This document shows positions 1 through 64,000 of a stretch of 64,000 nt of DNA, one piece after another (position 1 is the stretch's first letter; each line of letters opens with the position of its first letter). Position numbers and translations under genes: made by a program. Source of the DNA: Bispira polyomma. Lineage: Eukaryota. The notes below the pieces were generated by a model. That model was not told where the DNA came from and made no database searches. It was given only the letters and a program-made list of their open reading frames with translations. The stretch is taken from positions 100,440,001 through 100,504,000 of the forward strand of contig OZ287750.1 in assembly GCA_965649765.1 (NCBI GenBank). Reading direction: 5' to 3'.

Positions 1-400
1 ATACAACCAATTTTTTCCAGACGTCAATACATTCATGGCATTCAAACAGGTGGTCTGAGACAGTATTAACACTTCTACAGAAGATACATTCTGGAGAGTC
101 TTTAATTTCCCACTTAAACAGATTAAAATTACAGTTAATAATTCTGTGTAATACCTTATACTGAAAGTTCTGCATGTATGTTTTTTTTTGTCACTTTAAA
201 TGGAAGCATAAAAGTGTCATTCCAGCTATGTCCTTCTAAAAAGGGGTACAGGTTTATCCAAGTTTCTATTGACGTTGGTGGCTTAGACTGTAATCTTTTT
301 AGATCATTATATATTATCTTTTATGTGAGATTACAAAGGGGCACTAGTTTGTTATTAAGCTTAACTTGAATTTCATTTGTCCACCGGTTTACAGGTATAA
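1..400 (-). mobile_element. L1/Tx1-like LINE ORF2 C-terminal fragment
   Basis: Minus-strand translation SKPPTSIETWINLYPFL...FQYKVLHRIINCNFNLFKWEIKDSPECIFCRSVNTVSDHLFECHECIDVWKK matches the FQYK.LHR...C..C......HLF.C...W zinc-binding C-terminus typical of L1/Tx1 ORF2. Confidence 0.7.
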
Positions 401-429
401 CAGCCGTTTGTTTTTGTTTTCACTGCTTG

Positions 430-952
430 GGAATCGAGCTGATAACAGAATTGTAAGTTATTTGACTTATCTTTGCATTTAATGTTAGTTTTAGGTCATT
501 TTTCTAGAATTTCACCGTTACCATCTAAAATATCTATGATTTTGATATTGTACCCAAGTTTTGTATAGTACCCATCTGGAATATTACTAATTACAACATT
601 TGATTTTGACATGTCATGTGATACTTTGACACAGCCATTAGACATAACATTAGCTACAACACTTGATTTATTAGCAATATTATCTTTCATATTATTATTT
701 TTACAACTTATTGTACACATATGTTTGTTATAATTCTCATCGGGGTGTAACTGCTGCTTTTCAACAAATTTACGTACATTCATAGCAATTACATCACTGT
801 TCTCTTTACTCTTAACTATCTGACTGTTTATGCCAACACTGGTGCTTGTAATTTCCGTAATCACTCTTGTGGGTACACTTTCCGTTGTTATATAGCTTAC
901 ACGTCACCTTGTTATCACTGCTGCTAGAAGTCGCGTTCAAGGACTGTGTGTG
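430..952 (-). mobile_element. Ngaro-like YR retrotransposon, downstream half (gag zinc finger and start of pol), split by the Gypsy insertion
   Basis: Reads TQSLNATSSSSDNKVTCKLYNNGKCTHKSDYGNYKHQCWH, homologous to ICKLFNAGKCTNKSDHGQYRHICWH in ORF 45255-45497. Left boundary is approximate. Confidence 0.75.
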
Positions 953-1764
953 TGTTACATATGGGGACATTGTGGTGTGTGGAAGAAAAACCGGTCTAGT
1001 TAGTACTAATGGTTTTACACTCTGCTGGAGTGAGCTATTTATAGATTTGGGGAAACCCCTAAGCTTCTAGAAACCGGTTCTATTTTATTTCTGAAGGTTA
1101 TTAAAGTTGTATTCATATGTATATCTCATCTCTGGAATGTCCTAGCGATTGCTTACACATTCTAGCAACCTTCTCTAGCAGTGGTATATATAAGGGTTGA
1201 CAGCCTGGCCACAGAAGAGATTTAATTGAGCTGAGGTGCTATATGAATGCTATATGAACTACTATACTGTTTGTTATATACATTTTGTGGTGAACTCATT
1301 GGAGTGAACTAGATAAAAGTTGTGGATCTACCAGAGATTGGATTTACTGCATATTGGATATTGTTTGCATCCTGGACTGGATAGCTTAGTTGTGCAGATT
1401 CTCTGGATATATACATTTTGTGTGCGTGGACGCTGAACAGATAACAGGATACAGGCATTGTGTGGACATGGAGCGGATCTCAAGACAGATTGCTGGATAC
1501 AGTGGACAAACTGGTTTAATTGTTATTTAAGTGGACAGGACTGTGGTCAGGTCAGATTGATTTCATTATTATATTATTGTGTGAGCTATTAAGGGTATCT
1601 CAGTTGATTGTAATTTTGTAATTTTGTAATTTTATAATTCTGTAATTCTGTAGTTGTTATTTTATTTGTTAAATAAATTTGTTAAGTGAAACTTTTTGTC
1701 TTTTCCTGTTACAACCTCAAAGCAACCGGTAATTGCTACCGCGCTTGCTCCCGTCACCGTAACA
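953..1764 (+). repeat. 5' LTR
   Basis: 812 bp, identical by eye to 6730-7541. TATATATAA at 1185-1193 and AATAAA at 1672-1677. Confidence 0.96.
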
Positions 1765-1771
1765 GGAAAAT

Positions 1772-1789
1772 TGGGGGCTCGTCCGGGAT
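1772..1789 (+). promoter_or_regulatory. Primer binding site, tRNA-Pro
   Basis: TGGGGGCTCGTCCGGGAT is the 18-nt complement of the tRNA-Pro 3' end, the same PBS as MLV. It lies 7 nt after the LTR end. Confidence 0.92.
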
Positions 1790-1874
1790 CTAACCATTTG
1801 ATTTAACTATTTTATAGCTTTTTGAAAAATCATTTATTTTGTTGAAAAATATATTACAGTCAACAGTGCTCAAA

Positions 1875-4800
1875 ATGGCTAGTGCTAAAGAGTTTATACA
1901 GTCACCATCTATTGAGGTTCTAGAAACTTTTAAAAAAGATATGTTAATACAGATAGCACAGGAATTACAGTTAGATGTGAAAAAGTCAACACGTAAACAT
2001 GAACTTAAAAGGCTTATTGTTGAACAGTTAGTTGATGAAGACCTTTTGCATGATAGTTGTTTAGAAGTGTATAAACCTCTGCCAATGGAACCTTCTGGGC
2101 AATTTGAGATCAGGCGATTAGAAATTGAAAGAGAGCTAAAACTTAAAGAGCTTGAAGCTCAGCAACAACAGAGAAAAGAAGAGCTCGAAGCTCAAAGGAG
2201 AAAAGAAGAGCTTGAGCTTGAGGCTCAAAGGAGAAAAGAAGAGCTTGAGGCTCAAAGGCGAAAAGAAGAGCTTGAGCTTGAGGCTCAAAGGCGAAAAGAA
2301 GAGCTTGAGGCTCAAAGGCGAAAAGAAAAGCTTGAGCTTGAGGCTCAAAGGCGAAAAGAAGAGCTTGAGCTTGAGGCTCAAAGGCGAAAAGAAGAGCTCG
2401 AAGCTCAAAAATTTGAAAAAGAGCTTGAACTTAAACATGAAAGGGAAATGAAGGCTTTGGAACTCAATGCTCGCCGAATTGCCCATGAAGAGTTCATGGC
2501 AACCAAATTTGATTTGGGTAAAAATATGCGACTGGTACCACCTTTCAGCGAGTCCGAAGTTGATAAATATTTTCAACACTTTGAACGAGTGGCTCAAAAT
2601 TTGAAATGGCCCACAAACCAATGGCCTTTATTGCTGCAAAGTGTTTTCAAAGGCAAAGCCCAAGAGGCATATACAGCTTTGCCAATTTCTGAATGTAGAG
2701 ATTATGACTGTGTGAAAAATGCTATCTTGAAAGCATATGAGTTGGTACCAGAAGCATATCGTCAAAAATTCAGAAACTATCGTAAGCAAGAAAATCAAAC
2801 TTATGTTGAATTTGCCCATGAAAAAGAAGTGTACTTTGACAGATGGTGTAATTCTAGAGAGGTTGGTACAGATTTTGAAAAGCTGAGGCAAGTCATTTTA
2901 ATTGAGGAGTTCAAAAGGGGTGTTCGTGATGACATTAAAACCTATCTGGATGAACAGAAAGTAGAAAATTTGCAAAAAGCAGCAGCTTATGCTGATGATT
3001 ATGCACTGACTCACAAGTCCACTTTTAACAAGAGTAAATCCTCTGGTCCCACAAAGAAGTTTTATCCTGAAATAGGAAAGAAATTCGAAAATGTAGCTCC
3101 AGAAAAGAGTTCCGATAAGTTTCAAACAACAAATCAGACAATGAGTAAGGATAGGAAACCTAGGTCCTTTGCTCCTGTGTGCCATTACTGTAAAAAACCT
3201 GGGCATGTTATGTCTGACTGTTGGCTCCTTAAGAAAAGGAGAGAAAAGGAGGCAACACCGAATGCTTTTATTTCTAGCAAATCTAATTGGCGTTCAAATC
3301 CCAATAGAGCAGAATCTAGTATTGGTTTAGACAAGTCTGAGATTAGGGATGAGTTCAAACCTTTTGTGTCTGAGGGTTTTGTATCCTTAGAAAGTAGTTC
3401 CAGTCAAGTTCCCATTAGGATACTAAGAGACACTGGTGCTACTCAGTCACTACTTTTAGAAGGTGTATTGCCATTGAGTGTAAGCACTTCTACTGGTGAG
3501 AGTATTATTGCTCAAGGTATTGAAGGAGGTTGTGTAAACATTCCCTTACATAAGGTCAACTTAGTATCAGACTTAGTTACTGGTTCTGTTGTGGTGGGTA
3601 CCAGGCCCACTTTACCCATTAAAGGGGTGTCTTTGCTGTTGGGAAATGATTTGGCAGGTGGCAAGGTGGTTGCTGATCCTAAGGTTACTTCTAAGCCGAT
3701 CACTTTGGTTAGCACTGAGAAATTAGAAGAGGTTATTCCTGGTATTTTTCCCTCCTGTGCTGTGACTCGAGCTATGGCTAAAAAAGCCCAAGAAGAACCA
3801 AAAGATTGTAAACAATTTGCAGATGTCTTAGTTGATTTATCAGATACATTCTTAAACAACTGTGACCATGATGTGCAAAATCATAGTGAGATTGACCCTA
3901 AAGGTAGGAAAGATTCTGGGAAACAAGACCAATTTGATGATCCAGATGTATCACTCTCAAAATCCAAATTGATTGTAGAGCAGGAAAATGACCCTGAATT
4001 AGCCGCTCTATTCAAATTGGTGTTACCACCAGTAGAGCTAGATAAGGTCCCAGTAGGCTATTATATCAGAAATGGTGTGCTTATGCGAAAGTGGAGGCCG
4101 CCAAGTGTCCCTACCTCTGAGAACTGGTCAATACTTCATCAGATTGTATTACCAAAAATGTACCAAAATGATGTATTGAGGTTAGCTCATGAGTCTCCAA
4201 TGGGTGGCCATTTAGGCATCAACAAAACCTATGGCAAAATATCCAAGCATTTCTACTGGCCTCAAATCCGGCGCTGTGTGGCAGAATTTTGTAAAACTTG
4301 TCACATTTGTCAAATTGTAGGAAAACCAAACCAAAAAATTCCTGTAGCTCCTCTAAAACCCATTCCAGCATTTGAGGAACCATTCAGCAAAGTGATAATT
4401 GATTGTGTAGGCCCCTTACCAAAGACTAAATCCAGAAACCAATATCTCCTAACCATTATGTGTGCCTCAACCAGATTCCCTGAAGCCATACCTTTGACCA
4501 ACATAACAGCCCCGAAAATCTCAAAAGCTTTAGTCAATTTCTTTACTTTAGTTGGCTTACCAAAGGAGATCCAGTCAGATCAAGGGTCAAATTTTATGTC
4601 AGGATTATTTCAGCAAGTTGTGTTTCAGCTAGGTGCCAAACAGATCAAATCTAGTGCTTATCACCCAGAATCACAAGGTGCCCTTGAAAGGTTCCATTCC
4701 ACTTTAAAAAATATGATTAGGACATATTGCTTAGACAATGAGAAAGATTGGGATGAAGGCATCAACTTATTATTGTTTGCAGTTAGGGAATCAGTGCAAG

Positions 4801-6536
4801 AGTCTTTAGGCTTTAGTCCCTTTGAGTTGGTGTTTGGTCATTCAGTCCGTGGTCCTCTCAAATTGTTGAAAGAAAATTGGTTATCCGAGAACTCTGAGAG
4901 CCTAAACCTGTTAGATTATGTTTCAAAGTTTAGGAGTAGGCTGAAAAAGGCTTGTGAGCTAGCGCAACAAAATCTGAAACATTCTCAATCAAAAATGAAA
5001 AGGCTTTATGATAGAAAGTCACAAAACCGTGTTTTTAAACCGGGCGACAAGGTTTTAGTGCTATTACCTGTCCAGGGGAACACGTTACAGGCCAGATATC
5101 ATGGGCCTTACAAAGTGTTAAAAAGAGTAGGTGATCTGGATTATGTCATTGAAACCCCGGACAGAAGGAAGTCAACCCAACTGTGTCATGTAAATATGGT
5201 AAAACCATACTTTGAAAGGGGTGTGACAAAGCCTGTCATGACTACTGACTGTAATGTGGAAAATGACAACAATCAGGAGCATGAAGCATGGGGTGACACT
5301 CCTGATGTTGAAGTTAACTGTAAAATCAGGTTGAGTAATTCAGAAATTCTTGCTGATTTGGAAACCAAACTGAATCATGTACCTCCAGATAAGAGAATCC
5401 CACTTAGTGAGTTACTCTTGAAGTATAAGTCAGTATTTCCTGATGCCCCTAACAGGACCAATGTACTCATGCATGATGTTGATGTTGGCAATGCCATTCC
5501 GGTCAAACAGCACCCATATCGGGTAAACCCGATTAAACTTGGAAAATTAAGGCAAGAAGTGCAATACATGTTGGACAAAGATATAATTGAACCAAGTCAA
5601 AGTAGTTGGGCATCTCCTTGTGTTTTGGTCCCGAAGCCTGATGGTTCTATCAGATATTGCACAGACTATAGAAAGGTTAATGTTTTGAGTAAAACCGATT
5701 CATTTCCTATCCCAAGAATGGAAGATTGTATTGATCGGATTGGTAAAGCCAAATATATCACAAAATGTGACTTATTGAAAGGTTACTGGTGTGTACCTCT
5801 TACTGAACGGGCAAAAGAAATATCAGCATTTGTAACTCCCGATGGTCTGTATCAGTACAAGGTAATGCCATTTGGCATGAAAAATTCCCAAGCTACATTT
5901 CAGAGACTAATGAATATATGTTTAAGAAACTTAGAAGGGGTTGAAGTGTATGTGGATGATATTGTCATCTTTAGTGATACTTGGGAAGGACATTTGAAAA
6001 GACTTGAACAAGTTCTATTTCAGCTCAAGCAAGCCAACCTTACTGTGAATCTATCGAAAAGTGACTTTGTAAAAGCGAAGGTTGTTTACTTAGGGCATGT
6101 AGTGGGTCATGGAGTTGTGACGCCAATTAAAGCAAAAGTTGAAAGCATCATTGACTATCCCAGTCCTAAAAATAAGAAAAGTTTAATGAGGTTTCTGGGA
6201 ATGTCAGGTTATTATAGAAAATTTTGTAAAAATTTCTCAGATGTCACTGCTCCACTGACTGAGCTCTTAAAAAAAAACGTAAAATATCACTGGTCTGAAG
6301 CATGTCAAAAAGCATTTGACAAAGTAAAGAGTGTTCTCTGTTCGGAGCCTGTATTAGCTGCTCCAACTATTGTGTACACAGATCACAACCCTTTAGTATT
6401 CTTGCACAAAATGAAAAACAAAAACAGACGTCTATTGAATTGGAGTTTGGTTTTGCAAGAATACAGTTTACAAATAGAGCATGTTAAAGGAAAGGATAAC
6501 ATTTGTGCTGATGCTCTATCAAGAAGTTGTAGTTAA
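1875..6536 (+). CDS. Gag-Pol polyprotein, 1553 aa from the first ATG
   Basis: Charged repeat; SCAN-like capsid segment LKAYELVPEAYRQKFR; CCHC knuckle CHYCKKPGHVMSDC; protease LRDTGA; integrase HHCC, D-D-E (IIDCVG, QSDQG, ALERFH) and GPY; RT CDLLKGYW...YVDD; RNase H reduced to its C-terminal part TDHNPL...ADALSR. Confidence 0.95.
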   Translation: MASAKEFIQSPSIEVLETFKKDMLIQIAQELQLDVKKSTRKHELKRLIVEQLVDEDLLHDSCLEVYKPLPMEPSGQFEIRRLEIERELKLKELEAQQQQRKEELEAQRRKEELELEAQRRKEELEAQRRKEELELEAQRRKEELEAQRRKEKLELEAQRRKEELELEAQRRKEELEAQKFEKELELKHEREMKALELNARRIAHEEFMATKFDLGKNMRLVPPFSESEVDKYFQHFERVAQNLKWPTNQWPLLLQSVFKGKAQEAYTALPISECRDYDCVKNAILKAYELVPEAYRQKFRNYRKQENQTYVEFAHEKEVYFDRWCNSREVGTDFEKLRQVILIEEFKRGVRDDIKTYLDEQKVENLQKAAAYADDYALTHKSTFNKSKSSGPTKKFYPEIGKKFENVAPEKSSDKFQTTNQTMSKDRKPRSFAPVCHYCKKPGHVMSDCWLLKKRREKEATPNAFISSKSNWRSNPNRAESSIGLDKSEIRDEFKPFVSEGFVSLESSSSQVPIRILRDTGATQSLLLEGVLPLSVSTSTGESIIAQGIEGGCVNIPLHKVNLVSDLVTGSVVVGTRPTLPIKGVSLLLGNDLAGGKVVADPKVTSKPITLVSTEKLEEVIPGIFPSCAVTRAMAKKAQEEPKDCKQFADVLVDLSDTFLNNCDHDVQNHSEIDPKGRKDSGKQDQFDDPDVSLSKSKLIVEQENDPELAALFKLVLPPVELDKVPVGYYIRNGVLMRKWRPPSVPTSENWSILHQIVLPKMYQNDVLRLAHESPMGGHLGINKTYGKISKHFYWPQIRRCVAEFCKTCHICQIVGKPNQKIPVAPLKPIPAFEEPFSKVIIDCVGPLPKTKSRNQYLLTIMCASTRFPEAIPLTNITAPKISKALVNFFTLVGLPKEIQSDQGSNFMSGLFQQVVFQLGAKQIKSSAYHPESQGALERFHSTLKNMIRTYCLDNEKDWDEGINLLLFAVRESVQESLGFSPFELVFGHSVRGPLKLLKENWLSENSESLNLLDYVSKFRSRLKKACELAQQNLKHSQSKMKRLYDRKSQNRVFKPGDKVLVLLPVQGNTLQARYHGPYKVLKRVGDLDYVIETPDRRKSTQLCHVNMVKPYFERGVTKPVMTTDCNVENDNNQEHEAWGDTPDVEVNCKIRLSNSEILADLETKLNHVPPDKRIPLSELLLKYKSVFPDAPNRTNVLMHDVDVGNAIPVKQHPYRVNPIKLGKLRQEVQYMLDKDIIEPSQSSWASPCVLVPKPDGSIRYCTDYRKVNVLSKTDSFPIPRMEDCIDRIGKAKYITKCDLLKGYWCVPLTERAKEISAFVTPDGLYQYKVMPFGMKNSQATFQRLMNICLRNLEGVEVYVDDIVIFSDTWEGHLKRLEQVLFQLKQANLTVNLSKSDFVKAKVVYLGHVVGHGVVTPIKAKVESIIDYPSPKNKKSLMRFLGMSGYYRKFCKNFSDVTAPLTELLKKNVKYHWSEACQKAFDKVKSVLCSEPVLAAPTIVYTDHNPLVFLHKMKNKNRRLLNWSLVLQEYSLQIEHVKGKDNICADALSRSCS
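2149..2430 (+). repeat. In-frame 27/33-bp minisatellite in gag encoding (EL)ELEAQRRKE
   Basis: Seven AQRRKE units plus two degenerate flanking units; core gagcttgaggctcaaaggcgaaaagaa. Confidence 0.95.
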
Positions 6537-6718
6537 AGGTTATTTTGTAGGTTAGTAACTGAAAAGTTGTAACTTGTAAAACTTAGATGTTTACTTATGG
6601 ATAATATTTGTGTAACTTAAAATATAATGTTTCATGGATCAATATGTACACTGTATGTTCACTTATGTTTTGTGTAATATGAAATTTTGTAACCCCTTGG
6701 CTTCCAAAATTTTTCTTT

Positions 6719-6729
6719 AAGGGGGGAGG
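6719..6729 (+). promoter_or_regulatory. Polypurine tract
   Basis: AAGGGGGGAGG immediately precedes the 3' LTR. Confidence 0.9.
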
Positions 6730-7541
6730 TGTTACATATGGGGACATTGTGGTGTGTGGAAGAAAAACCGGTCTAGTTAGTACTAATGGTTTTACACTCT
6801 GCTGGAGTGAGCTATTTATAGATTTGGGGAAACCCCTAAGCTTCTAGAAACCGGTTCTATTTTATTTCTGAAGGTTATTAAAGTTGTATTCATATGTATA
6901 TCTCATCTCTGGAATGTCCTAGCGATTGCTTACACATTCTAGCAACCTTCTCTAGCAGTGGTATATATAAGGGTTGACAGCCTGGCCACAGAAGAGATTT
7001 AATTGAGCTGAGGTGCTATATGAATGCTATATGAACTACTATACTGTTTGTTATATACATTTTGTGGTGAACTCATTGGAGTGAACTAGATAAAAGTTGT
7101 GGATCTACCAGAGATTGGATTTACTGCATATTGGATATTGTTTGCATCCTGGACTGGATAGCTTAGTTGTGCAGATTCTCTGGATATATACATTTTGTGT
7201 GCGTGGACGCTGAACAGATAACAGGATACAGGCATTGTGTGGACATGGAGCGGATCTCAAGACAGATTGCTGGATACAGTGGACAAACTGGTTTAATTGT
7301 TATTTAAGTGGACAGGACTGTGGTCAGGTCAGATTGATTTCATTATTATATTATTGTGTGAGCTATTAAGGGTATCTCAGTTGATTGTAATTTTGTAATT
7401 TTGTAATTTTATAATTCTGTAATTCTGTAGTTGTTATTTTATTTGTTAAATAAATTTGTTAAGTGAAACTTTTTGTCTTTTCCTGTTACAACCTCAAAGC
7501 AACCGGTAATTGCTACCGCGCTTGCTCCCGTCACCGTAACA
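6730..7541 (+). repeat. 3' LTR
   Basis: 812 bp, identical by eye to 953-1764. Confidence 0.96.
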
Positions 7542-8290
7542 GTGTGGTTGCGACCGTTAGCCATAGCCAACTGTGAAGCGTTCAATCTATTGATTGCCCA
7601 TCGTGTGCTTACCTGCCATGACAGCCTACCTTCTTTGATTTCCCAAGTTAAGGGCCCAGTCCGTTCGCATGACAAGTCATGGGAGGGATGCTGCGTCTCA
7701 CAATGCCAAAAACCAGTTGGTGTAACATGTCCATAAGAACAGTGTTGTCAGCGACCTGCAGTTCGTTTGATATCTGCCCAGCTACCTATTGTGGTAACGT
7801 AATATCATTAAAAGTTTGACCTTTTCAGCCGAACTGCCTACCCATCCCTCATTGGGCCATCTGAACAGAACATCAACCCTGGTATGGTCTGTGCTGTTAA
7901 TTTTCCCTGATTAATGCGTTAAGTCAGCTTACCTTGCAGTAATTGCCTCTGAACTGGTGATTTATACTCTGCTAGTTGACGCGATACAGTCGATTGGACA
8001 GTGGGTAGGGCCTCAGAACATCTATGTTGGGAACAATCTCATCTTGTAAATAGTCCCACTGTGTGGCCCTGAGCCATAGTGACCTGGCAACTGTCCATGG
8101 ACAGCTTTCTGGTTCAGTGAACAAAGAACCTAATACTTGTGATTTTTTAGTTTTCCTCGTCGTGGGTTTCTTTGTCTTGCGTGTCGGAGTTTTCTGAACT
8201 TCCGAAATTTCCACAGTTGACCTCTTAACAAATTACAACGTATATAGTAGGATAATTCAACATAAAACAAAACTAAAAACCCACAGTTAA
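7542..8290 (-). mobile_element. Ngaro-like YR retrotransposon, upstream half (degenerate gag)
   Basis: EIKEGRLSWQVSTRWAINRLNASQLAMAN matches EVEEGRLQWGDKTQWALNWMNAA-MAMAN (45255-45770), and DEIVPNIDVLR matches EAIVPKVDVLK. Confidence 0.75.
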
Positions 8291-9535
8291 ATCAAATTCA
8301 TGTATAAAGTTTGTATGATTTCAAAAAAATAAATTACTCGTTGCTGCTTCAATCTCAGAATGAATATGGATGTCTGAACATACTGGAACTTGAAAAAGGT
8401 GGGAAGGTTCTGGCCTTCTGATTGGCTCATGCCCAGGATAGACAGATGGTAGTAAAATGTAGTTATAATGTTCAATTTTTAAGGTAGAATTAACATAAAG
8501 GTGTTGTGGACTGAAGTAGCAGGTTCCTAAAGTAACCTTGCTCACCATATTCAAGCTTGAATACAAGAACCCAGCTTTCAATACCAGGGCGGCACTACAG
8601 GAGGGATTCCGGGTCCATTCCAAGCCTATACCCAAAGTTAGGTATCATTCAGCGTAGAATTGTTTTTACGTAATAAAAGAAAAAATGCATACTTTTTTAA
8701 TTAAGGATACTATATATTAAAAGTTTAAAGCATTTGTACTCTGCTGTTCTCTTGTATCTATATTGCCAAGTATAATAATTATTATGCAGTTTAATAAGCC
8801 AAATCCTAAATGTTTTAGTTTGTATATTATTTTTTTGTCTGTAGCTCGATGTATATTAGACACATATTATGAAGTGTATTTGCTAGAGCTCCATTGGCTT
8901 GTCTATTTTGGTTGTAATGAAATGATTTGCTGAATTTAATTGGTAATATTTGTCTTGCAACCTTATATATTAATGAGTGCAAGAGAGATAAAACTAAACT
9001 TTAATATAACATGACATGGCTGTGTCTGTGATTCTGATTAGCTCAACGCTATGGTAAAAATACCTGTATACCTATGGTTCTTCCATTAATCTTCATATAC
9101 AAAACATTGACATGTTTCCTGTTGTTTTTGTTTACAACAGCAATTGTTATAAATGCTTATATAATATTTCTATTGACATAATATTTTGTTGCGTACTGTT
9201 TATTTGTTTTAATATGTTATTGTTATTTATTTAATTTTTTTTTCTTTAAATCACTATATTAGTTTTATGACTTCACAAGCCTACTACATAAATTTGATGG
9301 AAAAGCCAAGACTAATTTTCGTCTGTACTGTATTGAAAGCCCAGTGGATATATTTCTTTTATTGACATAATTTTGCAGTAAAATGAGCTGGAATCAGGTA
9401 ATAATTTTAATTTGTCATAATATAATGACAAAGCATGGTTTACAGTACATTTTACTTTGCCTTTATGTTACTACCCCTCCAACCCGGGAAATAATTGCCG
9501 TATACCATGCTTTGTCATAGGTTATTCCTATAATA

Positions 9536-10727
9536 AACTAGACCTAGCGCATCGGAGTACCGATGCTTATTTGTATCCACCAGAAAGACAGAGCACCCTA
9601 GGTAGGAAGCACCCAAACTATGGCTACCCTCATCTGACCTTGAAGGAGGGGCCAAGGTCAAATCTGACCAAATCAGAAGATTCTCAGCCCATGATTATTT
9701 ATAAGTTGGTTTCACATTGGAAACCTGTAGGACCAATAATAAGCGAGTTATAAGCACTTTTAAGTTTGTCTATTGTCATTTGTCCTTGAAGGAGGGGCCC
9801 AAGATCCTGACCACATCAGAAGAGTCCTAGTCCATGATTTCCTATAGGTTGGTTTTGCATCTTAAAACTGTAGGACCAATAATAAGCGAGTTATAAGCAC
9901 TGTTATGTTTAACTACCCTCGTCTGACCTTGATGGAGGAGCCCAAGGTCAAGTCTGACCACATCAGAAGATTCCCAGCCCATGATTACCTAAAAGTTGGT
10001 TTCACAATGCAAACCTCTAGGACCATTAATAAGCAAGTTATAAGCACTTTTAAGGTTGGATACCTTATTTGACCTTGAATAAGGGGCCCAAGGTCAAACC
10101 TGACCACATCAGAAGATTCCCAGCCCATGATTTCCTATAAATAGGCTTCACATGCCAACCTCTAGGACCAATAATAAGCGAGTTTTAAGCACTTTCAAGT
10201 TTGGATACCTTGTTTGACCTTGAATTAGGGGCCCAAGGTCAAACCTGACCACATCAGAAGATTCCGAGCCCATTATTTCCTATAGGTGGGCTTCCCATGC
10301 CAAACCTCTAGGACCAATAATAAGGGAGATATAGACACTAGTTTGCTATGTGGGGTACTTTGGCACTCCGTGGACGACCTTGAATGAAGAACTTCAAGGT
10401 CAAATGTCTGCATGCTTGTGGAGGACATATATATCTGTTATACATATCACCTATGGAGAGATTTAACCTTCTAGTTATAGGAACCAGCCAGTAGAAAAAG
10501 GTGGATAATTTTCAAAGAAATGCTGATGGCGGCCATCTTGTTTTTGAGTATAAGGGTTATTTTCAGTCGCAGAAAAGCTTACCTCCCAGTGAAGATATCC
10601 TGCAAATTAGGTGAAGCTAACTGGTCTTGCTTTCCACTGAGAGTTTAACGGCGAAAATCTCTCTGCGGCGACGAGGGCGGCATAGCAAGTGCTAAACCAA
10701 AGTATCCACCAGATCGGTGGATACAAT
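9536..10727 (-). mobile_element. Non-autonomous Helentron-type element (HINE/DINE-1-like) with an internal ~146-bp tandem array
   Basis: On the minus strand the 5' end has subTIR plus inverted copy (TTGTATCCACC-gatct-GGTGGATAC). The 3' end has subTIR GGTGGATACAA, hairpin GCATCGG-tact-CCGATGC and CTAG-TTT. About five repeat units start near 9635, 9781, 9924, 10070 and 10215. Confidence 0.8.
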
Positions 10728-11228
10728 GATCAAACATTGAGGGATTCAAACAGGACTACAAACCCTCAATTGTGATTTATTTAAATAGGCTAGACCCTCT
10801 CCAAACTGCCCTTGTTCAATAGCTGCCTTAATTCTAAGAGACTGTTGGTATGTGTCATTCTCTGAATACCTAGAAGTGGACCCTGAATCAATATAAATTG
10901 ACATGAAGTTGTCGTAACTTTAAGCCTCTCAAACTAGACCTGGTGGCTGTGTTCATGCTGGCAAAGGCTGAGCTTTGCCCTAACTGAACCTCGTTGGTTT
11001 CTAGTGTCACACTTGTTATGCTATGCTCCACCTGAATGATACTACTAAAACTATAATCGCCAGCACAGACGCTAGAGAAAACACAAGGTGAGTTTCCAGC
11101 CTTACACATATCTCCAGACATCCACATATATCTATCGTGTTAGAGTAAAGAATCTAAAATTTGCCACTGTATTTGAAATTTGTCACCGATTTTTATTAAA
11201 ATTTTGGATAATACTAGCTGAAATTGAG

Positions 11229-11649
11229 ATGTTTGTGACTATTTTGCTTTACTTACCTCAATTCCAGTTATTTTTCACCCAGTTTTTATTGATTTGACTT
11301 AAATATTTTAGATACAGTGGCGAAGTTTAGATGTTCATCTGGGTGCACTGTTCAGACATGGGTGTGTGCCTAGTGTTATTGCGTTAATAGGGGTTTGTAT
11401 GTGTGCATATGGAAGTAGCCATTATTTCACACGATGCATCATGTTTGTGACTATTTTGCTTTACTTACCTCAATTTTAGTTTTTTTTTCACCCAGTTTTT
11501 ATTGATTTGGCTTAAATATTTTAGATACAGTGGCGAATTTTGGATGTTCATCTGGGTGTACTATTCAGACATGGGTGTGTTCCTTGTGTTATTGGGTTAA
11601 TAGGGGTTTGTATGTGTGCATATGGGGGTAGCCATTATTTCACACGATG
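11229..11649. repeat. Tandem duplication of ~210 bp
   Basis: 11229-11436 and 11441-11649 both begin atgtttgtgactattttgc and end tttcacacgatg, with several substitutions. Confidence 0.9.
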
Positions 11650-12429
11650 TTATAGGTTTGTGTGTGGCAGTGCACATTATGTCATGATTTTATACCATTG
11701 ATAATTGATATGACATTGGAGATTGCCAGTGTCTGAAGATGAAATATCTTTAAATCTGTGTTTTATATGTGTACATTTGAGGTTAACGTGGCTCAGGTGT
11801 CACATTTCTTATGATAATATACATCATTATTTTGAGTGCATGAACAGGCGATAAATTATGACAAAGTTATATGATATACATTATAATTACAAGAAATATA
11901 ATACACACAACAGGTTGTGATGTACAAACAAAATTTAGCATAAAATCAATTTCATTTTTGAAAAAGAGAACATTTTCTATCTATGATGAACAAAATATCC
12001 ATTATATTTTTAAATTATGATAGTTAGTTCGTGAACATTGTCTTGGCATGTTGCTTTCAATAATAAAGTTATATAATATGAGTTGGTTGGTCTGTGTTTG
12101 AGATTTTGTATTTTTCTATTCTACATATTACAAGATGTGTCTTTGTATTAACAATCGTGTCTATCTTTCACTGAAAATATTATCACTATTGCTTTTAATT
12201 TAAACGAAACGTGTGTGAGAAATTTAAAGAGGTCTAAAAGATTGAGTTACATGCATTTTCCTCATTGATGGCATGTAAACACAATCTACAGAGACAACCT
12301 TCACATTCCATTATTAATGTTACATTTTTAATAGTACATTAAAGGAGGAACATATGTTCATAAATGTTTTTCAAAATGAGACCGGAGTAAACATATGTTA
12401 CACTACAGCAGCACTCAGCTCGAAAATTT

Positions 12430-13260
12430 AATTGAATCTTCATCAGAAATAAAGGAGACAGAAGAGAAAGCCAGTCTAAACTATAAATGTTGGATGACAC
12501 AGTTAGAGCTCATTGTGATCCACTCTCACATGTGATATACGCAATATTCACACTGACTCCTCACTTAACTGCTTTAGAAAGAAGCTCAAAACCATACTTT
12601 TTAGCAACACTTTTGAATCTTAGGCTCCTTTCCCATTTTTGTTGTCATGGCCCCTGTGCTTCCAATGGTTATATTAATTAAGAGAAAAAATTATCCTGTA
12701 TCATGCGTCTTACAATCCACTAGCATGGATATCAGAGCTATAAAAGTTAGGTTAGAAGAACTCTACATCTACTTGAACTGTTTAATAATTACAAACAAGT
12801 GATAAATGGCGATATTACAGTTAAAGAATTTAGAACAGGAAGGAAAATAAATCTTAATTGGAACATACAATAAACTGGAAATGACACTTCCTTACATTAG
12901 GTCATAATTTGTACACAAAAAGTTTTCATTTATATATACACAACATGCAGAAAAGAATTTTATCTACTGATTTACTGATTTAGTAATATAACAGGTGCTG
13001 ATACAAAGCATGAAAATAAGTGGTGGCCTTATTTGAAGGAGAGGAATGACTGAGACTGGTGTGGCTAATGTCAATGTCAATCTGTGCAGAAGTGAATAAT
13101 TCGATGGAAGAACTTACCGCTGTTGCATGTAGTACAATGAAACAAGATAGAGACAAAACTAAAGCAAGACAGGTCAGGGATTTGATGGATAAATGAAAAA
13201 ATCCATCTGTAGCAGATCCATGTTTATGTAACTAAGTGTACACTTATAAACTTTACCATA
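12430..13260 (-). repeat. Duplicated block downstream of vWA gene A (probable 3' UTR exons), paralogous to ~51460-52360
   Basis: Shared tracts such as gagctcattgtga.ccact.tcacatgtgat, tcataatttgtacacaaaa and actgagactggtgtggct. Confidence 0.75.
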
Positions 13261-13424
13261 CCAAAAAGACCTGTGTTAAATATAACTATGGAGACCAAAT
13301 GCAGGTACAGGTAATAGTTCTTTATTTTTGAATAAACAGACATTATTAATTAATAACACTTTGATGAATATGGTTAGTAAATTCAGTCTTGTATGCAACC
13401 TGTGTTTCATCCTCTCCTATTATG

Positions 13425-16400
13425 CTAGCGAGGACAAACTAAAAGAGAGAAAAAATAAATTAATTAATACATACACACAAAAATGACTTAAATACTTTAT
13501 AAATATTATGTTGTTCTTTAAATAGATCAGCTTTGTAAATGCATATTGTACAGCTGTTTTTAATTTAAGCAATACCACTAACCTTTCCCTGGTTTCTGAC
13601 ATAAAAGAATAATGTCCCAAATGTGATTGATGTCTTCTACAGTTAATACATTACTTGCTTTTCCACAGGCCATAATGAGTAGTTGTTTTGAGTCCACTTC
13701 TAAACCAAGTCCAATAACCAAAACCCTGTTAAAATTCAATTGGTTTTGTGGATTATATAAAATTAATCTTCAGTGAGGTCATTTTATGGATCATTTCAGT
13801 AGGACTACTCAGTGTCTTGGATTCTGACTGGTGTATCAGACTATATATCTACATAAACTATGAAATGAGAAGAACACATATAATCTATACTATAATTTAC
13901 TTATTCTATCATTTTCATCCCAAGCTATATTTGGAAATCTTTCAGTTCTTTACAATTACTTTTATTCATACATTCACGTAGCCGTGAAATATGACCTTTT
14001 GACGTGCGCCAATGAAAATGTATAGGAATTGTAGTGTAGAATTTAACCCATTTCTTTGCACAAAATATCACCAAAAATTAAACATATTATAAAATATCAA
14101 TCTAAAGCAATGTTAAAACATAAAATTCAAAGGCTGTTGATCTTCTTTCGACATATAATCTCTTTTATATACACAACCCTGGTTGTTTTACCACTATTTT
14201 AATTGTTTTACCATAAAAACTTACACCACTGCTAATTTATTTTGAGTTTTGTTATCTCAATAACTGTAAATCTGAGAATGCAACTGTAATTTTGCTATAC
14301 ATTATGATAAAAGGCCTTGTCGTAAATAAATGTTGTATACAGGTGACCTTTCTACACAGAGTCCGAGTTTTAGTAATTCATACTTACTTGCTACATCGAC
14401 ACAAGCGGTTGGAGGATGATATCAGTTTGCCCATATTTTCCATAGTCCTACTTGCTGTTATTATTATTGTCAAGGTAGGTGCCCTTTTTCTAGAAAAAAA
14501 TTGGTGCAAGATACAGTATCTTAAGTGAATTTTAGAGCTTAACTAGAATACCATGTGAAGCAGGGACTATGTACATCTATTGTGGTGAGCCACAGTAGTG
14601 AGAACAGGCATGATTATCTATGTAACCACTTATGAAAGGTGACATGCGAAGCTTCCAAAAGGAAAACACATCAGTTCAGCTGTCATTTTTGTACAGCATA
14701 CTGCTAAAGACAGTGGCCTCAAACATTACCCCAATCTGATATGTATTTAGTACACCACAGTTTTATAATAGAAAACAGATCTCCTGCCGCACTACCAGCC
14801 ATTCACATAGTGGCACCACAAAGAGGGTGACAAAAATTAGTATCACATACGCTGTCAGGTTGAATTATGACAAAAATACATTTATTAAAATGGCATACCA
14901 AAATTACAAATAACACTTCATTTTAAAAGCAACTGCTAAAAGATGCCATGTTAAGTTTTCAGTAAAATAAATATATTACTATAAAATTAAATAACATATA
15001 TTTTAAAATGTATTAGCATACTAATATCAATAGAATAGTAATATATATGTATATAAAAGTTTTATACTGAATTTGTATTTACCTGTTTGGTGGACTTCTA
15101 CAAAAAATTTTTTTAGCCTTTTTAAGAACTTTGGATAAACTACTAATTTTAGTTCCTATATATGGAACTGCCGCTATGCTACTGCCAAGATTAACATTAT
15201 TGGCTGTGCTTAGAGTTTGTAAATTCCAGTTAGACACTGCATTGTTGCCGAAGGTCATCACAGCCACCTAAAGTAATGTAAGCTTTATTAAAATGATATA
15301 TACTTTGTGTATGTGAGTGTAATGAATTAACATACCAGTGTACAGTTTGGGCAAACACAAGTAGTAATTGACTTATTTTGATTTTTTTTGAGTGAAAATT
15401 TAAGGAGTAAAAACATTAACTTAAGGCAGAACTTAACTGTCCACATACATTTAAGTAAAATGTTAAGAATATCGGTAACAAGCATTACATGTATAATGTG
15501 AACTAACTACATTTACAAACTTATGGAATGTTACTTCGAATTTGAGTGAAGTCAACAGAAAAGGTGAATTCAACCTAAAGTGAGACTTAGTAGGGCTCGT
15601 ACGTGATCAACCATAACTGGAAGGTGTTTTCACATGATTAAACCACCAAAGAGAGGATGTGTGCATTAAGATGATACTACAGATTAATCCTAGTGGAAGT
15701 TATAGATGACGAAAATAACAGAATGAGACCCACTGGGATTATACCTTATGAAAATAACAAGCAGAGGATTATACATAAATATGAAATAAACAGCCCATTG
15801 TAAAACAATAGGGAAATTCAGATTTTGGAGAGTAAAAGGGGCTTATTAAAATCAGATATTTAGGTAATAGATTGTAGAAGTTGTACTCATATTCCATGTA
15901 CAAATTAAAACATTGGTAGGTTACAGAAAGTTTAGTTATATAGCCGAAACGAAAATATTAGCACTTTCAACCCAGTACCTATATTGTCATATTCATAATA
16001 ATTAAATATTACTAAATTATTACCTGCACATTACACTTTTTAATCTTGAGGTCAGCAACCAAGTCCGACATAAACTGCTTTAGAACGATAAAGTCTATCA
16101 TGGTCATGGTGGAACTTGCATCAGAGATCAATAGGAGGTCTAATGCACCACCCAGAACTATTGTAGAAATACACAATCATAATACATTCACAAAATATTA
16201 TTGTTATATATTAGGCTGGGTCATGTACTTACTTTAACCTGTAACACATGTCACTTAAATACATAAATGCTTATATGGAGGTCATTATATGAGTAGGACT
16301 TTGATATTACTACTAAAAATCATTGTTAAAGTGTAGAAATAAATGTCAAAGCGTTAATATGTACACCGACTACTACTTTTAAATTTAAAAACGGAATGTG

Positions 16401-19400
16401 CATGTTCGAGAAGCTTGGTAAAACTTATTTTAGTCTTTTAATATGAATGACGGTACAGACACATTTATATTGTCTGCACTGCTTATATTTTTTGAAATGA
16501 CTATACATAATCTGAACTTACTGAAAAAAGCCTTTCCAAGAACACATTCATTAAAAAAACACCCATAGAGAGATGACATATAAAATTGATCTAGCAAAGA
16601 ACTGTGTAAGTTCAAAAGCTTTAACAATTTTCTTTTGTTTATTCTTATGATATATATATGCTTTTGTTGCCAGAGCAATTTCCAATAAGGTGGCATTGGT
16701 CATTCATCTGATCAAAGGCCATGACCTTGATGTCGCTCGCATGTCTGAGACATGGTTGTAAAGCAAGGACACCCTGATCTTTCCTTACTGAAACAACGCT
16801 TTCTGTCTCCAAATTGCTTTACTCCCTGGGCCTGATAGGAGCAGTGGTGGAGTTGGCTTATTTAATAAAACACCTTTTCTTGGGATGGTTTCAATGTCCA
16901 AAGCCCTTTGCATTATTCAAAAGTGTTAAATTTTCCTTCTGTATCAGCATTCGCCAAATATTTTTCAGAATTCCTAAAAACCCTCACTTATCTTAGGATT
17001 TATTTAGAGAGAAAGTAGTCAAAAATAGTGCTAATTGCCAAGTCTTATATATTTTCTTGTTCTAAAAATGAAAGAAGTCCAAATATAAAAGAATTTCAGC
17101 AGTACATCAACAAGATTTTCAATGATTTAGTTCTTCTTGCAAAAAGTAATCGCAAATATATAAACTTCTTTAGAAAGTGGTCGAGTTTTAAGCTTGTTGA
17201 TATTAATACATACCTAATTTATATGGAATACTAATATTGTTTCATTATATAAATAAGAGTACTGAATTGTTTTTTTTGTTTTTTTTTATTTATTGTTTTT
17301 TTATCACATGTGATTTTGTACACATCTTGTTTGTGCTACACTAATTGTGCATTGTAACAGTTCTGTACTTCAGAGCATCGTATTACTACTCCTTTTTTCG
17401 AGTTCAAAGAAACACGAGGGGATTATAGTAAGAGGCTATGCAATCTCTGGTGTCAAATTCAGCTTATCTGTCTTAAGTGAAATATCACTTTGTTTTTTTT
17501 TGTTCTGAGTTGCACAAGTAAAGTACAGTCTCTTAATTTGTTCAGATCAACTGGTTCGATAAGACACATGCAGTTGAGTTTATTAAGAGCAAATAGTAAC
17601 AGAACCAACAAAGATCTCTCATCATCCAATCCATAAACAAGCAAAAACCATGGCCAAGTGCAAACAACATTGGTCGAATCTGTATTCAAAAGGCATATCC
17701 TGTTAAGATATAATCGGTTTTCAATCATTTGTTTGGGTACCCATATTGGAATCATATTTGTTCATTACTAGTGCTCCCTATCTATCCTTTGAGCCCAACA
17801 AGGCGATACCTTAAATGTGTGGAGATGATCCCATGACACAGGTACCAAGGCTACACCAGCAGTATACTCAAAATCTATATATATAAATATCTGCAATTTA
17901 CTTACAATATGTCTACTGAAGTTGAAAACATTTACCGTATCTCTTTTTTGCAATATTAAAAATTAATAAATTTTCGCCTTTTTATACAGTTATTGATCAT
18001 TTTGTCTTTTTATTGGCCAATTGTCCATTTTAACCTTGCTACTATAGTATATTAGTACAATATAATTACATATCTCCTTACCTCATTTATATTGGGGGCC
18101 GCGGTGGCCTAGTCGTTAGCAAGCATTGCGCTTCACAATGACTGGTCTCTAACCTCTGGGCGGCGTGAGTTTGAATCCTGTCAATGTCTATGTGAGAAAG
18201 GTGGTAGTTCCTTACTGTGGGCCGCTGGTTTCAGTGCAGAACTTTGATCAACTGTATGCAGTGTTTCCTCCACCGTTTCCAACTACCCGTCCCAATGTAA
18301 CCTAAACATCCTTGTTTTTATTTAATTTGCTGTTAGGGCAACAGAACCCCACTCACAGCATTTGGAAACCACCACTTTTTACAAACATCCAACGTTTATA
18401 AAACCATGGATAAATGAATCCCTCAACAACCTAAACTGTGCCACCTGTTCTCTGTGCGCACAACTTCGTTACCCATTCGTTTTTATAGAAATAACAGTTT
18501 CTTTGAGTCTCTGCTACTCACCCTTGTTGGTTACATCATTTTGAACCCTGGTCCAACTAATGGAACTATTGGTCCTTCTCGATGCCAGATGAAGATAGTT
18601 GGCATCAATATTCAATCAATCCGGAACAAGGATCAATTCTTTTTCGACCTAACAGAGTCAATAAAACTTGACATTGCCTGTCTAAAACCTGGCTCACCAT
18701 CGAAGACACATTTTTTACAGAATTTACCCCAATGGTTATAAACCATTCCATCAACATAGACTTCATGGACGTGGTGGTGTTTGAATCTTTGTGAGGGATT
18801 GCTTTGCAGCTCAAGCTGTGGAAGTTCTGGCAACTATGACTTTTGAGGTTCACTCTCGAGGTTTTTTACTACTTTCACTAATTTGTTGTTGCCTTGTTGT
18901 ATCATCCTCCATGTTTTTCTAGCCGGGAGGAATTTCTGGCTGAATTCACACAATTCCTAGAGACCCTTAGTCTACTTCTAGATGAATGCCTCATCTTTGG
19001 TGATTTTAACATAAAAGTGAACATGAATGAGACCATTTTAATTCAAAAGTCAAGTGATCAACATGATTCTACAAAGAATAATAAATATTGCAAATTTACT
19101 TAGGGCTGTAATTGCCCACATACAATCACAACTGGTGGTTATTATGGATCAAGGGCAGGATAAGAAGATTACGAAAGCAAAGGGAAGCAATGAACCTACA
19201 GCTTCAGGCTCCGACAAGGGCGGCCAGAAGAGGAAGAGCAAGGCCAATGTTGTGAACAACCTGGCTCAGGGAAAGGGAGGAAGATAGACACTACACAGCG
19301 CTTGAGATCAGGATACAGAGACACACCACAAGGTACAGGAAGACACTGCCCCCTGGAATCAAGATAGCCATAACTTTGAGGCGTTTGGCTACTGGGGAGT

Positions 19401-21287
19401 CCTACACATTGTTGCAGTACTTGTTCGTAGTGGGCAAGTCAACCATGACAAAGTCTGTGCCAGAAATTTGCCAGGCCATCATCAACAAGTCTCAAGAAGA
19501 ATTCCTCACATGCCCCACCAGCCCCAACAACTGGAAGAAGGCCCTGGAGGCAATAGACAGCAAACACATTGAGATGCCCCAGCAAAGGTGGGAGCGAGTA
19601 CTTCAACTACAAGGGGTACCACTCAATTGTCATGCATGCCCAGGTGACACCTGTCAGGCCTCAGTCAACAATCCAGGTGAGGGCTGAATACGTCATGGCA
19701 GTCTTTGTTGGGGTTGCTGGGGTTGCTGGTACATGACCTGCGGTGGTTGCTGTTGAGGTACAATCTCAGGTGGAACCATCTGGTATTGCATCTGGGGTTG
19801 TGCCTGACACTGCTGATCATGCTGGCACTATGGCACTGCTTGTGGCCATCCGGTCCTGGATAGCGTTCACAAAGTTGAATGCCTCCCTTCTGAAGTGGTT
19901 GAAATGCTCATCTGGCAATATTTCGTCCTCTAAATTTTAACCAGTTGAGAAATGCCGACTTGGGTCCCTCAGCCTTGGCCTCATTAAAGAAGCCTGAGAT
20001 TGTGTCCTGCATTGTGGCCAGCGTATCACTCAGCTCACTAGAAAGTGCTGCCTCAGGATTCGCAGTTGATCTGATACAGAATAAAGACTGTTTTGAGGCA
20101 CTCCCAGGGGATACTATCAGCAAAAAAGACTCCATCTCTGTTTCAGCACGTCGGTCTATGTCTAAATGGGACCCCACCCTGGGAGGTGCTAATTCTGCTA
20201 GAGGCATGTACAAAGAGGTGGATGCGATGGGTCTGAAGCCAGCTGCTCTCGAGACATGTCGTATGATGTGAGGTTTCAAAAGGTCATAGGTGTTCTTGAC
20301 CCATTGCTGTCTGTCTGTCAAATCAGCTGGTGCCTGGCCGAACTTCCTGGTGTCCAGCTTGCCATAGATAGTACTCTGTGATTGAAACCACTTCTTCATT
20401 TCTTCCTCAGGCGGCTTCCCAAAATACGGCGCCGACCAATATGATTTGCACCCGAGTTATCTTTTGACAACCTGATGTATCATTTCACTCCCCTATCCTA
20501 TCTTTTGTTCTCCCAAGTTATCTTTTCGATCGGCTGGCACCAACGACTTACCATCTGTATGGCCCCACCTATCTTTTTAATCTAGGCTTCCCTAACGACT
20601 TATCATTTGTTTCAAAATCTATCTTTTCAATCAGAGGATCTCTTTTTGACACATGACATGATAACTAAGGGGTTGAAAGAGAACTCGTAATGGCCCCCGA
20701 CCTATCTATGTTTAGGGAAAATAAGTAAGGATGACTTTTAACATGTTTGGAAACCTCTGTGACCTCCCCAATTGGAAATGATAAGTCGTTAGAAGCCCCC
20801 AGACGTCCCGATAATTGCCCCTATCTTTTAATCGTAATGATTGGTGGCTATGATCGGCATAGTGGAACATGGGTATATACCTCAAATAACTATTAGGTAT
20901 ACACAATACACATGCTATATACCACTGGTATGCCCTTATTTCTAAATACACTTTTGGACATGTATTGCTCAAATAACTACCACATTTATATAGTACACAT
21001 GACTAATACCACTGGAAACCAATTGTGACCAATACAACTTTACCATCAACATATTTAGTGTTACCAGTTATATAGCTTAATTTAGTACAAAATATATAAA
21101 AAATTATAGTTAAATTGTTGCGCATCAGAATCGGCTACTATGTAGATTAAGTGTCTGAAGGAGTGTCTTTAGATTAGATTAAATTACATTTTTAAGAGCC
21201 ACTGTTTGACAGAGGAACATATTATTATTACACACACTTACCACTGGGAGTGCAAATCAGAGATAAAAACAGTATCATAAATTTCAT
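13425..21287 (-). CDS. Secreted single von Willebrand A-domain protein, paralog A (207 aa, 6 coding exons)
   Basis: Exons 21287-21242, 16157-16024, 15267-15083, 14489-14388, 13725-13583 and 13438-13425 are all GT-AG and phase-compatible. Protein: MKFMILFLSLICTPSVLG-GALDLLLISDASSTMTMIDFIVLKQFMSDLVADLKIKKCNVQVAVMTFG...PNRKRAPTLTIIITAS...KVLVIGLGLEVDSKQLLIMACG...CQKPGKVCPR*. This follows the vWA strand/helix pattern. Exon lengths match paralog B except exon 4 (102 vs 99 nt) and the short stop exon. Confidence 0.85.
17028..17234 (+). mobile_element. Tx1/L1-like LINE 3' fragment in intron 1 of gene A
   Basis: LIAKSYIFSC...P....F......F.RKW resembles the extreme ORF2 C-terminus of Tx1-like elements. 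Confidence 0.5.
18094..18308 (+). mobile_element. tRNA-derived SINE
   Basis: Box A-like GGTGGCCTAGTCG and box B-like GAGTTTGAATCC. The body is homologous to 34797-35045. Confidence 0.8.
18500..19040 (+). mobile_element. Degenerate L2/CR1-group APE endonuclease fragment
   Basis: GYIILNPGP...INIQSIRNK...LYHPP...CLIFGDFNI. Smaller related scraps lie near 16700-16900 and 22030-22170. Confidence 0.65.
19100..20410. mobile_element. PIF/Harbinger relic: transposase (+) and convergent Myb/SANT-like ORF (-)
   Basis: + strand TLRRLATGESY...VGKST...CQAI...AIDSKHI...FNYKGYHSIV. - strand KWFQSQSTIYGKL...LTDRQQWV...LLKPHI. Confidence 0.75.
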
Positions 21288-23189
21288 ATTTATCTCATTT
21301 CATATTTATCTCATGTTGTCTCACTGTTCTGTTGGCTGAATACTTTACACAGAGACTACTACTTTTAACAACATAATTTGCAGGTTGAGAAAGCTTATAA
21401 CACTTACAACATTCTTTTAAAATGATAGAACCACTGAGACAGTTCTATTATCTGCACCACTAATATATTTTGAAGGGACTAAGGAAAGACTAAACCTATT
21501 GAAAGCCTTTCAGAACAGAACACAAAGAAAGAAAGAAAGAAAGAAAGAACGCAAGAAATCAAACACAGAATGAGCAGGTTAAGCTTAATACATCTTTTAT
21601 TCTTTAAAAGTATTGATTGCAGTGAGACATGTTTATTGTTTGCAGTTATACCTTTTGAAAGAACAACACACAGTCTGAACTTATCCTTTTTAAAAACACA
21701 TTAATCAAACAAAAACAACCACAGAGAAATGACGTATGTACCATCCCCATTTCAAAGAATATAGCTTTGCAGACACTTTGATTCATTAAACAGGCGTATG
21801 AGTAACAAAGCAATCAATCATTGTCTAAAGTGTGTGACCACAAACTCAAAAGCTTCAGCAATTTGTTTTATTTATTTTCATGATCTATTAAAACTAGAGT
21901 CAGTTGAGTGAAATCAATGTAATATAATGGAAATTGTTGTGATAGAGTGACTGTTATCTTCAGCTTGTTGTTTAATTAAATGTTTCATAGCACAACATTG
22001 CTTCAATTTGACAACATTAAAAAATCATTAGCCCTGGTCTTCTCTCAACCAAAAACAAAATTGGTGCTTTTAATGCCAGATCAATTCGCCATAAGATGCC
22101 ATCAGTCATTTATCTGATTGAAACCCATGACCTTGATGTGACTTTCATATCTGATACATTGTGGTGAATCAAGGACATTTCAAAGCCAAGAAAGAATCAC
22201 TCCAGTTATAAAACTCAATGCATAGAATACTCTACCGTACTTCAAGGTTTGTCTGATAGTTACTGTCTCACAATATATGGCTTTTCAACAATGTCTCATT
22301 GTGCCCACCATCTATGGGTTACAAAGTTTCTAATCTATCAAATACTGTGAACCAGATCCTATCCCTGTCATTGTTCTGATGGAATGTCTCGTTCTGATAA
22401 CTCCTATTACCAATATTATTAAATATTAAAAGGGATAGTATTGGATTATATTTTACAGATGAAATTATCGTATAATCCTATAAAATATTGAAGTTCATTT
22501 GATGACATATTTTACTACATATTATTGGGTAAACTTCAAAATAATGGTTTTGAGCTTTAACAAAATGGAATATGTTATTGCAGATGGAGCCAGGTGGAGC
22601 AATATCATATTCAAGAACGAAATGATAGGTTTCATGACTGGCTAAGTGAAAGAGTGTAGTACTATTTTGGTTTAAAAATAAAAGTGGGCAGAGCTTATAT
22701 CTAAAAATTGGTAAACCACAGATGCGAGATAAACCAACAGACAGAAATGACAACTTGGCAGTACAGAATATAACAAAATGTGACTGAAGGGAACCGTGGA
22801 CAGAGCTATAATCCCAATAATATTATAGTTCCGATACTGTACTGAACATTATTTCACAGCTAACGAAAAATGGGCGAAAAATGGCCATTGAAAAAAAAAA
22901 GACATCCAGTAAACCACAGTCGTTAGTTAAGGTACTGAGGAGAAATTTCTAATAAAACAAAAAAAAATGGTGCATTGAGTTTTGAATATGTGGTGGCAGT
23001 GAGTCTTTTAAAGGCAGTTTAAGTGTAATATATCAATTCAATCCTTTGATCGACTTTTTTGCATATATGTTTACTATTCACACAGTTTTTTTTTTTTTTT
23101 TATTAATAAATCTCCAATTAAAAGTCTAAAACAGTAGGGTTCATTTGATAGAGCTTATTATTAGGACACACATTACATTGAGCTTGCCA

Positions 23190-24750
23190 CTTTTGTCTAA
23201 GAAACATTATTTACATTGACTTTCAAGTCTGTTAAGGAGACTTTCAAGTCTAAAGCATTAAAATTCAAAGCCTTTTTGGCAAGCTCATCTGTCTTTTTAT
23301 TGCTCATGTTAACATGACTTGGAACCCATGCTAAAATAACTTTCTTATTCACGAACAAACAATTATTAAACAATTTTAAAATATCCTTTAAAAGCGGATG
23401 GTCATACTTGTTTTCATCCAGTGCTTAGAGACTAGATTAAAAGAAATTTAATATGATTAAACAATTACCATTGCAATTTTTTCAGTTATTGACTGTAGTA
23501 CTACTTTGTTTGCCACATATTTTCCTAACCATTTCCCAAACTTTTTAATGTTTAGTTTAGAAATACATTTTTGTTTTATTTTCCTTTATTGTCATTTTCT
23601 GTATACATCAATATCAGACACACATGTTTTAAAATGGTGGGCAAATAGTCACCTGGGCATAGTAGTCACTTGGGTTCAGCTGGATGTTTTGCTTTTGAAA
23701 AAAATTGCCATTTGATTTTTTGTTTCAGTAACACTTTATTCTTAGTTACAGGAGAACCTCCACAATAAAAACATATTGCACTAGTCTGACAGTTGCTGGA
23801 GTCAGTATTTTTGCCACATCTTGCACATATTGCTTCTCTTTTGCATGACCAAATTTCTGGCAATGAAAGCATCTTATTAGGTTCGAAATGTAAATCATGA
23901 CGGGAACACGTATATGACCCAATTTATTGTGTTTAGGCAAACTTTGTCCGTTGAAAGTGAGAATGAAAGTATCAGTCATTTTTAATCATCATGTGTAATC
24001 AGTATTCTTCTAGAATCTCATCATCGAGAGAGTTCTTTATTTCAGGGCATTGTATCACTACTTTTCTCAATTTCAATAAAATATGAGGGGATGTAGTACC
24101 AGGATGTACAATCTCCCTTAATGTCTTCATTAAAAGCTCAGACCAAAGCAATAGATGGCACTTTAAAGGTCGTAACGAGACAAAAACACTTACTAGGAAT
24201 ATCACTTCCACCGACACGGTTCGCAACCCATGGCCAACTGTTTGACCCACTTAGTCAACTCTTACAACACACTGGAGTGCTTTCCTTATGGCAATGTACC
24301 ACTTGGTCATTTATAAAAGCACTGCTCACTTTTATTCATTAACGAGGAGTGTACCACACTCCTTGCCTTTTCCATTCATAAAATCTGCAGTTCTAGATAT
24401 ATATCTAGAACGAGTGAACAACCATGGCCCAACTTCTGGCACAAATGCGATAATTAGTGTCAAACTAAATTTTAATAATCAAGTAATTAGACAATTTCGA
24501 AATATGAACAGAGTATCACCCTATAAATTGCAAGAGAAGTGAGTGAAAATGCTGTTTAAGGCCCCAAAATAACTAAAATATTATTGCAGATTTGTGGTGC
24601 ACAAATGATATCATTTATAGTGATACCAAAATATAATTTTTGATTTTCTTTCCTACTTTCGTACATGCCTCCAAGAGACCTGATAAAGCCATCCATGATT
24701 GATTATACACCAAGGAACTGGACTAAAAATATGCAATATATCCATAATAT
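23190..24750 (-). mobile_element. Internally deleted Nimb/I-group LINE
   Basis: ORF1 TDTFILTFNGQSLP...IRCFHCQKFGH...ICARCG...CFYCGG, followed closely by an RNase H scrap KVILAWVPSHVNMSNKKTDELAKKA. Confidence 0.7.
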
Positions 24751-25546
24751 AACATCAGCACCAAACTACACCTAAAATTCTTCCTCACTATAGAGACATG
24801 TACACAACATAGCACAGAATTTCCACTTCAGTATTACAGAATAACCAGAATAGACATAGTGAGTCATTAAAACCTACAAAAAGCTCAATATTTGAACAAG
24901 AAATATGCAGCCTTAGGCCGTGTACCAGAGTTTGCTATCTGAATGCATGAAAAATACATCGGCAAAATGTTTGGTAAAAAACAGGTCGAAATGTCTAGAC
25001 TAGTATTGTCTCGAAAGCTTGCCGTTACACCCTAAAAATGGGTGGAAATTTCTGGTAGGTCAAAATGTCTGGTATTCCTTCAAAATCTTTAAAGCTAGGC
25101 TGTGTAAAGCAAGGAAGAAATGACTTCTATCGCCCAACTTTCTCATAAGGTCTTACTGCATCTTTTGAAGTAAAATTCTAAAATATAAGCAATTGTTTGC
25201 AAATCATGTGTTTGTTGTAGTGAGCACCTGTGTGGCAGCATAACTGTGAAAAAACTACTAAAAATAACAGTAATTTTTGTAAAAATGGATATGATAAATG
25301 ATATACAAAACGGTGATGCTTTTTTCTGTTAAAAATTAGGATTAACTGTTGGGATATTTGAAATATAAAATCTGAATAAATTTCACGAAAAGGTTGAAAG
25401 GTTGTGCATAATAATACAACATCTAATCACTTGATTACTTTCAAGCTAGAAATAAAGTAAGTGTTTGTTTTAGGAACAATTGTCAAAATCACAGTGAAAC
25501 CTTTCCACAAAACGTCATCAACTGATTACCCTGAAATCTTTTCATC

Positions 25547-28500
25547 ATGAAATCAACAATTGGTGTTATGTATTCTGTGTGTGTGTTTTTTACAACAAAG
25601 TCTTTTTGTATAAACAATAGTTCAACAAGGAACTGTCATTATAAAAGGTCTGAATTGTTAACTATCAGGGGCCATAACAAGTCTGTCAGACTTGAAAATG
25701 ATGTCTACAAACTTGTAAATGAACTGTCTTTAAACAATAGAAGGCCAACCAAGCGAGGCTCCAGGGGTGGACAAAAGTCTGAGACCAACATTTGTTTATT
25801 GAATGCACAATCAGTCAGAAATAGGACAGATGACTTACATGATTGCTTTCTGGAACAGAAAATTGATTTATGTGCTGTGGTTGAAACTTGACTCAAGGAA
25901 CATGATGAAATGACAGTCAAAAATTTAACTCCAGAAGGTTATGTAATATTCCATCGTGATAGGAAAGAGAAACCAGGTGGTGGTGTAGCAGTGTTTTGTA
26001 AGACTGGGTTTAGAGCTAAATTGGATGAATTACAAGTTTATACCTCGTTTGAATATGTTTCTGTTGTCTTGAAGTCCCTGGATATGCGTGTGTGTGTTGT
26101 TTACAGACCTCCTTCTATTACTAGAGTTTCAAATGATAAATTCTTTGACGACATTGCAGAATTATTTGTAGTACTCGTTTCTAACAAAAAAAGACTATTA
26201 GTACTTGGTGACATTAAGTTGAACAAAAATGATGATCCCCATGTTATGAAGTTCAACACACTGTTGCAAAAATTTTCCCTTCAGCAACATGTTACATCGC
26301 TTCACTTGCACATCTATGAACACCCTTGACTTGGTTATAACGAGATGCAATGATGAATTTTTAATGTCAGAACCGAAAGCCAAACACTTCATTTCAGATC
26401 ATACTTCTATTATATGTCATCTTAAATTTTGCAAGACAAAATTGGAGTCTAGAGAGTTTTGCTACAGGAAGAAAAAGAACATCGACTTATCATCTTTTAA
26501 GAAAGATATTTCAGAATGAGATATTGTGAAAAAGACAGGGAAGGATCTTGGAAATTTAGTCAAACTATATAATGAAACCTTAGCTGAGATCTTAAATAAA
26601 CATACGCCTTTAAAAAGGTGTAAGCCAAAAATGAGAAGATCACAACCTTGGTACAAAAAAAGAGTGAAGGAAAGTAAGCGAGAAATGTGGTTTGATGAGA
26701 GAAAATGGAGAAAATCAGAATAACTGTACCTTATTCAGTTCAAATCGATGCATCTATATGAAAACTCTGAGAAAATCGAAAATTAATCATTTCAGCTCTA
26801 TTGTAAAGGAAAATGGGATGGATCAAAAGCAGTTGTTTAAGATAGTGAAAGGTCTGTGTAAATCCACTAAGGAATCACCATTACCTGAACATAATTCAAA
26901 GAAAGAACTAGCAGAAAACTTTGGTCAGTATTTCATGGATAAAATAGACAAAGTGGAGATATTTTTGGAACATCAGAGGGTTTTGACAAGTATGATACTA
27001 GAGATAGGCCAATACCAGAGCTGTCACAATTTACACCAGTATCTAATGAAGAAGTTGAAAAAATAGTCTTGAAGTTCCCTATTCAAGTCATGCATGCTAG
27101 ATCCAATTTCTATCTCACTTCTGAAGGAATGTAAATCTGAATTGATACCAGTCATTACAAAAATAGTGAATCTCTCCATTAAAACAAGTGAAATGCCGAG
27201 TGACTTCAAACATGCTATAATCACTCCACTCTTAAAACAACAAAGTGCTCACCCTACTTACAACAACTTTCATCCTGTATCTGGATTGCCTTTCTTATCT
27301 AAGGTCATTGAGAAGGTGATTTCCCAGCAAGTTGGTCAACATGTCAACAGCAGTGATTTAAATGAACCACATCAGTCAGTGTATAGAATCAATCACAGTA
27401 CAAAAACTGCATTATTAAAAATAATGAATGACTTATTGCAGGACACAGACAATAAAAATGTGGTATTGATGGCTTTTCTTGACCTATGTGCAGCCTTTGA
27501 TATGGTTGATCACAGTATGCTTTTGTCAAGATTGCAATCAATGTTTGAAGTTAAAGGAGCAGCGCTCTCATGGTTTAGGTCATACTTGACTCAAAGAACA
27601 CAGTCAGTCAAGATTGGTTGTGTTTTGTCTGAGAAGAGAATATTAACATGATGTGTCCCTCAAGGCTCTGAACTCGGCCCTCAACTGTATTGTGACTATA
27701 CAACACCACCAGGGTCTATTTTCAGACATTTCCTTATTCAATTCCACATGTATGCAGATGATTCTCAATTGTACAAGTCAATATTACCAACTCATGAAGA
27801 CCAAATTTCTGGGATACTGCATCAACAGAATTGTATAACAGAGATTAGCGACTGGATGATCAGGAACAAATTAAAAATATATGAGGATAAAACTTTTTGG
27901 TTGTTGGAACATCCAAGCAGCGCGTCATTATTGTGTGTAATTCTCTCAGAATTGCTGAGGCTGAAATACCAACCAGTCACTGTGTTAAAAACCTAGGAGT
28001 TATCATTGATGAAGATCTGTCATTTAATGATCATATCACTTACATTTGTAGGTCTTGCTACTGCTATCTCAGGAACATTCGTACTATTCGACCATATCTT
28101 ACTGTTCGATCAGCTAAAGCAATAGTTCATGCAGTCATCTCCGCAAAACTAGACTACTGTAACTCCCTCTACATTGAAATTCCAGAGTTTCTTATTGCAA
28201 AACTGCAACGTGTTCAAAATACAGCTGCCAGGATAATTTTGAATCTGAGAAAGTTTGACTCAATAATGCCTGCTCTTATAAAACAGCATTGGTTACCTGT
28301 AAGGCAGCGGATTATCAACAAAGTGAACTTAATTGTTTTTAAAACATTAAACAATGATGCTCCAGACTACATTCAGTCCTTGCTCTTTGTTTACCAACCT
28401 GCAAGACCCCTGCGATCTAGTGACAAAGCCTACAACCTGAATGAACATAAATGGAAACTGAAAAGCAAGGGATACCGTTCTTTTCTAGTTGCCCCACCCC

Positions 28501-28678
28501 TCTACTGGAACAGTTTACCTGATGATATACGTAACATCAAACTGAATCTTAATGACTTCAAGGAAAAACTTAAAACTTAGCTGTCTAAAAGTGTTTTACA
28601 TTAGAGTTAGCACATTGATTTTTCACATAGTGACTAAAATTGCGCTCTACAAGATCTAATTATTATATTATTATATTT
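25547..28678 (+). mobile_element. L2-clade LINE, near-complete ORF2 with frameshifts and stops
   Basis: APE endonuclease (LLNAQSV, VETx, GGGVA, VYRPP, LGD, SDH), RT (FLDLCAAFDMVDH, PQGSELGP, MYADDSQLY), C-terminal DYCNSL/HWLP, and tail gcgctctacaagatctaattattatattattata. Confidence 0.88.
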
Positions 28679-30393
28679 GACAGTTGCTGAAATCAACCTT
28701 TACCAAAACTGACGTCATGCTTCAAAACAATACCTATATGTGTGTGTCATGGCAAGTTAAAACGAGGTATACGATATATATATACTCTAAAATCTGTGAA
28801 GATAAAATTAAAATAAACTAAATAGTTTGTGACTATTAAGGTGATATAGTATAGATATTATCATAATTCAGTTTGGATTTTTAATTTTTAATACTCCCAT
28901 ATTCATCATTTTTATAGAATGTGATATTTAGTTTCTGAACCCACAAATCCCAGACCTGCTACGCACACGTGCATTGACAACACCCAGATCTTCAGCCAAT
29001 CCCATCATGCCTAAGATAAAATTATAGTGGTCGCCATATTTGATCATTGTTTACAACAATTTATAGATTGGTCAATAGATATCGTTGTCACAGACCGTTG
29101 TAATATTATTTTACAGCTATAAACTACAATTTCGAAAGCTACTGGGACAATATTGAATCTTATGAAAAGCCCAATATTCGCTGATTAGTTATTGAAATCG
29201 ACCCAAAAAAAATCTCGGAGCACAAGAGCCCAAAGTCTATACTCATTGCGAATTTGAGATCATTCCTACCAGTTCTGAAAGGTACTTGTTCCTATCTAAG
29301 ATATCAGAACTTAAGTAATAGAACCCAATGGTTGTGCATGCGCAAACGTCTGGTTAAAAAGTACTCTAGCCATCATGACAAAAATCGGTCTACCCCATCC
29401 CAAAAAATACATGTACCAAATATGTAGCAAAACTTCCAAAGATTTGCCTGTCACCATGTGTTGCTAAGGGGGACTGATCCACAGAATTTCTTTCAGGTAA
29501 AATGGACATAATGGAAAAAAAAACCATTTATATTATTGAATGGAACAAAACACAGCTTTTAGAAAAAACATAAAAGTTACTGGATTTGGATGAACAAAAA
29601 TTCAAAATTTGCCCATATTTTGTAAGTAACCACAACTAATCTTTTTGTTGTCTGAAGGCTCTGATTTATATTTATATTACTATTTTTGGCATTTGTAAAA
29701 AATTCAAGAATCTCTACTGTGCTAAGCTTATCAATTCAAAATAATTAATAATTTGTCACCCAATATAATTGACATAATAGGTTGTAACACATACCGTTCA
29801 ACTTTTACTTCACAACTAGGCTATTTACTGTTACTTAATGGCGGACTATATATATATTACAGCAAATGCACTACAAAAGTAAACCAACTAAATTCAAATC
29901 CACATTGATTATTTTTAAATACAAATAAAAGGGGAAATAATATTTCCAATATACATATAAAATACGAATATTTATTGCTTCAAATCAAAGTAAACTGTAC
30001 CTGAACATTAATGCAAAAGTGGTGGTATATAATAAATGCACACCCTATCTTTAATGTGACCATGACCTACAATTTGATTCAGCAACAGAATAAATAATTC
30101 AGTAATATATAAATATTGTATCATAGGATTCCTACCTAGATACTTCCCATATTATTAAATAAAATTTGTAACTTTCTGATCTGTGTTGCTCTAATGACTA
30201 TACAAAATATATAGAAAATATACGTAGATTGTGGGGCCTTAGAATCTGCTGCTTTGTAGATAGATTATTTGCCTGAAGAAGTCTCATTAGATTTGATTTA
30301 CCATTCCAAAAGCAACTGCTACACAGAGGTACATATAGTTATTACTGTTATTTGTTCAATTGGTCTAAGGCAAAATAACAACAAAAAACTTAC

Positions 30394-30439
30394 CGTTGGA
30401 TGCGCAAAGCAGAGCTATAAACACTATCATAGATTTCAT
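30394..30439 (-). CDS. Third copy of the signal-peptide exon (MKSMIVFIALLCASN), downstream partner uncertain
   Basis: 46-nt phase-1 exon with a GTAAGT donor, the same length as exon 1 of both vWA genes. The flanking intron and upstream sequence are homologous to 21190-21370 and 63830-63970. Confidence 0.65.
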
Positions 30440-33400
30440 TATGATCTTACTTGGTGATGAGAACTGTTTCTCTTGCTGTCCTGTTATCTGAATACTGTAC
30501 AGAGACTACTGCTACTACCACTTTTAAATTTTAAAATAGCATGCTCATGTTAAGGAAGTTTATTAATATTTCTTTTACTCTCTTAATAATTGATGGCACT
30601 GAGACATTTCTATTGTTTCCACTACTTGCATCATTTGAAAGGCCTGCACACATCGAATATATGTAGCAAAGACAACCTATTAATAAACATGACATATGAT
30701 ACATCTGAATTTAAAATAATACAAGGAAATGAATACATTCTGAAAAGCTTTAGCAACTTTCTTAAGATCACTTGTTAAACATTAAATTTTTTCACCATTG
30801 TTTTGTGCTGAAGCTTCGAAACATAGTCGATTCCCGAGAATACATGTTTGGTTCTATTAATAACTTGACACTGTGATTCAGTAATATTATCGCAGAGGGA
30901 TATACAACCAACCTCTATATATTACTTGAATGGGTCAGTGACATGCAAAGCAACTGCTCACAGCAATTCACAGGTCATATTATGTGTGAATTCATGCGCA
31001 CTACTTCATCTTGAGATGAAAAATAATTCACAAATTTATTAATGTCTTCTTACCAATATATGCTGAGATAAAGATTACATTTACAATTTGGAGTGGTTGT
31101 AAACTACATTTTACTGCCAAGGTAATGTTAACCTAATGTTACACGTCAACAATTTTGTGTTTTTAATATTTTATTGCAACTTAAGAATATCGTGCAAAGC
31201 TGGATGATTTACATGAATAGTCAACTTAAAAGATTTACATTACAACTACAGAGAAGATTTTTAATTATCAACAGAAAAAAAGCTGGAGATATGTAGATAT
31301 AATAGTAAATTACAGAGTGCTACAGAGTAATTTCCTTATGATAAACGAAACTAAAAATATGATAACGTTACAACAGTGTTGTCAGGTTTATATCCAGTGC
31401 ACTATAAGCCATATAATTAGTAAGAGTTTAGTTATGTTTTGGTTTAAAGCAACGTTCAACACGTCTTGTGTCATATCATGACTGGTAGTACACCATAGGA
31501 GTAAGTCCGATCATTGTGCTGTGCTTTTCAAAACAGTTGCCTTCAGTCAGTCTGCTGCCAACCTTCCCACATTTATGAAAGGGCAGATATTAAAAGGGAA
31601 GCAAGTGTGTTACAACTACACAACTGATACTAAAAGTCCACAATTATACCCAAAACAGATAGCATATGCCAAAGCTAATACACATAAGCACAATGCGAGT
31701 TATTTTGATAAATAGCACTTTATGAGAGAGAAATTACAAAAAGTGGGGCATTGTTTGAAAAAAGACAATGAGCCTTTTGCCTGTGATAGATGCATCTGTA
31801 TGATAATGTATTGTACCCAAAAAGAATATTAGACTGGTATTTTTTACATGTTCAAACATTTACAAAAACGTCTCTATTAAAACGTTTTCACAATTAACTA
31901 TGCACTTTGTTACAAAATTTTCTTCTCAAATTTTAATTAGTAATTTTTTTTTCAGATAATATTGCTTAAATACTTCCCACAGAAAATAAAAGTCATGCGA
32001 TTGGTCCAAACACAAATGATGAATCCTTTAGCTTAGAATTATGTATCTTAATAATAATTTTTTCATGGCCATATACATAAGTGTAGTCCGTTTATGTGTA
32101 ACATGAATTTGTACATATATTTGCTAATATACAAGTATTGTGTCTTCCAGCATTTAAATAAGATGAGTCATTAGTATTTCATTTAGTTTTAAAAAGTAAC
32201 TATGGCTTGAAAGCAACTGTAAGCTGTAAGCTTCACGGTGTAAGAAAGTATTAACAGTTCTGTCAGAGTGAGCATGTTTGTCAACTGATTAAGTGGATAA
32301 CATGTTTTCTATTAGTTTTGGTATACCTAAGCTACAATGTTCTGAATTATATATAAAGATATGTGTGATTTATTCCTTTATTGTAGTCAGTCGTAATGTC
32401 AAGTTATATATATAGGTATAAGTGTGTTATCGCTTTAATGTAATCAGTTGTAATGTCAGACTTTGGTCATTTGCCCTGATGCAACTGACATAGTCCTAAG
32501 AATAACAGTTCATTCCTTTTTCCATATGTAAGTTTTATTATAGTTACCGCTGTTTCTTTGTTCAACTTTCTTGTTGCTGTGTTTTACTTTGAGTGCAGGT
32601 AACCATGACACTATGGACGTTGGAGAAAGGATAACTGATATTGGAGTACATAAAGGACCTAAAAACTGCAAACGGACATGGCAACAGTATAAACAAGTTA
32701 GACAGCAGTCAGAGATCACAAAACATCACCCGGAATTTTAATCAAGGACTCGCAAATTGGCGATTAGGGTTAATGTATGGAGTAAGGTGTAGTTTACTTT
32801 TAAATATGAAGTTAGGGTTATTGTGTTGAATATACACACCATTTTTATTTAATTTTTGGAAGAGGAATGTAACCAAAAAACATCTTCAAAGTTAAAGATT
32901 TATGGCCACAATGTATTCCTGAAATACTTCACAATCTAGCACTAATGGTAGCGTACATCTCTGATGTAATATATGAAGTATATCTACCAGAAATGGCCCA
33001 TTTTACGGCTATAAAAATGGTGTATATATTTAACAAAATGACCATAACCTCATATTTTGAAGTAGCATACGCTTTGCAACAAAATGAGCCGTTTCTGGCT
33101 GATATAGTCCATATATTAACACCCAATATGACGTCACAATCTAGCACTAAGTAGTGAACATCCCAATGTAATATATGGAGTATATCAGCCAGAAACGGCC
33201 CATTTGATTGCCAGTACGGTGTACTTTATTTTAAAATATAAAGTAAGGGTTATTATGTTGAATATATACACCAACGTGATATAAAAAAAACTTCAATTTT
33301 GCTTGTAAAGGTTTTCTAATGGTCAAAGTCCTGTTATATTACGAGATCCTGGGATCAACAAATGCCCCAACATGGACATGAAACAACACACATTTAGCCT

Positions 33401-33549
33401 TTATGGCAGAAAGGTGATTTGCAATTTGTGAAGCTCAGCCATTATTGTTATACAAGAACTCTAAATAAGAAAGCAACTTCTTTAGTCAGGATGATTTCTC
33501 CAGGGTGAATGTCTGCAATACAAACTATACTATATTTATTTATATGTTC

Positions 33550-36500
33550 TCATTTACACTTAACTTTAATGTTTATATCAAATTTACTGGCAAGCATATA
33601 AATATTTCTGGTATAAGTGGCTAAGGTGGGGTCCCTTGTGCGTCCATTTTGCAAAACGCTGACCACAGCCAGATTATCACATTTAACCAAAACACGTCTA
33701 TTCTGCCACACTTGATTTTGATGCACACCCCCCATGCCAGTTAAGCACGTGTCTAGCTCCACTTGTGCTGTAACAGGCACATGCAAGAAAAATGACACCT
33801 CATTGAATTGTTCTGTAAACATGGCAAACCAATTCAAATCCCTTCTGAATTCCTGGTTTATATTTATGTGTTTACTTGTGTGATTGTCTCTTGACATTTG
33901 TAACATGCATTTCAAAAACACCCAGGCATATCTTATGCATTTAGCAACATAAAGTAGGAGGCCCAACAAAGATTGTAATCCACGTTTTGTGCATATCTTT
34001 TTTGTCTGCCATCTTACATAAGTTTTTGATTTCCTGCAATTTATCCGAGGGAATCAAGGTGGTAAAATTTTCCGTGTCTATTACAATACTAAGGCACACC
34101 ACAGAGGTCCTTGGCTGTACCAATTTTTTTTTCGCTGACAGTCAAACCTAGTTCTGCAAATAATCCCTGTAAACTCACATACGTTTTTTAGTATTTTGCT
34201 TAGAACCAATATACATAAAAATTGGTCTACATAATTGTGGAAGTTATGATTTTCAGTTTTCATAATGTACCTCACGGCATCCGAAATTCATTGAAAACTT
34301 GTGCTGCCGTTCTGATAACCGAATGGCAGCGATTTATCTATATAGTATTTGTTCCAATTTAGTCCTAACACTTGACGTCACCAGGGTCCATAGGGACGTA
34401 CTGCAAGGGCATATTTGATTAACAACCGCAACTGGTAATCCTGGTAGTTTTCCAAATACTTGTCCCACGCTTTGGTGTTCAGTTGAGATTTAACCGGTAA
34501 CTTGAGGCCCTTGAAATTAAATCTGCCATCTGCCCTAACTATGAATTTCTAATATGTCTAAGTCCTCGACTATTTCATCAACTTTGTCTTTAACTTTTAT
34601 AAATTCAGAAAGGGGTGTGAACCCATAAGCCACATCAGTCTATGCCTGCCAACTTTTAAAAGTACTATTATCCTTGGCCAAATCTATCAATAGACGTTTA
34701 CTTTTCCTCCGTGTTTCAGTTCACAAATATATATATCAGAAGGCACAATGCATTCATTGCTATTGCCCTACCAATGGATGTCGTTTTCAGTAAACGGGCA
34801 CGTGGTGGCCTAGTGGTTAGCAAGTATTGCGCTTCACAATCACTGGTTTCTCACCTCTGGGCAGTTCTATTCCCGTCGATGCCTATGTGGGAAAGGTGGT
34901 AGTTCCTTACTGTGGGCCTCTAGTTTCAGTGCAGAACCTTGATCAACTGTATGTAGTGTTCCCTCCAGCGTTTCCAACTACCCGTCCCAATATAACCTAA
35001 ACAGGTACTAGAGTGGACGTTAAATATCCCAATTCAAAAAAAAAATTCCTAAGCAAAGAGGTGACATTATTCTCACCAAGCCTCTGTTCCTTTGTCTTGG
35101 CTTTATGCTTTTTATAACCATTGTTTCCACCTGTGTGTACAATGCCACTTGGTGTATCAATATTTTCCAGCCCAGTGTGTCTGGCGCTCCCGCCTTCCTC
35201 ACTAAGCCTGACAGCTGATTTGTTTATGCTTGGCATTCATCGGTCATTTTCTGTATTGGGAATCTTAGATTGAATGTTATGCCCTTTCCCAGTTGTTTCT
35301 TTCACACCTGCCCCATGTTAGCAAGTACTGGGAACCTATTGTGAAGTGGGAGTGCACCCTGTGTTTGATTTGTTCACACCACTTTCTGTGTTTTTGTTCC
35401 ACCCCTTTTGTATCCCTTTCACTTTTGTTCTTAACCAGACATGTTTTACCAACAACTAATTTGGAAGCAGTACCGGCCTGGGTTTCTCTGTTTGAATGGT
35501 GAACAGTTTTCTGTTTACCACCTTTTTCAACACTTTTCCTGCGTTTTAACTAAATCGCTATATGTAACAGAAGCATTTCTGCCCCTGTGAAACCTAAATT
35601 TTTTTTGTACAACAGATTTTGTAAACAGTGCAATATCACTAAATTCTCTTTTATATACAAATCTAGTAAAAACCCTATCATCCACATTTTATCCACTGTA
35701 TTTGTGCAGTGGCCCCTCAGTTTTTACTACCTTCTTGGGGCACAAGCTACTTCTATGGTTACTCTCGCAGGTTTCACATGCATGTTTATAAAATTGTGTA
35801 CCCGTTTTATGACATGCCATTCTGAAAGTAATGACATGTGACAGATCCCTGCTTAAAATTATTCTTCTTTTAATTTTTTCCTGAACTACGCCCCCTACAC
35901 TGGTGACAATTTGACTTAGGTTGATATGCCTCTGGGAATGAGCTCTACGGATTCTATCGACCTTTTCAATTTCTGACTATTTAAACTTACCCATTTCCAT
36001 ATTTGTTAGCATGGCCATTTTATTTTCCTGTGATTTCTCATCCTGGATTATCCGGGTAAATCCACAGACCCATGGAACAACAGTTAACTCGTCATAACTG
36101 GGACGTGCCTCAGCACTACCCAATAGGACATGATTCTGTGGCTACTCCACAATCCATTTAACCAGAACTTCCGACCCCCCTCCCCTTTGGGATTTTATCT
36201 TACCTTGGGAGGGACTCGCATTAATTTGCCTTAACTCTTTGAGCCGTTGCTCAACCTGTGTTTGAATTTGCACGTTTTGTTTGAGAAATTCATTATTCGG
36301 GATAATATTGGTCTCAGGTATCTCGGCACTCTTGCAATTATCGCCCAAGTTTACAGAACTGGAATCAGAAATTGTATTATACAAGCCTGTTTATTTGAAT
36401 TTCCTGCCAGCGCTGCCTCGGTGAGCTGAACCTGTTGATCCATCTTCTGCATAGCATGGTTTGTAGACTGTAATTGTTTCAGTATAACTTCCAAAACTGA

Positions 36501-36890
36501 CATATCCCCACCAGCCGAATCTGAATCCAACGGGTCCACCCCAAACGAGTCTGCGCTGGTGTTACCCAAAGATACATCCAAAGCCGTACAGTTTCTACCA
36601 ACTGGCTGTTGGTGTTTATCAAGACATTTGGAGCAATAAACGGTACTAACATGTGGCATCACTACAGAATAAGTTTAAAACTACTAAAATGAATAAAATC
36701 AACGATATAAAACAACATAAATCCAAATGTGACACCACGTTTAATTTTTAACAATGTTCCCTGTTCTGTAAATTTCGGAAATGATGGGAGAATTTAAAAG
36801 GGAGAAGGCTTTTATGCTGCAGCAATCAAGCCTGGTAAGTAGTTAGCCAGAGACCAGAGAACTGACCTTGCTGCCGCCCGGGTCGTCACC
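33550..36890 (-). mobile_element. Degenerate Ngaro-like YR retrotransposon (gag, RT, RNase H)
   Basis: gag CSKCLDKHQQPVGRNC...KIKSQRGG; RT DKSLPFG...NYVDQF...IPSDKL; RH FRRDLNWF...ELDTCLTGMGG...KCDNLAVV. Confidence 0.78.
34797..35045 (+). mobile_element. tRNA-derived SINE with A-rich tail, inserted into the YR element
   Basis: GTGGTGGCCTAGTGG box A, body homologous to 18094-18308, tail gtggacgttaaatatcccaattc(a)n. Confidence 0.82.
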
Positions 36891-37036
36891 CTGCAAATAG
36901 TAGTGTGCATCCCGAATTAATATAGATGGAGTATATCAGCCAGAAACGACCCATTTTATTGCATGTAAGGTGTACTTTACTTTAAAAAATGGTTATTATG
37001 TTGAATAAACACCCTATTTCTATTTAAATTTTCAAA

Positions 37037-37629
37037 GAGCTTTAAGTCATGGTAGCGTGGATTTAAGTTTTACCTTTCTCCCAAGGCATGGAAGATAATA
37101 AGATACTTATTTCATGTTTATATCAAAGCCAATATTTACAACTAACGGTTGAGTCAAATATTTTAGCGAAGTTCAGTAAATTGCTTTTTTCCAAAAAATA
37201 GCAATTATTAAAGCAAATATATATCTAGGACCCGACGTCTATGATATTGATGGGGGGAAGTGAATCACTTGTATATGAGCGACAATGGAAGAATTTGATG
37301 CAAATTAGGGAATCTATCATCGTTAGGAGCACCCGAAAACACCAACTTCCATATACGGATATTTAACTGTCTCTGACATTTGACTTGGCAATAATAGCCA
37401 ACATATATTACCTTATATCTACACATTTGTTAGTTATATTTGAGGACCCGATAAATCAATATAAAAAATCATCCGCAGATTTAACAGTTAATTGATGTAA
37501 TTTACTAAAATATGAACTTATATAACGTACACATAATTTAAGCAAAATGTTATTGGTCGTGGCTTAAATTTTTTTGATGCCGTGGAAGAAAGGTAAAACT
37601 TTAATCGAGGCTACCGTGACTTAAAGCTC
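37037..37629. mobile_element. MITE with ~55-bp imperfect TIRs and GAG...CTC ends
   Basis: Left end gagctttaagtcatggtagcgtggatttaagttttacctttctcccaaggcat; reverse complement of right end gagctttaagtcacggtagcctcgattaaagttttacctttcttccacggcat. Superfamily not determined. Confidence 0.8.
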
Positions 37630-38578
37630 TTCGAATTTTTAGAAATATCTACTTATCTTATTTACTTTTTGTGTTGATGAGGTTATGATGACGTCAACAT
37701 ATTTCATATACATCCCTGATCTGATAGTCAGTGTAGCTAGTAGTGTCTTCGGTGTTCGCTGTTTTTAAATGATCCTAGATCTCAGAGTCAGTGTAGCTTC
37801 AGTTTGCTGAAGGTTGTCTATGTTTTTTACATATGGCACAGAAAGTAAACCGATCCTCAGTGTTAGTTTTGTATGTAAAAAAGTAAACGTTGTGTTAAAG
37901 CTAGTTTCACAACCGATTTGTATAAGATTTGGCAGAAATGTAGAGGTCCCCATTTTGAAACATATCTGTAAATTTTAATGCATTTGATAAAGTAGATTTT
38001 GTGTAATTATGCTTTGAACACACAAGCACACAGACCCAAAGGGCGAGGTTAATGATGTTCTAAAGCTTCTACCATAAAATACAATTTGGATTGTCTGCTC
38101 ATTTCCATTTGTAAAGATTTTCCCTGCACTTTAACACTGGATTTAAGATTTTGTATTAACTTTGATAAAACAGTTTGTCGAAATCTTTAATAGTAACAGT
38201 TTATATCCTGTTATATTATTCCAAAGAAATGACAGAACAAATTGTCATGCCTTTCCAAAATGTAAGAAGGAGTGAAAAGTACTTTTGAAGAGTAATGACA
38301 CTTGGGGTATTAAGAATGTTAATTTGCTTTTCAGGAACAAGTATTTGCTAGATGAAATCTGCAACATGCTCTTACCTTTTTCAATTGTAGGACTGAACTT
38401 AATTCTTTCTCCATGTTTTGAAAGGCCCAGTGTTGCTTTTTTTAGGTTTTCTGGGAGCCTTTTGTTATGTTTTTTTATCTATTTCCACCCGAAGAAATAA
38501 TTTTAGTCTTTTCTAAATTCACAGTTGAGCCTGAAATCAGATATTTATTGAATGATACTCTGGGTAACTGAATGAATA

Positions 38579-38960
38579 AACTCATTATCATAATAAAATC
38601 CCCCTATAATGCCCAATACATATCAGAACAAACTACTGCATGGGTATTTGGAATGCTCTATAGTTTTATAGGTGGAGCCTACACAAAAAATACAGACATG
38701 CCCCATTTATGCTGACACACCGTAGGCTAGATAAAGTAATAAGAAAACATGCATAGCAGAACACACTGTAACTCATTATCATAATAAAATCCCCCTATAA
38801 TGCCCAATACATATCAGAACAAACTACTGCATGGGTATTTGGAATGCTCTATAGTTTTATAGGTGGAGCCTACACAAAAAATACAGACATGCCCCATTTA
38901 TGCTGACACACCGTAGGCTAGATAAAGTAATAAGAAAACATGCATAGCAGAACACACTGT
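38579..38960. repeat. Near-perfect tandem duplication of ~191 bp
   Basis: aactcattatcataataaaatcccc...gcagaacacactgt occurs twice; the only difference seen is one extra C in a homopolymer. Confidence 0.92.
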
Positions 38961-39439
38961 ATATCAAGAATCGAGTCTATGTTTCTAGAATAGTCTACAA
39001 ACGTCTGAAGCTGTCCCTATATCAAATAGTTAAGAACAAAATACCAGCTCACAGAAGACCCTAAACCTCAGCCAGAAATGGTAGCCTTTTCTAAACATAC
39101 CCCTAAAAGGACTATAGATAATATCGGGAATGCTGACCCAAGTAGAGACACAACACAGGGACACAATATAATTGCACCCAACCTCAGTAAGATCCAAAAA
39201 CAGTTAATAGCCAACAGTTTGCCCAAATCTCAAAGATCAGTTAGAAGCAGAGAGGTAATTTCTTTGTTGAAGGGTTAATTTGTATGATGTAAGATTAATG
39301 CCAAATTTCATTAGTTTCAGGTTTTATTTTCTGTACATGTTAGCACATTAGTTTATGGTATAATAAGGGTTAAAATAGATTTTGAAAACTATAAATATAA
39401 TTTTTAAAACACCCAAGCCAAACTAGAAAGATGTAGGTA

Positions 39440-41680
39440 AAGAAGCAACAAAAGTGAGGGGGACAGTGGAGGCTGCCTGTGAAGTTTTTTGTAAGTAAGT
39501 CCAGACAGCTGAAGTGGTAGGCTGACACTTTGGTGTAATGTAATGTGTGTATGGAGAGGCACGAACGGCCTGTAGGACAGCGTCGCTGATGAAGTACCCA
39601 CGACTGGTCCTGTTGGAACATCTGATTCTGTGTCAGAGCAAATATTGCTACAGTTACAACCTTTAGACAACAAGATGGACAATATGGACCAGCGCTTGAA
39701 GGTTACAGAGGCGGCTCTGTGCCAACCCAGCGCCAATTAGGCATGCAGTACTTTACTTGTTGTTAGACCCCAAGCTAGTAGCACTGTTTCTAGTGAGAGT
39801 GTGGCCAAGGTGCCCGAGTCAGTTAGCGAAACTCTTATCCCTTCTCTAGATTACTCACGGTCTAATGATAGTTTACAAAGCCAAGTTGACCAATGGTTAT
39901 TGCAGTTACAGCAACTGAAAGAACTCACTGGGTCAGGTAAAGTCCCAGCGGGGCAGTACCAATGCCCCTATCAAAAGTGCTGTTGATTGGCCCCAAAACT
40001 TTGTATTATCTGGTGTTAAGAAAACCCGTCCAAGGTACAATGACTTAACCCTCATTCAATTCACTTCAGGTTTTGTTAGGTGTGTTCAAGAACAAAAATC
40101 CCAAGAGGTTAAAGAATCCATGCTTGAATATTTAACCAATCTCATGGACGATGCCCACGATTTTTCGTGGGAGGCCTTGATATTGTGGGAGGCCGTGATA
40201 TTGTTAACAAACATGGAGCTATATTGTCTTAAATGGACGGATGTGAAAAAAGTCGATCGGATTCGTAGGGAACATGCCCAGCACCATATATCTAATAGTG
40301 CCAGCTGTAGTCATAACTCTAAGGCTGGTGGTAGCAGTAAGGGTAAAAGTCAAAGTAAAAGTCAGGGTGTCAATTGTCGATGTTTCCAGGAGGGTACCTG
40401 CAAATTTAATGCAAGTCACAGGACCTCTGGACAACTGTTCAAACACAATTGTGAATCTTGTGAGGGTGCACGTCAAACTAAATTATGTCCCAAGAAGGGG
40501 TCAAAAAACTAAGGGCCTGTGTTTACTAAAGTTGTATATAGTTCAAAGTTTAAAGATTTTAATTTGTTTTCTGATGTTGATTTTTAAAAATATGCTTGTT
40601 GTAACCAAAAAATGAAATTGTCTTATAGTGATGTGTTGAAAAGGGGGAATAAAAATTTGCCGGTGGCCAATTCTGCTGTGGGCAAAATGGTGGAAAAGTA
40701 CACACGTTAGTACACAAGGTAGTTGTGGGAGATAGAGGCAAAACATGTGTAAATAGATTTCCAACCACTGGGGGAAATGTTCAAAATAAAAACAAAAACA
40801 AAGGTGTGTACTCTTGTAACCGGGTCAACAAGCCAGAAAAACACAAGGCCTGTCGTCCTCCTCGTGTAGAAAGTGTGAAAAATAAAACCATAAAAGTGTC
40901 TGGGGGATTCGCCTCCCCGATAAGTGGCAAACTTGCCAACAAACCATTGTTTTAGAAAGAAAGGGTTGACACCTTGGGCCATAACAATAACTTCCAATTA
41001 CCACTCTACAATCAGTATGAGGTTTTTTTAACACATTTTGTGGGAAGGGGGAAATTGCTAATGAAAGGACCCATTGTGTGGGAGACCCCTTTTGTGTCGG
41101 GGGGCTCGCCCCCAGTACACATGTCAAAGTTAACACCCAGGTGTCAGCTCCACTTAAACAATGTGCTAAACCAACAAAACAGAATACAGCCAAGGCAGAC
41201 TTCTCTGATGACAAGTATGCTTTGGACATGCACCGGTCGGTTGATAGAAGGAAACAATTTTATGACGCCAAGGTGTGTGAAACATTTGAACTCTGGGATG
41301 TTCAAAACAATGGGAAATTTGGGTTTATCCCCCTTTCCTCTTGGGGAAAACAAATTTTAGATAATTCTCAAAGTAAAAGCCTAGTTGATGTGTTTGCACT
41401 TCATAAACTGTTACAAATAAATGGTCCGCCTTACTATAAAGGATTGCAAATTCCAGTTGTTTCTCAACTCAATGCGGGTAGATGGGCTGAACACTTAAGC
41501 GACTATTGGGATTGGCAACTCCCCCTACTCATAAAGTTCGGCTTTCCCCTTGATTGTACTACACATTGTGATCTTAAGTTGGATCTTAAAAAGCATTCCT
41601 CTGCCAGTCAGTATCTTAAACATGTCAGTCATTATTTGGAGGAGTAGTGCAGGTTGGGGGCTATGTACGGGCTATCCACT
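39440..41680 (+). mobile_element. Degenerate Ngaro-like YR retrotransposon, 5' part (gag and start of RT)
   Basis: gag MDQRLKVTEAAL...WPQNFVLSG...MLEYLTNLMDDAHDFSWEA...CRCFQEGTC...HNCESC, homologous to 36142-36662; pol GLQIPVVSQLN...LIKFGFPLD. Confidence 0.78.
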
Positions 41681-41689
41681 TTCTAAAAT

Positions 41690-42018
41690 GAGTTGATCAT
41701 AATTTATTTAAATTAAATGCTTTGGATTGAAGGTCACCTTAGTTTACAACTCCGTTGTTGGGGTCCTTTTAATGTACTTTTTAAGTAACTAAGGTGACCT
41801 TAACTTAATTTCTTATTTATCCTAAGTTAAGTATTTCAATAAGTGACTTTAAGTCACTCTAAGTAATAACATTTTAAATTCTGGTTTAAGGTGACCTTAA
41901 GTCATTCTGTATATAGTAGTCAACTACCACTTAGTGCAATAAACAAATTTACCACATTCTGTGTATACCTACCTTGTGTTGTGACCTATGATCCCTGACC
42001 TGTTACCGAGGAAATGAT
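41690..42018 (+). repeat. Palindrome-rich LTR-like fragment, homologous in inverted orientation to 53826-53980
   Basis: Shared aaggtgacc.ttaagtca...tagtagtcaac...aataaa.aaatttacc.cattctgtgtata.ctaccttgt...cctgttaccgaggaaatg. LTR identity is inferred from AATAAA near the end. Confidence 0.5.
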
Positions 42019-42019
42019 C

Positions 42020-45000
42020 TCCAAAGTCCATGTGCCATTATGTTCTAAAGTGAGACATTATTATTCCAATATGTGATAGTACTGAATAGAGGGCAGCAAG
42101 TATGTGTGTGTCCACTATTGTGTCATATGGAGGTTCACAGGCAGCAAACAGAGGGTAGCTATCTAGGAGTATTCTAGAGGTCAATAAATGTTGTTTACTG
42201 GACACAGTTGCTTGTTGTGTAACTCAGGTATTTGGATTATATCAACCTAACCCCTAGTTTGAAGGTTCTTGGTCCATTTTATGATCACATGAACTCCAGG
42301 TGGACCAAAAATGATGTCTTTTCTTAGCAAATGCCTTGTTGAATCAAATTGAGCCCTAGAATGTGGTTCTATGTTCGAAATTCTAAGGAAGCCGAAGAAT
42401 AATAATATAAATATTGCCCTATTAAGAATGGGGTCATTCAAAATATTGTAAGCTTTAGATATAGAGAATAAGTGATGTATATCGAACACCCCTCTGGGTT
42501 GTGGCTTGAACTGGGAGTTGTGAGTTAATCTTCTGAAAAAAGTGTTATTGTTTTCAATAATGGCCATATTCCATGAATATCTTTTGGCCATGAACTTGAT
42601 TACAGACAAGTAATTGTTAATGGAATTTGGTCAGGTGCCATTTTGAACTAAATATTCTAGAAATGCTATGACTACAGGGGTGTTGATTATATCTACCCCA
42701 GCAAAACAAGTAAAAGCTAAGAAAGTCTTGAACTGTTGGTTGTAAGATGAGAATGTTTTTGGTCTTAAAGCTGTGTGTAGTCTCATCCAAGCTGACCTTA
42801 AGAGTGTCTGTGGCACTTGAGTGAACCCTGCAATTATACAATAATATTAAAGTTAAAGAAATGTAGTGGGATCTGATGCCGCACAAATTCTTCTCAACTT
42901 AAAATGTCTTGTTCTTTGGTTAAATAATGTTCAGAATTGACTCTAGATAGTGCATCAGCAATATCGTTCTTTTTCCCCTTAATGTGGTCGATTTCTTAAT
43001 TTATATCATGTTGTGCTGACTAAAGCCAGATATTTCTGAGACACAAAGCTGAGAAATCATCCTTAGTTTTGTTGGAACCAATAACTAGCACCACAGCCAT
43101 GTTGTTGCACAAAATTCGAATAGTATTATGAGCCCACTGTTCAGCCCAAAGTTTAAGCGCTATTAAGCATCTCTATGTGTACTATTGAAATCTTTCTGTT
43201 ATAGACGTTATATAGTGGGGATAAACTTGATTCTTGTAAATGCCCCCTACTCCTGGCAGACAGGCATCGATGTATACCCTGTTTGTATCAGCGTTTCGGG
43301 GGAACAGTAGAAAAGCTCACTATAAATTTGTTTCACTTTCTTAGCACTATGCCTCAGCATAACGCTCACTCACCCAAGGTAAGCCACATAGACAAAAGTT
43401 AGGACGTTTTAACAGCACAAGTATCTCAACGTCAGACCCAAAACTGAGATGGGCTAACAAAGGTTGGATGGGGGAAACGTCTCGGAAGCGCACCAAACTT
43501 TGCTTACCACAATGAACAGCTGGGCAACTGGCAAGCACGACTCAATTCACCGATCCAACCACTTCGAGCCAAATGATTCAACAAGTGATTTCATCACACA
43601 GGGATGCTGCCTCGTTCTTATGGGAGGTAGTTAGAGCTGCCTGGATGCATAACATGCATGAAATTAAAAAAAGACAGTTTCAATGGGGCGACAGCAAAAT
43701 GCTTGGCTTGTATGATAGTAATGTACCCAGCAGTAAGGGCCACAAATATTACATCAGAGGGAGAAGCGGTAAATCTCAATTGAAATCTTTCTGTTATAGA
43801 CGTTATATAGTGGGGATAAACTTGATTCTTGTAAATGCTCCCTACTCCTGTCAGACAGGCATCGATGTATACCCTGTTTGTATCAGCGTTTGTGATTGAG
43901 TTAATATAAATAATGCCATTATAATGTTTCAAAGATGAAATAAACCAGGCAATATCTGCCTTCATGGCTTCAGTAATTTTAAATCGCTTTGTCGCCTTTA
44001 TGTATGCCACAATATCATTGATAGTAGGGAATTTTAGAGCAAATTGCACGCCATCAAAAAGTTGTTTGTTAACATTATCATTGACAGATCTCCCGAATGG
44101 GTATGATAAGTTCAAAATGACCCTGCGCATATGTAAGTCTTTAGGTCGGGGGAACAGTAGTATAGCTCACTATAAATTTGTTTCACTGGGCCCAACATGG
44201 CACCATTAACCCTTTCTTTTTTCTAGATATTGTCCTATTTCTCTTTATACTGTAGGGCAAAATGGTGATTTGTGGCCTCCCCTTCATTGAGTGGAAGTGG
44301 GTCAGTCAATGGGAAAGGGAAGCCAAATTTGAGATATTGCAGTTGTAATTTGTCAGGGTGATCAGCTAAAATATGCTCCCATTGTTCAATTTTTTAACCC
44401 GAAATCAGAGGTAAACGTGCCCCCCTATATTTAGGGCAACCTGTGTCCTTAATAATCTGACTAATATCGAGTATTTGACTTTTTGAAGAAATGAGAATAG
44501 GAGGCCTATCTGGACCTGTGAAGGTGAAATTTGTACCAGATAATACTAAAAACCCTCTGTCCTTGTGAGGTAAGTTTTTGTCATTAATATTCTTGCTACC
44601 CTTAAATAGTGGCCAATCTGTTGAAGACTCGGTGAATGTTGTACAGACATTAACCTGTGGACTCTGCCTTTCTTGTGAAATGTTGTCACATACTATTTCA
44701 TTAGTAGTGATCAACATGTCACCCTCATTATCCCATTGTAACATTTCATCAATGATTCTTGTAATGAAATCCGTATAACCACAATTATCCATTTTAAAAG
44801 AGCCCAGCTCTTTCTGATAATCGATGTAAACTTCAATAGGTGACAAGTCACCCCTCATACTGGTTCCAGCAGTGATATCACAAATTACTCGATCAGTTTT
44901 GGGCACAGTCATTAAAATCTGTGTTTCAAAAGTGTCCAATATGTGAATAGGGCCTTGTGGAATCCATAAAGCAATGACACCAGTTAGTTATTGGCATTAT

Positions 45001-46730
45001 AACATTGAGATTTACCGCTTCTGGCCCGTCCACATCTTGTTAACACATTCACTTTCTAATTTCATCACAATTAAGTCATTTTTAGTGGCTGTACTGCCAT
45101 TAAGTTCTGGTCTCTTTGTATTACTGTTGTTATCATTACTAATAGAATCTAAAGCTACTATATTGTTAATGTCACTATTACTATCATCACTTGAAACATT
45201 CAAAATCTTACAATTCCTTTCCAATGTTCCTTCACCTAGTCGTTGGTTATTGGCCTAGTTACTGGTTGTTTTATTTTCTTGTTGTTTAGAAGAATTAGCC
45301 CTATAACACTTGAACTCTGGGTGGAGCGATTCCTTGTGCAGAACAGTAGAGCAGTGCCAACATATGTGTCGGTATTGGCCGTGGTCCGATTTGTTGGTGC
45401 ATTTGCCAGCATTGAAGAGCTTGCAAATGTTTCTGGCCGATTGTGGTTTGTATGAACCGTGAGAGTTGTGCGAATGAGCTGGATTGGCCATAGCCATCTA
45501 TGCAGCGTTCATCCAGTTGAGAGCCCACTGCGTTTTGTCGCCCCACTGCAACCTGCCTTCTTCGACTTCATGCATGTTATGCAACCATGACGTTCTTACT
45601 ACATCCCACGAGAAAGAAGCGACGTCCCTTAATGACAGAATGACTTGTTGGACCATTTCCCGTGATGTTTCCGAGTCGGTGACCTGCATGGCGTTGGACA
45701 GCTGACCAACTGCCCATTGAGGGAGTGACAACTCATCGAACGTGGGACGCTTACGAGCTGTCCCGCCCACCTAACCTTCATTGGGCCATATAAGTTTTGG
45801 ATCAGCAGTCGGTATGTCGGTAATATTGAAACGCCCTGATTTTTGTCTGACTGGCTTACCTTGTGAAAGAGTACGTTGCGCGTGGGTCTCGTACTTCAGG
45901 GATAGATTTCAAAACGTCTACCTTGGGGACGATGGCTTCCTTGGAGTAATCCACATGTTGAAACGAACGCGCTTGTGCCTGTAATATGGGTACTGGAGCG
46001 GCAGCTGAAGGTACGTATGGAGCCGTTGTAGCTGGCCTGTTTTCATAAAGCTCTTGACTGGGTGACACAATGGGAGTCGACTGGGACGTTTCTCATGCTT
46101 CCATCCTGTCCAATCTTTGGTTAATGACCTCGTTGGATTTTTCCAGTCTCTCAAAAATCACCATCATAGCTGGCATCACATTAATTTCGGCTTGTGTCAA
46201 CGACGGGGCACCTCCATGAGCCGTGAGAGGATGAGTGTGATTAGCCGTGACCGTGGGCACTTGTTGGCCAAGTTGTGGAGACGCGTACTGAGTCACGTTC
46301 TCTGGAAATAGCGGCAGACGAAGATTATTGAGTATACTGTCGTTTACCTGTCCCTGAGTAATCTTCTTCTTTGACGTTTTTACACAAACGCTGCTTTTCT
46401 TAGAAGTTCCAGTTTTGACCCAAGCCTCATCAGAAGGCGTCTTCTTAGGTTTTCCCATCCTTTTAATAATAATCCAGATAAAATACTAAAACGTTACTCC
46501 ACTAAAACAAGATAAAACATAAATAAAAGTAAAAGTCCATAAAATAACAAAGAACAACTTGGATTTCCTATTTCCAAGTTTTCCTATGTGTGTGCTTCAG
46601 TGTCGAAAAGCTTAATGGTGAATTTTAAGAGGGAAAATACATTGTCGAGTTAAACCAAGAACTGACTGAATGTATGGCTGGATAGACAGAGCAAAATAAG
46701 TCAGCTCAGTCGCCAGGGGTTAAGGTAGTG
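42020..46730 (-). mobile_element. Near-complete degenerate Ngaro-like YR retrotransposon (gag, RT/RH, tyrosine recombinase)
   Basis: gag 46458-45255 with zinc finger; RT RRVILNLSYPFG-SVN; RH YIDACLTGVG...ADALSR; YR LLFFGFLRISN...KWTKNLQ...AHGLWRS. No methyltransferase lies between RH and YR, which favours Ngaro over DIRS1. Confidence 0.82.
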
Positions 46731-46789
46731 TATAAGATTTAAAGACTGGGGCAACTGAAGCACCAGACCCCTTTATGGTCGTGATATCT

Positions 46790-47802
46790 ATAATATCCCA
46801 TCTATAAATTATGATAATGTGTTTGGAAAAGTAAAAAATTTTAATCGTGGAAGTACAGGATACTAACCCCCATTGACAAAATAACTGTGATCAAAACACT
46901 GATCCTATCAAAATTAACCATCTTTTTTTTAACAATTCCTGTACCTAAAAGTACCCTTGAAGACGTAAATAGGCATTAAAAAAATTGGGGATATTTTAGA
47001 TTCAAATGGTCTAATGATAAGTCCAGAAGATCTAAAACTTCGGTATAATTTAAACATTTACTTTCTAAATTACCATACAGTGACGTAACGTATTAGTCCA
47101 TATATAAATAGTAACAAAAAAGGGGATAATTGGAAAGTGGTACAACCATATATTCCATTCCATATATCAATATTAATCAGTTGCACCAAAGGTAACAAAG
47201 ATGTGTATATTGCATTGTGTCATTCTGAAATATATAATAGAAAGAACTAGTTAAAATGGAATCAAGAAGTGTAAAAGAGATGCGGAAATGCATGCTTCTA
47301 TTATTTATGGACTCAATTTAAAATTATACACAGAAAAATTGGCACTAAACAATATATGCACAAATTAAAAATATCGAATTCAGATTTGTGTAGAATTTTT
47401 TTGAAAACAGTGAATGTATTTTACATAAATATTAAGGGTGTTCTGTTGTTAAAGAAATTGTGGAATAATGTCAAATCTTTGATTGAACTGAAAATAGATG
47501 TGAATTTAGAATTGAGTCAGACCAGTCTCATATTGGGATACTGGTATCAAGATATAATATACTGGCCTTTAAATATTGCTGTAATAATTAGTAGGCAGTA
47601 CATATTTACATGTGCCAAAAATAACAACAATTTAAACATATATCGATTACAAAAGATAATCAGAATAAATATAAGTTATGTATCTAAAACAAACAACTCA
47701 TTTGATTTTCTTCAAAAAAATGGTCAATTTGCAGACACAATCCAATATTTAACAAAAAACCTGTTAAAATCGACAATATTTTATTTTGTAAAGTTAAAAT
47801 AA
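46790..47802 (+). mobile_element. Tx1/L1-like LINE ORF2 3' fragment
   Basis: LTPIDKITVIKTLILSKINH...QFKIIHRKIGTKQYMHKLKISNSDLC...RQYIFTC. Confidence 0.7.
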
Positions 47803-49261
47803 TTAAAACATGTTTTTTCGCGATGTAAGATCTGACACAGCAGACCTGTGGGCCTCAGGTGCACTAGGCAGTGTTCTCCAGATATCAGCTTGACCCGTGA
47901 TGAGTATGCAAAAGAAGAGAGTCCACGTGTAGACACTCAAAATGATGCAGTTCAAGATATGTGTCACCGACAACAAGAGATGATGGACACAATACTGAAG
48001 TCAGTACAAAACTACAAGAGGATGAGGATGGACTCAAATCAAAAGACAATATAGTAGATCAACCCATTATTCTGGTTGTTCCGATTGTGTTTGATTATAC
48101 CCTGCCAAACGCGGCTACAAATGTACAGCAGACAAGGCCTACTCCAGCTCCGAGAAGCCGAGCTGCACAACTTCACAGGCTGGCAAAGGACATGATATAG
48201 TTCATTTTTGTTTGAGGTGAGACTGTGTATTGTGTAAATTGTAATACTTCAACTGTGTTTGCCAAATGCATAAGCCTTATAATATCTGACTGTCTACTTT
48301 GTTTTTTTCAGATCTTTTTGAAAAACTCCTTAGACAAGATTGTTTTAGATAGTACTATCCTTTGCATAGTGAACTCATTTTTCTGGAAGAAAATTTGTAA
48401 TTGAAGCTAAATACGTATCATTTGACTTTTTAATAATTCTGCAATTTCAAGGTAATGACTTGACATTTCTTGATGTTGTAAATGAATTGGTACCTTAAAG
48501 AAAACTTTAATATTTGAAGCAGTTAAAAATAGTAGACGTCAAGTTTGTGAAAATGATTGATTTGATCTTGTATATTCTGACTAGTCTTGCTTCATTTGAA
48601 CGCTAAGGGTGGTGTCTATTTGTGTGTTGAGAATTTGATTCAGATTACTAGTGCTTGCAAAACCTGCAAGTTTTGTCAAAAGATTTCAGTGCAGTTACAT
48701 TGTGAATTGGATAAAATAAAATTGACCAGAAGGTTAAATAAAGATTTAGGCACATTAACATGTGGTCATGATATCATTGACTTATTACCTCGAAAACTGT
48801 TATGGTAATTAAGAGTGTCATACCGTTTCTAATATTATGTTATTCTTCACAATTTTAATTTGGAAGAGAGTACCGTCTGTCAAAAAAAATTCCCAAAATA
48901 TTTTAATTATAGATTATTTTTTTCCATAACTTTGTTACTATGTTTCAGCTTTAATCTCACTAATTTAAATTTTTGTTTGGCACTTTTTGGATTCATAACA
49001 CTTTTCGTCATCTTCAAGTAGACAAAAGTTTATATATGTCAGCCATTCTGACGTTCAAGATGGCCGTCATATAAAAAATGGCACAAACTATTTCTTTGGT
49101 AACTGAATCATCTCAAACTGAATTAAACTGTTAAAATAATAATAATGGATTCTATCATGTTTTCTTACATTTATCAGCACTTTATATGTATCAAAGGGTG
49201 AAAATTTAATATATAAATACATAAACTAAAAACAAAAACTAAAACCCCCACTAAAACCTAT

Positions 49262-50803
49262 ATGTTAGACCCCTGACCAACTTTCCTGGTGAAGGAATGC
49301 GTTGATATACTCCTACCCTCTATCACCAGACTTGTCAACCACTCTCTTACAGAGGGTATTGTACCTGATAAATTTAAACAGGCTGTAGTAACTCCCCTTA
49401 TAAAGAAACCATCGTTATCAAAAAATTACCTTAAGAATTATAGGCCAGTATCGGGCCTAAGTTTCATCTCCAAGCTAGTGGAAAGAATTGTTGCAAAACA
49501 AATAACAGAACAGATCAACAAAAATGGTTTAGGTAATCCTCTGCAGTCTGCTTATAAACAGGGCCATTCCACTGAAACAGCTCTTCTATCCATCAAAAAT
49601 GAAGTACATATATCTCTTTCAGAAGGTGAATCTATAGCACTAGTCCTCCTCGACCTGTTTTCGATACTATTGATCATGCTACCTTGCTTGAATACTTGAA
49701 ATCGTCCTGGTTCGGCTTTCATGGTACAGTTCTCAAATGTTTCACTTCATATCTCTCAAATCAATTTCAGTCTGTCGAAAAAGGCTCCACTCTATCAGAG
49801 TTGTTCAAGCTTGAGTTTGGTGTTCCCCAAGGGTCAGTTCTGGGCCCAATCTTGTTTTCTTTGCACACTACTCCGCTCAGCTATATCATCAGCAAACATA
49901 GCAATATGAAGTACCACTATTATGCTGATGACACACAGCTGTATGCTCATCTCTCATATAAAAATGCCACAACTGTTCTCGACAGTCTAAAAAGTTGTCT
50001 CAGTGATGTTCAAAAATGGATGTTTGCCAACAAGCTTAAATTAAACCCGGACAAGACTGAGTTTATACTTTTCGGATCAAGAGCACAGGCTGATAGATTT
50101 AAGGATTTTTTCCCAGTCAATATTTTAGGAAACATGGTGTACCCTGCAAATGCTGTCAAGAACCTGGGGGTGTGGTTTGATTCTACGTTTTCCTTCTCCA
50201 AACAAGTTCATGAAGTTTGCAAGTCTTGCTTCATCCAAATGAAGGATCTAAGAATGCAAAACTCATTAGCCAGACTGGTTGCCAACCATTCCAAGTACTC
50301 CCGTGTTACTCTGGTCTTAAGAAGTCTCCACTGGTTACCCATTGAGTTTAGATGTATGTTCAAAACAGCTACCTTAATCTACAAATTATTAAATTATGGC
50401 CTTCCAGCATACTGGAATCCATACCTCACACTTTACACATGCAGTCATAATACCAGAAGGCGCAAACTGGAAAAAAGTTACCTGACCGTTCAAATATTTA
50501 TTTCATCAGTACACAAATCAAAACGTCAGTTTAACAATAGCTTTGCCCATGATGCTCCAACACTTTGGAATGAATTACCTTCCGAAATTCGTTGTGCAAC
50601 CTCACTCACATCATTTAGAAAAAAACTTAAAACCTACTCATTTGACAAGGCTATTCCAACATAGCCCTAAATTCACCCGGCGTCTCCATGGTGCTGACCC
50701 ATGCTTGTCTAACATAAATGCAAATTGCATAAGGATACTGTTCTGCGCCTTAGAATCTCTTAAGAAGGAGAGATTATGCGCTATAAAAGTTAGATTAGAA
50801 TAA
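49262..50803 (+). mobile_element. 5'-truncated L2-clade LINE (RT and 3' tail)
   Basis: KNYRPVSGLSFISK, STETAL, GVPQGSVLGP, YYADDTQLY, LHWLP; tail gcgctataaaagttagattagaa. Confidence 0.88.

Positions 50804-64000: not shown

What the first reader, a model, noticed from the sequence alone, without database searches (positions are those of the whole stretch)
15083..15267. Coding exons diverge faster than neighbouring introns between paralogs
By hand count, the last 43 codons of exon 3 share about 73/129 nt (~57%) with 59948-60132, with no indels or stops; the whole exon is about 27/62 identical in amino acids. Adjacent intron blocks look much closer (14910-14985 vs 59790-59865, about 80-85% by eye, and a 30-nt identical run at 13803/58611). 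The signal exon is also well conserved. This pattern is the established signature of diversifying selection in conotoxins, snake PLA2 and abalone lysin. Changes concentrate in helices while core strands (VAVMTFG, VLVIG) are fixed.
Basis: partly seen in the sequence, partly recalled or inferred. Interest (0 to 1): 0.8.

Follow-up and report, generated by a model that had tools for sequence, protein, structure and literature searches.

The report
Fast-evolving secreted VWA gene pair
Two neighbouring copies of a small secreted adhesion-type (VWA) gene really do differ more in their exons than in their introns. Silent sites differ as much as amino-acid-changing ones, so adaptive diversification is possible but not shown.

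Summary
The last 129 nt of exon 3 are 74/129 identical, the exon is 26/61 identical in amino acids with no indel or stop, and a 30-nt identical intron run exists.

The gene is on the minus strand and encodes a signal peptide plus one VWA domain. A tiny last exon follows.

Between copies A and B:
- All alignable intron sequence gives K=0.285 (CI 0.24-0.33).
- The domain exons give dN=0.405, dS=0.48 and omega=0.84.

Exons therefore exceed introns, but dN does not exceed dS. The excess sits at third codon positions.

Both reading frames have clearly been kept by selection. The predicted core strands are 71% identical and the rest 40%.

Adjacent segments of the three closest copies support different trees, so introns are an unsafe neutral yardstick here. 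Site models favour positive selection in two other exons but not in exon 3. That support disappears once silent-rate variation is allowed.

Verdict: a real, milder case of the snake-PLA2-type pattern in a birth-and-death VWA cluster. Diversifying selection is unproven.

This scan had noted other secreted VWA clusters elsewhere in this genome.

The parts
21242..21287 (-). Copy A exon 1: start codon and signal peptide (15 codons plus 1 nt), GTAAGT donor
   Evidence: A, B and an orphan copy C align here.
16024..16157 (-). Copy A exon 2 (134 nt): VWA strand A with a DxSxS-like motif, then helix 1
   Evidence: Pfam PF00092 profile positions 1-37. PDB profile hits to collagen VI, vWF A1 and mussel PTMP1.
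15083..15267 (-). Copy A exon 3 (185 nt), the finding itself: conserved strands B and C, then a very divergent helical part
14388..14489 (-).
   Evidence: Conserved in 13 paralogs.
13583..13725 (-).
   Evidence: For copy B, Pfam profile positions 134-172.
13425..13438 (-). Copy A exon 6, coding part: three and a half codons with a conserved Cys-Pro, then the stop; 3' UTR extent unknown
   Evidence: The acceptor and first codons are conserved in six copies.
63924..63969 (-). Copy B exon 1 (signal peptide)
61622..61755 (-). Copy B exon 2
   Evidence: (Pfam VWA 25.5 bits, above the 23.8 cut-off)
59948..60132 (-). Copy B exon 3, partner of the finding
59249..59347 (-). Copy B exon 4 (99 nt), the missed exon; differs from A by two in-frame indels
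58395..58537 (-). Copy B exon 5
58255..58265 (-). Copy B exon 6, coding part with stop
13726..14387 (-). Copy A intron between exons 4 and 5 (3b): 77.3% identical to B, holds the 30-nt identical run
14490..15082 (-).
20876..22212 (-). Copy A conserved 5' cassette: about 0.9 kb upstream, exon 1 and the first ~340 nt of intron 1 (76-87% identical to B)
60406..61416 (.). 145-bp satellite array inside intron 2 of copy B; the reason intron 2 does not align with A

Best explanation
The finding is exon 3 of a six-exon, minus-strand gene. The gene encodes a secreted protein of about 205 residues: a signal peptide followed by one von Willebrand A (VWA) domain whose metal-site motif is incomplete.

Copy A and copy B, 45 kb apart, belong to a birth-and-death cluster of at least seven copies on this chromosome. 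The cluster includes one frameshifted pseudogene and one orphan first exon. A second cluster lies on another chromosome.

Since A and B split, their domain exons have changed at about or slightly above the rate of the neighbouring introns. Replacement and silent sites have changed about equally (omega 0.84 for the pair, 0.95 over five paralogs).

Both genes are still kept by selection. There are no stops or frameshifts, the only indels are in frame, and the core strands and cysteines are conserved.

I read this as functional duplicates in which the fold is held while helices and loops are almost free to change. Some sites may be pushed to change.

The locus has a mosaic, partly homogenised non-coding history, so introns understate the neutral divergence of the exons.

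Shown: the gene model, the rates, the retained frames and the conflicting trees. Inferred: secretion, the fold assignment of each exon, and the cause of the dS-over-intron excess.
For: - VWA assignment: Pfam on exons 2 and 5 at matching profile ends. A PDB profile of exon 2 hits collagen VI, vWF A1 and mussel PTMP1. The missed exon restores a domain length of about 175 residues.
- Rates: Ki=0.285 (0.24-0.33), dN=0.405 (0.33-0.49), dS=0.48 (0.34-0.68), P(dN>dS)=0.20. A simulation shows MAFFT does not underestimate K.
- The excess over composition-corrected non-coding rates is at codon position 3 only.
- Frames are retained. P(no stop) is about 3% per lineage at K=0.2 (7% at K=0.145) and P(no frameshift) is 0.002 under neutrality. 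The related copy L041 did decay.
- Strands versus the rest: 71% against 40% identity.
- Mosaic history: three-taxon site patterns differ between introns 3a+3b and the region after exon 5 (p=6.5e-8), and between introns and exons (p=7e-5). Intron divergence is heterogeneous, 14-40 differences per 100 nt, p=5e-4.
- Five-paralog M0 omega is 0.95-0.98, not different from 1.
Against: - Plain M1a/M2a tests favour a class with omega of 4-7. Pooled p=2e-7, exon 2 p=0.008, exon 5 p=0.004.
- A branch-site test on the A and B tips gives pooled p=0.02.
- dN exceeds the intron rate with 99.5% bootstrap support. If introns are the true neutral rate, the non-core sites evolve about 1.5 times faster than neutral.
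- The young trio L038-L040 has omega 1.07-1.5.
- I found no tract that directly proves conversion of the A-B introns themselves.
- Four-fold sites in conserved codons (6/30 differ) look like the introns, so dS may be overestimated.
Confidence: 0.55

Rival explanations
1. One reading: diversifying (positive) selection on amino acids drives the exon divergence, as in venom PLA2, conotoxins and abalone lysin. Introns show the true, lower neutral rate.
For: - dN 0.405 exceeds Ki 0.285 with P=0.995. In the last 43 codons of exon 3, dN is 0.64.
- The signal exon and 5' cassette are conserved.
- Changes avoid the core strands.
- Plain M2a vs M1a is significant when pooled and in exons 2 and 5.
- The branch-site test on A+B gives p=0.02.
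- A-B exon 3 is less alike in protein (26/61) than either copy is to the sister subfamily (29-30/61), whose introns no longer align.
Against: - dN<dS: omega is 0.84, and 0.94 in the chosen segment.
- The excess is at third codon positions, not at positions 1 and 2.
- Exon 3 alone is not significant, and no exon is once site-rate classes are allowed. Summed over exons p=0.67; on one tree p=0.09.
- Conflicting trees among segments are known to inflate such tests.
- By the yardstick used for snake SSP genes, KA/KS of 0.62-0.65 with intron KN of 0.31-0.33 is called neutral (PMC6609765).
Confidence: 0.3
2. The exons carry a locally raised mutation rate or an older coalescence than the introns, so silent and replacement sites both outrun the introns without selection on the protein.
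For: - dS 0.48 exceeds Ki 0.285 (P=0.995).
- Third positions are 0.388 against 0.252 expected.
- Two-fold silent sites differ at 10/30, against an intron transition share of 0.115.
Against: - In the sister trio, dS (0.10-0.11) is below Ki (0.15-0.24), so a raised exon mutation rate is not a property of the family.
- Four-fold sites differ at 6/30, no higher than introns.
- No closer donor for B's exon 3 exists in the genome.
Confidence: 0.1
3. One or both copies are decaying pseudogenes, and the exon divergence is simply neutral drift.
For: - Omega is near 1.
- No RNA run is available.
- Pseudogenes exist in the family: L041, and two copies on C10 with stops.
Against: - There are no stops or frameshifts in about 183 aligned codons of either copy.
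- Neutral simulation gives 3-7% per lineage for no stop and 0.002 for no frameshift.
- The only indels are in frame.
- Splice sites are intact.
- Strands and cysteines are conserved.
Confidence: 0.03
4. The intron similarity comes from a shared transposable element, not from common descent of the introns.
For: A piece of about 70 nt in the intron (around A 14134-14204) has a few 79-85% matches on other chromosomes.
Against: Genome-wide, the whole 1357-nt stretch matches only copies A, B and the pseudogene L041. The alignment is collinear from exon 3 to the 3' flank.
Confidence: 0.01

Closest known systems
Crotaline snake venom PLA2 isozyme genes and habu small serum protein (SSP) genes ('accelerated evolution': exons more diverged than introns)
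   Same: - Tandem paralogs of a small secreted protein.
- Signal exon and introns more alike than the mature-protein exons.
- KA close to KS, and both above the intron rate.
- Ki/dS is about 0.6 here.
- The method and yardstick are as in PMC6609765.
   Different: - The effect is milder here: exon/intron about 1.4-1.7. From my own recollection, introns are about one quarter of KS in PLA2.
- KA/KS is 0.84, not 1 or more.
- The scaffold is a VWA domain, not a toxin fold.
- The tissue is unknown.
- There is clear mosaic history among the copies.
Conotoxin superfamilies and abalone lysin/sp18 (hypervariable mature region behind a conserved signal; replacement rate above the intron rate)
   Same: - Conserved signal and 5' part, with a divergent mature part.
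- dN above the intron rate. The lysin precedent is Metz et al. 1998, seen only as a reference title in PMC9022041.
   Different: - Lysin and sp18 show dN/dS>1 (PMC9022041). Here dN/dS is below 1 for the pair.
- The comparison here is between paralogs in one genome, not between species.
VWA (von Willebrand factor type A, Pfam PF00092) domains of collagen VI, vWF A1 and mussel byssal PTMP1
   Same: - Exon 2 matches the first 37 profile positions and exon 5 the last 39.
- The exon-2 profile finds these solved domains.
- With the missed exon, the domain length is about 175 residues.
   Different: - This is a single domain with a signal peptide only, about 205 residues.
- The strand-D loop lacks the metal-site Asp, and the DxSxS motif is degenerate in several copies.
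- Pfam and the PDB do not recognise exon 3 on its own.

Membership tests
VWA domain (Pfam PF00092) | Match to the family profile at or above the curated score | tested here: met
   Copy B exon 2 alone scores 25.5 bits against a cut-off of 23.8, at profile positions 1-35. Copy B exon 5 scores 18.3 bits at positions 134-172. Copy A exon 2 scores 15.3 bits, below the cut-off. The spliced protein was not searched, by rule, so for copy A the membership rests on its paralogy with B.
VWA domain (Pfam PF00092) | Full-length domain (about 174 profile positions) with alternating strands and helices, including strand D and helix 4 | tested here: met
   Exons 2, 3 and 5 alone leave about 35 positions missing. 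The newly found exon 4 (33-34 codons) fills that gap, keeps the frame, and is conserved in 13 paralogs. The strand and helix labels are inferred from homology, not from a model.
VWA domain (Pfam PF00092) | Three-dimensional Rossmann-like VWA fold | not tested
   Atlas feature hits for exon 3 are all in the VWA clan but score below 0.9.
Metal-dependent (MIDAS) adhesion VWA/I-domains | Complete MIDAS: DxSxS, a Thr after helix 2-3, and an Asp in the strand-D loop | tested here: not met
   The first motif reads D-x-S-x-T in copy A and D-x-S-x-K in copy B. The strand-D loop has T-x-S where Asp is expected, in all 13 copies. The identity of the MIDAS residues rests on general knowledge of VWA domains.
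Gene families under diversifying selection (PLA2 / conotoxin / lysin type) | Exon divergence above intron divergence, with a conserved signal region | tested here: met
   Exon p-distance is 0.32 against 0.24 for non-coding. dN 0.405 exceeds Ki 0.285. Exon 1 and the start of intron 1 give K=0.17-0.20.
Gene families under diversifying selection (PLA2 / conotoxin / lysin type) | dN/dS above 1 in the mature region | tested here: not met
   For A-B, omega is 0.84 with P(dN>dS)=0.20. The last 43 codons of exon 3 give 0.94. Five-paralog M0 gives 0.95. The young trio gives 1.07-1.5, with Fisher p of 0.2-0.56.
Gene families under diversifying selection (PLA2 / conotoxin / lysin type) | Site models support a class with omega>1, robustly | tested here: inconclusive
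   Plain M2a vs M1a gives pooled p=2e-7, exon 2 p=0.008, exon 3 p=0.10, exon 4 p=0.58 and exon 5 p=0.004. With site-rate classes the pooled p is 0.09 and every exon is non-significant. The code is my own, with five taxa, a long internal branch and recombination present.
Gene families under diversifying selection (PLA2 / conotoxin / lysin type) | Excess change at amino-acid-determining positions rather than at silent ones | tested here: not met
   Against composition-corrected non-coding rates: position 1 is 0.309 vs 0.263 (p=0.11), position 2 is 0.270 vs 0.247 (p=0.29), and position 3 is 0.388 vs 0.252 (p=1e-4).
Gene families under diversifying selection (PLA2 / conotoxin / lysin type) | Expression in a specialised secretory, reproductive or immune tissue | not testable with these tools
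   No RNA run holds the stretch. The three DNA runs are identical to the reference.

The most novel reading that the evidence does not exclude
An invertebrate uses the VWA fold as a hypervariable secreted scaffold. In this reading, a tandem repertoire has a conserved promoter and signal cassette and conserved introns. Its domain exons are driven apart after each duplication, at silent and replacement sites alike. That is the unexplained PLA2/conotoxin pattern on a new fold, and it would point to an exon-directed mutational or anti-homogenisation mechanism serving recognition, defence or adhesion.
Probability: 0.15. Interest if true: 0.75.

Novelty: new member of a known kind. Interest (0 to 1): 0.4.

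Why it matters
Exons that outrun their own introns are rare. They are the classical pointer to arms-race proteins such as venoms, gamete recognition proteins and immune receptors. A VWA-domain family with this pattern would add a new fold to that list and flag a candidate recognition or adhesion repertoire in an invertebrate.

The case also carries a warning. Here the pattern is real, yet silent sites share it and the locus is a recombinant mosaic. The intron-versus-exon contrast alone is therefore not proof of adaptive diversification.

The corrected six-exon model matters for anyone annotating this family.

Tried and rejected
- Pfam on exon 3 and on the new exon alone gave no hit.
- A PDB profile of exon 3 gave only a spurious repeat match to Photorhabdus PLL lectins. 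A profile of exon 5 gave only E of about 0.9 to integrin I-domains.
- The ESM Atlas on exon 3 gave VWA-clan leads only, all below 0.9.
- Sequencing runs: no RNA run was found. Three DNA runs from one study are identical to the window, so there is no allele or polymorphism information and no splice evidence.
- A search for a closer donor of B's exon 3 in the genome found none.
- A shared TE as the cause of intron similarity is rejected.
- Alignment bias as the cause of the low intron K is rejected by simulation.
- Pseudogene decay of A or B is rejected.
- Biopython YN00 failed on several exon pairs. I used NG86 (my own code and Biopython's) and GY94 ML instead.
- A global alignment of intron 2 was meaningless because of the satellite in B. 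Local alignment recovers only about 255 homologous nt.
I re-ran it by reference.
- Left out by rule: any search or fold of the joined (spliced) protein, including whole-protein Pfam, structure prediction and mapping of variable sites on a model. In scripts I only pooled codon columns of separate exons for counting.
- The large protein search (search of protein representatives) and the word search were not used. The family scans had already settled the domain, and an exon-length query cannot reach full-length relatives.
Full report
**What is at the coordinates.** The finding lies on the minus strand. Positions 15267..15083 form an exon of 185 nt (61 codons plus 2 nt). It is bounded by an AG acceptor and a GTAAAT donor. 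Positions 60132..59948 are its paralog, with the same length and phase.

The window is C3:100440001-100504000 of a 1.035-Gb eukaryotic genome. A self-comparison shows collinear homology between about 13229-15353 and 58039-60220. Further blocks lie around exon 2 and around the first exon.

- The last 129 nt of the exon are 74/129 identical and the first 56 nt are 45/56.
- The protein identity is 26/61, with no indel or stop.
- The picked intron block is 66/75 identical once a 1-nt register shift is allowed.
- The 30-nt identical run is at 13803/58610.
- The signal exon is 38/46 nt and 11/15 aa identical.

**The gene and its family.**
- Exon 2 matches the first 35-37 positions of Pfam VWA (PF00092). 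Copy B scores 25.5 bits, above the curated cut-off of 23.8. Copy A scores 15.3 bits.
- A profile of exon 2 from nine paralogs finds the VWA domains of collagen VI, vWF A1 and the mussel byssal protein PTMP1 among solved structures.
- Exon 3 alone is not recognised by Pfam or by a PDB profile, whose only hits are spurious. Its ESM Atlas neighbours are all VWA-clan, though below 0.9.

Exons 2, 3 and the VLVIG exon together left about 35 profile positions unaccounted for.

It is there: A 14489..14388 (102 nt) and B 59347..59249 (99 nt). It has a polypyrimidine tract, an AG acceptor and a GTAAGT donor. It enters and leaves in phase 2, so the frame into the next exon is kept. Its peptide is found in every paralog I looked at, with five invariant residues in 13 copies. 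It supplies the missing strand D and helix 4.

The exon after it ends at a donor conserved in six copies, not at the stop. A tiny last exon adds Val-Cys-Pro(-Arg) and the stop.

The true model therefore has six exons. They encode a signal peptide plus one VWA domain, about 205 residues in all. The metal-site motif is incomplete.

Every search was made exon by exon, by reference.

**The wider family.** Own-genome searches show at least seven copies on C3 between 100.36 and 100.55 Mb. A second cluster lies on C10 at 2.70-3.02 Mb, and there are single copies elsewhere.

By intron homology, the C3 copies fall into two clades:
- A, B and L041
- L038, L039 and L040

L041 is a pseudogene, with frameshifts in exons 2 and 3. 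Two copies on C10 carry stops. An orphan first exon with its 5' cassette lies at 30394-30439.

**The unbiased comparison.** After removing the missed exon, introns 3a and 3b align over 1191 nt at 76.3% identity. That gives K=0.285, with a block-bootstrap interval of 0.24-0.33. The stretch after exon 5 gives K=0.335. The start of intron 1 gives K=0.166. The about 255 homologous nt left in intron 2 give about 0.24 and 0.45.

The rest of introns 1 and 2 cannot be aligned. The cause is insertions, among them a 145-bp satellite in B.

Two possible artefacts were checked and excluded:
- A simulation with the observed indel spectrum shows that the aligner does not underestimate K.
- The intron is not a repeat. 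Genome-wide it matches only A, B and L041, apart from a piece of about 70 nt.

The four domain exons (183 aligned codons, 87 identical residues) give dN=0.405 (0.33-0.49), dS=0.48 (0.34-0.68) and omega=0.84. The bootstrap gives P(dN>Ki)=0.995, P(dS>Ki)=0.995 and P(dN>dS)=0.20.

The last 43 codons of exon 3 give dN 0.64, dS 0.68 and omega 0.94. The first 18 codons give omega 0.33.

**Where the excess sits.** I compared each codon position with the rate expected from the non-coding sequence, corrected for base composition.

| Codon position | Observed | Expected | p |
|---|---|---|---|
| 1 | 0.309 | 0.263 | 0.11 |
| 2 | 0.270 | 0.247 | 0.29 |
| 3 | 0.388 | 0.252 | 1e-4 |

The surplus of exon over intron divergence is thus carried mainly by the mostly silent position. 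That is not what selection for amino-acid change predicts.

Clean four-fold sites (6/30 differ) look like the introns. Two-fold sites (10/30) are higher than the intron transition share. The silent rate in the exons therefore lies somewhere between 1 and 1.7 times the intron rate. Omega measured against a "true" neutral rate lies between about 0.8 and 1.4.

**Both genes are kept by selection.** Neutral simulation from either sequence gives 3-7% for no stop per lineage. The indel rate of the intron gives 0.002 for no frameshift in 461 nt. Neither copy has a stop or a frameshift. The only indels, in B's exon 4, are in frame. All splice sites are intact.

Identity is 32/45 in the putative core strands against 55/138 elsewhere (p=3e-4). 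The strand assignment is my own, from homology.

**Mosaic history.** I used the pseudogene L041 as a third taxon and counted site patterns in each segment.

| Segment | Sites unique to L041 | Unique to B | Unique to A |
|---|---|---|---|
| Introns 3a+3b | 165 | 109 | 86 |
| After exon 5 | 18 | 24 | 48 |
| Exons | 49 | 69 | 65 |

In the introns A and B are nearest. After exon 5, B and L041 are nearest, and the two tables differ at p=6.5e-8. The exons differ from the introns at p=7e-5.

Adjacent segments therefore have different trees, which means that gene conversion or chimeric duplication has occurred. Intron divergence is itself heterogeneous, at 14-40 differences per 100 nt (p=5e-4).

In the sister trio the picture is reversed for exon 3. 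There dN is 0.044-0.059 and dS is 0.05-0.075, against an intron K of 0.15-0.24. Exons 2 and 5 are the fast ones, and omega is 1.07-1.5, not significant.

The contrast between exon 3 and its introns is thus not a family-wide property. Silent rates are not generally raised in the exons of this family.

**Site models.** I wrote GY94-type M0, M1a, M2a and branch-site likelihoods and fitted them to five paralogs (A, B, L038-L040).

M0 omega is 0.95-0.98 and is not different from 1.

| Data | Plain M2a vs M1a, p | With three site-rate classes, p |
|---|---|---|
| All four exons, one tree | 2e-7 | 0.09 |
| Exon 2 | 0.008 | 0.16 |
| Exon 3 | 0.10 | 1.0 |
| Exon 4 | 0.58 | 0.96 |
| Exon 5 | 0.004 | 0.35 |
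| Summed over exons, own trees | 8e-4 | 0.67 |

The site-rate classes scale silent and replacement rates together. A branch-site test with A and B as foreground gives pooled p=0.02 and exon 3 p=0.075.

There are only five taxa, a long internal branch and demonstrated recombination. I treat these results as suggestive only.

**Comparison with what is known.** The pattern of a conserved signal exon and conserved introns, with KA about equal to KS and both above the intron rate, is that described for crotaline PLA2 genes.

The workers who use that test call a pair "accelerated" when KA/KS is about 1 or more. They call pairs with KA/KS of 0.62-0.65 and intron KN of 0.31-0.33 "neutral" (PMC6609765). 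The A-B pair (0.84 and 0.285) lies between these.

Lysin and sp18 show dN/dS>1 (PMC9022041). The lysin intron paper (Metz et al. 1998) could only be seen as a cited title.

**Verdict.** The gene model needed an extra exon.

These are functional, very weakly constrained or partly positively selected duplicates in a recombining birth-and-death cluster. The introns are not a safe neutral yardstick here.

The case is a new, milder member of a known kind of pattern, on a VWA scaffold. Expression, alleles and orthologs could not be examined.

Noticed in passing
window 30201-30645 (first exon 30394-30439, minus strand): A third, orphan copy of the promoter, signal-exon and start-of-intron-1 cassette, 67-74% identical to A and B. 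No exons 2-6 were found downstream in the window by tblastn. It was already noted by another first-stage entry.
   Followed up: partly
window 9525-10545 and 60406-61416: Arrays of a satellite of about 145 bp. One lies about 2.7 kb beyond the 3' end of the homology in copy A. The other lies inside intron 2 of copy B, where it replaces most of the homologous intron.
   Followed up: partly
L041 (C3:100514500-100524499), exons at 5190-5056, 4364-4182, about 3574-3473, 3057-2915: A pseudogene of the same clade as A and B. It has a 1-nt insertion in exon 2 and a net -2 nt in exon 3, while exons 4 and 5 are still open. Its 3' part is closer to B (K=0.19) than to A.
   Followed up: yes
L039 around 3003-3006 (C3:100399500-100409499): The acceptor of exon 5 reads CAAG where the other copies have CAGG. 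This would shift the frame if the AG is used, so the copy may be non-functional.
   Followed up: no
window 15083-15110 and 14388-14400 (copy A): Copy A alone has two extra cysteines. One replaces the family's nearly invariant Trp at the end of exon 3 and one lies at the end of exon 4. Copy A has also lost the N-x-T sequon of exon 4. This may be a new disulfide, which is speculation.
   Followed up: no
window 952-1251 and 6729-7028: Two 300-nt direct repeats, 100% identical and 5.8 kb apart, together with duplicated microsatellite blocks. This looks like a young LTR element and was noted by another first-stage entry.
   Followed up: no
window 18000-20400 (inside intron 1 of copy A): A GC-richer insert (44% GC) with long ORFs on both strands, for example 163 aa at 19908-20399. 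A 210-nt piece is repeated at 34796-35003. It is probably a transposable element and accounts for A's long intron 1.
   Followed up: no
window 38579-38960: A perfect tandem duplication of a 191-nt unit.
   Followed up: no
G000 C10:2.70-3.02 Mb (L006, L008, L009, L012, L014-L017, L019): A second cluster of the same family, with exons 3 and 4 recognisable. Two copies have in-frame stops. Exon 5 was not found within 1.5 kb, so the gene structure may differ.
   Followed up: partly

Follow-up and report, generated by a model that had tools for sequence, protein, structure and literature searches.

A tandem cluster of single-VWA-domain genes

The window, a stretch of 64,000 nucleotides from contig OZ287750.1 of Bispira polyomma, lies in a cluster of tandem genes with a single VWA domain. 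One type of first exon occurs there in five close copies, one of which, called 1a-A, is the main subject here; genome-wide, all five of the five matches to its promoter and signal-peptide cassette fall inside the cluster, the searches detecting close copies only. A sixth promoter block, at 16651-16369, has no exon. The genes and their first exons are as follows.

13425..16157, minus strand: body of gene A, encoding a single VWA domain (exons 16157-16024, 15267-15083, 14489-14388, 13725-13583 and 13438 to the stop)
16369..16651, minus strand: remnant of gene A's own promoter, 80% identical to the gene C promoter
21242..21287, minus strand: proximal first exon 1b-A, open, with a GTAAGT donor
23339..29349, no strand: 6-kb insertion specific to block A, missing from the colinear block B, with high contig depth
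30394..30439, minus strand: coding part of the distal first exon 1a-A (46 nt, phase 1, 15 codons, signal-peptide-like n- and h-region; donor at 30393)
58252..61755, minus strand: body of gene B, the paralog that follows the sister block downstream
63924..63969, minus strand: proximal first exon of gene B (1b-B), with a clean leader and a strong donor
69848-69803 in window coordinates, just outside the window, minus strand: distal first exon of block B (1a-B, the sister of 1a-A), 8 kb upstream of gene B

The first-pass annotation called 1a-A an orphan, which the sister upstream of gene B contradicts (89% over 357 nt). Because that sister stands ahead of gene B, the layout with two first exons is older than the duplication of the block; blocks A and B now differ by about 13-15%. 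Changes in 1a-B include loss of the start-proximal Lys and of the second Met, a G to T change at donor position -1, and an insertion 70 nt into the intron.

Pfam model PF00092, applied to single exons of gene A and its paralogs, matched 5 of 10 (exons 2, 3 and 5) with weak to passing scores; gene B exon 2 alone exceeded the curated cut-off, and gene A exon 2 reached just E=0.025. Exons 2, 3 and 5 of the family correspond to profile positions 1-37, 39-98 and 134-172, and for gene B exon 2 there are matches to chains of vWF and to collagen VI alpha-3 (E 1e-16) as well. The family proteins consist of a stand-alone VWA domain of about 190 aa, basic and fast-evolving. A complete MIDAS metal site reads DxSxS...T...D; genes A and B lack the full motif, gene A having DASST and gene B DASSK, with the later Asp missing. 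A complete MIDAS is not known to be required for the VWA fold. Compared with the collagen VI and von Willebrand factor A domains of PF00092, the family is a lone VWA domain with an incomplete metal-site motif. An alignment of five exon-3 translations retrieved four unnamed fragments, each a single-member cluster, and no homologue among longer proteins, while the Atlas gave generic VWA clusters below 0.9 only; neither search returned a named close relative. Among the papers listed in literature searches none describes this vWA cluster, which does not prove it unpublished.

Gene A and its proximal first exon

The body of gene A is open across 192 codons, with a simulated neutral survival of 0.011 at the age of the block (0.13 if its own exon was lost recently, at 3% divergence). 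Being intact despite that low value, gene A must have a first exon to use, yet the one it once had is deleted: the exon expected after the promoter remnant is absent, with the profile match ending before it and the alignment in agreement. With either 1a-A or 1b-A as first exon the frame is open and encodes 207 aa.

The leader of 1b-A carries three upstream ATGs (at -27, -16 and -11), which arose from a 16-nt tandem duplication and occur in 1b-A alone among the seven first exons examined. Contigs from all three DNA runs match 20956-21426 without differences. The 1b-A/1b-B pair has a dN/dS of 0.2 (gene E rows, with exon 5 out of frame, are left out of the dN/dS table), and its branches, 0.152 vs 0.093, are not significantly asymmetric (p=0.14). 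A role for the 1b exon as an in-frame internal exon was rejected, none of the AGs within 260 nt being usable.

The vWA genes had also been credited with a donor just after the stop. The site found there in genes A, B and C (CAG/GTTGCA or similar) scores -2.0, below every one of 17 true donors tested (lowest 1.3). Since this site is too weak and an AATAAA follows it at a common position in the three genes, exon 6 reads as terminal.

Anatomy and origin of the distal first exon

Three further features surround 1a-A.

30440..30660, minus strand: promoter-like block and 5' leader of 1a-A, paralogous to the blocks preceding all other first exons
29981..30393, minus strand: what is left of the ancestral intron 1, its 5' part (blastn of 29981-30268 against gene C intron 1, 65%)
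30001..30066, minus strand: intron-1 sequence proposed as an exon at first pass, with an AATAAA after it at 29976

The exon has the anatomy originally ascribed to it, namely an ATG at 30439, a length of 46 nt in phase 1, a hydrophobic core, a Cys, and an ACG/GTAAGT donor at 30393. Blocks A and B have four first-exon donors, of which this one scores highest, at 12.3, on a scoring matrix that includes these sites. Signal peptides combine a basic n-region and a hydrophobic core with small residues at -3 and -1; the best 8-residue hydropathy of the signal-peptide-like stretch is 3.49, and the predicted cleavage site falls in exon 2. In a leader scan, the 75 nt preceding the start proved free of upstream ATGs. 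A TATA-like TTTAAAAG lies at about 30527 in the block 30440..30660, a putative promoter. The upstream motif reported earlier, TTAAAAG..TAGT..TCTCTGT, was recovered at about 30527-30499 and at 21368-21349, and its sharing is plain paralogy of whole promoter blocks. Relative to the paralog C exon, 1a-A has eight nonsynonymous changes and one synonymous change. Retention of the intron after 1a-A was dismissed, with a stop arriving 9 codons beyond the exon.

Likeness to gene C intron 1 stops in the alignment at about 29981, presumably the deletion junction of a lost gene body. As had been noted, no vWA exons separate 1a-A from gene A: the minus strand over 30394-16200 contains no remnant of exons 2-6 by DNA profiles or tblastn, and the same profiles do detect decayed exons 52 and 61 kb past the left edge of the window. 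The profile search for a decayed vWA body behind 1a-A gave just one match, on the wrong strand, at E=4. The cluster has debris elsewhere too: a first exon and exon 2, both decayed, at -52 kb, gene C with its frameshift, and the exonless promoter at 16.4 kb.

The insertion in block A would sit within the predicted intron between 1a-A and gene A. It contains, on the plus strand at about 25500-28600, a broken LINE-like element with broken endonuclease/reverse-transcriptase-like frames. Three sequencing runs cover the introns and repeats of the region as DNA does, and among the joints listed for them none falls at 30393.

Unequal rates since the block duplication

By maximum likelihood over 307 sites, with block limits picked after inspection of the data, distant outgroups, and a model without rate variation among sites, the branch leading to the 1a-A copy measures 0.013 and that of the sister 0.092 (likelihood ratio test, p=0.0027). 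Leaving out each of the four outgroups in turn gave p=0.0008-0.005. Broken down along the block, the contrast is 0.000 vs 0.130 for the coding part plus donor (p=0.009), 0.011 vs 0.075 for the upstream 160 nt, 30660-30501 (p=0.056), and 0.073 vs 0.093 for the leader (p=0.78), while the adjacent intron, used as control, is symmetric (0.065 vs 0.087, p=0.50). Apparent constraint that ends at the donor is what would be expected if the remainder of the product is encoded elsewhere. Five of the six coding differences between 1a-A and 1a-B arose in the sister. A parsimony count gives 9 changes in the 1a-A copy and 20 in the sister (p=0.06), counts for core vs control give Fisher p=0.18-0.29, and core identity is 90% vs 85-87% in the flanks (binomial p=0.016). 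These rates suggest that 1a-B drifted neutrally and that the copy in the window has barely changed since duplication. Simulated neutral copies stay intact at a frequency of 0.27-0.56, and the exon of the drifting sister is also intact.

Probable use of the distal first exon

We regard 1a-A as the 5' end left over from a tandem vWA paralog now missing its body; it probably provides gene A with an upstream promoter and first exon. Two spliced products had been written out for it at first pass, one joining exon 2 of gene A at 16157 and the other a nearby micropeptide exon; both translate as stated, and the reading with the most support is the splice to 16157. The predicted splice, from 30393 to 16157, would span an intron of 14,236 nt and supply gene A with a signal peptide for secretion; in the intervening sequence, 55 AGs score equal to or above the 16157 acceptor on a crude matrix. 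An ancestral block with two first exons, 1a and 1b, ahead of one body would have been duplicated. Constraint would then have persisted on the distal exon of block A, whose proximal exon acquired upstream ATGs, and drift would have affected the distal exon of block B, whose proximal exon remained clean. Expression would then follow ordinary alternative-promoter use, each cap-proximal first exon splicing to the common exon 2. With cleavage predicted within exon 2, both first exons would lead to an identical mature protein, and only expression would differ. 1a-A may even be the main first exon of gene A rather than a spare. Given that 1b-A is open with a good donor, that the 1b pair has a dN/dS of 0.2 and that its branch asymmetry is not significant, gene A is not strictly dependent on 1a-A, and the reciprocal part of this scheme is half shown. 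Moreover, 1b-B, presumably used, is not slow, so slowness is no general sign of use in this cluster.

The first-pass annotation had set an origin as the remnant of a deleted paralog against any use of the exon. The origin holds, by paralogy, the intron-1 piece and the lack of a body, but it is compatible with splicing to gene A and does not refute it. Promoter and exon might nevertheless be inert debris, either silent or a source of nothing but short, unstable transcripts, with gene A using the exon at 21287. We consider this unlikely, though it deserves weight: the cluster contains other debris, 1b-A is open, intactness could be due to chance at the frequencies given above, and the parsimony asymmetry is only marginal. 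Against it stand the likelihood ratio test, robust to removal of each outgroup, with its symmetric adjacent control, and the upstream ATGs in 1b-A. Alternatively, the block could act on the 21.3-kb promoter, whether as an enhancer or as a promoter that is itself non-productive, and yield spliced product in small amounts or not at all. Slow change in the upstream 160 nt would suit such a role, but constraint seems strongest in the coding exon and donor and is not seen in the leader, a pattern that splicing and translation fit better, and we hold a purely regulatory role to be improbable.

The remaining proposal, a reusable secretion cassette driving unrelated cargo, fared poorly; the genome-wide search for close copies found none of the cassette outside this cluster, and the supposed cargo is collinear with gene C intron 1, evolves at a neutral rate, comes after a weak acceptor and has not stayed the same in the sister. 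It would have 1a-A splice to the AG at 30066, or to the stronger ones at 30197 and 30190 (7-9 bits in both copies), with the AATAAA at 29976 as the end and a short secreted peptide, encoded by exonised intron, as the product. In its favour, the frame is open for 19 codons, the AG and 41 surrounding nt are identical in the sister, and the AATAAA, 30 nt past the stop and just beyond the inferred deletion junction, is retained there; background DNA offers the combination of acceptor, ORF and AATAAA at 0.2 per kb, and an AG/GT directly after the stop at 0.04 per kb. On the other side, the 30066 acceptor scores 2.5 bits on the crude matrix (rank 16 of 54 AGs), under all 29 family acceptors (3.5-11.2), and the collinear gene C intron already has the "donor" GT. 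The proposed exon does not exceed what chance provides: in the first kb, 24 of 54 AGs yield a phase-1 ORF of at least 15 aa, and background DNA has about four sites per kb whose acceptor equals or betters this one and whose frame runs to at least 19 codons. The exon differs from the sister at 7 of 47 aligned sites, five of the changes being on the 1a-A lineage; the sister has Tyr for Cys, four consecutive codons differ by amino-acid-changing substitutions, and a 21-nt deletion takes out the stop and GT. Of 109 AGs common to both copies, 29 give ORFs of at least 12 aa in both, among which the proposed one (0.56 identity) is unremarkable. A second 41-nt identical run is present in the same intron alignment, and the cargo region is neutral on both lineages while the signal exon appears constrained. 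A micropeptide gene is thus very improbable; equally remote is the scenario in which deletion of the body set the poly(A) signal at 29976 beside the retained intron and so created a young two-exon secreted-micropeptide gene, possibly alongside splicing to gene A.

Comparison with known systems

Adoption of a first exon is a known kind of event, and no new mechanism is implied. In the account given in PMC3228551, Drosophila silver has multiple promoters with homologous initial exons, annotated from transcripts, and such exons may instead belong to tandem gene duplicates. The likeness to that account is close, with two initial exons similar in length, phase and sequence ahead of one common body and the same ambiguity between duplicate and alternative; unlike silver, the use of the exons is predicted here, and the extra exon comes from a body-less paralog, as the retained intron-1 piece indicates. 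Chimeric duplicates arising from adjacent genes in tandem arrays are described in Katju 2012 (PMC3449122). Like those described there, gene A combines a body and promoter remnant that group with gene C and usable first exons from a B-like block, but its parts are all of one family, with no new domain combination and only promoter and signal peptide changed. Chelicerate sDscam and the clustered protocadherins, as presented in PMC4835542, have 2-40 tandem 5' cassettes with their own promoters and variable domains; here, too, tandem 5' units with their own promoters are predicted to splice to common downstream exons, but the two units encode a signal peptide only and would leave the mature protein unchanged. 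The notothenioid antifreeze glycoprotein derived from trypsinogen, to which, as summarised in PMC3449122, the gene of a secreted protein contributed its exon 1 and intron 1 for a new secreted product, is a precedent for the micropeptide proposal. Its cargo, however, was amplified and has a known function, whereas the cargo here shows no constraint and no conservation in the sister.

If the splice from 1a-A to gene A is real, the locus would be a tidy, datable case of a gene in a tandem family swapping promoter and signal peptide by way of a dead neighbour's front end, with hints of two duplicate blocks keeping different first exons. For annotation, it would mean that the nearest first exon may not be one in use. 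The small, basic, secreted-type single-VWA proteins, which lack named relatives, may be a more interesting object than the exon.

The vWA cluster and its first exons

The exon that the first-pass annotation called an orphan, here 1a-A, lies in a tandem cluster of vWA-domain genes. Within the 1.04-Gb eukaryotic assembly we examined the window (G000:C3:100440001-100504000) together with 90 kb of left and 140 kb of right flank; every gene discussed is on the minus strand, and the cluster has eight bodies: those of genes F, C, B, A, D, E and G plus a decayed body at -52 kb. Genes A and B have two first exons each, and D, E, G, C and F one each.

Gene bodies and close copies of the first exon (window coordinates)
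107-101 kb, minus: gene F body
80244, minus: gene C first exon
79.7-77.3 kb, minus: gene C body, frameshifted in exons 2 and 3
69848, minus: 1a-B, distal first exon ahead of gene B, sister of 1a-A
63969, minus: 1b-B, proximal first exon ahead of gene B
30439, minus: 1a-A, distal first exon ahead of gene A
21287, minus: 1b-A, proximal first exon ahead of gene A

These five first-exon copies were all that a genome-wide motif search and, separately, a DNA search with 700 nt returned, both being sensitive to close copies only. Family members on two more contigs (C10:2.70-2.78 Mb and C14:21.85-21.86 Mb), some containing stops, showed no match to the 1a/1b first-exon type. VWA Pfam matches were spread along the domain in five of ten family exons scanned, one above the cut-off, and family exons also match collagen VI or vWF chains. 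The gene C first exon is intact in the assembly sequence (gene 80244-77263), with frameshifts in exon 2 (135 nt) and exon 3 (183 nt), and a decayed paralog (about -52000 to -61200) retains remnants of the first exon, exon 2 and exon 4. The gene G first exon (-69060) has a GC donor.

Exons of genes A and B (13583-16157 and 58395-61755) are 64-76% identical and introns 77%, with dN/dS of 0.87; exon identity no higher than that of introns reflects fast protein evolution in a family without a named relative. Immune, adhesive or gamete-recognition roles are a matter of speculation. The 3' ends of B and C (57910-58278 and 76957-77332) are 87% identical, against about 70-77% for the bodies, which suggests conversion or unequal crossover.

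Anatomy and origin of 1a-A

The exon (30439-30394) has the anatomy first ascribed to it: 46 nt, or 15 codons plus one base, then GTAAGT at 30393, with the claimed motif upstream. Joined to gene A exon 2 at 16157, it leaves the frame open for 207 aa. The earlier statement that no vWA exons intervene also held, as the minus strand from 1a-A to gene A yielded nothing to DNA profiles of exons 2-6 that do pick up decayed exons farther away (-52 kb and -61 kb). A competing donor-like site (CAA/GTAAGA, score 8.9) occurs at 30450, 11 nt upstream of the ATG, and transcripts spliced from it would lack the signal peptide.

Two duplicated segments, block A (20876-32512) and block B (63524-72963), are colinear at 85-90% identity over aligned sites, and in the tree 1a-A pairs with 1a-B and 1b-A with 1b-B; two first exons were thus in place, and the body following 1a already lost, before the block duplicated. 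Sequence 3' of 1a-A tracks gene C intron 1 until about 29981 and then diverges, with the same breakpoint in both copies, indicating that 1a-A is the 5' end left over from a paralog that lost its body by deletion. Later insertions are 6 kb in block A (29349-23339) and 1.7 kb in block B, 70 nt into the 1a-B intron, with a 57-nt duplication. Gene A retains its own promoter (16651-16369, 80% identical to that of C), and its own first exon is absent, so it must borrow one.

From the sequence, 1a-A is probably a first exon of gene A. As the cap-proximal exon it would splice over 14,236 nt to gene A exon 2, giving an unchanged mature VWA protein from a different promoter. Anatomy, frame, paralogy, the missing body, the missing own exon and a rate asymmetry are observed; transcription, splicing, secretion and a handicap of 1b-A are inferred. 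1a-A is a genuine feature of an ordinary kind; the modest surprise is that the exon named an orphan may be the one on which gene A relies. Its predicted use resembles multiple promoters with homologous initial exons, as outlined in PMC3228551, and its origin the chimeric duplicate in a tandem array sketched in PMC3449122. The tandem 5' cassettes of sDscam, as summarized in PMC4835542, share the layout but are larger and domain-coding.

Rates of change and alternative explanations

Intactness of 1a-A alone says little about use, as 0.27-0.56 of simulated neutral copies remain intact at this age. Maximum likelihood branch lengths over 307 sites were 0.013 for 1a-A and 0.092 for 1a-B (likelihood ratio test p=0.0027, and 0.0008-0.005 when each of four paralogous outgroups was dropped in turn), in a comparison whose block limits were picked after inspection and whose outgroups are distant. 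In the adjacent control intron the two sides were similar (0.065 and 0.087, p=0.50), so 1a-B appears to evolve at the neutral rate and 1a-A does not. Parsimony pointed the same way less strongly, with 9 changes for 1a-A against 20 for 1a-B (p=0.06; control 15 against 17), the core-control contrast not being significant. An inert remnant of a deleted paralog is a possible but doubtful reading of 1a-A; its background is the account of mussel CRP-I (PMC10138031), in which signal peptides are conserved across arrays that mix genes with pseudogenes. The gene A body survived in about 1% of neutral simulation runs at block age, and in 13% if its own exon was lost recently. A regulatory remnant is quite unlikely. 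Slow change in the upstream 160 nt (branches of 0.011 and 0.075 for 1a-A and 1a-B, p=0.056) speaks for it, but the contrast is strongest in the coding part plus donor (0.000 and 0.130, p=0.009) and the leader rates do not differ (p=0.78), a pattern more in keeping with a spliced, translated exon.

The first-pass annotation also proposed splicing to 30066 to make a micropeptide, and the short product translates as written. The supposed cargo exon, however, is collinear with gene C intron 1, where the putative donor GT is also found, and the acceptor (2.5 bits) falls below all 29 family acceptors (3.5-11.2, leave-one-out). It ranks 16th among the 54 AGs of the first kilobase, 24 of which give frames of at least 15 aa; in 70 kb of background DNA, comparable pairings of acceptor and frame number 4 per kb. 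Over this stretch 1a-B retains the AG, replaces Cys by Tyr, has amino-acid changes in four consecutive codons and loses stop and GT to a 21-nt deletion. Frames of at least 12 aa in both blocks follow 29 of 109 shared AGs, 30066 being an average one. The vWA genes offer no parallel for a donor after the stop, since their sites there score -2.0 and are followed by a shared AATAAA, which marks the exon as terminal. Splicing of 1a-A to some nearby AG as a short secreted-peptide gene is very improbable even with an AATAAA at 29976 shared with the 1a-B copy (0.2 per kb in background DNA), an AG/GT after the stop (0.04 per kb, spotted after the fact) and strong AGs at 30197 and 30190, better acceptor candidates than 30066; constraint is seen on the signal exon and on none of the candidate cargos, so selection more likely acts on the gene A product.

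The nearer first exon

Alone among seven first exons examined, 1b-A has upstream ATGs, three within 27 nt of the start, which arose by a 16-nt tandem duplication in the leader (21314-21288); contigs in all three DNA runs support this leader. A 35-nt deletion follows the donor at +11. Short upstream frames generally reduce main-frame translation, with distance-dependent reinitiation, according to PMC10275272; by analogy they would handicap 1b-A, assuming a transcription start placed by a TATA-like motif only. A clean reciprocal sorting of first exons is weakened by the open 1b-A frame, the dN/dS of 0.2 and non-significant branch asymmetry (p=0.14) of the 1b pair, and the eight nonsynonymous changes to one synonymous between 1a-A and the gene C first exon.

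Repeats

An apparently recent LTR-retroelement-like insertion (952-7542) has 100% identical 814-nt direct repeats (952-1765 and 6729-7542) enclosing a 1572-codon frame. Arrays of a 143-147-nt repeat at 9600-10555 and 60500-61430, one of them in gene B intron 2, have a flank in common, and a further array lies in reverse orientation at about 83.0-83.9 kb. Nested inverted repeats (32780-33270 and 36900-37640) bracket 4 kb in which the retroelement-like frames are broken.
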